In this document: piece after piece, positions 1-64,000 of the stretch
How the letters are laid out: every line of letters begins with the position of its first letter
Numbering within the stretch: position 1 is the stretch's first letter
The notes under the pieces: generated by a model
Told to the model about the DNA's origin: nothing
Seen by the model: only the letters and a program-made list of their open reading frames with translations
Database searches by the model: none
NCBI GenBank assembly: GCA_943704425.1
Contig: CALSCP010000364.1
Location: 1-64,000 of the forward strand
Length of the DNA: 64,000 nucleotides
Direction: 5' to 3'
Source of the DNA: Ministeria vibrans ATCC 50519
Taxonomy: Eukaryota; Protista; Filasterea
Program-made: the position numbers and the translations under genes

Positions 1-1045
1 GGATCGGTGGTCGGCGGCGGCAAGTCCAGGTGGCTGCGGGGCGCTCCCGTGGTACACAGGCGGGGCGGGTCGGCTGTAGGGCGGCTGGTGTGCTTGTTGT
101 CGTGACTGTATGTTAGTGGGCTAATGGGTTGGCGGCGTTTGTTGAACTGGCTGCCGTCTGTTGAAGTTGAGCTGGGGTCGCTGCGCTTTCTTCCAACTTT
201 CTTCCTCCTCTCCTATTTTTTTTTTTTTTTTTTTTTCGCAGAGCGCGCATTCTGCATAGTGTGGGGCCGTGGCCCGTTTGGGGCCACTCGGGCCATACCG
301 TATGGGTACCGAGGTGTCTGGTGGGTCGCCGCAGGGAGTGCAGCTCGTCCATCAGACTTGCAAAGAGTGGCAAACAAGGGCGTTACTCCTGTCGCCTTTG
401 CTCTGGTCCGGCGGCCTCAGCTCTCGCCGCCTGGTGACCGTTGCATGACATCCCTGGGGCCAGTTCGTCGAGTTCCTCCTCTGCGGCGGGCCGCCGCTTT
501 CCTTCTCTTTTTTCAAATTTTTCAAACTCTGTCCTTCGTCGCTGCAGCAGAGCGCCGGTCGTTGAGACTGTTGGAGCGCCGATCGACTTGATCGAGTGGG
601 CGGTGCAAAGCTGCTGGAGGGGCGGTTGCGAGCGACTGACGGCTCAATTGAGAAATTTGAAATCTGGAAGCGTTGTTGGCCTGCAGTTGCAAGGCGAAGG
701 TCACGCCCGCGTCCCGCGGGACGCCAACGCGTGCTTACAGAAGTCGGACAGGGTGGCTCGGGCAGAGGAAGGCATTAATAGAATAATTTAATACAAGATT
801 AAGAAGTTTGACTACTACGGCTGAAGGAGTTGTTGACACGTCGGAGGATGAACCTGAGGAACGACACAATAAGGAGTGAGACAATGTCACAATGAACAAT
901 CCGGACAGTTGGGGTATATAGTCGATCGTCTACTATATTCGCCCATACGTCATGATTCATAGAGGAGGGAACACGGAAAGTGCTCCAAAACAAACACCAT
1001 CGAGTTTGACTTTTATTATTTGACAATCACACTGTTATTATTAGA

Positions 1046-2159
1046 ATGCTACCGTCACTGCTGATACGAACGCTGGCGAGTGCAAAGGCGATGAGTCGCG
1101 CCACCAGTGCGCGCAGTGCGTTGATCCAACGAGTATCGTCGGCGTGGCGCACCCCACCGACGAAAATGATGAGTTCGGTTTCGCGTCGAATTGTCGCCAG
1201 TCGTGACGAGAATTCCGCCAAAGTGGTTGTCTACAGCATCATTGGTCTGAACACTGTTGTATATGGTGGCTGGATGTATGGTCGCGAGCGGTTTCGGCAG
1301 TGGCAGGACGCCAGTCTGTTGAACTTTCTGCAGACCAACTTTGTCACGTCTGTGCCTCACGTACTGAGCGGCCGCGTCCACACGATGCTGACGTGTGCCT
1401 TCAGTCATCAGTCGTTGGTTCATTACGGCATCAACATGCTTGTCCTGTACAGCGTTGGGTTACCGGTGGCCCAAGCGATTGGAGCCGTCTCGTTTGTCGG
1501 CATGTACGCGACGGCCGCCGTCGCAGCCAGTCTCGCCCACTGCGCATTCTACACCAAGCTGGCGCCACCATCGCAGCGCAACACTCTTGCTATTGGCGCC
1601 AGTGGTGCAGTCATGGCATCTGCGGCTCTTTTTGCCGGTCTCTTTCCGCAGGCGGAGTTTCTCATTCTCTTTGTCATTCCGGGTATGCGTCGCGTTGTTT
1701 TTTTTTTTTTTTTTTTTTTTTTGTGGTGTGGTGTGGTGTGGGGTGGGGTGTGTATGTGTGTTTGTGTATATGAGTAGGTGTTGTGTATACGTGTATGTGT
1801 TGTGTGTATGAGTAGGTGTTGTGTGTGTGTGTGTACGAGTGTTGTGTATGTGTCTTTTTGTTAATGTATATATATATATATATATATGTGTATGTATGTG
1901 CGTCTTTGTGGTGTATAGTATGTGTATGTCTTTGTGGTACGTGTGTGTGTATCTGTGTGTTGTTCTAGTGTTGTTGCTGACAATCGTTTTCTCTCGTGCA
2001 GTGAAAGCGCGCATTGCCTGCGGTCTCTTTGTTGCTTACGATCTGTACACGGCGAATCGTCAGCGACAAGGTCGCTCCCAGATTGACGGTGCTGCTCATC
2101 TAGGGGGCCTTGCCGTGGGCATTTTGTACTATCTCAAATTTCGGCGGGGTGGACACTAA
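1046..2159 (+). CDS. PARL/Pcp1-like mitochondrial rhomboid protease (2 exons: ~1046-1682, ~2002-2159)
   Basis: Arg/Ser-rich presequence-like N-terminus; FSHQSLVHYGINM; catalytic Ser motif GASG; exon 2 has GAAHLGGL (catalytic His); GT..AG intron filled with GT/AT repeats. Confidence 0.85.
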
Positions 2160-2776
2160 ATTTTTCTTGTAAACCATAATAACTATTTCATTATCCCGTA
2201 AATTTCATGCATGTACAACGCACATTTCGAGTGGCGGAACAGCAGGAGAATGCATGATGTCTTTATTAACTCTTGCGGAGAGACTCGGAAGTATCTAGTC
2301 GGTCTCAGTTCCCTGGGAGTGAATTGTGAGTGAATTCGATCGCTCAGCGAATCGCAAACTTGTCATTTTTCAACTCATCTCAAATTCTCAAATGACAAAT
2401 CTCAATCGGCCTTTTTTTTTTGTCGTCTCAGGCCTTACAGGTACGCGTCTGTTCGTGAACCACTGCGCCACGGCTCTTGGTTGCGTGATCCCAACGACAA
2501 CAAGCGAACACGTTTCGTTTTTTGTCCTCCTCCTCATCTCTGCCCTTTTGTCTCGACTCGCTCTCTCCCTCTCCCTCCCGCCACACCAACACCGCGCCTC
2601 TCTACTAACACACCTCTACGTCTTCGTCCTCTCTTCCCCTCCGCCTCCCTCTCTCTCTCCCTCTCGTGTGTCTCGTCTCTTTCCTTCTCTCATATGGTCC
2701 ATTTTCCGTGTCGTCTCTCACGCCTCACCAACGCTTCCTTCTCGCCTGATTTACGCCCTTTCCAACCACAGACGTC

Positions 2777-4209
<1,433 letters not shown>

Positions 4210-4390
4210 ACGACTGGCTATTGTGCAAAATGAAATGTTTCTATTTCCCAAAAAAAAAACAAAAAAGTAGTTTCCACTCTCTCTCTCTCACTGTCTCTCT
4301 TCTCTTTATCACTTTGATTCTTTCTCCCTCCTCTTTCTCTCTATCACTTTATTTCTCCCTCCTCTTTCTCTCTATCACTTTGTTTCTCCC

Positions 4391-4395
<5 letters not shown>

Positions 4396-4484
<89 letters not shown>
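4396..4484. repeat. (CT)n microsatellite
   Basis: Visible perfect dinucleotide run downstream of RPL11. Confidence 0.95.
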
Positions 4485-4486
<2 letters not shown>

Positions 4487-4657
4487 ACGATCCTGATGTT
4501 TAGAAAGTGTGTTTGATTTTTGAGCTGTGTGTGCGTGTGGTCGCTTTCGCTTGTGATTGCTCGAATTGGAAATGTTTATCATGAGCCATTTTTATTAAGA
4601 CTATTTTCACATTTTGATAATAGTATTATAATATTAATTTGAGATTTATAGTGCAGT

Positions 4658-5181
4658 ATGACATCCCAATCGTCTCCTACACTCTGGGCGCTCGACAACG
4701 AACACGCCGCCGTCCTGTTCCAAGCGCAACTTTTACACATTGTGAATCGTCTTCGCGAAACCCGCGAGCACTCGGGCCCTTTTCTGCAGCGCGTCACTCG
4801 CAAAGAGGCTCCCGACTACCATTTGTTTGTGAAGGAGCCAATGGATTTGGGAACGATGCTGCGAAGCGTCCGCAGCGGCGCATACACCTCCTTGGTCGAC
4901 TTTGAGCACGACCTTCGCCTGATTTTCTCCAACTGTCGCCTCTACAACGACGCCCAGTCCTCCTTTTGCGCCCATGCACAGGCCCTTGAGTCTCTTGCCG
5001 ACTCACTCTTCTTGGCCTTCCCCCCGATTCGAATTTTGCCGAGTGACGTGGATGACGCGTAAGGAACAATAACAATCAGATTGTTCTCACATCTCCTCAT
5101 CTCGGGCTTGCCACTTTCGTTAGGGAGAGGCTGACGTCACAAGTGGCCCGGACTGAACAACAACCTGTGGTGATGGAATAG
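4658..5181 (+). CDS. Small bromodomain-only protein, Spt7-like bromodomain (ORF ends at 5062 unspliced, or at 5181 via intron 5059-5123)
   Basis: HSGPFLQRVTRKEAPDYHLFVKEPMDLGTM...IFSNCRLYN matches the bromodomain consensus including the conserved YN. Confidence 0.8.
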
Positions 5182-5399
5182 GAAGGAGCGCGCTGGATAG
5201 GAGATGTGTGGTCTGCGTGAGCCTATGTGGTAATGCGGAGTTACAGCGAGAGAGCAACCCTCTGCACGACGCCGCGCCACGACCCGACTCACGTGACAGT
5301 TGAGACATGAGCCTGAAATTCGCTTACTTTAGCACATCAGCTGCCACAACGAGGTGTGGTATCGTCACTACCACCAACACAGCCGGACTCACGGTTCCA

Positions 5400-5520
5400 A
5401 CACGACCCTTGTGCTCGAGAAACACGGAGACTACAGTCGTGCTCAGCCTCTAGAGTACTACGAGCATGCCCTGTCCATCTTTAGCCATGCTGTTGAAGGA
5501 CTTGCAGCCAAACACCCTCT
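5400..5520 (+). pseudogene. Isolated TPR-like fragment (kinesin-light-chain/TPR_12 style)
   Basis: LVLEKHGDYSRAQPLEYYEHALSIFSHAVEGLAAKHP resembles one G(D/E)Y..A.EYY..AL.I...HP repeat; no convincing start codon or continuation. Confidence 0.4.
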
Positions 5521-5950
5521 CTGTGGTGGCCACCCTAACCCTCCGTGTGTGTATATTTTGTTTGTTTTGCATTACAATAGTTATTTTACAAGTTCCAGTT
5601 GTTTGTTGCTGTAGATGATTCGGTACAACAAACGACAAAGACTAAGGGGGGAGTGCAGACAAAAAGAAGCGAGTGGAGAGGGGAATGGTGAGATGGGGCT
5701 GATGTGTGTTGAAGGTGCAAATCCAAAGGATACGAGCAACTGTCTTTCCTCTCTTGATCCTTCCCACAAGAGCGACGGATCAACTGGGTCCGTTACCAAG
5801 TCGGTCGTAGCCCAGTATGCCGCATTCACACAACTCATTGTTTGTCATTTCCTTTCAAATCACACTGACCGATCAGTCAGTCAGACTCAACTGTCATCAT
5901 AACTATATTCTCTCCTCTTACCCGTCTCTTCCCCCAACCGTCCGTCTACC

Positions 5951-8900
5951 ATGGCCTTGCCAAACGAACCCCGTTTGGCCACGGCGCAGGTATCAGATCA
6001 TCTATCAAAATCGATAGAATTATATTTTTATATATATACTATATAAAAAAAAAAAAAAAAAAAAAAAACATATGTGCTATGCGTAAGTGCTCATAGCAAG
6101 GTGGAAAAGAAACGAACGCGACCAGCACATCCGCGTGTTTGACCTCTCAAGCTCACTGTGGCCTCTTCGCCTTGCAGATTCAACAAATCAACTTTGGTAT
6201 GTACTCGGGTGACGAGGTTAGGGCCCTGAGCGTCAAGCGCATCGTGCACGGCGGCCTGTTCAACACGCTAGGGCGTCCTCTCGACGGCGGCCTCTACGAC
6301 CCGGCTTTCGGACCGCTCAACGTACGTCTCTCCTTCCCCCTTTTTGGCGCCTCTTCAAGCGTCGCGGCTTCCTCTCGTCGCTTCCACCCTCTCCATTCTA
6401 CTTCTCTCTCTCCATCGCGCGTCCGATGCTTCGCATTCAATGCTATTTTTTTGTTTCGTTTGCGCGCAGGAAGACGAACTGTGCAAAACTTGTGCACTCG
6501 GTCCGACGCACTGTCCGGGGCACAGTGGCCACATTGAGCTTGCGCTGCCCGTCTACAACCCGCTCTTTATCGAAGAGATCCTCAGACTTGTGCGTGCCTC
6601 CTGTCTCTACTGCCATCACCTGAAAATTGGTGAGTTGCGGGCGCATGCTTGCGTTGGCGTGCTGCGCATCCTCGAACACGGACTGCTCCCGCCCGAAATC
6701 GAGGAGATCACCAACTTTGCCTACGACGCGTTTCTCATCGACTCGCGACGCGACGGCGACACGCAAACCCTCTTGCAACAGGCGCGCAACGCACTTCCCG
6801 CGGATCGTTTTGCACACGTCGATTCGCTCGTGGACCGTGCCCTGCGCAACGCTGGCGTCCTCTACACCAACGCGGCGGATGGACGGGACATTGAGCGTCC
6901 CGCACGTCCCTCCAACCTCACAGTGCACATCCTCGAGCAACGCATGGCCGTCATTGACAGCTTTCTCAAGGCGTCCATGGGTCGCTCGGCGTGCGCCAAT
7001 TGTGGGGCGCGCTGCGCCAAAGTCAACCGCGACACGGGTCGTGGCAAGTCGTCCAACTTCTTTGTTATGCCCCTCTCCAAGCAACAGTACGACAAGAATG
7101 CGGCGCGGTCGCTCGAGCGTCCATCACTCGCCCGCACACCCGCTCAGAATGTCGCAGCGGCCATCGCAGCTGCAGAGCATGAGCAGCACCGCGATAGTGA
7201 TCGCGAGAGCGAGAGTGACAGCGCTGAAGACTCGGATGACCCCACGACCGCACCGACACCACTACCGACGGCAGTGGTGGTGGCACACGACAAGGACGAC
7301 GACTCATCGTCCATCGACACGGCCGATCTGTACAGCGACGACGACGGAGAGGAGGAGACCGTCGCGACTGGGACCACTGCGGCTGCGGCTGCGGCTGCTG
7401 CAGCGACGGCCGTCGCCGAGGAGGAGGCAGCGTTGCCAGACGACCGACGTCGTCACTTTCTCACGCCCATGGAAGTGTTCAACTTGTTCAATGGGCTGTG
7501 GGAGCACCATGGCGCACTCCTTACGTACACGTACGGTTCGGTCAAGCTGGGCGACGTGGCGCGCGCCGCGAGCCCTGCTCAGTTCTTCCTTGACGTCGTT
7601 CCCGTTGCGCCCTCTCGCTTTCGCCCGACCAACGTCGTCGGCGGCATGACTATGGAGTCGCCACAGAACACACATTTGCGTCAGGTGATCAAGGCCAATG
7701 AGTCGCTTATGCGCTTCTGTGCGGGCGATGGCTCGGCCGCGGCAGCAGCAGCAGCGGCGGCAGCGCAACGCACCGGCTCGGCCGAAAGTTCGGCGGGAGT
7801 CATTGTGTCGGCGTGGATGCGCTTGCAGCTGGCCGTCTGTGTGGTGTTCGACTCGACGCAACACGCACAGTACCGGCCGGGCGCGACAGTCGATCGTATA
7901 CCGCCGGGGATGCGCCAGCTCATCGAGAAGAAGGAGGGTCTTGTGCGCATGAACATGATGGGCAAGCGTGTCAACTACGCGGCACGCACCGTCATTTCGC
8001 CGGATGTCATGATCGACTCGAGCGAAGTGGGCGTGCCCACTTTCTTTGCCAAGGGCCTCACTTTTGATGAGCCCGTCTCTGCATCCAACGTCGACCGCCT
8101 GCGTCAGGCCGTCATCAACGGCAAGAAGTGGCCCGGCGCCGCGTCGGTGCGCTACGAAAACGGCACCGTCACCGACCTGACCATGCTGTCGCCCGAAAAT
8201 CGCGCTGCAATTGCCGATCAGCTGCTTGCACCCGTGCTTGTGTCGGGTGAGGTCGACACGGCTCGTCATCCGTCAGCCAGCGCCGGTCGCAAGGTTGTGT
8301 CGCGTCATCTCAAGGATGGCGACTGGGTCCTCATGAATCGTCAGCCGACGCTCCATCGTCCCTCCATCATGGCTCATCGCGTGCGCATTCTCAAGGGCGA
8401 GCGCACCTTCCGTCTCCACTATGCCAACTGCAAGACGTACAACGCCGACTTTGACGGCGACGAAATGAACATGCACTTTCCGCAAAACTACGTGGCGGTT
8501 GCCGAGGCAATGGAACTCGTCGCCACGCGACATCACTACGTGACGGCCACGTCAGGCGAGCCCTTGCGCGGTCTTATTCAGGACCATGTTGTCGCGGGTG
8601 TCACTCTCTGCGCACGCAACACCTTCCTCTCGCGCGACCAGATTTTTCAGCTTGTCTACGCGGGCGTTGCACGCTACCTCGGCCCGTCGCAGGCGGTGCG
8701 TCTTGCTGCACCCACCATTTTGCGCCCAGAGCCCCTTTGGACCGGCAAGCAGGTGATCTCGTCGCTGTTGCTCAACCTGACTCCCGTGGGCCGTCCGCCT
8801 CTCAACATGGAGGGCAAGACCAAGGTGCCCGGTAGCGCCTGGGGACCCGGCGACCCCTGCGAAGACGATAAGATGCTGGTGCGCCAGAACCACATGCTGC

Positions 8901-11643
8901 TCGGGGTCATTGACAAGTCCCAGGTGGGCTCTACCTCGTACAGTCTGGTCCACTGCGTCGGCGAGCTGTACGGCTACGATGCGGCCGATCGCCTTCTCTC
9001 TGCGTTTGGGCGCATCTTCACGCTCTACCTTCAAATGACGCGCGGCTTTACCCTCGGCGTGCGCGACCTCATCGTCACTCCGGACGCCGACCGCAAGCGT
9101 CTCGACCTCATGGCTAGCACCAATTCCAACGGAGTTGAGGGTGCTGCCCAGTTTGTCGGTCAGGCGGTTCCCAAAAGCCCCGCCGATGCGGCACTGCTCG
9201 ACGAGAATCTGCGACGTGTGCTCACCGACGACACTGAGGCGGCGCGACTCGACGCTGTCATGAGCAGTCGTCTGGGCAAGCTCCACTCGAGTGTTATTGG
9301 CGCGTGCTTTCCGGCCGGCCTGGCCGTCGCCTTCCCACACAACAATCTCTCGCTCATGGTGGTGACCGGCGCTAAAGGATCGCCCGTCAATTTCTCGCAG
9401 ATTTCGGCGGCTCTTGGACAGCAGGCGCTTGAGGGACGTCGCGTGCCGGTTATGGCGAGCGGTCGCACGCTACCCTCTTTTCGTCCGTACGACCCGGCGC
9501 CGCGTGCCGGTGGCTACATTGGCATGCGATTTTTGACGGGCATTGCTCCACAAGAGTACTTCTTCCATTGCATGGCGGGACGCGAAGGACTCATCGACAC
9601 GGCTGTCAAGACAAGTCGGTCGGGCTACCTCCAGCGATCGCTCATCAAGTTCCTCGAGGGTCTCACAGTTCAATACGATCTGACGGTGCGCGACACAGAC
9701 GGCTGCGTCGTGCAGTTTATGTACGGTGAGGACGGCATCGACCCGACGCGCACCAAGTTTCTTTTTGACCAGCTGGCGTTCTCGGTGAGCAACCACGACG
9801 CGCTTTTTGCCAAGCTTAACCCGGCGGCGGCACAGCGTGCGCTCTCGGCCGACAAGGCAACGTCTCGCATGCGCAAGGCGATGCGCAACCCAGCCAAGTA
9901 CGGTCCAGTGCTGTGCGACCTGTCGCCCACCAACCATCTGGGCTGTACCAGCGAAACGTTTCATCGCATCGTCGAGGATTACATCCGCGACGACCCCCAG
10001 CGTCTCTTTGCCCGTCAGCTTGCCTCTCCCGATGCCTTCCGTGTGCTTTCTTGGTTCCGCTACCGTGCTGCCCTTGTGCAACCAGGCGAGGCAGTTGGTG
10101 TGCTTGCCGGCCAGGGCGTAGGCGAGCCCAGTACTCAAATGACCCTCAACAGTACGCGACATTTTTTTTTTTGTTTGTTTTTGTTTTTTATATATATATA
10201 TTTTATCTACTTAATTGATCGTGTAACTTTGTGTTTGTAGCATTCCATTTGGCTGGGTTTGGTGCTGCCAACGTGACACTGGGTATTCCACGTCTGCGTG
10301 AGATTCTAATGACAGCTAGCGATGTAATCAAGACGCCACTGATGAGTGCGCCGCTGCTGCCAACCATTGCCAGCTCAGACGCGCGTGCGACACAGCTCAC
10401 GCAGACACTCTCGCGCCATTACCTGTCCGATGTGCTTGAGCAAGTGACTGTCAACGAGACGCTTACCATGAGCGACTCGGGTGTCTGGAAGCGCGTGTAC
10501 ACAGTAAGAACACGAAAAAAATAAAGTCAGTGTGCGCATAGTGGCGAACTAATATATATATATATATATACTTTTTTTGTGCAGACACGCCTGGCACTGA
10601 TTGAATACGATGCACTGTGCAAGGTGTTTCCCGAGCGACTGATTGCGAGCGGAAAGGTTGCGCGACGTATTGGCATGGTATTCTTGCGACGACTGTTTCG
10701 AGTCGTGGAACAAGAGGTGTTCTCGAGTGAGATCGAGAAGAAGAAGAGTCGACGGGCGGCAGGAGGCGCTACCCCTGCGCGAGGGCCTGCGGGGATGTTT
10801 GTGGCGGCGTCAACGGGACGGGGAGGAACTGCGCCATGGAAGGGTGGGAAGAATAAGAAGAAGAAGGGAACAAAGAAGACAGGTTCGGGTGCGATGATGA
10901 TGGGTGGTGGTATGGAGGAAGGGACCGACGGGGAGAGTGATGGTGAAGGGGATGCGGGAGAAGCCGAGGAAGGGCGTGAGGGAGCGAAGAAACGACATGG
11001 CAATGATGACGATGGTGGAGACGATGAGGATGACGATGATGATAGGGATAGTGTGGCCACGGAGGACGATGATGAGAGTGATGGGGAGGAGGCTGGGCAG
11101 GGCGACGACGGCGACGACGACGACGACGATGATGATGATGATGCTGATGGTGATAATGATGGCGATGAAGAGGGGCGTGATGGCGATGATACTGGCAACG
11201 TTGGTGCCTCTACCAGTAGCAGTGATGTGGTGCGACTGAGCAAGGCTCTCAAAGCGCGCATGGTGGATGATTTCCTTGCGGCCTATCCGGCACTGCTCTC
11301 GGTTAACTTTGACCGCAAGCACTGTCAGTGGTTCGAGTTTGCCTTTGAGGTGGACGTCAAGTACCCGCATTTGCTGGTGTCGCGACTGGTTGATCAAGCG
11401 GCGCGCAAGTCGGTCGTGGCAGAGACTCCCGGGGTGCGCACGGCGGCCCTGGTACCCAACCTGACCCACAGTGATGGCACTCCGTACACCAACGTGCAGT
11501 GCGAGGGCGTCAATCTCTATGCCCTGTGGCGCTATGCGACTCTGCTTGATGTCGAGAAGCTGCAGACTAACGACATCAACTCGGTTCTGCGCATTTACGG
11601 TGGGTTGTGTGTGTGTGTGTATGTCTGTGTGTGTATGTATGTA

Positions 11644-11682
<39 letters not shown>

Positions 11683-12360
11683 GTGTGTGTCCTTGTGGTG
11701 TGTGTCCTTGTGGTGTGTCCTTGTGGTGTGTGTCCTTGTGGTGTGTGTTCTTGTGTGGTGTGTGTCCTTGTGTGGTGTGTGTCCTTGTGGTGTGTGTTCT
11801 GACTGTTTTTTATTTGTTGTTCTTGTTGCCTTAGGTGTTGAGGCGGCTCGCTCGTGTATTGTGCGCGAGATTCTGACCGTGTTCGGAGCGTATGGCATTA
11901 CGGTGGATCCACGTCATCTGCTGCTTGTCGCCGACTACATGACCTTTGAGGGCACAGTTCGGTACGTGTGTTATGAGATGAAGGCAATAATTGAAATGAT
12001 GATGCTGAATGGTTCATTCTTGAGTGCAGACCCTTCAGCCGACACCACATGGTGCGCAAGCCAACGCCACTGGGCAAGATGAGCTTTGAAACGACGTTTA
12101 CGTTTTTGCGCGATGCCGCTTGGTACGAGACACACTGAGATTGAGAGAAATAGGCACAGAGAGAAAGAAAGAGAGAGAGAGAAGAGACGACGGTGATATA
12201 TCCTTGAGTGAGAGACCTTCGTTTACTCTGTTTCGTTCTTTCTTTCTTTTGCAGTAAGGGCGAGCAGGACACGATGACGTCACCGTCGTCGCGCATTGTC
12301 ATTGGGCGCCCTCCCCGCGGCGGAACTGGCTGTTTCGATTTGCTTCAGCCGCTCTTTTGA
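5951..12360 (+). CDS. RPA1: DNA-directed RNA polymerase I largest subunit (A190), about 8 exons
   Basis: GGLYDP; [10 protein letters not shown] zinc ribbon; [17 protein letters not shown]; catalytic [11 protein letters not shown]; [17 protein letters not shown]; [16 protein letters not shown]; acidic insertion typical of Pol I; C-terminal [17 protein letters not shown]. Confidence 0.96.
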
Positions 12361-12489
12361 ATTACAAAAAAAGTTGAAAAAATGTACACTAGTTTCTTTT
12401 TTTATTATTATTGAGCGAGGCAGTGTGAAGGACACATACATACATTGTCATGCTAACATCGATATGGATGGAAGGGAGGAGGAGTTTGC

Positions 12490-13156
12490 TCAACATATGA
12501 GGGCTATTGCAGTGTTGCACAGAAGGATCCAGGTGAGGCCGCTGATGGCGCCCGACGCGCCCTCGCCCGTCGGGAAGGCAAGAAGGGGCGCGAGCGGTCC
12601 GGTCATGCCCACGGGCAAATGCGCCACAATGGACGCGCGGTAGAAGATGACGAGGAGCATGCGGGCGAGAATGATGACTCCCTTGAGCACCAAGTTGATC
12701 TGGCGCGTCGCCGTCTGCTGTGCCTTGTGGGTTTCGGCGACTAGACAGGCGCAGAGGGAGAAGGAGACGGCATGTGGTGAGGACATGATTGGGGTTGCGG
12801 GGTTCGCCAACGAGGTACCTGCCGACTTCAGGGTGCGCTCCAAGGCGAGGATGCGCCGCTGCAGGCGAGCGTGTCGCGCAAACTCGTCCTTGGCACTCAC
12901 TCCGTTGATCTCCCCTTGCAACGCCACCAGCTCTTTTCTTTTGGCCTCGGCAGCAACGCCTCCAGGCGTGTGTCCAAGAAAATACCGCAGTATCTACAAG
13001 GGAGGGGGTGCAGAGAGAGAGAGAGACAAAGAGACAGAGAGAGAGTCGCGTAAGAGGAAGCTGTCAAAACTATAACGAATTCCCTACAATTTTTTCCAGA
13101 GGTAGTCTGCTCAATACTTGAACGAGAGCGGTGACAAGGGCAATAAACAAGAGCAT
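12490..13156 (-). CDS. GET1: GET1/WRB tail-anchored protein insertion receptor
   Basis: N-terminal TM exon (MLLFIALVTALVQ); coiled coil with SAKDEFARHARLQRRI; C-terminal TMs with LLAFP..GAISGLTWILLC. Confidence 0.75.
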
Positions 13157-13336
13157 TTTGGAAGGAAACAAAAAACAAATGAGAATTCTCAAAATGACAA
13201 AATACAATAAATTAATATCGAACCTCAAGCATAAGCCTTCGTGAATGGAATGAGCACCTGATTATAATTGTGCAACACACAGCTCTCTCGACTCATCAAA
13301 AAGACTTATTGACTTAATTACATCACTTTCAATACT

Positions 13337-16043
13337 TTATAGATCCGTTGCTCCCACCTCAGTGCCCCTGACAACAAGTAGATCCGCTTGGGCATCGGCA
13401 GAGCCTCCCTCATCTTCCAGAGCAACCTTCACATACTTATAATCTTCTCCATCTTGGCCGTTCTCACCATCACATTCTTGTCCATCAACGGTAGAGCCCA
13501 CAGATAGAGCACCTGTCGCACTGTCTGAGTCATCCTCCGAGGCCTCTTCGTCAGCCGTCCGTGCGGCTCGTGCCCTTGCCGTCGCACTGAGGCTGGCCAT
13601 AAAGTCCTTCGCCGAATTATGTCGGTTGACGTCGAGTGATAAGCTCAGCGTTGTAGGCATACGAGGCAAGTGTGCACGCACAAGCACACACGTTGGTCTA
13701 AGTAAGTGGTACACCAAATCAGTCAAGAAAATTGCCTTCCGCGTAACATACTCTGAGCGCAAATGGCCTTCGTCGCAGAAGGGACAGAATATGCGGTAGT
13801 GGAGACAGTCGTTTTGAAGGTGCATGGCGATGTGGGCGGAGCGGGTGATGCCGGAGCGCTCGTTGATATCGTGGGAAGGAGCAACAAATGGGCAGCCTGT
13901 GTGCCAAAGAGGGCAGTGACGGAGAAAAGGTTCGTTGTGATGTGAGTGCTGCTGCTCGTCGTGCACCCTGCGCATATGCTCGAGCAGCTGAGCCCGCGGC
14001 AGGGCAATGCGACACGAGTGGAAGCGACAGCGCAGTGACTCGGGGCAGTCGTAAGTCATGTGGCTGGACAGTGCTTGGCGAGACAGAAGACAAAAGCAGG
14101 CGGGACAACGGCGCTTGGCCGAGTCGGCAGTGCACACGTGCGCATGATCCATGGTGGAGCAACGTCTCACGCCACAACCGCACAGCGGACACCGCACTGT
14201 CGTGCACCCACACAAGTCGTCTCCTCCGCACTGGTACCAGTCGTACGCAACTTCATTGTCTTCCATGTCCGTCCCACACTCTTCACCGTCGCAGAAGCGT
14301 GTTCCATCCTCCACCTCCGCACTTGCACGGCCCCTCTGGAAACGCCCACCAAACTGCTCCCATACACTCTCCGTGCCTTCCAGTGCCTTGCGTCGTGTCT
14401 CTTGCGCGCGCTCGCGGTACACCAAGTGCGCGCCACAACGTCGCTCGAGACGTCGCAGTGACCCTTCGTTTCGTGCGTACTCCCACGCCTCATGCAGACC
14501 CACCACATTGAGTGCCTGAAAAGAGAGACATGGAAGAAGAAAAAAAAGTAAAAAAAAAAAGATAAAGAGAGAGAGAGAGAAAGAGAGAGAGTGTGTGTGT
14601 GCGTGAGTGAATAAGTGAGTGAGTGAGCGAGTATATGTGCGTCTTGGCGCATCGTGTCGCCTATGGCATTCGTACGCGCAGGGCAGAAAGGGCATGCGCG
14701 AGGTCGACAAGAGCGGCTCCTCGAACGGCCGTCATGGCAATGCTGAGGGAGGACAGTCGACGGGAGTGCGTACAGATGGATGTCACGGTGCCATTGCCGA
14801 TGAGGCGATTACACGACAGACACAAGTGCGTCAGGTGGGGCGCCAGCGGCAGTGTGTTGGCCATGGTAGCGTCATCAATGCGCGCACAGTTGAACAGCGT
14901 TAGATCTATAAACAACAAAATAATATGAAAACACATCCTCTTCTTCCCACAGATGGGAATGGATAATAAAAGTACGAGTAAGGATATCGGAAGACACCTG
15001 AACCATGGTGGTGACAAGGGAGGGGGCAAGGAGCGGGTTGGAGTGAAGATGGAGCTGCTGGATGGGATGGAGGGTGTTGCCAAGCTCACGTAGGTCGGAG
15101 CCAATGCGGTCTAGGGTGAGAGAGCGAAGCGGCTGCGTTGGGAGAGCATTGAGACGTGCCGCGAGAACGCTGAGAGCGTCGGGACGCGGATAGACGTTCA
15201 TGAAAAGCCGACAGCCGATGAAGGAGATGGAGTGGAGGTTGGGAGACGCACTGAAGTACAACAAGAGTGATGAGTGGACGAAAAGAACCTTGAGATTCGA
15301 TTGGGTTGGACATACGAGCTAATGCAGTGTAGGGAGTAGAGCTGCGAGTGGCGCACCACCAGTGTTTCCAGGAGGGGAGCAGAGAGGACAATGGCACGGA
15401 GAATTTCGTCTGAGACGTGGGCAAAGTCAGCGTGACGCAAGTGCTGGAAGTTGAGCTTGCCGAGCCTGCAACACAAAGGTCGTTTAGACAGACAGAAGAT
15501 TGGCGCGCCTTACCTGGCCTCATCAAAAGGGAAAATAGCAGAAAAGGACATTTTGAGAGTGTGGAGGCGCTGTAAGAAGGGCAGGTGGGCAAGGTGGCCG
15601 GTCACAATGGTGCCCTCCAGCACGTCGAGCGCTGTGAGGGAGCTCGACGCTTCCGTAAGGCTGAACAGGCAGCCAGGCAGAAGTTGCGAGTGTAGAATGC
15701 GTAGGCCTTTGAGTTGCGTGTGGCTGATGTCGCAAAAGGCGAAGGGTGTGAGGTCGAATGGCGCTGCAACAAGTTCGTTTCGTTTGTTTGCTTCACGAAG
15801 AATTCTGACGGCTGTCTGCTTACCTTCGAGCGTGAGCGTGTTGATAGACATGTGGGGCTGTAAGAGGAACCGTACGACACTGTCCGTGGCATCTTCGCCC
15901 TCCACAACGACGTTTGGGGCTCGGAAAAAGTCAAGGGCGCAATATCGCCATTGTCGACAGACACGACCAGCAACAATCAGCGAGCTCAATGGAAGATACT
16001 CAAAAATCTTGACGATCAGCTCGTCGGGGAGACCCTGCCCCAT
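13337..16043 (-). CDS. F-box + LRR-like + C-terminal TRAF-type zinc finger protein (multi-exon)
   Basis: F-box LPDELIVKIFEYLPLSSLIVAGRVCRQWR; Leu-patterned repeats (LQRLHTLKM, LRSLTL, LTHLCLSCN); repeated CxxC..HxxxC/H motifs in the last exon. Confidence 0.75.
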
Positions 16044-16267
16044 TAGAGACAACGAGAAAGGAATAATCACGAAGATAAAAGATTAGATTAATAATCACAC
16101 TGAAGAAGGAAATAATTTATTATTTCAATTTTTTTTCGCTGATGAAGAGACTATTCAAGTCCAAGAGGAAAGATGGCAAGCAAGTGGAACCATGGATGCC
16201 GGCTAAAGTGAACGGTACGCGTGTGGCGTTTTTTCTTCTTTAATTTACGGTTTCCAATGACAACGAA

Positions 16268-18293
16268 ATGACGACCTCTCGAAAACGAACGCTGTGTGTA
16301 GAGTTCCTCCTTTCGCCGGTGTGGAAGACCCCCGTGATGTTGTTTCTCGAGGAGAACTGCGATATTTTCGAGCCGGTTGAGGAGAACAAGCTTGCGTACA
16401 CAAAGATCCATCGAGAATACCGTTCGCTGTGTGAAGAGCTCATTGACCGCTTCTTGCGCACCGCCGGACTCAGCGCGTCCCAGTTTGTTGAGGCATGTGG
16501 CTCGACTCAGGTCGAAACAAAGAATGAGAGCTATACTCATGCGGCGAGTAGCAAGGGGCCAGACGGCGACGGGAGCGTCGATACTGGGACATTAGGCGAC
16601 CATGAGACGTTAGCGTTGAGTGTGACGCGCGACAATGCTGTGGTGCACACCATTCTCGCCATGGACGATTTTATGGTATTCAAGCGAATCATGGTGCAGA
16701 AGAACATCGAGGTGGAGCTTGAGGTGGTGGACATGGCAAAACGAGAATGGGCAAAGCGCGTTGGGGGCAGTCCGGACGATGACATTGACCAACTTATCAA
16801 GAAACACAGTCGCGCAGCAGAACGGGAAATTGTGCGTGCGGTGGTGCAACGATCGGCGCACGAGGCAGAGGCATCACGGCGCGCCACAGACGCGCTGGAG
16901 GAGGAGATGCTCAGGCGTGCTATTGCATTGTCACTCCAAGATCAGAGTAAGCGATTCACTGTTGACATTAATTGACATAATGATATTATAATTAATAATT
17001 ATAGTTATTATAGTTTTTTAATGTTAATAATATTATTCTTATTATTTTTATACATTATTATTACGTCTTTTTACGTAAGTCGTTAATATTATTATTAATT
17101 ATTATTAATTATTTATTATTCAGATTTGAAACGGCAATTGGACGATAATGATGAGCAGCTGGACAGGGATATTGCCAAGGCAGTGTCGGCAAGCACTAGT
17201 GGGGGCGCAGGGGGAAGCAGTCAACTTGCAATGAGGAGGGAGCGTGTCGAACCGGAGCGGAAGAGCGAAGATGGTATAAGAAGTATAATAATAATAATAA
17301 GAATTTTATTATTATTATTGCTTTAATTTGAGGGCTGCCTGTATTATGCTGTAATTCTCACGTATTTTGAATGTGATTGCAATAAATATTGTAGAGGACG
17401 AAGAGTATCAGCGTAATCTGCAGAGGGCGCTGCTGATTTCGCAGGGGCGCGGCGGGCCGTCATATGAGACGGAACGGGCAGTGGCAGTGGTGCGGCGCAA
17501 GACCCAGTCGGATGTGCTCGTGTCGAGTGCCCCCCAGTCCCCGCTGCTGGGACGGCCACGCGTGCGCTCGCCCGGGAGCCCTCTGCCAGCGCTGCGCACG
17601 TCGCAGGAAGAAGCTACAGAACGACCTGCACTACCTGTGTCGTCGTCGAGCCCGTCCAGTGCCCGACAGACCTCCCCTCATCCGACCCATGTTACGCGCC
17701 CCTCTCGCGCCGGCTCGTCGACCCCGTCCCCCCGCACCGCCCGCCGTACGTCGCCCTCCCCGAGCCCCGTCCTGCTCAACCCACCCACGCCACGGTCTGC
17801 CAGCAGCCCCTCGCTGGGCACCCGTCGTGTGCTGCCACAGATCAAGCGCAAGGACGTCGACCCCGTCAAGGAACTAGCTGAGGAGGAGACAGTCGTGCTG
17901 GGACAGGTACGTGCGCCGGTGGGCAAACGCACTCTCAGCCCGGACCATGAGCCGGAGAGTACCGTATCACCAACCGACGCTGTGTCACCGAGTATTGCGG
18001 AGGTACACGTGCCTGGTCACGTGGACGGACACCTTGCTGGTGTTGACATGGTGCAGCGCCAGCGCTATCTGCAAGAGCACCGTGAGCGTCTCATGGTGCG
18101 CCGACGTCACGAGGCTGAAGAGGCATTGCGAGCGTATCGTGCGTCACAGGGCGACGCCGACGAGGCGACGAGCAACGACGACGGTGATGATGGAGATGGC
18201 GCCTCAGTCTTGAACGAGGTTGAAGACGACCGGAGAAAGGCCCTGCGTGAGGCGCTCACAGCCAAGCTCAAGCGAGATCTCTTCAATAAATAA
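16268..18293 (+). CDS. CFAP36: Cilia- and flagella-associated protein 36-like (BART domain, UIM-like helices)
   Basis: FLLSPVWKTPVMLFLEENCDIF..EENKLAYTKIHREY and AMDDFMVFKRIMVQKNIE; C-terminal RQRYLQEHRERL...LTAKLK; UIM-like EEEMLRRAIALSLQD. Confidence 0.8.
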
Positions 18294-18475
18294 CTAACAA
18301 ACACGGATCGTTGAAGGGCGGGGGGCGCGCGCATGCCTATGTGCTCGTTTGTGGGCGTACGGATGTAGTACCCTATGGGATATCGTCGAACAAACAACAA
18401 AAATATTAAAAAATTTAGTACTTTAGTTTTGGTTTGTTAGTTTTATTCTATAGTAGCTTCGAGTACCACGACAAG

Positions 18476-19416
18476 ATGCTTATTGTACTGGCCGAAGACC
18501 ACAAAGAGCATCTGAAATTCCTCTCTGAAGTGGACGGAGACGGTAAAGGAGAAGCGAGAAAAATGCAACTTTGCGTTTGACTGTGCTGCTGCTCGCCTGT
18601 GTAGTCGCATCCGAGTTCTGCCGGCTGTCGATGGGGTTTATTCGAAAGGGGCTGACGACCAAGGTGTTCGCGTCGGCGGCGCGTAAGGAACAGCGCATTT
18701 TTGCTTCTTCTGATGCGCTTGCTGTGCTCTCTAGAGAAACTGGGAGTGCCCGTGGACGCTGTACGGCACTGCGTGGAGGCCATTATGTTTCTGTTGACGG
18801 AGAGTAGCAAGTTGTTGGTGTCGGAGATTGATTTTCAGGTCGGCCAAAGAAAAACGGAAGAGCTTTTCACTCAACTCGACTCTGCTTAGGACTCGATTAT
18901 GACACTGGTGCTGCCCAAGGAGACGAGCGACGTGCTGCTGCAGGTAGGAGTCGAGTGCCGACGACCCGGCCGAGTGACTCTCTCTCTCTCTCTCTCTCTC
19001 TCTCCCTTTCTCTTCATCTTTCTCATTCACTCTCTGTCTGTTAGACGTATGTGGAGAACCGCAAGGAGATCCGGACCATTCTTGCGTCCATGTCCATGTC
19101 ACTGCGTCATTATTACGATCTGCAGTGGCGCTTTGATGTCATGGTGGCCGGGCGATGCGTGCGCGCCATGACCAACCCGGTGGTGGTGCTCAAACTGGAG
19201 ACCAAACAAGGCACTGGTGAGAATACACTTTTGTCATCCGTCGTGTTTTTTTTTGTTTGTTATTCTTATTTTTCTTTTGCGTGTGTAGACGACGCCATTT
19301 CGCATTTGCTGCAGACGGATCCGCTGTCGCTGCGCCATGTTATTGACGTGCTTGAGACGGCGCACCGTGAGCTCAAGACAGCGCACTGTCGTCGCATTCT
19401 GCGCAACATCAAGTAG
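18476..19416 (+). CDS. COMMD2: COMM domain-containing protein 2 (Commander/CCC complex), 6 exons
   Basis: Spliced protein MLIVLAEDHKEHLKFL...LLTESSKLLVSEIDFQDS...ENRKEIRTIL...LQWRFDV...LQTDP...HCRRILRNIK closely follows the COMMD2 pattern. Confidence 0.92.
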
Positions 19417-19473
19417 CTTCTCGCTAGCTCGCCTCTTTTGTATTGTACTTTTTTCCGTTTTTTTATTACTCAA

Positions 19474-20492
19474 TCATATCCCTTGGAATTTCTTGTATGC
19501 CTCGTGCACAAAGAAGAGCACCATGCAGGCAATGGAAAAGTCCTCAAAGCCAAAAAACCACGATACGAGTCCCACAAAGGCCAACGGAGGCACCGAAGCT
19601 CTCTGCAGCAGCACATAACATTAGTCGAATGGTCCTTTGTGCAGTAATCTCTTACAAATTCGCCGTGATAATGAACGCCCCCGGCATGTGGAGGAGCCTC
19701 GGGGGGCGCAGGGGCTTCGCCGCGCAGCTGCTCGGTGCGCTGTCGCAATTGCGTCTCAAGTGAGTCGTCGATTACCTCCGGCGCTTCATCTGCGTCGTCG
19801 TTGTGTGTGGAGTAAGAAAGTGATTGTATAAGTGAGCGAGTGAGTGTATGATTGTATGAGTGAGTGAGTAAGTCAGTCAGTCAGTGAGTGANNNNNNNNN
19901 NNNNNNNNNNNNNGTGTGTGTGTGTGTGCGTGTATCAGTGTGTGTATGTATTAGTGTGAGTAAGATACAGATCAAAGGGAATGGGAAAGTCGTGGCCTAC
20001 CTCGATCCAGTCGTCTTCGGTTGATGATTTCGCGCAGGGTGAATGCGGGGTGGATGGCGACAATGTAGGTGCGACACGACGGGCATTTCCAATTGCTACG
20101 GGGCGCCGACGCCAAGTGCTGGAGGATGCAGCGAGCACAAAACGAATGGCCACAGCTAATGTCTGTCGCCTGCGCAGTGTGTCAGTCAGACGGGGGGAAG
20201 GGGAACGAGGGGTTTCTTACTTGGACATACTCGCACTGCAAAGTTCACGATTCGACACATCAGCAGAGAAGAGAAATAAACAGAGGCGGATAAGGAGACA
20301 ACGCAGACTACTGTGACGTACCAAGCAGATAGGGCAGGTGAGCGAGGATTCTTCGCTTGGTTCGGATGGTCTGGGGGCAGTGTCGGGAACAGTCTGGCTT
20401 GCCGGCGGTGGGGGCGGCGGGGCATCCAGATCAGACACGTCTGGGTACAGTGACGAGTATGGCGGTGCAGATGGGCCAGAAGGTTGAGTCAT
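19474..20492 (-). CDS. RING-HC E3 ligase with C-terminal transmembrane segments (RNF5/RNF170-like topology)
   Basis: CPICL...CGHSFCARCI...CPSCR spread over exons; last exon is hydrophobic (LAFVGLVSWFFGFEDFSIACMVLFFV); one N gap inside an intron. Confidence 0.7.
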
Positions 20493-20606
20493 TTTTAAAT
20501 AAAAAATAAAATTAATGCTGCGGACTTGGGNNNNNNNNNNNNNNNTTACTTAGATCAAAAGTTCAAACTTCAAAGTTCAAGTCAAATCAAATTTTTATTG
20601 TTTGCA

Positions 20607-21686
20607 ATGTCTCGGGGCGGCCCTGGTATGGCGAGCGGGGCTGGCTCGTCGACGTCGGGCCAGCGCATGATGGACATTGCCAAGGGCTGCGAGGGTGTCA
20701 ATACGTTTACCGCCGCCGAAATCGAGTTTCTTGCCGAAGATGTGCCCGTGACAATCCTTCCAAACTTTAGCATGGACCCACTTGAGCTGATCCAGGTGCG
20801 TGCAGGGCTGTTTATCAGTGGCCTTTGTTGCTTTTCACTTTTTGGCGCTCTTTCGTTGTTTTTCAACGCCAAACGAGTCACTCGACTCCAAACGCCCACC
20901 CAACCGCTCTTGAGCCTGTGTGACTCGTGTCCATTGACCACCCGTCAGCTTTAAGCGACGCTCCATTGCTCCTTTTGCCAACGTTGCTCTTTTTAACCTC
21001 TTCGCTTTTCGTCAGGGCGCTGTTGGACCGTTTCAGCCTTCCCGTCCCGTCGACGTGCCTCTCTGGTTAGCAATAGTGTTTAAGAAGAGGCAAAAGTGCA
21101 AAATACAGCCTCCTTCCTGGCTCGAAGTGGGTATGCCAGTCAATCAATCAGCATTCCGTGCTATTCATCCAGTAACTAGTATTTTATATTGTATGCAAAC
21201 CTGTGTAGAGTTTCTCACCGAAGCACGGAATCGAGAGCGAGATGAGAAGGGAGCGTTTGTTAAGATGCCCGATCATTTTATGGAAATCTCGTTGGTTCTT
21301 CTCGACAAGTAGGCCACCAAAGGAAAAGAGGAACGATGCAATTCAATGCTGTCTTCTTGCTTTAGCGCACCTGACGATGTGCCAATGGCCAATCAGGTTC
21401 GGTTGTTGCTGCAGGATCTGTGGGAGACACGTTATGCCAAGGCACGAAATGGCCTGCGCTCACTCGACGCGGAAACGACCTTTGTGCAGGTCAGCCTATA
21501 GGATGCACAACAAAATGACACAGCGTACCCCCACATCTTCTCACTCGCCTCTTTATGTAGTTGAACAACATGTCACAGATGGAGCTGAACATGATCCGAC
21601 CGTTTTTCGCGCAGGCCATGGACCAGTTTTTCTCGCTGCGTCTGGCGCGCGACAGTCTCACGCAAGACGACCAAGACGACCGCTGA
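20607..21686 (+). CDS. GINS2: GINS complex subunit Psf2, 5 exons
   Basis: EIEFLAEDVPVTILPNF, GPFQP, VPLWLAIVFKKRQKCKIQPPSWL, APDDVP, LNNMSQMELNMIRPFF. Confidence 0.95.
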
Positions 21687-21819
21687 GGGGCCCGTGCGCA
21701 GCGTGCACCGCAGTAGCAACAGTAGTGTAACATTGATGAAGATACAAACAAAACAAAAAATACGTATACATATTAACTTAACAATGCCAATTTGATCGTG
21801 GCTGTGCCCTTCTATATAT

Positions 21820-22673
21820 CTATGGGCTCCCTTCGGTCAGTGTGTGTGTGCGCTGTCGTTTGCGCTCCCGCTCCGTCTTGATTTGTCGCGCATAGCACAC
21901 AGTCCGCCATTCAGTCTCTTTGGCGTCAAGAGACATGGTTGCGTGCGCAGGGCTGGTCGATGGGAGCACAAAGAGCGAGAGGGTGCGCGTGGCAGTGTCT
22001 TCGACTGCGCTTGTGTCGTCGTCACGCAGAAGTCGTTTGAACACTCGCTCAGCACGCTCATTGCCAGTCCGCAGGCGGATTCCCTCCGTATCGCCATCAC
22101 CCGTGCACCATAATCGGTGTTGCTGCTGGAAGAACGTTGCCGCCTGTTGACTGTTGAAGACTGAGCGACAAAGGATCCAAAACAATTAACTAAGTCATTA
22201 TTGTACTCTTGGTGTTAGGTTTCAGTTCGTACCAATCGCATCGATTGACGGATTCCTCTGTAGCACCTCCAGAACACCGCTAGACGTTGGGGCCACAATG
22301 GCCGAGTCGAGCGAGCCCGTGCGCGTACAGCGAGCAATCACATCCCACAGCGCAAAGCCCGCCGCCAGCAGCGCCTCCATCTGCGCCCTGTACGGCGTCG
22401 TCTGTCGCTCAAATCCCAGACAGCGCCCTGCAATCGTCCAGAAGGCATTTTGAGGATGTCCGTAGTACTGCGTCTTGGCGAGACTCTGCACAGAGGGACA
22501 ACTGCAGAGAGAGTGGTACTTAAACGAAGTTCACAAGTTTCAGTTTCAGTTTGTGCACACCTTCCCAATATCAGAGTGTGGGGCGCCACGTCTCGTGACA
22601 CCTGCGGATCAAATCCTAGCACTTCGTGTGCAGACGACGCCGCAGTTGGCGTGATCATCTTTCGTTTGCTCAT
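21820..22673 (-). CDS. UDG-superfamily DNA glycosylase, family-6 (hypoxanthine/deoxyinosine glycosylase)-like, 3 exons
   Basis: Spliced motifs LILGSCPSVQSL..QYYGHPQNAFW, FALWDVIARCTRTGSLDSAI and VLPSTSPAHA. Confidence 0.85.
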
Positions 22674-23438
22674 CGATTTAAAATTAGTGACTTGGATTTT
22701 TTTCAATCTTTTTCACTCTCTCAACCTCACCACAGAATATCATGGACTCTCCGTAAGTTCTACATAAATTAAAGTTTACATAGTCTCTTGCGTTTGTACG
22801 CAAGCAGTGTTCACTTGCACTAGAGAGAGAAAAAAAAACCTGTGAAGTTTGTTTGTTTGCCGATGTCGACTGCCACTCTTGTGGACTGGCAAACGGCACC
22901 AGCGCCAGTCGATGGCACTTAAGCGCATGTGTATGGTGCGGTGGGCGTGCGCATAGCGGCTCCCACGCCCGTCCAGTGCCAGAATCAGCAGTTCGATTAC
23001 GTTGCAAAAAAACGAGGAAAAAAAAAAACTTTTTCGGTGTTGGGCAAATGGAGTGAAAATATTGCTTGACGAACACGTGCATAACATGTGTCGCATAGCA
23101 CTGGAGCACCGTGGGCTATTGCAACGGCAGCTTGTTGTGCGACGTGGTCTTTTTTTTGACGAAACGACTCGCTGTTGGTTTGTTTGCCCCACTGCCAAAT
23201 CTCAGCCGAACGTCTACCTTTCGCACCGTCGTGTCGTGATTGTCGCTTAATCATGGTGTTTATGCATGATGCACTACATTAGAATCGTTTGCATGAACTT
23301 ATTCGGAACATATGACGTTTTTTTTTTTTTCCTAATGTTACGCGTCGCCTCTTTTATTTTTTTTGATCTTCAACTTTTTTTCTCCGTCTCAGACGAACTC
23401 CACGCACACCCAACCGGACCAAACGGCGTCGTGACGAA

Positions 23439-25244
23439 GTGTCGCCCCCGCAATTTGACACGGCCATCGATGCGCGCGCCCGCAAGAACTGCGACTCGCC
23501 CATGGCGCGCGAGAATGGCGCCGCCAACTCAAACGGCGTCTACGACTCGCCGCGCGCCTACAAGCGCTCACGACGCTCAGACGTGGCGTCACCGGGTGCT
23601 GCCTCGACAGGCGCGGACTCGCCGAGCACTCCGCAGGGAGCGTCGCCCACGGCACGGCGGACCAAGGGCAAGGGCATCCTCAAGCGCGCCAAGACGATGA
23701 CGCAGGTCATGATGCACTCCATGACCCCCGACCGGCTCAAGAGCAAGGCCGTCTACAAGTCGGTCATGAAGACAGTCCAGTCGCCGACGCGCGGCATGTC
23801 GCTGCGCAAGCAATTGCTTAGCCCCAAGAAAGCACAGACTCCCGGACGCAACACCAACAGCGACTACAACCGCTTTCAGAAGGAGAAGGAGAAGGAGAGC
23901 AGTGCGTCGGGTGCCCTTGGGCGCAGAGGATCAGTCAAGACGACTCGCAGCGCAACGGCAACATCATCGTCGGATGCCAACACGAACGAGTGGACAGAGA
24001 CTGTCACGGCCGAGTTGCTCGAGTCGCTGCCCAAACAGGATATTCTGCGCCAGTCCATTATCCACGAGCTGTTCAAGCTGGTGTACTTGTTCCAGCGGGA
24101 CGTCACAACGACGCAACGGGTTGTGTTGAGATCACTTCAGCAGCTGGGCAGTGACTACATGTCGGACGAGGAGCACAGAGCCATCTTTGCCAACTGGGAG
24201 GACTTTGTGGCGCCCAATGAGACGTTTATCAAGGCGCTGTCGGGTGCACGCCTGGCCAATGGCATGTACGGACCCATTGGGGCAGCCGTGCTGGGCTGGG
24301 TGACAACACTTGACGTGTACAAGGAGTACATTTCGCGCCAAGTCAACGCAGCGGAGGACCTCAACGTCGCCATGCGCACCAACAAAAACTTCAGCGACGT
24401 GCTCGAGCGTTACGAGAACATCAAGGCAAGCGAGCGCCTTGACCTCAAGGCCCACTTGGACCATCCTCGCCGCGTCTTTCAGCAGTACCCGCTGGTGCTG
24501 CAGCGCCTTATCAAGTGCACGCCGACCGAGCACGCAGACCACGCCAAGTTGCAGATGGGCCTGACCAAGCTGGAGCAGGCGGTGCAGGAGACGGACGCAC
24601 AGGCGGGCCATGCCAACCTCGTTGTGCTCAACCGAAAGCTAGCCTTCCCGCCCGAGAACAAGATGCGCCCCGACATTGACGGACCAGCACGTCGTTTGCT
24701 CCGCGAGGGCGTTGTCAAGCTGCGTGACGGCGATGGCTACGCCGTCCTCCTCAACAACTACCTTTACATGACCAAGCGCACGATCAAGGATCACCGCGCC
24801 GTCTTTACCGTCGTCCGTTTCGGCGCCATGCCCCTCGAGCGCGTCCACGTTACCCTCCCCGGCGAGTCGCTCAACCCTGACGCGCCCGCCACGTCGGACG
24901 TTTTCAGCGGTGCTACCGCTGCCGCAGAGCGTCCCGTGCGCCGCTCGGCATCTACTACAAGCCGCACTTTCGAGTACTCCAACAGCACATTGCGTCGCAA
25001 GGAGGCGGCCGCTCTCACGACCTTCTACGTGACACTCACGGCACGTCAGGCGGCGACGAGTGCCGTTCAAAAGATCTTTAAGGTGACCGTACCGACCATC
25101 GACGACTGTCATGCGTGGGTGCACGCCATCACAGACGCCGCACATCAGCGCAGGGCCGACCTCCACCTGCTTGACTCATTGTCCGATCAAGAGGACGACA
25201 ACGACAGCGACAGCGATGGCCTCGACGCCTCCTCGTCCGTCTAA
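23439..25244 (+). CDS. DH-PH Rho guanine nucleotide exchange factor (start uncertain; first in-frame ATG near 23502)
   Basis: RQSIIHELF, AIFANWED, YKEYIS, LDLKAHLDHPRRVFQQYPLVLQRLIKCTPTEHADH (DH); RLLREG..AVLLNNYLYMTK..WVHAI (PH). Confidence 0.8.
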   Translation: MSPPQFDTAIDARARKNCDSPMARENGAANSNGVYDSPRAYKRSRRSDVASPGAASTGADSPSTPQGASPTARRTKGKGILKRAKTMTQVMMHSMTPDRLKSKAVYKSVMKTVQSPTRGMSLRKQLLSPKKAQTPGRNTNSDYNRFQKEKEKESSASGALGRRGSVKTTRSATATSSSDANTNEWTETVTAELLESLPKQDILRQSIIHELFKLVYLFQRDVTTTQRVVLRSLQQLGSDYMSDEEHRAIFANWEDFVAPNETFIKALSGARLANGMYGPIGAAVLGWVTTLDVYKEYISRQVNAAEDLNVAMRTNKNFSDVLERYENIKASERLDLKAHLDHPRRVFQQYPLVLQRLIKCTPTEHADHAKLQMGLTKLEQAVQETDAQAGHANLVVLNRKLAFPPENKMRPDIDGPARRLLREGVVKLRDGDGYAVLLNNYLYMTKRTIKDHRAVFTVVRFGAMPLERVHVTLPGESLNPDAPATSDVFSGATAAAERPVRRSASTTSRTFEYSNSTLRRKEAAALTTFYVTLTARQAATSAVQKIFKVTVPTIDDCHAWVHAITDAAHQRRADLHLLDSLSDQEDDNDSDSDGLDASSSV

Positions 25245-25405
25245 CTCCCCGACTCTTACTCGTTTGCCTGTCTAATTATCTCTCTCTCTCTTTCTTTCTG
25301 TGCGTGTCGTACCCTTCCCTAATTTAATCTGCTCAATACAATTTCACATGAAACTTGTTGCATTCACTCCGTCGATGCATGTGTCTGTGTCGCACCGCCC
25401 GTGTA

Positions 25406-27783
<2,378 letters not shown>

Positions 27784-27957
27784 CGTCAGCTTCGGCCGAA
27801 GCTGCGCGTTTCATTTCTTAGTCGTTACAGTAAATTAGTGTGTAAACACTAAACTGTAATATAAAAACAGAAACGTTTCATTTGTCTGTCGAGAATAACA
27901 CTCGAGATCAGTCAAAAGAGAAAAATCTAGTCAGACAAAAACCTCACGTTCACAGTG

Positions 27958-28666
27958 ATGGTGCGCGTTCTTGTTCCGATCACGACGGACAGCGAAGAGA
28001 TTGAAAGCGTTTCGATTATAGATACACTTGTGCGCGCAGGTGCGTCGGTCACCGTCGCGTCTGCGGAGAACCAACTCCAGGCAAGTTCACACCAACGCAA
28101 ACCCGCAACGTGAAAACACGCTCGTTCCGTCGACAGGTACGATGCTCTCGCGGCGTGAATCTTGTAGCCGACGTGCTTCTGAGCGATGTCGCTGTTGACA
28201 CGCTCTTCGATGCCATTGCCATTCCAGGAGGTGAGTTCCGCGCGACCAAAAGTGAGTGAGTCGTGTTCACCCCCCTTCTTCCGTTCAGGCTCCGGTGCCA
28301 AAGCGCTGGCGTCAAATGCGCACCTGTCTGCCCTGCTTCAGAGTCATTATGAAGCAGGCCGCATTGTGGCGGCTGTCTGTGCGGCTCCGGCACTCGTTTT
28401 GGCGCCATTGGGACTGCTGGATGGCAAGAGAGCGACCGGCTATCCTGCGACACACGACAACATCCCAAACTGCGTTCGCGATGAGGCGGTTGTGCGCGAC
28501 GGTACAACCCATTGAACGACCCCATTGCATTCAATGCCCCTCTGTAGGCAATGTGATCACTGCTACTGGGCCCGCGACTTCGATTCGCTTTGCTATTGAG
28601 ATTGCCGACGCACTATTTGGAGCGGAGATGAGCGCGACGCTTCGAAAGCAGATGCTCGTCGACTGA
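27958..28666 (+). CDS. PARK7: DJ-1/PfpI family deglycase/glyoxalase, 4 exons
   Basis: SEEIE (conserved Glu), PGG, AAVCAAP (nucleophilic Cys), ATGYP, VITATGPATS; first intron is GC-AG. Confidence 0.88.
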
Positions 28667-28742
28667 AGACCGAAGAGCAGCATTTTGATATTATATAGAC
28701 CAAAAAGAAAAAATAAGTGTTACAATATGGTATTTTCTGTTT

Positions 28743-29173
28743 TCAAGAGAAGTCTCTGTCGGGCAACACAGCGGGAGCAATGACAGTCCAGAGATAGAGC
28801 AGCCACACCAGCCAGGAGGAGACCATCTGGACCCACAGCGACGCATCGTCCGAGCCCAGTGTCACCAGTTGCTGCAGAAAAAACCAATGAGTCAGTTAGA
28901 AGGCAGAGGGAGGGGGGTGAGGGGTACATTGTGGACTGTGGGATGGACAAAGCCCGTGAGGAGCAGCGCAGAGTACATTGCCGCACCGGCATACGTCACA
29001 TGAAACCAGAAGTACGAATACTTGGTCGCCTACATAGATGTACAAGCAAGGACTGAGCGGGTGTTGTTGATGTGTATCTGTGTGTTTGTGTGGCGTACAT
29101 CTGCTTCGTCGTTGTACTCGTCCATGTCCCCCCGTTCAGTATCGCGCTGGAGCAAAGGTGTCTCGTTTGACGC
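28743..29173 (-). CDS. SERINC: SERINC/TMS membrane protein, 3' exons (29173-29099, 29029-28928, 28871-28743); missed by the ORF track
   Basis: Spliced translation ...DEYNDEAD|ATKYSYFWFHVTYAGAAMYSALLLT...|...SLWVQMVSSWLVWLLYLWTVIAPAVLPDRDFS* is the Serinc C-terminal signature. Confidence 0.9.
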
Positions 29174-29210
29174 CTGCAGTCCATTTCGCGTCAGTCTCCA
29201 TTCTCCCCTT

Positions 29211-29245
<35 letters not shown>

Positions 29246-29250
29246 CTTAG

Positions 29251-32200
29251 GACAAAGCTGTGCTGTCGAAGATCAACTGGCACTACATCATCATTGACGA
29301 AGGGCACCGCATGAAGAATCACAATTGCAAACTGTCGCAGACACTCACTCAACACTACAGCTCGGCCAACCGTCTTCTGTTGAGTGGCACTCCCCTTCAG
29401 AACAACCTTCAAGAGATGTGGGCGCTTCTCAACTTCTTGCTTCCGTCCATTTTCAACTCACCCGAGACCTTTGACGAGTGGTTCAACAAGCCATTTGCCA
29501 ACACGGGCGAGAAACTTGAGCTCACCGAGGAAGAGACCATTCTTGTGCTCCGTCGACTTCACAAGGTGACACACACCCTCGCACACATATAATGATTATA
29601 ATATATACACACACATACATTCATTCACAACCTCTTTTTTTGTCATTGTCCGGTTGCTTATCCCTTTCCTTCTTTTTAGGTGTTGCGCCCGTTTCTGTTG
29701 CGTCGGCTGAAAAAGGACGTGGAGAGCCAACTGCCCGACAAGGTGGAGTATGTGTTGAAATGCGAGATGTCGGGGCTGCAGCGCCGTGTATACCTCAAGA
29801 TGAAGGACAAAGGGATCCTTCTGACGGAGAATGGCAGCAAGAAGCCCGGCAAGACTTCACAGAACCAGCTTATGAACACCATTATGCAACTGCGCAAGAT
29901 CTGCAACCACCCGTTTATGTTCCAGGAGGTTGAACTCGCCATGGCCCGCCACCTCGGCTACACCACCAACACGGTGCATGGCCGCGATCTTGTGCGCGCT
30001 GCTGGCAAATTTGAGCTCCTTGATCGGCTGTTGCCGAAGCTCATTCGCTTCAACCATCGTGTTCTCATGTTTTGTCAGGTACGGTGGACACATTTTTTTT
30101 GTCGAGCCAGCAAACCCCCGTGTATGCCCAAGACTGATGCCAGACGTGTTTCTTTTTTTCTTTTCTTTTTTTCATTTTTTTTTCTCACAGATGACCAATC
30201 TGATGACGGTGATGGAGGACTTTTTGGCGTGGAAAGGGATCAAATATCTGCGTTTGGATGGTAGCACGAAGCCAGAGGAGCGCGGAGAGCTACTGGAGAA
30301 GTTCAATGCGCCCGACTCGCCCTACTTTCTGTTTCTGCTGTCGACTCGCGCCGGTGGACTCGGGCTCAACCTGCAAACGGCGGACACGGTGATCATCTTT
30401 GACTCGGACTGGAACCCGCATCAGGACCAACAGGCCCAGGACCGCGCACACCGCATTGGGCAGAAGAACGAAGTGCGTGTCTTCCGACTCGTCATTGCCA
30501 ATTCGGTGGAGGAGAAGATTCTGGCAGCGGCGCAGTACAAACTGGACATGGACGAGAAGGTCATTCAAGCAGGCAAGTTTGACCAGAAATCGACGGGTGC
30601 GGAGCGTCGTCAGCTCCTTGAGGCGCTTGTGAGTGGAGGTGAGCGCGACGAGGACGAAGAGGAAGAGGTATAGTATTTGTATTATTTTTATTATTCTTAA
30701 TATTTTTATTATTATTAATTTTAATATTATTTATATTAATTATTAGCTGGTTGACGATGAGATGCTGAACACAATGGTGGCGCGTACGGACGAGGAGTTT
30801 GCGGTGTTTCAGCAGATGGACTTGGACGTGCGGGCGCAGGACGAGCATCGGCTGTTTCAGGAGAAGGAGCTGCCCGAGGAGATGCTGGTTGACGAACCAG
30901 AGGTGGACAGCGAGGAGCTGGCCGCCCAGGCCGCTGCTGACTTTGGCCGCGGACGGCGTGAGCGCAAGGATGTCGCCTATGACGATGGAATGAGCGAGGC
31001 GCAGTTCTTACGCGTATGACTCTATACATGGATACTGAGGAGCGACAATTTTGGCGGACTAACTGTCTACGTTTGTTGTTCTTGTTGTTGTCATTCTGTC
31101 AGGCGGCTGAGGCAGGCGAGATTGACGAGTCACTGTCGCGCAAACGCTCACGCAGTAGGGCAATGGGGAGCCCAACGAGCAGCGGCTATGTGTCACCTGC
31201 GGTTGGCTCACGCGTATTCTATCACACAACACTTTCTGGTACGAGAACCTGATTTTTGTGCTTGTTTGTTTGTAGGCCCAGTCTCCGTCGGGTGGTGATC
31301 CACACTTGCGATCCCTGTTGTTGTTGCTGTATTCACAAATGACCGAACAGAAGGACGCGTAAGCACACACACACACACACACACCACAAAGACATACACC
31401 ACAAAGACACACACACACACAAAGACATTCACCACAAAGACACACACACAAACACAAACACAAACACACACTCACTCTCTTACGCTTGACTTCTACTCAC
31501 TTGTTCACCTGCCGCAACCTTGCTCACTTCACGTTTTCACCCACTCACTTTTTTTACTCCGTTTGTTGCAGCAATGGCGATCAGCTTGTGATGGACTTTG
31601 TGCGCCTTCCGTCTCGTCGCGACTTGCCCTATTACTACACTGTCATTCAGCAACCAATGGACTTTGTTCGTATCAAGGTACTTTTTCTTTTATTCCTTTG
31701 AATCTCCCTTATAGTTTTTTTTTTTGTTGTCGATTGTTCGATGATGTAGTCTAAGATTTCTCAGAATCGCTATGGAAGCGTCGACGAAATGGCTGCCGAC
31801 GTTATGTACGAGAGAAAATTTAACACATTACACTCACATACACACACACACTCACTCACTCTCACCCTCTTTCTTTTTCTCTCACACTTTGTTTCTCTCC
31901 CCCTCCCCCTTCTCTCTCACACTTTGTTTCTTTCTCCCTACTCCTTTTCTCTTTCTCCTTCTCTACACTTAGACTTCTATGTGACAATGCTGAGCAGTTC
32001 AATCAGGAGGACTCGGAAATCTATCAGACGTCCAAGCAGATTCGACAGTTGTGGAGAGACGTGACGCAATCGGTGCTCGGCGAGACGCTCCATGACGAGA
32101 CCGCCACCACCACCACCACCACGGAAGACGCTGCGACCCCGCGCGTCCTCATTCGTATGCAAGCGCCCAAGCGCAGTGCTGACGAGGCCTCTCACGATGC

Positions 32201-32264
32201 AGGTTGTGACACGTCGACTGCCCCCGAATGGGAGACCGAGCCCAAACGCCCGCGTCTCGATTAG
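29251..32264 (+). CDS. SNF2/BRM/BRG1-type chromatin remodeler, 3' half only (ATPase from motif II, HELICc, SnAC, bromodomain)
   Basis: [79 protein letters not shown]; bromodomain [18 protein letters not shown]; no motif I or N-terminal exons in the window. Confidence 0.9.
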
Positions 32265-32542
32265 AAGTAAATCAACTGAAGAAGAAGAAGAAGAAGACAT
32301 TTCCAATTTATTATCAATCACAAACGAAAAGCCACAACACAAACAGCTCAGAACCACCTTCTAAGCTACGGGAGCGAACTGATTTTTTTTTTATAATAAT
32401 TGTGACTTCAATTTCTTTTAAAACTATTTTGATTGAAGTAATAAAATAAATTAATGAGTCGCCGGCACACACTTAATCTTCCTCTCCCTTGCCTTACGCC
32501 GTGCTGCACTTTGCTTTGCACGCCTGGCACCGTTGATCTAGA

Positions 32543-34276
32543 ATGCTGCGCTCGCTCTCCCGTGGAGCGCATGCGGCGAGCTGGACACGGGCGATTCTGA
32601 CCCGGTCTGCAGCGGCCGCCACGCGACCCCTTGTGGCGGCTCGCCGAATGACCTCGGCGGCCGCAGTCGAGGAGCCGATCGAAGAGACGACCTTTAGCAG
32701 CATCGGCGTCCATCCCGACCTGGTCAAAGCTCTGGCGAAGAAGGGCCTCGAGAACGCCTTTCCCATTCAGGCCAAGACGTTTGCCGCGGCCGCCAACGGC
32801 GACGACATCTTTGCGCAGGCTATCACCGGCAGTGGTAAGACACTTGCCTTCCTCTTGCCCGTGCTGCATCGCCACGCATCGCAAGCGGCGCCGCTCAAAC
32901 GACGTCGCAAAGTCACGACGCTCGTCCTCTCGCCAACACGTGAGCTTTGCAAGCAAATTCAGTCGGTCTGCCAAGCCTACGAAGAGTGCACCAAGGCCCG
33001 ATCTCTCTCTGTGTACGGTGGCGCCCCGTACAGCCAACAGTCAGGCCCGCTGCAAGCGCAGCTCGTCGACATTGTGATCGGCACGCCCGGCCGTGTCCAG
33101 GATATGATCAACCGAGGCGACTTGTCCCTCTCCAACTTGAAAACGTTGGTCCTCGACGAGGCCGACGAAATGCTCGAGCGCGGCTTCAAGCGCGAGGTCG
33201 ACGATATTCTTCAAGCGTGCCCCCCCGCCGCGGACCGCCAGACGCTGCTCCTCAGCGCCACTCTGCCCTCCCACATCCGCAAACTCTGCAGCCAGTACAT
33301 GAACAACGTCAAGTACATCGACCTGGTCAACGACTTGGGCAAGTCACCTAGCCGTGTCACGCACGAGGTCGCGCCCATGCGTCGCGCCTCTGTCCAGAAA
33401 CTGAGCGAAAACGTTGGTCACATCATGACCAAGACGGAGAGCAAGTCAGCCATTGTCTTCTGCAACACCAGACGCATGGTCGATCAAATTACCGACGGCT
33501 TGTGCGACAACGGCATCGACGCCGTGGCACTGCACGGTGCTCTCACGCAAGGTCGCCGTGACTCCACCATGGCCAAGTTCCGTCGTGGCTCGGCAAGCGT
33601 CTTGGTCTGCACCGACATTGCCGCGCGTGGCATCGACGTCCCCAACTGCGACATTGTCATTCAAGCGCTCCCGCCAACCAACTATGCCTACTACTTGCAC
33701 CGCAGTGGCCGCACAGGTCGTGCGGGGCGCAGCGGCCGCTCCATCACAATTGTCTACCAACGCGACCCGGAGCACAACGCCTTCTTCCGCCACATCCGCG
33801 AAAAGTGCGATGTCACCATCTCGGACGCTTTCGAAGAGCTCAAGTCGTACGAGTCCGCAGTCGACAGTGATACTGACAGCAACCAGAAATGGGGCGACGA
33901 AAATCGCCAAAACACGGGAGGTGGTGGTGGTAGCTATGGTCGTGGTGGCGATGGCGATGGCGGTTATGGTCGTGGCCGTGGTGGCGCTGGATACGGTCGA
34001 GGTGGCGGCGGTGGTGCCGGGTACGGTCGTGGTGGTGGCTATGGTGGTGGTGGTGGTCGTGGTGGTGGTGGAGGCGGTTACGGCGTCTCCAACGACTACA
34101 GCGAGCGTCGTGGCCGTGACAGCGGGAGCTTCGGTCGTCGTCGTGGTGGTGGCGCTAGCCGTTATGACGACTTTGACGAGGACGACGACTCTTCCTTTTC
34201 CCGCCATACTTCCAGGTCGCGCTCTACCCGTGACAGCCACTCCGGTCGTTTTAGTCGCAGTGACGATTTTGAGTGA
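32543..34276 (+). CDS. Intronless DEAD-box RNA helicase, DDX21/plant RH3-RH53-like, predicted mitochondrial, RGG tail
   Basis: FPIQ, TGSGKT, PTRELC, TPGR, DEAD, SAT, ARGID, HRSGRTGR; Arg/Ala/Ser-rich presequence; Gly/Arg-rich C-terminus. Confidence 0.92.
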   Translation: MLRSLSRGAHAASWTRAILTRSAAAATRPLVAARRMTSAAAVEEPIEETTFSSIGVHPDLVKALAKKGLENAFPIQAKTFAAAANGDDIFAQAITGSGKTLAFLLPVLHRHASQAAPLKRRRKVTTLVLSPTRELCKQIQSVCQAYEECTKARSLSVYGGAPYSQQSGPLQAQLVDIVIGTPGRVQDMINRGDLSLSNLKTLVLDEADEMLERGFKREVDDILQACPPAADRQTLLLSATLPSHIRKLCSQYMNNVKYIDLVNDLGKSPSRVTHEVAPMRRASVQKLSENVGHIMTKTESKSAIVFCNTRRMVDQITDGLCDNGIDAVALHGALTQGRRDSTMAKFRRGSASVLVCTDIAARGIDVPNCDIVIQALPPTNYAYYLHRSGRTGRAGRSGRSITIVYQRDPEHNAFFRHIREKCDVTISDAFEELKSYESAVDSDTDSNQKWGDENRQNTGGGGGSYGRGGDGDGGYGRGRGGAGYGRGGGGGAGYGRGGGYGGGGGRGGGGGGYGVSNDYSERRGRDSGSFGRRRGGGASRYDDFDEDDDSSFSRHTSRSRSTRDSHSGRFSRSDDFE

Positions 34277-34533
34277 TGTGTTCTGTGCGAGGGTGTGAAT
34301 TTTGTGCCTTTTTGTCTGTGACTCTCTTCTCTTCGTCACTGTATGTTGGTGTTTTCAGGTATTTTTTATGTGTGTGTGTGTCTGTTTCTCTTTGTGTCTG
34401 TGTTTGTGTGTGTGTGTGTGTGAAGGAGTAATAATTAAACGTAACCCAGAAGGAAAGTTGAGAAATCAAAGGCAGGAACAATTAAACAAAGTGAACGTTT
34501 TGTACATACAATGATGATAAAAATCCACGAAAT

Positions 34534-37059
34534 CTACCAATCTTCGGAGCGGTCGACGGGCTGCTTGGCGTGATTGAAGACCAGTTGGAGCTCGGGAGGG
34601 TCGAAGCGGCCATGTTCTGCGTCCGTATTGTACTTTGCGAGGAGCTCAGCAAACTCAACGCGCGACAGCATGAGATGCTGGGCGGAACTGGCCGAGACGT
34701 GCAAGTGAAAGGGCGAAGTGGTCGTGGAGGTCGTGGTGGTTGAGGTGGCGGTGCGTGTAGATACAGAAGCAATGGCACTGTTTTCGTTGCTTGTGGTATC
34801 GGGAGGGGACGCGTCGGCAAAAAGATTGAGGCTGTTTGTGGAGACAAACGCACGACGAGAGCGCGCGCTCAAGGTTGGCAAAGCATTCGCATCGCTCGCA
34901 TTGCTGCTGGTGCCCTCGGCCAATATGCGCTGTTTCGCCGAGGGCGACACGAGCGAGGGGGTCGACGATGAAGCCTGACGTGTCAGTGTCAGACACTCTT
35001 CTTTGCTCGACAGAATCTGCGGTTCGGACTGTCGACGCGACGAGGACGACGACGAGGCACGAGACAGATCGCGCGGCGTTAAACCCGCTTCGGAAAGTCG
35101 GTCGAGTTCTTCATTGCTGGTCACACTGAGAATACCCGGTACCAGTAAGGAATCCGATGCGGTGTGCGCAAGCAACGGCATCAACTTAATGGGTGGCGAT
35201 GTACGGGTAGGGGCTGTCGCCAATGTAGTGTTGGAGCCACGGGCGCCGGCTGTGCGAGGAGAGCGATCGGGAGAGTGAGGCTGCAACAGCCGATCGCTAT
35301 GACTGGCGTGAATGGGAGACGAGACGGGGGGCAGACTGGACGATGAGGTGCTGGTACTCGAGTAGGTGTCGGAGGAGTCACAACGTCGACGATCCTCGCG
35401 GTATTCAGCGCCGCTGTCATCACTGTGTCCTTCGTCTTCGTCATGGGTCAGAGACGCAAGCGATGCCGAGAGAAGCGACGCGGACGAGCCTAACGGATGA
35501 ATCACAAGGGATGCGGCCATGCCACTGCCACCACCAATGTTGCCGTCGCCCATATCGTCGTAAGTGTCGCTGTCACCGCCACACGCGTCCTCGTCACGAT
35601 CGTACGCATAGCGATCTTCGTTTAAATAGCCACGAAAGGCGCGAGACAAACCGTCGGGTCCGAATGAGGAGGTGTTGCCTGCCGCTGCAATCGCCTCTGT
35701 CGCCGATGTGGCGGCAAGTTGGGTGTCGGAAGCCGAGTCGAGATTAGAAGAGGACAAGGATGCAGGCGCATGTGCGGCGATGTCGGAGACACGTGGCGTA
35801 ACGGTCAACGAACTGGTCAGACTCCTGAGCGTGCTAGTGCTGACATTGCTTGGTCCATCGATAGAAAGAGACGACGTCCCTCGCAATGCGATTGAGTCCG
35901 ATGCTGCTGCAGCAGCAGGTGAATGGTCACCGATGTCGTTGGCATCGTCGCTGTCGTTGTTGAAGTCCTTGACGTCGTTGGATGTGTTGTTGTTGTTGTT
36001 GTTGATGCTGGAAACTACAGTGACGGCAGCCACGGCGTCCGAGGTGGTCGCTGCACTACCGCTGGTGTCACAACGGACACGCGTCGGACTCGAATCGCAG
36101 CACGACACGTCACCGCGCACCTTGACGACGTAGTAGCCGGGTGCGTTTCGATCGATCTCCATGTCAGCGTACATGGCGACTTCCGTCTCGAATCGACATC
36201 GTTTGGCCAGACCGGCGTCGATTTGAGTCACAATGCGTTGCTTGTGCTCGAACAGCATGGAGCGACGGCCGCGCGACTGACTGCCAAGGGGGCGACCACG
36301 CTGCGTGTCGGTCTCGACGTCCGTGATGGGCACACTGGCACAGAGAATGCGATAGACCAAGAGCTGGTGAAAGGTGGCGCGCACTACGTAATCGTAGTGG
36401 GCAAAGAGACGAAAGAAGATGGGCCCAAGGAGCACGTGGGTGACGAGCTCGTGGCGGTAGAGACCCTCGATGGAGGCAAAGTTACGGTAGAGTAGCACGA
36501 GGGTGTTGCCAACGGTCTCGCACAGGTCTGACTCGAGAAGCATTTGAATGCAACGAAAGAAGAGTGCATAGTCGAAGGTAGTGGGCACACTGACGCCCGC
36601 CTGCACGAGCGCCCCAAAGAAGCAGTCACAACAGCGAAGGGCTCCCGCCACCTGACTCGGGTGGTTGAGCGAGGTACGGCGCAACACGGTGGACATGATG
36701 GGCGAGAGTAGGTTGACATTGTGAAGGAGGGCGGTCGCCGCCTGCAACAACGACGGAGGGTACTCGCTGACGCGAAGTGCACGCAAATTGAAGAAGAAGT
36801 GTTGTACGAGAACGCCATAGCCGGGGATCACGGCCCAGTCGGAGGCTTCCTTGGTCAAACAGTATTGCACAATCTTCTCGATAAACACCATGAAGAGCAC
36901 ACTACCCTTGCGTCGCAGCCGTTCATACCACTCATCTCCAAACTCAAATATCAACTCATCCTGAGCAGCCAATTTCGCTTCGTCTGCCTACAAAGGAAAA
37001 AAGAATACAAAATAGTATTATTATTGTTTTATTTTTCTATTATTATTGTTTTATTTTTC

Positions 37060-37132
<73 letters not shown>

Positions 37133-39873
37133 TACCTCCATCATTAGATGAATGTTGGCGTGCGACCAGTCCAGTTGAGGGGGCACACCAGTGGCCTGAA
37201 AGGCAACCGATCCATATTGTTCGGCGGTCTGTTGCGACATGACAGGCATAAGTTGACTCAGCAGAGTCGGGCCAAAGTCGGGTAGAATGAAGTAACAGGC
37301 GGCCAGTACAGCACCCGAGAACTCCAATAGTGCCTCATACATGTTCTTTTCGTTCGTGACCTTGCCCAGAATGTACGCGAGTGTGCGCAGTACGAGCGCA
37401 CGCAACGATACAAGCACATTGGTTTGCTCGTCGGCACGCTCGCTCAATGTTCGACCTGCCCGCGACATGTCCAGCTCGCCTCGTCGCAAAATGGTTGTAA
37501 TAATTGCAAAATATCTAAAATGATTGTATTAAAAAGAGAGAGCATAATTATAAGAATTAAACCAAAACCAAACCAAGTTGTGACATACCGAACACGATCC
37601 TGGTAGATGGTACTGTCTGCATACTCAAGCATGAACGACCAAATATCAAGCATTTGGCGAGCGCCGATACGCACTGCAGCGTCATTTTCATAATCAAACA
37701 TGGCGACTTGAGTGGTAGAGGAGCGTGAGGAGCGCAAGAGTGAGAGCATCTTGAGGAGCGCATCGTTGGCCGAGTGCACTTGCCAACGGTGTGCTTTGAC
37801 GTCGCGCACAATGACTTTGTACAGGTCGTGAAGTTCCTTGACTTCGTCTGGAATGTGGATGTGTGATTTGCTGAGTAGAAAAAAAAAGATTTAAAAAGAA
37901 AGTAAGTGGGTTTATTATTCTTATTCCTTTTTCTTCAGGGGGCTTTTTTTTTTTACCTGAGACGCGAGAAAGCGGACGAGACGGAGGTGGAGACGCGATG
38001 GCGGAGGGTTGAGCTCTTGACGGCGCGAGGAGGTGCGGTAGTGCTGGTGCCCGTTGCGTCTGTCACAACGCCCACAAGCGCTTGTTTGTACTACAGGGAG
38101 AACGGAAGAAGAGGAGAGAAGGAGAGAATCGAGAGAGGGTACAAGTGAGTGTAAGTGCGAGGTGATTTGGAACACGATATTATACTTTGGGGACGTTCAG
38201 GACACGTAAATGGCCTTCGATGGTGCCGTAGCTGCGTCCGTTTCGCATCAAATGCTCCTAAAGAAAAAAATGGGTGTTAGTCAAGGCAGATATAAAGAAG
38301 AAGAGCAAATTGTTGGTACCTTGAAGGCAATGGGGTCTTCGGTGACGGCATACTTGCCAAAGGAGATGAAACATTCGCCAACAAGGGTCTCATCGAGACG
38401 AGCCACGCCGCCAAACTGTAGCAAAGGACATTTGAAGGGAAAAAAGGGAGAAAAAAACAGAAATAAAGAGAAAGATAGAGCGGAGGGAGAGAGAGAAAGA
38501 GAGACAAAATAAAAGAAAGTAAAAAAGAGAGAAAGCGAAATAACGTGATAGAGAAAATCAAAGTGATAGAGAAAAAACAAAGTGTGAGATGAGAGTCCAT
38601 ATGACGCAAGTAACAACAAGAAATCTCACCTGAAAGAGTGCAATGCGAATGGAGGAAGGACGGATCTCACGGAGGGTACCCTCGATGCCGACACCTTCCA
38701 GTGAATCGGCGGCCCAAGCGGGCGAGCGGACGCTCTCGACGGGAGGAGAGCGGGTGGATGAAGCATTGCCAACGCCCACGGGAATGTAGGCGTACTCAAG
38801 GATGTAGTGGCGAGCTGTGAACTGTGTCACTTCGCACTCAATGCCGTCCAGCATGATCATCATGTCTGAGATCTGAAACATAAAATATGTTATTAAAAAG
38901 GAAGTTTTTTTTTGGAGTGCGTGTGCGGTAGAACACGAACCTGCTCGAAGCGGACTTGAAGCTCAATGTGCATGGGTGTGGGTGCTTTGCGGATGGGGTC
39001 AAAGAGACGGATGTTGTAGTGAACAGAGTTGGACAGAACGGCCATGAGATTCGTTTCGTACACTAGAAGAAAAAATAAGAGGAGGGAAAGCGAGGGAGGG
39101 AAGAAGAAACAAGGAGAACAGCGCCAAGAGCAATCTGAGAGAAAAGTTTGATATGTACCTCCAACGAGTTCCATTTCAGAATCGAGTTGCTCGGGCCGGC
39201 CACGAAAGGCCTTGATGGAGAAAGTGCGCTTGGCAAGGGTATCCAGGGGCGCAGCGTAGTGAGAGGAGCGCTCCAGCTGAAACTGAAACTCGGAGCATTT
39301 GTAAGCGCTTTCGCTCTTAAAGGTGACTAAACGAAACAAACATTATTAATAATAATACTGATATAATTATTATATTATTATTATTAATGTGAAAATATTA
39401 ATGAATGGTGGTGTTTAGAATTCACCTGTGTCCCAAGTGAACTGAAGGAATAAGCGTGTGTTTGAGTTGGAAAAGCCATAGCCACGAATGCTGTTGATGA
39501 GAAGAGCAAAGCGGTCGATGGAAGGGAAGCCATCGACAAGCGAGTTGCGTTGCAGCTTAGAGACACGGTGTTGGACGCCTGCTTCAGTCATTTCAAGAAA
39601 GCTGAGACGGTCTGCAGATCGTCGTGGGGCTGAAACAACAACAAAAAAATGTGAGAGTGTAGAAAAAAGAGGGAGACAGACAAGAGAGAATTTACCTTTG
39701 ACAGCCTGCTTTTCTGCCTTGGAGCCCGCACATCCGTCATCTGTGACAATACTACATCGTGAATGGACACGGTGAGAGCATTCTACAAAGAGGAACAAAG
39801 TTATTTCAGTGTCATTTTGTCTCCCTCCTCGCTGTATCACTTTGTTGCTTTTGTTTCTTTCTCCCTCCTCTCC

Positions 39874-39907
<34 letters not shown>

Positions 39908-40771
39908 CTCTTGCACTCTTCTCTCCCATGTAGCTCCTATCACACACGCACACACGCATCTACGCAAGTCGCGCTTTGGTGCATAGCTTACCACAGCACT
40001 TGAGACTCTTGCCCCAGATAAGCTGAGCACACGCATCGCATTGTTTCGGTGTTTTGACCACTTGCGTCTTGAAGCGATGAGGCTTCTTGACATCGTCTTC
40101 TTCCTGGCGCACACGAGAGGTAGACGGCGATAGAGGCACGTCGACTAAAAAGAGCATTGCAACGAGAGAGTCGAGAGTCAGGAAAGTTGCGACCAAGCCA
40201 AGAAGGGATCAGCGAGCGTACCGGGATTGGCGACGGTGAAGAGGATTTCAAGACGGATGCGGCCCTGAGGCTCAAGCATGATCCACAGGTCGTTGACGCC
40301 GCGCTCGTTGAGGCTCTCCAGGCGCAGCAGGCCCGAACCCACCTTGGTGCCGTCGACGTCCAAGTCATCGACTACGTTGAACACACTCACCCCGAGTTCC
40401 TCCACCTACAACCACACGCCCCGTGTGAGTGTCTGCCCTTGACATTGGTACTGATTGTAGAGTGCAGTTCACACAGTGAAGCGCATTTGGTTCTTTTTCC
40501 CTTTCCGGTTTTTTTTTCTTTCTTTTTTGCTTTAGTCCAATAAGGAACAGAAATGTACCTTAGCCATTGGAAATGATAGCCTTTCGTTCCACTTGACACA
40601 TAGACTCCCACTTGCAGTGCACGTGGAGGCCCTTGTGCCCCCGAAACTGACGGTACAGAAGAACTCGGCGGGTTTGGGGTCCACAGAGTTTTGCTCTCGC
40701 ACCATGAACAGATCCTGTGCCTCTATGACACGGATCTTCACCGTACGAAGGTCCCACGAGACCTTCGCCAT
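34534..40771 (-). CDS. Large multi-exon protein: C2 + C1 + further C2-like region + DUF1765-like helical domain + low-complexity tail
   Basis: C2: VKIRVIEAQDL..VKWNERLSF. C1: HRFK..PKQCDACAQLIWG..KC..C.HRVHSRC. DUF1765-like: FFRLFAHYDYVVRATFHQLLVYRI. Canonical splice sites throughout. Confidence 0.7.
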
Positions 40772-40933
40772 TGACGGAGCCGCAAGAGGGTTAAGAAAAG
40801 AAATACTTTAGGTCTTTCGTCATTAGCGTGTCATTATCGTAATTTTCGACTCAAATAATAATCAATTTACTATTTAGCACACAATTTCTTTTGTTGGTTT
40901 TGCCTTTTGTTTCTGGAATAAAGCGCTTTTCGA

Positions 40934-41698
40934 ATGGCTGACGAAGACTCAAAGGTTGGAGCCTTCTGGTTGTTTCACGTGCTGCACTCTTTTATATTTT
41001 TCAGGGTCGCACTTTCGCGCCAAGAGTGAAAATGGTCGTGAAACACGTCGAGCAGGACTAACGGAGGGTGTTTCTTGCGTGTAGGAGGGAGTGAAGAAGG
41101 AGGGAGCTAGCGAACACATCAATGTCAAGGTGGTGACAGCGGTACGTGGCGTCAGAGCGGCTGAGTTGGTGTGTTTCGCGAACCCTTTCTCGCGTCGTCT
41201 TCCTCTCGTTTTGCCTCCTCCTCCCACAACGCGGGGGCCGCTGCGGTTTGTGTGGTTAAAACGAAGGGAAGGGGGCTGGGGTGTTTAACAGTTGCGGCGG
41301 GCAAGCTGGACATGAAACTATATAATATTATCACGATTGTGCTCATCGTCTACTATACTGTGTCACAGTGTATGTGTATGTGTGTTGAAACTTTTTTTTT
41401 ATTATTTGGTCCAGGACAAACTTGAGGTGCAATTCCGCATTAAGATGTCGACGCCGTTGAAGCGGTTGAAGGAGGCGTTTTGCAAGCGAAATGGCATTGA
41501 GCCTAATAGCGTGCGTCTGATTACGGGCGAAGGAACTCGCATTGATGATGGTAATTGGTTTGCCTTGCTTCCTTGTGTCTCTGAACCTTTTCTTATGATG
41601 GTTTAGATGATACGGCGACGACCTTGAATTTGGAAGAAGGAGATGTGATTGATGCCACTATCCAACAAACTGGGGGTGGGAATGAAAGAGAGGTGTAA
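40934..41698 (+). CDS. SUMO: Small ubiquitin-like modifier, 4 exons
   Basis: MADEDSK|EGVKKEGASEHINVKV|..VQFRIKMSTPLKRLKEAFC..GTRIDD|DDTATTLNLEEGDVID..QQTGG plus a short pro-tail. Confidence 0.9.
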
Positions 41699-42032
41699 GC
41701 CGCTGTAAGAAGATGAGATAACTTGAGATAGAGAATGGTAGACTGTGTGAGGAGTGGCGCCAGTGAGTGACGCATTAATAGGGTCAGAGGGACAGACAAA
41801 ATGTGTGAATAAGAAAAATAAATTGCCGATATTGCCGAGGGGGTTTGTAGGCCAGATAGCCGATCGGCATCCATATTTGCAGCTTGAGCCATACTAATAA
41901 GTACTGTCACTCTGCATACATTTTTGGAATTTTAATTCTACTCGTGTCTCAATTCTCAATCATATAACATTACTAGTTCAATTAATTTATTCAATTCATT
42001 TTTTTTTCTTTTGCTCTCTGCGACTTCTTCTC

Positions 42033-42409
42033 ATGATCCGCTCTTTTTTAAGTCGCCCACAGGCGACAGTGGTGGCGCGAAACGCGTCGCGATCGCTGTG
42101 GGCGTGTGCGCGCACGTATTCGACGACCACGAACGATGCAAACGACGAGAATGACGCCAGCGACGAACAGGCAGACGAACAGAAGACCAAGATGAAGGCG
42201 GCGTTTGCCGCTGCGTCTGACGGCACCCGCCCCGTCTACCTTGACCAGCAGTCGACTACGCCACTGGTACGATGCCCTTGAAGCGTCTTGAAGAGCAGAA
42301 AAAACAGACTTTTTTTTTTTCACGTTTCACATATTCTGTGGAGTGCACAAATTTTATAATGAGTCATCCTTGTGGCGTACTTGGTGTCAGAATGCACACA
42401 CACACACAC

Positions 42410-42440
<31 letters not shown>

Positions 42441-43921
42441 TACATACATACACAACCTGTGGCTGGCTACACACGAGAAATGACATTGACCTTTTGCTGA
42501 TGTTCTTGCGTTGTGTGTGTGTGTTTAGGATCCACGCGTCCTCGACAAAATGATGCCGTACTTTACGGAGAAATTTGGCAACCCACACTCGCGCACGCAT
42601 CCGTACGGCTGGGAGGCCGAAGCGGGCATGGAAGAGGCGCGCGCAGAGATTGCCAAGCTGATCGGAGCGGACGCCAAAGAGGTGGTGTTCACCTCGGGTG
42701 CGACGGAGAGCAACAACATTGCGGTGAAGGGTATCATGCGATTCCACCGATCCAACGGCAAGAAGCATGTGATCACCCTTCAGACGGAACACAAGTGCGT
42801 GCTCGACTCGTGCAGAGCGTTAGAGAACGAAGGCTTCGACGTGACGTACCTACCGGTCGAGCCCAATGGGATTGTGTCGATGGCGACTCTCGAGGCGGCC
42901 ATACGCCCCGACACCGGCCTCATCTCGGTCATGTCGGTGAACAACGAGATTGGCGTCATTCAACCCATTACCGAAATTGGCGCGCTCTGTCGTTCGCGCA
43001 AAATCTTTTTCCACACAGACGCAGCGCAGGCAGTCGGCAAGATCCCACTCGACGTCAACGCCATGAAAATCGACCTTATGTAAGAATAATAATAATAATA
43101 ATTATTATTATTAATTTATAATAATATTAATAATGATTATTGTTATTGTTGTGTTTGAAGGAGCATCTCGGGTCACAAGTTGTACGGCCCCAAGGGTATT
43201 GGTGCGCTTTACGTGCGACGCAAGCCGCGCGTGCGTCTGGAGCCACTCTTCTCGGGCGGTGGCCAGGAGCGCAACGTGCGCAGTGGCACAGTGCCCACTC
43301 CTTTGGCCGTCGGCCTTGGCGAGGCCTGTCGCATTGCCGGCTTGGACATGAAGGTATTCTTCCCAATTATGAAAGAAACAAGAAAAATTAATATTCTACT
43401 AATAATAATATTATTATTATTATTTTAGAGTGATACTGAGCGCATTACACGTCTGGCCAAGCGGCTTTACGATGGGATCTGCGCCAAGTGTGACATGGTG
43501 ATTCTCAACGGAGACCCGGAGAAGCGCTACCCCGGCTGCCTCAACCTGTCGTTTGCGTACATTGAGGGCGAAGCAATGCTCATGGCGCTCAAGGGCGTCG
43601 CCCTGTCGTCTGGCTCTGCCTGCACCTCCGCCTCCCTCGAGCCCTCTTATGTTCTTCGTGCCGTTGGGGCCGATGAGGATCTTGCTCACTCGTCCATCCG
43701 CTTTGGCATTGGCCGCTTCACCACCGAAGAGGAAATTGACTTTACCATCGACCTGTGTGTCTCTAAAATCGAAAAGTATCAACGACAATATTGTATATTT
43801 TGTTTGTGTTTTCTTCTGTTAATTCTTTTTTTTTTTCTGTAGACTCCGTGATATGTCGCCTCTGTGGGATATGGTCAAGGAGGGTATTGACCTCAAGACG
43901 ATCAATTGGTCTCAGCATTGA
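42033..43921 (+). CDS. NFS1: Mitochondrial cysteine desulfurase
   Basis: [54 protein letters not shown] (PLP Lys), [17 protein letters not shown]; ends INWSQH. Confidence 0.97.
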
Positions 43922-44394
43922 ATGTATTAGAAAAATTAAACAGACACCTTTCCAAACAGTTTCTTACGGTTGAATCGGAAATTATATTATTATAATAATT
44001 AAAATAATAATAAAGAAAATAAATAGAGAGTCGAGAGCTGTATTCAATGTCAAAAAACTATAATTTATTATACTACTGTCTAAGCAAATTGAAATCAATG
44101 GAATTGGCATTGCTCTGTCTCTGTTCGTATGCGGTGCCTGTGATGGAAGTCACCCCGTGAGGTTGGCATGAAATTGCCGACGTAGTCAGTCATTGACAGT
44201 GTAGGAACGGCGAGATCAGTCTGATGTGACGGATGACTCTTTCATTTTTAAGGGTCGGAGAAAAAAGAGAAAACCCTCAAAATAAGGGATAATCAACTTG
44301 ACTCAAACAGACTGACTCACTGACTGTCCGGCCACTATTTTATTTGGCTGTTGTGCTGCCAAATTTGAACATTAGCATTAGGTAGTGGTGCGCG

Positions 44395-46443
44395 ATGTCC
44401 ACATGTAAGAATAACGCAGTTCGGCGCGAGAAATACGCTCTCGTCGTGGGACGAACAATTTACAACGCAACGCAAGACGCACTCGACACGCTCAGAGGGG
44501 TCGCGGCGACGGTGCGAAACGTTGCGGTCGACCTGCACCGCAACGGATTCATGGTCGTCGTGGTCGCAGACACGCGCGTGGCGTTGGCACAGGGCGCCTT
44601 CGCCAATGCGACCGTCGAGCAACAATACGTCGATGACAGCAGGCAAGCCAAGCGGGCCGGCAGCCTGCGGTGGATTTGTGGCGATGCTACACGAGCTAAT
44701 GTCCGTGCTGCGTTAGCCGCGCTGGCCGCCATGGTGCCTGGGCACGTTGCAGCAACCGCAGACGAACTGGTCATTTACATTGCGGCTCACGGTGTCGAGA
44801 ACGACTCTGACCGCTCGTACGGCGCCGCATTGGGCGAGTGCCGGTGCGTGCAGCAGACGACGGACGCGCACGGCGAGGTGACGGGGGTCTACGAGGGCGC
44901 GTACACGATGGAGCAGCTGCACGACGATTTGGGCGTCGACCAAGAAGATCAACGGTGGCGCAACACGCTCGTGGTGCTCGACACATGCCATTCGGGCGCT
45001 GCCTTTGACATGACACAGCCACAGGTTGTGTGCGCACGCAGTCGTGGCGTCGGAGAGACACCCACCTTCCAAACAGCGTACCTGTCGGAGTCGTTTCATT
45101 GTCTTGCTGCCGCGCCGAGTCGATTTCCCGCGTTTAACGAAGACTCTGGGACGCTGCTGTACACGGCTTTGCGGCGCGCATGGCTGTCGCCTGGTGGTGA
45201 CGGCGGCGCATTTGGGCGCACGGGCGGCGAGGGGGTGGCGGAATGGGCTACGATCGGGTGTGTGGCGGACCGCGTCAACGCCGAGCTGACGGCAATTCTG
45301 GCAGCGGGCGCGAGCGATTTCTTGTTGCACCGACAGACTTGCGAACTCAGACGACTGCCATGGTGCACCAGCACGAATGTGGGAGAGTTTGTGGTGTTCA
45401 ACAAGAACTACACGGAGCGGAACAAGCTGGCAATGGTCCCGTCGCCACCAATGTGCTTTGCGGGACGCAAAGGTGAGCTGGCGGAGCTGCACAAGCGACT
45501 GATGAGTGATGGCCAGGCGATGATCGGCAACAACGTCGCTGTGCGTGCGGCAGGCGGGGTGGGGAAGAGTGCGATGGCGGCGGTGTACGCGACGGAGCAC
45601 GTGCACGAGTACACTTGGTTGTTGTGGGTGCGAGGCACGAATGCAGAGACGATGGTGGCGTCGTTTCGAGAGGCAGCGGCATACATTCCACTGCGTGGAG
45701 TGACAAGGACGAGTAAAGATGAGAAGGTGGTGGCGGCGATGCGAGAGTGGCTGTCGCACGAGAAGGGATGGTTGATGGTGGTGGACGGATGGGATGTGGT
45801 GACGAAGGAGATGGTGGCGCTGATGCCTTCGGGACAGACTTGCGGGAAGATGATTGTGACGACACGACTGCAGAGTGTGCGTGACTTTGGTGCGCTGTTT
45901 GGAGGCGGGGGCGGGGATGTGGCACTGTCGTTGGATGTGCTAGAGGAGGAGGATGCGGTGGGATATCTGCTGGAGCGACTACCAGAGAGGAAGGAGAAGG
46001 AGAGTGAGGGGTTGAGGAAGGTTGCTGTGGAGTTGGGGAGAATGCCGCTTGCGCTTGAGCTTGCGAGTGGGTATCTGGCGGAGATGGTGGGAGTGAGTGC
46101 GAGTGGGTATCTGAAGAGGCTGGGCGGCGACCGATTGACAGCGTTGCAGGAGCGAACGGGAGATGGTCAGGTGGTAGATCGAGTCTTGGCGACGTATTGG
46201 CCAAGCATTGAACGAGCGATGGAGATTGGAGGAGAGGAGATGGTGAAGAAGATTGTGGGGGTGATGGGGATGGTGGAAGGGAGTGGGATTGATGTGGGTC
46301 TGCTGCGCGTGTTGGTAGTGGGGAAGAAGAGAGAAGAAGAGGAGGGAGCAGAGGAGGATGAGTTTGATGTGGCGCTTTTGTTTCTGTGTCGACTGTCTGT
46401 TTTGAAGAGGGGAGGGACACGCGTGAGTGTGCACGAGCTGGTG
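44395..46443 (+). CDS. Caspase-like (C14) + NB-ARC STAND ATPase (NLR-like); intronless; truncated by N gap at 46444
   Basis: Catalytic dyad YIAAHG and VVLDTCHSG; FAGRKGEL; Walker A GGVGKS; Walker B WLMVVDGWD; MIVTTR; LGRMPLALELA; MHD-like VHELV. Confidence 0.88.
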
Positions 46444-46508
46444 NNNNNNNNNGCTCGAGCGCGGCTTCAAGCGCGAGGTCGACGATTTCTTTCTTTCTCT
46501 GTTCGTAC

Positions 46509-48253
46509 CCCAGTGACGACATTCTGTGGTTCGTTTGCGCCTCCAAGTGCCGAGTGCGATACCACAATGAGCAGCAGAATGACTCCCATCCACAGTGACA
46601 GGTTCTGTGCCTCCGCATTGTCCTAAACCCCTTCTGGTCAGTGGCTGCATTACGGTACAAGTGTATGCAGACGCATATTCGTACCAGTTTACCCGGACAG
46701 TGAAGGTTGCCAAAGGGCGCACTGAGAATGCCGCTCCAGACAAGATACGTCGCATACCTGAGAGACACATAAAAAAGAGACACAAAAAGGAAATGGAGGG
46801 CGAGAGAAAAGATGGACGAGAAAGAAGCAAGGGATAGTGTGTGTGTGTCATATCGAGATAAATCACTACGTGAGTCGGATTGAATCTTACGCAGCAACAA
46901 TGGATGACTGCAGAAGACCACTGTGCGGGTTGCGCTCTTGGATCGACGGACTGCCACACCAAAAGAATAAAAGTCAGAGACCTGTCTCTCTCTCAATCAC
47001 ATTCTTCCTCTCTCCCTACTTTCACTCTTGTCTTTTTTTCTTACTGTACGGAGAGAAATGAAACGATCAGCGCTATAATCATATTGAACGTCACAAAGAA
47101 AGTGTGTGCTTTGCACTCTGAAACAAAAGCGAAGATCAACCCGAATGTCACCTCATCGCGTTTCACTTACCCTTGCTTGTGGGAATGTAGAGCGTGATGG
47201 TGAGACCCATGGCAACCGAGTAGAAGAAAAGCATGGCGGTGATGAGACCACAGAACCAACGGCGTTCCTGGGTGTCTAAGGCGGCGGGGAAGAAAAAAGG
47301 AACAGCTCAGAGAGAGATAGAGAGAGGAGAAAGAAACAAAGTGATAGAGAAGAAAGAAGAAACAAAGAGATAGAGGAGAAAGAAATAAAGTGATAGAGGA
47401 GAAAGAAGAAACAAAGAGATAGAGGAGAAAGAAATAAAGTGATAGAGGAGAAAGAAATAAAGTGATAGAGGAGAAAGAGGAGAAAGAAACAAAGTGATAG
47501 AAGAGAGAGAGGTGACAAGGCTGAACTGGATACCTTCGGCCTTGGCGACCCAGTCTTCGTTCCACGAATGTGCAAGGTCGACGAGCAAGAGCATTTCCGC
47601 AAGCATAAACACAATGGCACCAATGAGGGCGGGAATGTAAAAGTTGGCAATGGAGCGACCGTCGATGAAGAAGCACGCAATTATAATACCAATCTACGAA
47701 AGAGAAGTCAATTATCTGTCGCGGATGCTTCGCTCGCTCATCCCGCACCCACAGAAGAGCTTTCAGTAGCCAGCAGCCGTTGTGAATGACGGCTCGCTTG
47801 TCGCGCGTACTCGTCACGCCAATCATCGCAATGGCCAGGATCGCATGGTAGATTGCCATCCCCGCCATCACCTTGTACACTGCAACCGTTCCGAAGCACG
47901 CAGCATCCGACGTTGGACAGTCGAATCCCACGCCGCTCGCCGCATGCGTCAGCGACTGTCGTATTTTCCTGCAGCGACGCAAAGTGCGGAGTGGGTGAGC
48001 GGCCGAGTTCATCTCCGCCCTTGCTTACTCCGTGTTGAGCACCCAGCCGGTGATGAGAGTCAACACAAACATGAGCCCGTAGATGGCGCGCGTGGCATAC
48101 GACTGGCGGCACCGAAAGCATCTCGCAAAGCAGCAGCTGCGAAAGGGGAGTGGAATGGGAATTTACCAAAGCGATGCAATTGTCTTACCACGCCGATCCC
48201 GCACAGCAAGCCGCTTCACCAATGCAGCACAAAGATGACGCGATAAGACCCAT
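46509..48253 (-). CDS. SERINC: SERINC/TMS membrane protein, 5' exons
   Basis: MGLIASSLCC...; ACFGTVAVYKV; RAVIHNGCWLLK; LLVDLAHSWNEDW; SGLLQSSIVAA; YATYLVWSGILSAP; last exon ends at a phase-0 GTACGA donor at 46508. Confidence 0.9.
47330..47510. repeat. Intronic minisatellite, unit of about 20-25 nt (AAAGTGATAGAGGAGAAAGAAAT-like)
   Basis: Several imperfect tandem copies in a SERINC intron. Confidence 0.8.
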
Positions 48254-48703
48254 TCTACTATGCCGAGAGACCAGAGGGGGCAAACGAATAAAATTTGAAT
48301 TATGTTAAATTTTTTAACATTTGAATGTTAAATTTTTTAACAAGTTGAAGAAGAAGACATTTCCAATTAAGTCACACGACAAAAAAAACGTTTGGATTTG
48401 AGTTTACTTTCTAGAAAAAAGTTTGGTCTTGAGCTTGACTCTCAAGATTGTGTCAAGAGTCAAGACTCAAGAAGATGGATATAATACAATTATTTTGGAG
48501 ATAATATATTTCAAGACTAGTTACTATACGTGTGAGTCACAGAGAAAAAAATAATTGAACTAATTCATTAGTTTACCCCTCTTCTACAAATTAGAAAACA
48601 CCTCCTTTCAATTTTTCTTGTACAAAAAGAGTATCGAAATCCTTTAAAAATTACAGACAGTTGGAGGTAGAAGAACATGTGGCGCCGGAATGCGTGAAGG
48701 TAT

Positions 48704-51422
48704 CTAGAGCTTGGCCTTGGCGGCAGCCTTTGCAGCAGCTTTCGCAGCTTTCGCGGCGGCCTTGTCGGCGGCCATTTTGGCCTCAACCTTGGCAATCTGG
48801 TCCCCCTTGACCTCGTGCATGAGCGAGTCGAGTTCGTCAAAGGCCGACGTGACGGCACTCCAGAACTTGTCTGGGTTGGCGCGAGTCGAGTCCTTCCATG
48901 TGCCAACGTACACAAGCGATACGTCGGGCAGCAGCGAGTAGGTCACAGCATAGCCGTCCTTGGCCATGGGCGCAAACACGCCGTACGATCGCGTAAAGCC
49001 AACCTATCATCAAAACAAACAAGAGAAGAAAAAAAGAGAAAGAAGAAGAATGAGTCATGTCTGCTCGTTGTTGATACAAAAGGTAAATAGGCACTTACGG
49101 GTGCGGCAAACATTTGCATATCATTGCCACCGCCAGACTTGGCAAAGCGAAGGTAATCTAAAAGACAAGACACAAAAAGAGGATCAGAGCGAGAAAAACA
49201 ATGAAAAAAATAATATTATTATGGTTAGTTGACGGAAACAAAAGCTTACCGTCATGAGCAAAAAGCTCGGGAACGGACTGGCCAGTCTCGGCCTGGCGCT
49301 CCTCGGCCATGAGCTGGAGGCCCATGAGATGGCGGTCAATACCATGACCGAAGATGGCGGCGTCGTTGTACTCCTGATGCACACGCGACGCCTCCATGTA
49401 CGCCTGTGCCTTGGCGGCGGCTGTCGCTGTCGGGTCGACCATTGTCTTGGTGAAATGCACGCTCTCGGGATTGACGGCGCGCACCAAGTCAGTGCGGCCG
49501 CGGTAGAAGCAGCGGTGGGTGGCGGTCTTGAGGGTCAGCACCGGCTTGTTGTACAGTCGGTAGAGAGCGAGCTGCAGTGCCAGCTGCAGGTGAACGTCCG
49601 GGTTGACGCCAAATGCCTTGGCCTTGTCGCGTCCAAAGCGATGATGCTCATTCATGTTGGTCGACACGCGCGCCAGATCCTTGTACTTGGCCTTGGCCAA
49701 CTCAATGTGCGAGCGCACCATGTCGCTCTCAGGCAGGTCCAGCTGGCGCACACGTTGTCGTGCCAGCGCCACGCCCTCGGGCTGTGAAAACTCGCGCGCC
49801 ACCTCAGCCTCAATGGATGACAGCTCAGGAATGAGCTTTTGGGGTAGTTTAGCGGCGGCAATGGCCATGACGGCATCCCAGACTGCGCGGAGGTAAGGCA
49901 CGCCCTCGGCAACGGTGTGGTCGGCGGCAAGGGCAGTCTGGCCGTCCTTGAAAACGGAAATCATGAACACCTTGTCAAACCACGTCGAGGTGGGGTCGCA
50001 ATGAATGCTCTTTTCGGTGAGTTGATGAAAATCCTTGGGGGTTGTGTCGTCGAATGTAAGGCACGCAATGCTAGTTTCAATGTCCTTGAGAGCCGCCTCG
50101 GCGCCCAGATCGTCAATCATATGTTCGCGCACTGTCGCCCAAGTTGTGCGATCAAGAGAGGTGAGCGCCGCGTGTCCCGCGCCGACCCCGTCGAGCTTGG
50201 AGAGCTGCAGGACGGTGGAAAACGCGCGCGCGAGCTGCTGCTGCGAGTGAACCACGTTGTTCTCGTCGACGACATCGACGCGGTACGCACGGCCCTTGAC
50301 CAGCACCACAATGTGGCGCTGGTCCTCGTAGTGATCAATGCGGTCAAGCTCTTGACCCGGCACGCGGTACGACGACCAGCAACGCAGGTACTGACGCATG
50401 CACATGGGTGCACGCGAGCCGTCGGGCTGACGCTGTGTGTCTTGGGGAACCTCGCCGCGCTGGACGGCACCGCGGAAATTGAGCATGCCGTGCAACAGCA
50501 GTGCGGCGTACGGCACCTGCATGCCCTCGGCGCTCGGCAAGATAGGGCGCAGGTCGAGCGGACAGGAGATGTTGACGTTGACTGAGGTTGGCTTGCGGTC
50601 ACGCAAGTAGGCAAATTCCTCCCAGGCCTCGGCCATCCAGTTGCGCGAGACTGTGGCGCGATGCTCGAGACGGCGCTGCAGATCCCAGCCGGGACCCGAC
50701 TTGGCACTCACATCGCCCAGAAAGTCCTTGACGAGCGCCTCGCGCTTGGCGTAGTCCTCGCTCGAGAGCAGCGGCTGCAACGAGCGAAGGTAGCGCGTGG
50801 TACTGACAAGCAGGTCGGGCACTGGCAGACGCGGCAGATGGCTCTCATACTTCTCGGGAACAACTGCGTCGGCGGGCTGCGGGAAGGGCGACACGGCCGG
50901 CTCGACGTCGTGCTGGGCGAGGGGCGTCAGCGACTTGGTGGAGCTGGTCACTGTGCGGGCCATTCGACGGCTGAATCCGGTCTACAAACATAGACACCCC
51001 TCGTCAGTCGCCTTGCCAACAGTCGCTTGCATTAACACCAAATGCACGAGGGACAATGCGGCGCAATCAAAGGAATACAAACTCAGTTGAAAGTCATCCA
51101 GAAAAAATTTTTTTTTTCTTCTGAAGGATGAAATGTATTTTGGTGAACCGTCGATTATTGCGAAAGAACGCGACGGATACGTATAGATTAGATGTATAAC
51201 ACACCCATGGAAGTAAAATGGGAAGAAACAGAGGTCGCACAATGACGAAAATCCCAATCATGTGTTGAGGGAGCGGGGTCCACGGGATTACAGATTCTGG
51301 CGCTCCACGACTTGTGGAGAGCCCAACGGCGGTGCAAGACACCTCGGAACAGGGTTGGCATGGCTGTTTGCGCGCGACACTGGCTGATTTCCCGCTGCGT
51401 ATGGCTGGGGTTGATGTTGCAT

Positions 51423-51458
<36 letters not shown>

Positions 51459-51535
51459 GATTGTTGGATTTTTTTTTGTAGTATCAAAATCGCATAATTA
51501 GGTTCACTTACGAGTCCTTGGGCACGGGTAAGCAT
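48704..51535 (-). CDS. Carnitine/choline O-acyltransferase family, CROT-like; short upstream exon 51535-51512
   Basis: LPRLPVPDL, RNWMAEAWEEFAYL, TWFDK, catalytic ADH, GRTD, GIDRHLMGL, KSGGGN..VGF..PM..GY; ends -AKL. Confidence 0.9.
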
Positions 51536-51741
51536 GAAGGGCAAGAAACGCGGTCAGAAAGATTCGCCGGTGAAAAAAAAAAGTAAAATTTAATTTATTT
51601 AAAAAAAAATCAATTTTCAACCAAAATGTTAAGCATCCTAAAAGTTAAAACCTAAAAGCTGACTCACAGACTTTGAACTTTCCATCGCCCTTCCATATAA
51701 CATCAATGTCGCGATACAATAATACCAATATAATACATTGT

Positions 51742-54636
51742 CTACATGTGAAGCTTCCGTCGAGCTCGGGGAGGCGAGCCGGCTCGCTGGACGGGCGGAT
51801 CGATGGAGCGCACTGGACTCGAGTCGGAGTGGGCGAGACGGCGAGGACTACGACGCGTCGGCGAGGGAGACAGGCCGTGGCGCATGGTGTGAGCGAGTGC
51901 GGCACGTTGCATCTCCGGTGACTCGAGAACCCTTCTCACTGCAGTGGGAGCGGCGGCCGTGGATGACGAGCCTGCTGCCCCCATGGTGGCGGCGTCGAGG
52001 GGACGGCGAGGGCTGCGACGCAGCCGTTTCGCAACGGGCGTCTCCATCACAATCACCTTCTTCTTGGCCTTCTGCTTCACTTTGGCAGTCGAGGATACTG
52101 TTGCCGATGGCGTTGCAGCAGGTTTTCGCACCTTGGCTGCGGGGACGTGCCAGTCACCGGCCACACCCACCGATGCACTCGTCTTGGATTTGTGGGCACG
52201 GGCAGCCGCAGTCGAACCCATAGCGCCACTGACCTCCCAGCGAAGACTGGTCGAGCCACGGCGAGCGAGCTTGGACACAATGGCGGGCGGAGGGGCGGGC
52301 GCAGCACACTCCGCAGACTCAGTCGCCTTGTGCTTTGTCGTCTTCAACTTGGAATCGGATGCTCGCCTGGAGCGTCCAGCGGCCGACTTGAGTTCCTGTG
52401 CACGTTGTTGCTGACGCCGCAACAACAACGCAGACTGCGCCTGTTGCTGCATAAGCTCCCAACTGTTGCTCGCAAGAGCCGTGGTCGCTGCCGCAGCTGC
52501 AGCTGAGGGGTGAGTCTTCTTCTTCACGGGTGGTGACAGTGAGGCGAGTGCGTCTGAACCGGCACGGCGCTTGCGCTTGCGGGGCGACGTACGTCGGGGG
52601 CAATCCACATCGGCACGCTCAAAAAGCGCCAAGGTTGCGCGGGGAAGCACAGGGTGAAAGTGGGGCCAGAGAGTGTCGATAAGAAAGCGCTCAAAGGAGA
52701 ATGGCATTGGGGGGAGTGCAGATGTGTTGCCGATGTCTGCCGTCGAGAGATCCGCAGTCGGGATGGCGGTGGTGGTGGACGTGAGAGTGCTCGTCATCAT
52801 ACGTAGAATGTCAAGTTCTCCATACACGTCGCGCATGAGCCGCTCGGTTGCGTGAGGGTCGCCGACGTCGTCGTCGTCATGGTCATCGCTCGCATAGTCG
52901 TCAGCAAGGTCGCCCGTCGTGCGGCTGATCGCCAGAAGGCGCAATAGAGCCTGTGCGGCATGGTCGAGTTGCTTTGCTGCGGGCGGGAGAGTGCGGGTAG
53001 CGGTGCGAACGCGCAGTGGGCTAATGAGACGCGCAAGAGCAAGGCCTGGGTCGGTGTCGACACGCGCGAGTGTCTTGAGGACAACGTCGCTGAAGAAGAA
53101 ACGCACAGTGTCGTGCGGTCCGCTCGCGCTGGGGCCCGACGGAGATATAAGAATTGATTCGTACAACGCATGGATGTGTGCGTAGGCGTCTTCGGGCGAC
53201 AGGGGTGACTCGGGATGTGGGGTTGTCATCTGCACCGTCGCGTGAGTCGCCGTGTGTGTTGTGGCAATGGCTGTTGTATGATGTGTGATGGTGGTGTCTT
53301 GAAAAGCGGCAGTAGGATCGGCACGAAGTTGAGCGCGACATTGAAGAAGAATGGCTTGTGCGTTTGATGAGAGGGCAGGGCAACTGTCATGAGGATGGTC
53401 GATGGTCGCACGCACGCCGCCCGAGAGGGCGCATGTGGCGCTGCTTAGCGACATAGCGGTCGCTGCCGAACGGTCGTTTGATTCGTCAGTGTCCAGCCGG
53501 GCCGACGACGTAACAATAAACACAAGGTGAGCGGCAGTCGTCAGAGGAATGAGAATGGCGCGAAGACGGTCGTTGACGAGCACCGACATGGTCGTCACAG
53601 GGACGCACGTTGTCGCAGGAGAATCCTGTACGCAAAGCCATGCTTTGGTGTGCGTCGCTTGTAGCGCATCGAGAGCGCACTGAATCGCACCGGCAGCGTT
53701 GGCACAGCGCGATACAAGCTGGAGGCGCGATAGAACGGGCGTGCGCGTTGTAGTGGCAGCGAGAACAGCGAGTGTGATGGGCGTGATGGCGATTGAGGAG
53801 CGCGCCGCGACGGTTGCCGTGACCGTCTTGTGAGGAGCTACCACCTGCTGTAAGGGTACATTGCCACGACGACGGTGTGCGTGAGACGCCGACCGAGCAT
53901 GTCCGGGCGGACACAAATGGTGTCTGGAAAAGAAAAAAGCCCCATAGAGAGCCTCCAGTGGGAGGGCGCTTGCAGATGCGACAAGCGCCTCCAGACGCAC
54001 AACAGCGCCATCGAATGCGGCAACAATGTCGCTGGCTAGGGGACACGCACGGCGGCCCGAAGTGTCTACAACAAACCACGACACGCCGAGTCGCTCGTAC
54101 TGGAGTGCGAGGCCGTTGTGCGCGAGAAACAGGCGGTCAAGTCGAGCGCGCGCCTCGTCCTCGCCCAGTGTCGCCTTGTCGCTCACAAACGCCGAAAGAG
54201 TCGCCAGCGAATAAGGCCAGGCATCCGTGAAGAGTACAACAGCTCGCTGGCGCGGCCCCTGGAGAGGAGAGCCCAGGGATTTGGATTCGCAGGCGAGTGT
54301 TTGTTTGAGGAGTCGCGAGAGGCCGTCGGCGCGCGGTTCGACCGCCGCACTGGACGACGCCGAGACGGGATGCGACAAGGTTCGCTCGAGAGTCTCCCGG
54401 ACTCGTTCGCCGTCGCCACACGGGTGCGCGTCGGCCCCCACCTGGTAGACTGGCGTGGTGAGCGGGACGGTGTCGGAGACGCGCAGGGCGTCAACGGAGC
54501 GCACAGAAAAGGCGGGAGATGACGACGCCGGTGCGATGCGCAGCTGCCAGTAGGCCACGAGGTTGACGGCAACAGGCACAATGGTGGCTACTGGCGGCAC
54601 TTGGCCTGACGGAGTGTCCACCAGAAAGTGGATCAT
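51742..54636 (-). CDS. Treslin/TICRR/Sld3-like replication initiation factor (intronless)
   Basis: vWA-like start (IHFLVDT, AVVLFTDAWP); Sld3-domain-like QALLRLL and FERFLIDTL.P.F..VLPR; paired CDK motifs VMETPVAK and VLESPE. Confidence 0.65.
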   Translation of the reverse strand: MIHFLVDTPSGQVPPVATIVPVAVNLVAYWQLRIAPASSSPAFSVRSVDALRVSDTVPLTTPVYQVGADAHPCGDGERVRETLERTLSHPVSASSSAAVEPRADGLSRLLKQTLACESKSLGSPLQGPRQRAVVLFTDAWPYSLATLSAFVSDKATLGEDEARARLDRLFLAHNGLALQYERLGVSWFVVDTSGRRACPLASDIVAAFDGAVVRLEALVASASALPLEALYGAFFFSRHHLCPPGHARSASHAHRRRGNVPLQQVVAPHKTVTATVAARSSIAITPITLAVLAATTTRTPVLSRLQLVSRCANAAGAIQCALDALQATHTKAWLCVQDSPATTCVPVTTMSVLVNDRLRAILIPLTTAAHLVFIVTSSARLDTDESNDRSAATAMSLSSATCALSGGVRATIDHPHDSCPALSSNAQAILLQCRAQLRADPTAAFQDTTITHHTTAIATTHTATHATVQMTTPHPESPLSPEDAYAHIHALYESILISPSGPSASGPHDTVRFFFSDVVLKTLARVDTDPGLALARLISPLRVRTATRTLPPAAKQLDHAAQALLRLLAISRTTGDLADDYASDDHDDDDVGDPHATERLMRDVYGELDILRMMTSTLTSTTTAIPTADLSTADIGNTSALPPMPFSFERFLIDTLWPHFHPVLPRATLALFERADVDCPRRTSPRKRKRRAGSDALASLSPPVKKKTHPSAAAAAATTALASNSWELMQQQAQSALLLRRQQQRAQELKSAAGRSRRASDSKLKTTKHKATESAECAAPAPPPAIVSKLARRGSTSLRWEVSGAMGSTAAARAHKSKTSASVGVAGDWHVPAAKVRKPAATPSATVSSTAKVKQKAKKKVIVMETPVAKRLRRSPRRPLDAATMGAAGSSSTAAAPTAVRRVLESPEMQRAALAHTMRHGLSPSPTRRSPRRLAHSDSSPVRSIDPPVQRAGSPPRARRKLHM

Positions 54637-54740
54637 GGCATTCTAAAATATTGTGGTTATTATAATAATATTTTTTTCAATTTTATTCATCTCGAGTTCT
54701 CGACATCTCGTTCAAACTCCATGATACGACGTCACCTAGC

Positions 54741-55557
54741 ATGAATCATCGTTTTCTTGGGCTTGCCATCCTCGTGTATGTTGTGTTCTGTCAACTCTAC
54801 GATCTGCATCGGTACCCTTTTCGCGTTGTCGTTGCTCCTTCCTCTCAACGCTGGCAACTGCGTAGCCATGGTCCGACGGCATACTACAGTTACTTCTGGG
54901 TATGCACTGTGTCGATGCTCACCGCTGCGATGGGCCTCCTGATGAATTCCGAGACGTTGTTTGGTTCGGGCAAAGACACACACGTCTCGTCGCTTAACTC
55001 TTTGTGCCACATAGTGTCTGGCACCATTCTTGCAATACCTGGGCATGTGTGCTACCAGATTGACACTCTACTGTACTTGGCGGTGGGTGAGTTTCCGCTG
55101 AAACTAGCAATGGATGTGGCTGTAGGTAGGAAGGAAGTCGGTCTGCGACGCACTATCCGCACCTTCTCATGTCGTTGTGGTGCTGTAGAGCCCTCGATGG
55201 TCGGCTGGTTTGTCACTCTTCACCACTTTTGGTTTCTTCCGGTGTGTTTCTACGTGATGCTCCGTGGCCGTATGCGCGTCACGAAGCAACACACTCTACT
55301 CGCCTGTGCCATGATCAGTGTCCTGCGTGCCCTCACCAAGTAAAGCACCCAAAGAGGCATCCTTCTTCTTCTCTGTCTCTTCACCTACTCACGCCACCGC
55401 GCCCCTCTTCCTGCCACACAGATTATATCTTCCATCCAAGATACGTGTGGGGCGTCGTGTGATGAGCATCAACATTAACATGGTCGGCGGCGTGAACGAA
55501 CTTGTAAACGTGCCTATTCTCGGTGCGTCTCTCTTCACTCCCATTTCGGTATGTCTA

Positions 55558-55632
<75 letters not shown>

Positions 55633-55919
55633 ATTATTAGTTGATTTCTTTTCTTTGTCGCCTTTGATTCTCTCTCCTTTGATTCTTTTTTTACTTCTGT
55701 ATCGTTTTGGTTTCTTTTCCCCTTCCTCTCTCGTGGGGATAGTATGGCAGAGTAAGGGTTGTTCGTTGTTCTTACGTAGTGCACTGATCTCTTTAGACGC
55801 TCAGTCCATTCACTTACCATATCGCATCCACCGGTGTCTACTGTGCCGTCGCCACCATTGCCTCTTTTCTTCTCAATGTTGCTCTCGCGCGACTGACTCC
55901 TCGACAGAAGAAGGTCTAG
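54741..55919 (+). CDS. Uncharacterised multi-pass membrane protein (multi-exon; 3' exon structure tentative)
   Basis: Several hydrophobic segments with conserved-looking motifs (FWVCTVSM, GHVCYQID, TLHHFWFLP, ININMV); last exon ends PRQKKV*. Confidence 0.6.
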
Positions 55920-56554
55920 TTGGACTATCGGGACTGGCTGCAAACCGCTGAATCTCCGTACGCACTCAAGGGCGCGGTCGGCACGTGGAACGCGTAGCGG
56001 GCGTGCCGCTGGATACTGGCTTTTTTGTGCCACGCGCCACTTCACCAAGAGCGAACATACGCATTGTGCGGCACATTTGCGTCACCGAGTGTCGTTGAAC
56101 TGCTCCTGGTGTGCGAAGGATGCGCTGGTGAAGGCGATTCCGACTCCCGCGTATACGCGTGTATGGGCTGGCGGTGCTTGAGCGCTCTTCCGTGACCTTG
56201 AGGTAGTGTCATCGGCGAGTAACGCTTCTATCGTGCTACTCCACGACGAAGCAGAGCGCGTGGCGAGCCACGACTGCACAATGTGCTTGCGGAAACACTT
56301 CTCCTTCTGGCTTCTGCAGTCTGATTAAGTGATCTTTCGAAGAAGGACATGATTATGTATAAGTGTAATAAATGTATAAGAGAGTAGACTGAGTAGTCAG
56401 TACTACTGACTACTTAGTAGGGAATTAGGGATAGAAAGTTAGATGGAATAGCATCATTTCGTCAAAAAGATGTTTCGTTATTAGTCCGTTGAGTGAGTTT
56501 GAGTCAAAATTGAAAATTCTCAAAAAAAAAATTCATTTCTATTTGCTCGTCCCC

Positions 56555-56889
56555 ATGAATTCCTTATTATTAGCGCGTCTACCATTGCGAGCAGTAGGAT
56601 GCGTGAGAGGCAGATCAATGGGTCTGAGCACTGCCGTTGCGCCAAGTAGTCGTGAAGCGAGCGAATCGCTTCCGTTTTGCGTCACTCGATCAAGCGGTGC
56701 GCTGCAGTCCCTCCCCTCCGCAAGACGCCAACGCATTCATTCCATTTCCTTGTAGTTGGCAATCTCCCTGTGTATCTGCGACGGACAGGCAACAAGAACG
56801 TGGCGGTAGGGCAGAGTGAACGTCGATTTCTTTGCCCTGTCTGTTCCTTCTCACTTTCTTCCTCTCACTGTCTCACTGTGTTCGGTGTT

Positions 56890-56954
<65 letters not shown>

Positions 56955-57236
56955 TGTGTGTGGTGTGTGTGTGCGTCTGTATGTGTGGTCTCCCTTCGTC
57001 GTTCTCTCTCTGGCTTTTTTCCGTCTTCTTCCCTCTGTCTGACTTCTCTCTGTCTCTTCTCTCTTCTTTAGCCGAAGACACAAGTGCGACTGGTGACGGG
57101 CGACATTGATGCATTTGTGGCGCAGTGGCAGGAGGCTGTGGGGGTCCGCAAAGTGACGGTGAACCTGGCGACGGTGGTTGGGAACGGAAACCATGTTGTG
57201 CAGACCAAGGAGTGGCTCGCATCCCTCGGCTTCTAG
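56555..57236 (+). CDS. MRPL49: Mitochondrial ribosomal protein mL49/Img2, 3 exons
   Basis: Presequence, then LPFCVTRSS|VGNLPVY...|KTQVRLVTGDI...GNHVVQTKEWLASLGF*. Confidence 0.85.
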
Positions 57237-57487
57237 CCGCGATCGCTGGTCCAAGGTGTCGAATGGCGTGTCTGTCAAGGCGACTCTACTCTATGACCTG
57301 TTTAAGTGTACTGTACAAACCCTCTTTTTTTGTTGAGAAGCACGACCGTGTGGGGGTGACGGACTGACAACACAACGATTGTACTGATGATTACTCAAGT
57401 CCTAAGTCCGGAGTCCTCTACTCCTCTTTAGTCTTTGCTTTGTAATTTGTAATTTGTCATATTTTTGTGACCGACCGTTCTCAGGGC

Positions 57488-60400
57488 ATGGCTGCACGTC
57501 TGCTGAAGGGGGTCAAGGGCCTGCGCGGGCGCGACTCCGACGCGTCTCGGCTGTCAAGCGCGTCCGAACCCGATGCTGCCGCAGCAGCGCCTGCGAACGA
57601 GCCTGCCAAGGTATCCGCCATGCGCGCGTCGGGCTGGCTGTTTCATCACGCCGCCCCGTTGCCCACTCTGCTCGTGTGTGGCGTCCCCGAGCCGCATTTG
57701 CGATGTTTGCTGACAAATTCGACAACGTCTTTCTTGCGCTGCCTCACCCGCCCACCCGCCCATTCCCTCCATGGCCCGCTTGNNNNNNNNNNCCCCCCTC
57801 CTTCCTGCGTGCCCTTCTGGGCTCGGAGTCAAGCGAGAGAGGAGTACTTTTGGACAGTCCTTTTTTTTCTTCTTTTTTTCTTTCTTTTTCTTGTTGAGCT
57901 CTTTGTTGACAATCTATTTTCATTGGGGTTGTGTTTTGCGCGCGATACTGACGCTGTGGTTCCCATTGCTACGCAGGTTCAGCGGAAGCGGCGCGAGGAG
58001 ACCGACGAAGAGATTATTTCGACGATCGATAAGCGATATTACACACTTGAGTTTGACGGCAAGGAGTATGTGCTGGAGCATCTTGGAGGGGCCGACGTGC
58101 CGGTAGGGCGCCTTGGAGAAGAATTCGCCTCTCGCGACGCATTGACTCGTGCTCACCTCGCGTTGTCTTTGTAGAGAGACGACCTCGCCGAGCAACGCGA
58201 TCGCCTGCTGCGCGCAGTGTCGTTCAACGATTCGCGACTGAGCACACTTGTCATGGACAATCACAAATCGTTTGTGCAAGAGGTAGCTCATTGACAATGG
58301 CAACCATGGCTGCGTTTGATGTTTCTCTGTGATTCTCCTTCTCTCTCTCTCTTCTTCTTCATCTTCCCTATATTCATCTTCTCTTCTTCTTCATCTTCTC
58401 TTTTGTCAGTTGCAACGAGTTGTCGAGGTGCAAAAGGAGCTGCAGCGAGCAGCAGTTATTTGCAAGAACGAGCGCCGTTTGCTGAGTTCGGCTGCCGAAG
58501 GAATCAACACGGGTGCTTTGTCGGTAAGTTATTGCAAGAAGGCGGACACCCCCTAGCTGATGTGGTATCTGACCTCACTTCTTTGCCTTTGCGTCGGTCA
58601 TTTTCAGATTATGGCGTTGCACCGCCGACGGCAGAATCTTGTGCGACTGAACGAAGTGTGTGCGGGGATCCAGGAAATTGTGACCAAGTACAAGGAACTG
58701 CGCAATGCCATTGCGGCGACAGACTATCCCACGGCCATTGCGTTATGTGCGCAGTGCCAGGCGGGCGTCGTACGCTACCGTCGCTTCAACTGCGTTTCGA
58801 CCATGCGCTACAAGATTGACGATGCCTACAAAGTCATTGAGGTATTGCAATTGGCCAGTTGACGAGCTGCATCACGACCAATGTCTCACTGTCTTTTTTA
58901 TTTTCATTTTTTTTGTACCTCTTTATTCTGTAGGAGTGCCTTGAGGAGGAGAGCAAGCAAATGTGCCTGCAATTTGATATTCGGCGTTACCAGCGGGTTT
59001 TGTCCGCCTATAAGATGCTCAACAAGTCGCAGCGGGCCATCGACCAGCTGCATCTGACCTTCTCGTCGACTCTCTCCAGTGTCTGCTTTGATCTTGTCTT
59101 CAAGTTTGTCAAGTTGTCAACCAAGCGGGGCAAGCAGCGCTCGTCGACGCTGGAGCAAATGCGCGAGAGCCAGTCGTATCGCGAGCTGTGTGGTCTAGTG
59201 GACACAACGACGCAGTTTATGCCGGCTCTGCTGGAGGTGTGTGGGTCGCTCTGTGACGTCATGCACAGTCACTACCAGCTCAACGAGTGGCACCGTCGCA
59301 GCCAGGAGGAGGAGGAGCAGGAATCGGACTTTATCGACGATGCCGACGATGAGCCCTCCGTGACCGCTGTCGACCGCGACACACGCACGGCACTCGCCCA
59401 AAAACGTCGCGCCGACATCACCGCTAAGCTCGCCAAGGGACGACGCGCCATTTGGGACGAGTCACAGAAACTCCTCGGCACCTTTGTGTCGTCGCAGCGA
59501 CACATGTCGTCGCTAAAGTTTGACGATTTCTTGCGTCTACTCGACATTTTGCAGCTGTTTGTCAATGTGGGCGAACGCTACGCCGGCAAAGGATCATCGG
59601 AGATATTGCAGAAGATGATCCGTCTCAAGAGCGTCGATTACTTCCGGGCCTTCCACCGTGGCCACATGGAAGACTTGCGTGCCATGCTTGAAAACGAGGC
59701 GTGGCAACGGTGCCCTCTTTCCGCCTCCTTTACCATTTATCACCTCAAGGAGTTTCACTTTATGCGCACCGGCCGTGCATCGTCGTCGGCAGCCTCGAGT
59801 GCCGCTGCGGCCGCCAGTGGAAGTGTCGCGACGGCGGGTGCATTTTCTGCCACGGCACTGAGCAACGTGGCGCGCTTTTTTGACCAATACGATCAGTTTG
59901 GCGAAGGGGGCGGCGCGGCCTGCTTTAGCAACCTGTGCAACCGATCGCTTGCGCGCGCAGGCGAGGCCAAAGATATCAATTTGGTGGACGAGGGGGAAGG
60001 GGACGGGGCGGTTGGCGGAGGGGGCGCTGCCAAGAGAGGTGGCGATGGCGACAACAACAACGACGACAACGACGATGATGACGATGACGATGATGTCGAC
60101 GAGGAGCTCAAGGGCGACTTTGTCAATGAGAACACGGGCGATGATTCCGCAACAGGATTGGACCGGCGCTCGGCAACGACGTCGTCTGTGTCGTCACAGA
60201 AACGTCGGCGCCACTCCATGGCACTTTCCGCGGACGGCACCGACTCAGAAGGAGTGCACGGCTCGATTTTGGCGACGACCACGCTCAACTATGCGCGTCT
60301 CATTGGGCGCTACATTGAAATTATGCAGCGCCTCGAGCCAATTGCGTTTGACGTACTTGTCGGCATGTCGCAGATTTTCGAGTACTACCTGTATGCGGTG

Positions 60401-62132
60401 TACTCGTTCTTTGGGCTTGACGAGGCCGGCTCGGCCATGGCTGGCGGTGGCGGAACCTCTGGTGGAGGAGGTGCGAGTGCAGCCGCACACAACCTCATGG
60501 CACACGGCTCCAACGCACTCGGCATTTCGCTCAACTCGCAGCAGCAGCACATGCCTGATCTGCTCAGTGCAATGCCTCCCCGTCTCCGCTCCACTCTCAA
60601 CCGACTGCGCGCAACCATGATGGAGCGTCGTTCTGCCGATAACCCCACGACCACTCTTGGTACGTGAATGAGCGAGTACTTTGTGCGTACAGTGTGAGAA
60701 ATATAGGGGGGAGAAAGAACATACTGATAGAGAGAGAGGAGGGAGGGAGAAAGAACACAGAAAAAACAAAGTGATAGAGAGAGAGAGAGAGAGAGAGAAA
60801 GAAAGATAGAGAGTGTGTATGTGTGTGATAGGGTGAGAGAGGTGAGTGCACGTTTCATTTTTCATACTTTTTTTTGGCAGGTGGCACGACGGCGGGAAGC
60901 AACGAGCTCATTGGGTTTGCGCCGCCACGTCTCTCATCGATGGTCCGCCTCAACTCGCCTGACACTGTCTATGCACTGAGTGAGCGCATCACAGCCACCG
61001 AGTCGCTCGTGTTTCTGTACGATGTGCTCACGTCGCTCAAGGTCTTGCAAGCATTGGATGTTTGAGTCTCTTTTTTATTAATGCCGTGTTTTGTTTTCTT
61101 CTTTTTTTTTCTTTTTTTTTTGTGGTTGTGCATGTAGGGAAAGCTGCAGGCGATGGTACCGCAGCACTCTGTGGCGTATCTGTCGCAATTTTACTCACAA
61201 GAGGTTGACATTGTGCCTGACTTGCGTGTTCACATTTACAAAGTGATGGCCTCCAAGGTCACCAGCCTGGACAAGGTAGGTGGTGTATTCGAGTGCGACT
61301 ATTGCAAGTCCGTGTTGTGTGTGACACTTGCTTGTGCTTGCATGCAGGTGTTGTCCCTGATGAATCAGGTCCGGTGGGACGTGAAAGAGATTCGGTCCGA
61401 GCACAACAGCTATGTGAATTTGCTTGTGAGTGAACTTGAGACCTTTTCCCGCCGACTTTCCGACATGTAAGTTGACATTAATAATAATGATTGATTGTAT
61501 TATTGTTTTTTTATTTGTTCATTTTTGCTATTATTATTATTATTATTATTATATTATTATTATTATTATTATTATTGTTGTTGTTGTTGTTATTATTATT
61601 ATTGTTATTATTTTCATTATTATTATTATTATTATTGTTATTATTATTATTATTGTTGTTATTGTTATTATTTTGTTATTATTATGTTTTTATTGTTATT
61701 ATTATTATTTTAATATTGTTGTTGATTTTTTGCAGGGGTGGAGTTGCACCTGCGGCCGAGAATGAATTGTGGCGGCAGTCACTGGAGCGGATCATGGAGA
61801 CGCTGGTGGAAGGGTTTGCGAGCACAGGGCGCAAGTGCACGAACGAGGGACGTGCACTGATGATGATTGACTTTCGGCAGTTGCTGTCCAAGGTCGAGAA
61901 ACTGACGACGCTGCGGCCCATTCCGCGCATAGACTATGTGCAAAACTACGTCCAGGCGTACTACAGCGACGAGGGTGACCTGGAGCGCTTCATCCGCACC
62001 CATCGCGAGTACACGGCACGACAGCTCACCGCTCTCATTGAATGCGTTCCCGGAATTCCCCAGAAGCGTCAGACCCGTCAACGTCTCAAGAATCTCATTG
62101 AGGAGGTTGACAAGAAGCGCCTTAACTTGTAA
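57488..62132 (+). CDS. VPS50: Syndetin/VPS50 (EARP complex), about 10 exons
   Basis: FVQELQRV, LRAMLENEAWQRCP, YIEIMQRLEPIAF, ALSERITATESL, WDVKEIRSEHNSYV, KCTNEGRALMMIDF, YVQAYY, HREYT. Confidence 0.92.
61527..61710. repeat. (ATT/GTT)n intronic trinucleotide repeat
   Basis: Visible in the last VPS50 intron; similar runs at ~37061-37131 and ~63657-63796. Confidence 0.9.
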
Positions 62133-62567
62133 TTTCAATTTTGTGTGCAGGACTGCAATTTTTATTGTTCGTATTGAATCTTACGTAACTCTTCCCTTCC
62201 CCATTCTTGTAACGAAAGGGGTACTGGCCCTGAGATATTTCTTCTTGGGCTTATGTCGGCCGGTCGAATCTTATTTCTGACTACATAGTATAGCAGGCGG
62301 CGTGTTTCGGTCATAACAATAATTATTATTATATTTTATGATAGTGATATTTTCTAGTTAAACTTTCAGGTGACTTTCATTGATACAAGCCAACATGAAA
62401 CTCTCAGTCTTGATAACAACACTGCCTATCACTAGCAGTCTTGCTGACTGGGAAGACCCAAGACACCCATCCCTCTCACTCCACAATCCGCACTCGGGTT
62501 GTTCAGCACGAGTTCTACAAGTTACTTTTATGATAGTGATAGTGTGTAATTATAGTGACAAGGAGAG

Positions 62568-63675
62568 CTACGACTCTAACTCGGAAGCAAGCACGGTTTC
62601 GGCGTCTTCGTCATCGTTCGAAACGAAAACAGAAGGCTCGGCGGCACCGACAGTGGCGAAAGAATCTGCGCTTGCATCGTCTGCAAGTGACTCAACTGTG
62701 AGCTGCGAGTTGGTGAATGCAAGAGCGTCGGCGACGTTGACGGGCAGGCCTTCGCGCCAGGAGACGGAACGCGTCAGGGCAAAGTTGAGGTCGTGTGTGA
62801 AAGGATTGGGTTGGCCGCGTGGTTGGCGGGTGGGAGCACAGGCTGGCGTGCCGGAAGAAGAGTCACCATTGGCGGCGGCAGCAGTCAGTTTCATTGGACG
62901 ACGCACGACCTCGAGATGTCGTGCAAAACGCGGACGATTGCCCAACGACACTTCGACGTAGGCAACGCTGGTGTTACTGCGCGGCTCAGTTGCAGTCTTG
63001 AAATCCTTTTTGGCGAAGGTAGCCGTCACGGATTCGGCAGTACCGTCGTTGGCGGGACGTGACACGACACCCGTGCTGGTTTTCTCATCGTACGACACCA
63101 GCAAGCCATTGGGAATCGCGATCTCGCGTGACACAATGGCAACGTCGACGGCCGAGGGCGTGTTGTCTTGGCGATTCGTTGCCACCCGAAACGTCACGTC
63201 CTCGTTGAGTTGGAGAGTCGGTTGCGCTGCCGTCACGCGTGCCACATGGTACGCAATAGTCCTCTCACAAGTCGACTCCTTCTCCTCCTTCTCCCCCTCC
63301 TCCGCAGTCGAGTACGTAATGGTACCCACTCCGTCGCCTTCGGTCGCGAGTTTCGTCACACGTCCGTTCCATACGGTGTCAGGAGTGTCCTACGACGGGA
63401 AATGATCATGAATCATGATGACTATAAATAATTATTATGTTTTTCATACTTCGATGACGTGCAACGGAGTGCTTGAAGGCGCCCAGCGTTGGATAAACGT
63501 GGAGGAAAACTCGACGACAACAAGAGCGCTTTTGGCGGGCTTGGCGTGCCGAGAGCGCGACAATTTGACGTCTTTGAAGATAATTGCGGGGTCTGTGAGT
63601 GATTGGAAGGCATACGTGCGGTCCCCAGTCGCAAAAATGACACCCTAAATGAGCATAATGATGATGATGATGATG

Positions 63676-63744
<69 letters not shown>

Positions 63745-63764
63745 GTAATAATACTACTACTAAC

Positions 63765-63799
<35 letters not shown>

Positions 63800-64000
63800 C
63801 TTACGTAGTGCTGATTGTTGAATTGGATGCGTCGCAACGACTTGATGGAGGTGTCTTTGGTGCGGCAATTGTAAACGACCTCGCACGAAACAATATCGCC
63901 CCCTTCGGGTCCCCACGCGGGCACTTTCCATTCGGACTGGAGTTCGACAGGTCTCATTTGTGAACGGTCCACACGTATTGTTTCGTTGCCAACGACACTG
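62568..64000 (-). CDS. Multi cold-shock/OB-fold protein, CSDE1/UNR-like (3' part; continues beyond the window)
   Basis: Repeated OB-like segments GDIVSCEVVYNCRTKD and LQLNEDVTFRVATNRQDNTPSAVDV; canonical introns. Confidence 0.5.

Follow-up and report, generated by a model that had tools for sequence, protein, structure and literature searches.

The exons of a SERINC gene lie in two groups, with six other genes between them, in the 64,000 nucleotides of Ministeria vibrans ATCC 50519 analysed here (contig CALSCP010000364.1, positions 1 to 64,000; hereafter the window). We focus here on whether these groups form one gene, whether their separation belongs to the genome or to its assembly, and where the intervening sequence comes from.

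One SERINC gene in two parts

The original prediction placed the SERINC 5′ exons at 48253-46509 and the 3′ exons at 29173-28743, all on the minus strand, and every one of these coordinates is confirmed together with the splice sites, phase and stop codon. The same is true of the intron that this arrangement implies, which as assembled measures 17,335 nt (29174-46508), and of the run of 33 T (T33, 29213-29245) and the gap of nine N (N9, 46444-46452) that lie within it. The parts of the gene are as follows.

48253-48189, 48136-48029, 47968-47749, 47693-47534, 47275-47171, 47117-47045, 46950-46891, 46757-46685 and 46622-46509, minus strand: SERINC exons 1-9, placed by phase, GT..AG introns, PF03348 matches and paralog alignment.
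29173-29099, 29029-28949 and 28871-28743 (stop included), minus strand: SERINC exons 10-12, all phase 0, matching PF03348 positions 363-387 and 398-434 and residues 292-414 of the paralog.
46487-46508, minus strand: 5′ end of SERINC intron 9, the donor GTACGA and then AGAGAAAGAAAGAAA, read from the sequence.
29174-29212, minus strand: 3′ end of SERINC intron 9, GGAAGGGGAGAATGGAGACTGACGCGAAATGGACTGCAG, in which a branch-like CTGAC precedes the AG acceptor.

The 12-exon model begins with an ATG at 48253, ends with a stop codon at 28743 (...PDRDFS*), keeps phase throughout its 1263 nt and has GT..AG boundaries at 11 of 11 introns. At the break itself, exon 9 ends at 46509 with ...NVVTG|gtacga, the same GTACGA donor form being found in intron 8, and exon 10 begins at 29173 after ctgcag|GCG (ASNETP...), with CTGAC 20 nt upstream; similar CTGAC motifs occur close to the acceptors of introns 6, 8 and 11. 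The ten introns other than intron 9 are 52-258 nt long.

Profile and paralog comparisons were made exon by exon, with a curated cut-off of 24 bits for the SERINC family (PF03348). Single exons exceed this value at 65.9, 42.0 and 44.1 bits, and a six-frame search of the genome gives 87.3 bits at 47746-48138. Coverage of the profile is collinear from N to C terminus, the 5′ part spanning positions 12-253 (12-44, 47-121, 121-205, 175-204, 211-233 and 235-253 for its exons) and the 3′ part 363-434. The 29.7-Mb assembly contains one other SERINC gene, which lies on contig C1997 and is complete in itself. The 5′ exons of the window align to residues 33-236 of this paralog and the 3′ exons to residues 292-414, in collinear order and without overlap, and no conserved block is absent from the two parts. 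The halves are thus real and belong to one gene: they are complementary, collinear, in phase, on the same strand and in the right order. Two complete paralogs elsewhere, each matching one half, would have spoken for separate genes; with a single further SERINC, to which both halves align collinearly, the one-gene reading stands.

The two edges of the intervening block

All six intervening genes that had been named from the sequence are borne out by domain matches. They comprise the 3′ half of an SNF2 gene (SNF2-rel_dom positions 118-290, Helicase_C and SnAC), a DEAD-box helicase gene, a gene on the minus strand matched through its DUF1765 domain, a SUMO-like gene (Rad60-SLD exon at 41412-41552), an NFS1-like gene (Aminotran_5) and a caspase-NB-ARC gene that lacks its TPR tail. 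The features that bear on the edges of this block are listed below.

29246-46443, plus strand: 17.2-kb block, very probably misplaced; the genes at both of its ends are incomplete, and the rest of each is found at the end of another contig.
29213-29245, no strand assigned: T33 homopolymer, the proposed chimeric join point; contig C962 ends in T39 past the SNF2 donor.
From 29251, plus strand: SNF2/BRM-type ATPase, 3′ half only, with a bare acceptor (T33-CTTAG|GAC) and a first residue that aligns to residue 708 of BRG1 (7vdt_A).
44386-46443, plus strand: caspase (Peptidase_C14)-NB-ARC frame, domains matched, cut at the gap before the TPR array and continued on contigs C1193 and C644.
46444-46452, no strand assigned: N9 scaffold gap; the link it makes from the cut caspase-NB-ARC gene to the SERINC 5′ half is unreliable, and the left flank of the gap is multi-copy and coincides with other contig ends.
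46453-46486, no strand assigned: 34 nt at the gap edge that are identical to DEAD-box helicase coding sequence at 33172-33205, found by sequence match.

At the left edge, no N interrupts the join at 29213-29245. As assembled, T33 provides the SNF2 intron with its polypyrimidine tract and at the same time merges into the poly(A) stretch of SERINC intron 9. Contig C962 (14,170 bp) ends within an intron, as ...TTYEYIIR|GTAAGC...CTCACTACTCTG and then T39, and the reading frame at this end encodes HSA and SNF2-rel_dom positions 1-122, SNF2 motif I included, the window piece starting at profile position 118. On human BRG1 (chain 7vdt_A) the C962 piece extends as far as residue 707 and the window piece takes over at 708, an abutment repeated in 6eg2_A (501/502) and 6lth_I (865/866). 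Judged from these sequence matches, C962 is most likely the true left neighbour of 29246-46443, holding the SNF2 5′ half and an intron that ends in poly-T. A second HSA match in the assembly, on contig C1301, is presumably SWR1/SRCAP-like, going by its motifs. A 625-aa frame at 23367-25241 was also considered as the SNF2 5′ half, which would have meant a simple swap of two window segments, and was rejected as its Pfam match is to RhoGEF.

At the right edge, 46334-46443 is identical (100%) to the last 110 bp of C1193 (12,957 bp) and 46334-46442 is identical (100%) to the first 109 bp of C644, and on these contigs the caspase-NB-ARC frame runs on into six in-frame TPR_12/TPR_10 units (E = 3.7e-106). 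The block's true right neighbour would most likely be this TPR-repeat tail, on C1193 and/or C644. The sequence beside the N9 gap has 18 matches in the assembly, and contig C2844 carries a 98%-identical caspase-NB-ARC paralog that an N8 gap cuts at most one base from the same point. We rejected C2844 as a haplotig of the block, since only the caspase-NB-ARC coding sequence at 44392-46443 shows similarity. The repeated 34 nt of helicase sequence are probably an artefact of assembly or gap closing, for which a chimeric read or a gap closer may be responsible.

The breakpoints thus coincide with low-complexity sequence (T33), with the N9 gap and with multi-copy repeat sequence, and the genes cut at the edges have their complements at the ends of C962 and C1193 and at the start of C644. 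A misjoin is strongly supported, as each edge of the block interrupts a gene whose remainder is found at a terminus of another contig. The leading explanation of the original prediction, a misjoin at the homopolymer 29213-29245 combined with scaffolding across the gap 46444-46452, now has independent evidence at both edges (C962 at one, C1193 and C644 at the other). We therefore regard it as highly probable that the window holds one ordinary 12-exon SERINC gene, of which intron 9 was broken open by an assembly error, and that the block 29246-46443 comes from another locus.

How the break may have arisen, and the alternatives

If so, the segment up to 29212, with a DAHP synthase gene and SERINC exons 10-12, would adjoin the segment from about 46487, with SERINC exons 9-1 and an acyltransferase gene at 48704-50963, and the true intron 9 would measure some 95 nt or more, reading GTACGAACAGAGAAAGAAAGAAA, then A(n), then GGAAGG...CTGAC...CTGCAG. 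The assembler may have merged two distinct long T runs, one in the SERINC intron and one in the SNF2 intron, into a single run and so produced a chimeric contig that carries exons 10-12 together with the block. Genuine read-pair links between the two SERINC segments could then have forced the segment with exons 9-1 to a place just past the end of the chimeric contig, behind a token N9 gap. A search of the assembly for contigs that span from 29212 to 46487, or contain one of the two edges, matched only the window and the 34 nt of helicase sequence; we therefore infer the adjacency of the two segments from the continuity of the gene and from the scaffold, order and strand that they have in common. 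Neither the predicted junction nor the exon 9 edge was matched when metagenome contigs were scanned for the exact patterns, and an exact-protein look-up of the DEAD helicase, aimed at an independent assembly, found nothing on record.

First of all, the arrangement could reflect a real, recent and possibly heterozygous rearrangement, in which the SERINC and SNF2 introns exchanged sequence at their poly-T tracts, with the end of C962 representing the unrearranged haplotype. Homopolymers can mediate real recombination, and the uninterrupted join at T33 accords with such an event. It would, however, disrupt SERINC and the only Snf2/BRM-type ATPase found, and it leaves unexplained both the 34-nt helicase copy and the far end of the block, where a second gene is truncated at an N gap within multi-copy sequence; we thus hold it to be very unlikely. 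Less likely again is that at least one haplotype genuinely has the join from SERINC exon 10 through T33 to the SNF2 exon, through a recent reciprocal poly-T exchange that split both genes, the intact arrangement lying on the other haplotype.

Second, the two SERINC parts could be remnants of two genes, the 3′ part a pseudogene relic (28743-29173) and the 5′ part a gene with its own 3′ end in unassembled sequence. Exons 8-10 have no Pfam score of their own and were placed through the paralog alignment, and continuity across the junction thus rests on a variable loop, which leaves some room for this view. On the other hand, the six-frame search of the whole assembly found no further SERINC pieces, the 3′ exons are free of internal stop codons, keep their splice sites intact and match the 5′ part in phase, and the two parts cover the C1997 paralog with neither overlap nor a missing conserved block. 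The chance of two genes is accordingly very slight.

Finally, transcription of SERINC across, or splicing around, a 17.3-kb intron with six genes, as a biological nest or a trans-spliced gene, agrees with the canonical phase-0 donor and acceptor and with the strand and order of the halves, and is nonetheless the least credible reading, as the intron would be about 67 times the next longest in the gene, the first guest (SNF2) is headless and the last (caspase-NB-ARC) tailless with their missing parts on other contigs, and the host intron is interrupted by the N9 gap at one end, whereas a true nest contains complete guest genes and contiguous sequence at both ends of the host intron. The nest, the trans-spliced gene and the recent rearrangement had been kept as fallbacks for the case that the arrangement was real, and none has gained positive support.

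Significance and relation to known systems

The 17-kb, six-gene separation of SERINC is almost certainly an assembly error and not biology. Its main value is in quality control: this draft assembly contains chimeric joins that go unmarked, without an N, at long homopolymers, and token-gap scaffold joins beside multi-copy genes. Headless or tailless genes, giant introns and apparent fusions in it therefore need a check against contig ends before they are read as biology. Three gene models are restored, namely the 12-exon SERINC, a complete SNF2/BRM ATPase (C962 plus the window from 29251) and a caspase-NB-ARC-TPR protein of the STAND (NLR-like) class.

Once rejoined, the window gene is a typical member of the SERINC/TMS1 family (PF03348), which covers the profile collinearly from N to C terminus and has the conserved blocks YSYxxFH and WVxxVSSW...PxRDF at its C-terminal end; it differs in that the loop from exon 9 to the YSY block is short, and it has 11 introns whereas the C1997 paralog is nearly intronless. 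Nested genes inside long introns have been described in animal genomes, and the window likewise has several genes between two SERINC exons with canonical splice sites; the guests there are complete, however, whereas the outermost two here are cut and continue on other contigs. Genic trans-splicing, as for mod(mdg4) of Drosophila, also joins exons of one protein that are encoded far apart, as those of SERINC are in the window, where assembly accounts for the distance. Repeat- or homopolymer-induced chimeric contigs with knock-on scaffold misplacement are a general class of draft-assembly error, and from this class the window is no different in kind: one breakpoint lies in a homopolymer of 33 nt and the other at an N gap next to a multi-copy gene family, and both cut genes at precisely these points. 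The complementary parts stand at other contig termini, one of them likewise a T run. The 34 nt of helicase sequence repeated beside the gap are an additional peculiarity.

A SERINC gene in two parts

The original prediction held that a single SERINC gene is divided by a block of six other genes (delimited here as 29246-46443), and both the division and the one-gene reading are borne out here. We worked with a 29.7-Mb eukaryotic draft assembly of 2860 contigs (window, C364:1-64000), in which the spliced SERINC model was searched exon by exon.

Features of the SERINC locus and of the stretch between its two parts
ATG at 48253 to 46509, minus strand: SERINC 5' part, nine exons, the last ending ...NVVTG and followed by the donor GTACGA
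46444-46452: N9 gap
44386-46443: caspase-NB-ARC reading frame (Peptidase_C14 and NB-ARC domains)
Inside the block: NFS1-type cysteine desulfurase
41412-41552: SUMO-like exon
Inside the block, minus strand: DUF1765 protein
Inside the block: DEAD-box helicase
From 29251: 3' half of an SNF2 gene (SNF2-rel_dom positions 118-290, Helicase_C, SnAC)
29213-29245: T33 homopolymer
29173-29099, 29029-28949 and 28871-28743, minus strand: SERINC 3' part, three exons ending ...PDRDFS*

With borders corrected, all twelve exons are in phase (1263 nt in total) and all introns are GT..AG; the 3' exons are preceded by CTGAC, which resembles a branch site, and by the acceptor CTGCAG. The 5' part covers positions 12-253 of the Pfam Serinc profile and the 3' part positions 363-434; on the paralog in contig C1997, the one further SERINC that the assembly contains (complete, nearly intronless, 454-bit match), they cover residues 33-236 and 292-414, collinear and with zero overlap. 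The two parts thus belong to one gene. The paralog (341-1694, minus strand) is a single 422-aa open frame matching Pfam positions 65-434, and the window gene has 11 introns. Intron 4 (258 nt) is occupied over most of its length by a tandem array (47319-47478, period 23/49 nt) in which an AG-rich unit recurs about 6.5 times. Lengths of the ten ordinary introns run from 52 to 258 nt, against 17,335 nt for the implied ninth. Domain matches also agree with the six intervening genes named originally.

Two interrupted genes at the edges of the block

At the left edge, the SNF2 gene opens at 29251, straight after T33-CTTAG, at profile position 118, and its head is absent from the window. The frame at 23367-25241, first suspected to be that head, was rejected, as it is a RhoGEF. 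A search of the assembly for the HSA domain gave a match at the end of contig C962 (14,170 bp), whose final frame encodes HSA and SNF2-rel_dom positions 1-122 and whose tail reads ...LTTYEYIIR, donor GTAAGC...CTCACTACTCTG, then 39 T, where the contig stops. On the BRG1 structure 7vdt_A, alignment of the C962 piece stops at residue 707 and that of the window piece opens at residue 708, an exact abutment repeated in 6eg2_A (501/502) and 6lth_I (865/866). C962 and the window from 29246 onward are therefore two parts of one SNF2/BRM gene, parted only by an intron. The T33 of the window is the polypyrimidine tract of this SNF2 intron, joined with the T run, a poly(A) when read along the SERINC strand, that ends the SERINC segment. 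On C962 (locus L008, about 2254-2396), some 49 codons free of stops lie between SNF2 motif I and the NGPFLIIVPLS block as one stretch; since it has no alignment to BRG1 and is bordered by GT..AG, it is probably an intron that stays in frame by chance.

At the right edge, the caspase-NB-ARC frame is cut at 46443. DNA matches to the final 344 bp before N9 number 18 across the assembly. Contig C1193 (12,957 bp) closes with 110 bp identical to 46334-46443, and contig C644 opens with 109 bp identical to 46334-46442. On both contigs the frame runs on, without a stop, into a TPR_12/TPR_10 array, so that the full architecture is caspase-NB-ARC-TPR, that of a STAND or NLR-like protein of a multi-copy family. 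The TPR tails on these contigs consist of near-identical 42-aa units. A paralog at C2844:19279-22622 is 98% identical, with similarity only over 44392-46443, and is itself interrupted at most one base from that position by an N8 gap, after which poly-T follows. Position 46443 is therefore a repeat-induced contig end, and the N9 join to SERINC is untrustworthy. Directly to the right of N9, within the would-be SERINC intron, 34 nt (46453-46486) repeat DEAD-helicase coding sequence (33172-33205) exactly. This copy seems to stem from a chimeric read or from gap closing as an artefact, a real insertion being a further candidate origin; the other gaps in the window, in homopolymers or microsatellites, have no such copy.

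A proposed assembly history for the 17.3-kb intron

With both edge genes cut and their complements at the ends of other contigs, the evidence supports the explanation favored originally, a misjoin at T33 plus scaffolding over N9. The 17.3-kb intron is very probably an assembly artefact, rather than a nest of several genes, a case of trans-splicing or a rearrangement. In the history we propose, the SERINC and SNF2 introns would each have carried a long T run on the plus strand, and the assembler would have mispaired entry to and exit from this shared run, producing a chimeric contig (25791-29212, T33, 29246-46443) and leaving C962 stranded at its poly-T. A genuine read-pair link between the SERINC 3' and 5' segments may then have led the scaffolder to set the 5' segment past the chimeric contig end, with a token gap. 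This would explain why the SERINC halves lie on one scaffold and one strand, correctly ordered, for which the chance among 2860 contigs is negligible. Minus the block, the sequence of intron 9 is GTACGAACAGAGAAAGAAAGAAA-A(n)-GGAAGG..CTGAC..CTGCAG, about 95 nt at n = 33, which is inside the range of the other introns. No contig in the assembly bridges the two SERINC segments, exact-pattern scans of metagenome contigs gave no match to the predicted-junction or exon 9 edge patterns, and exact-protein look-up gave no record of the DEAD helicase. Given the chimera at T33, further plus-strand T runs at 3136-3168 (T23, beside an N10 gap), 51424-51457 (T34) and 55560-55629 (T70) are candidate spots for more silent misjoins.

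Exchange between the T tracts of the SERINC and SNF2 introns, as a real or heterozygous event, is very unlikely: it would disrupt the single BRM-type SNF2 gene found, and it leaves the cut NB-ARC gene and the 34-nt helicase copy without explanation. Just one further gene of the assembly has an HSA domain (C1301:31612-34815), and its motif I region appears to resemble that of SWR1/SRCAP-type ATPases; if it is of that type, the gene formed by C962 and the window would be the sole BRM/Snf2-type remodeller.
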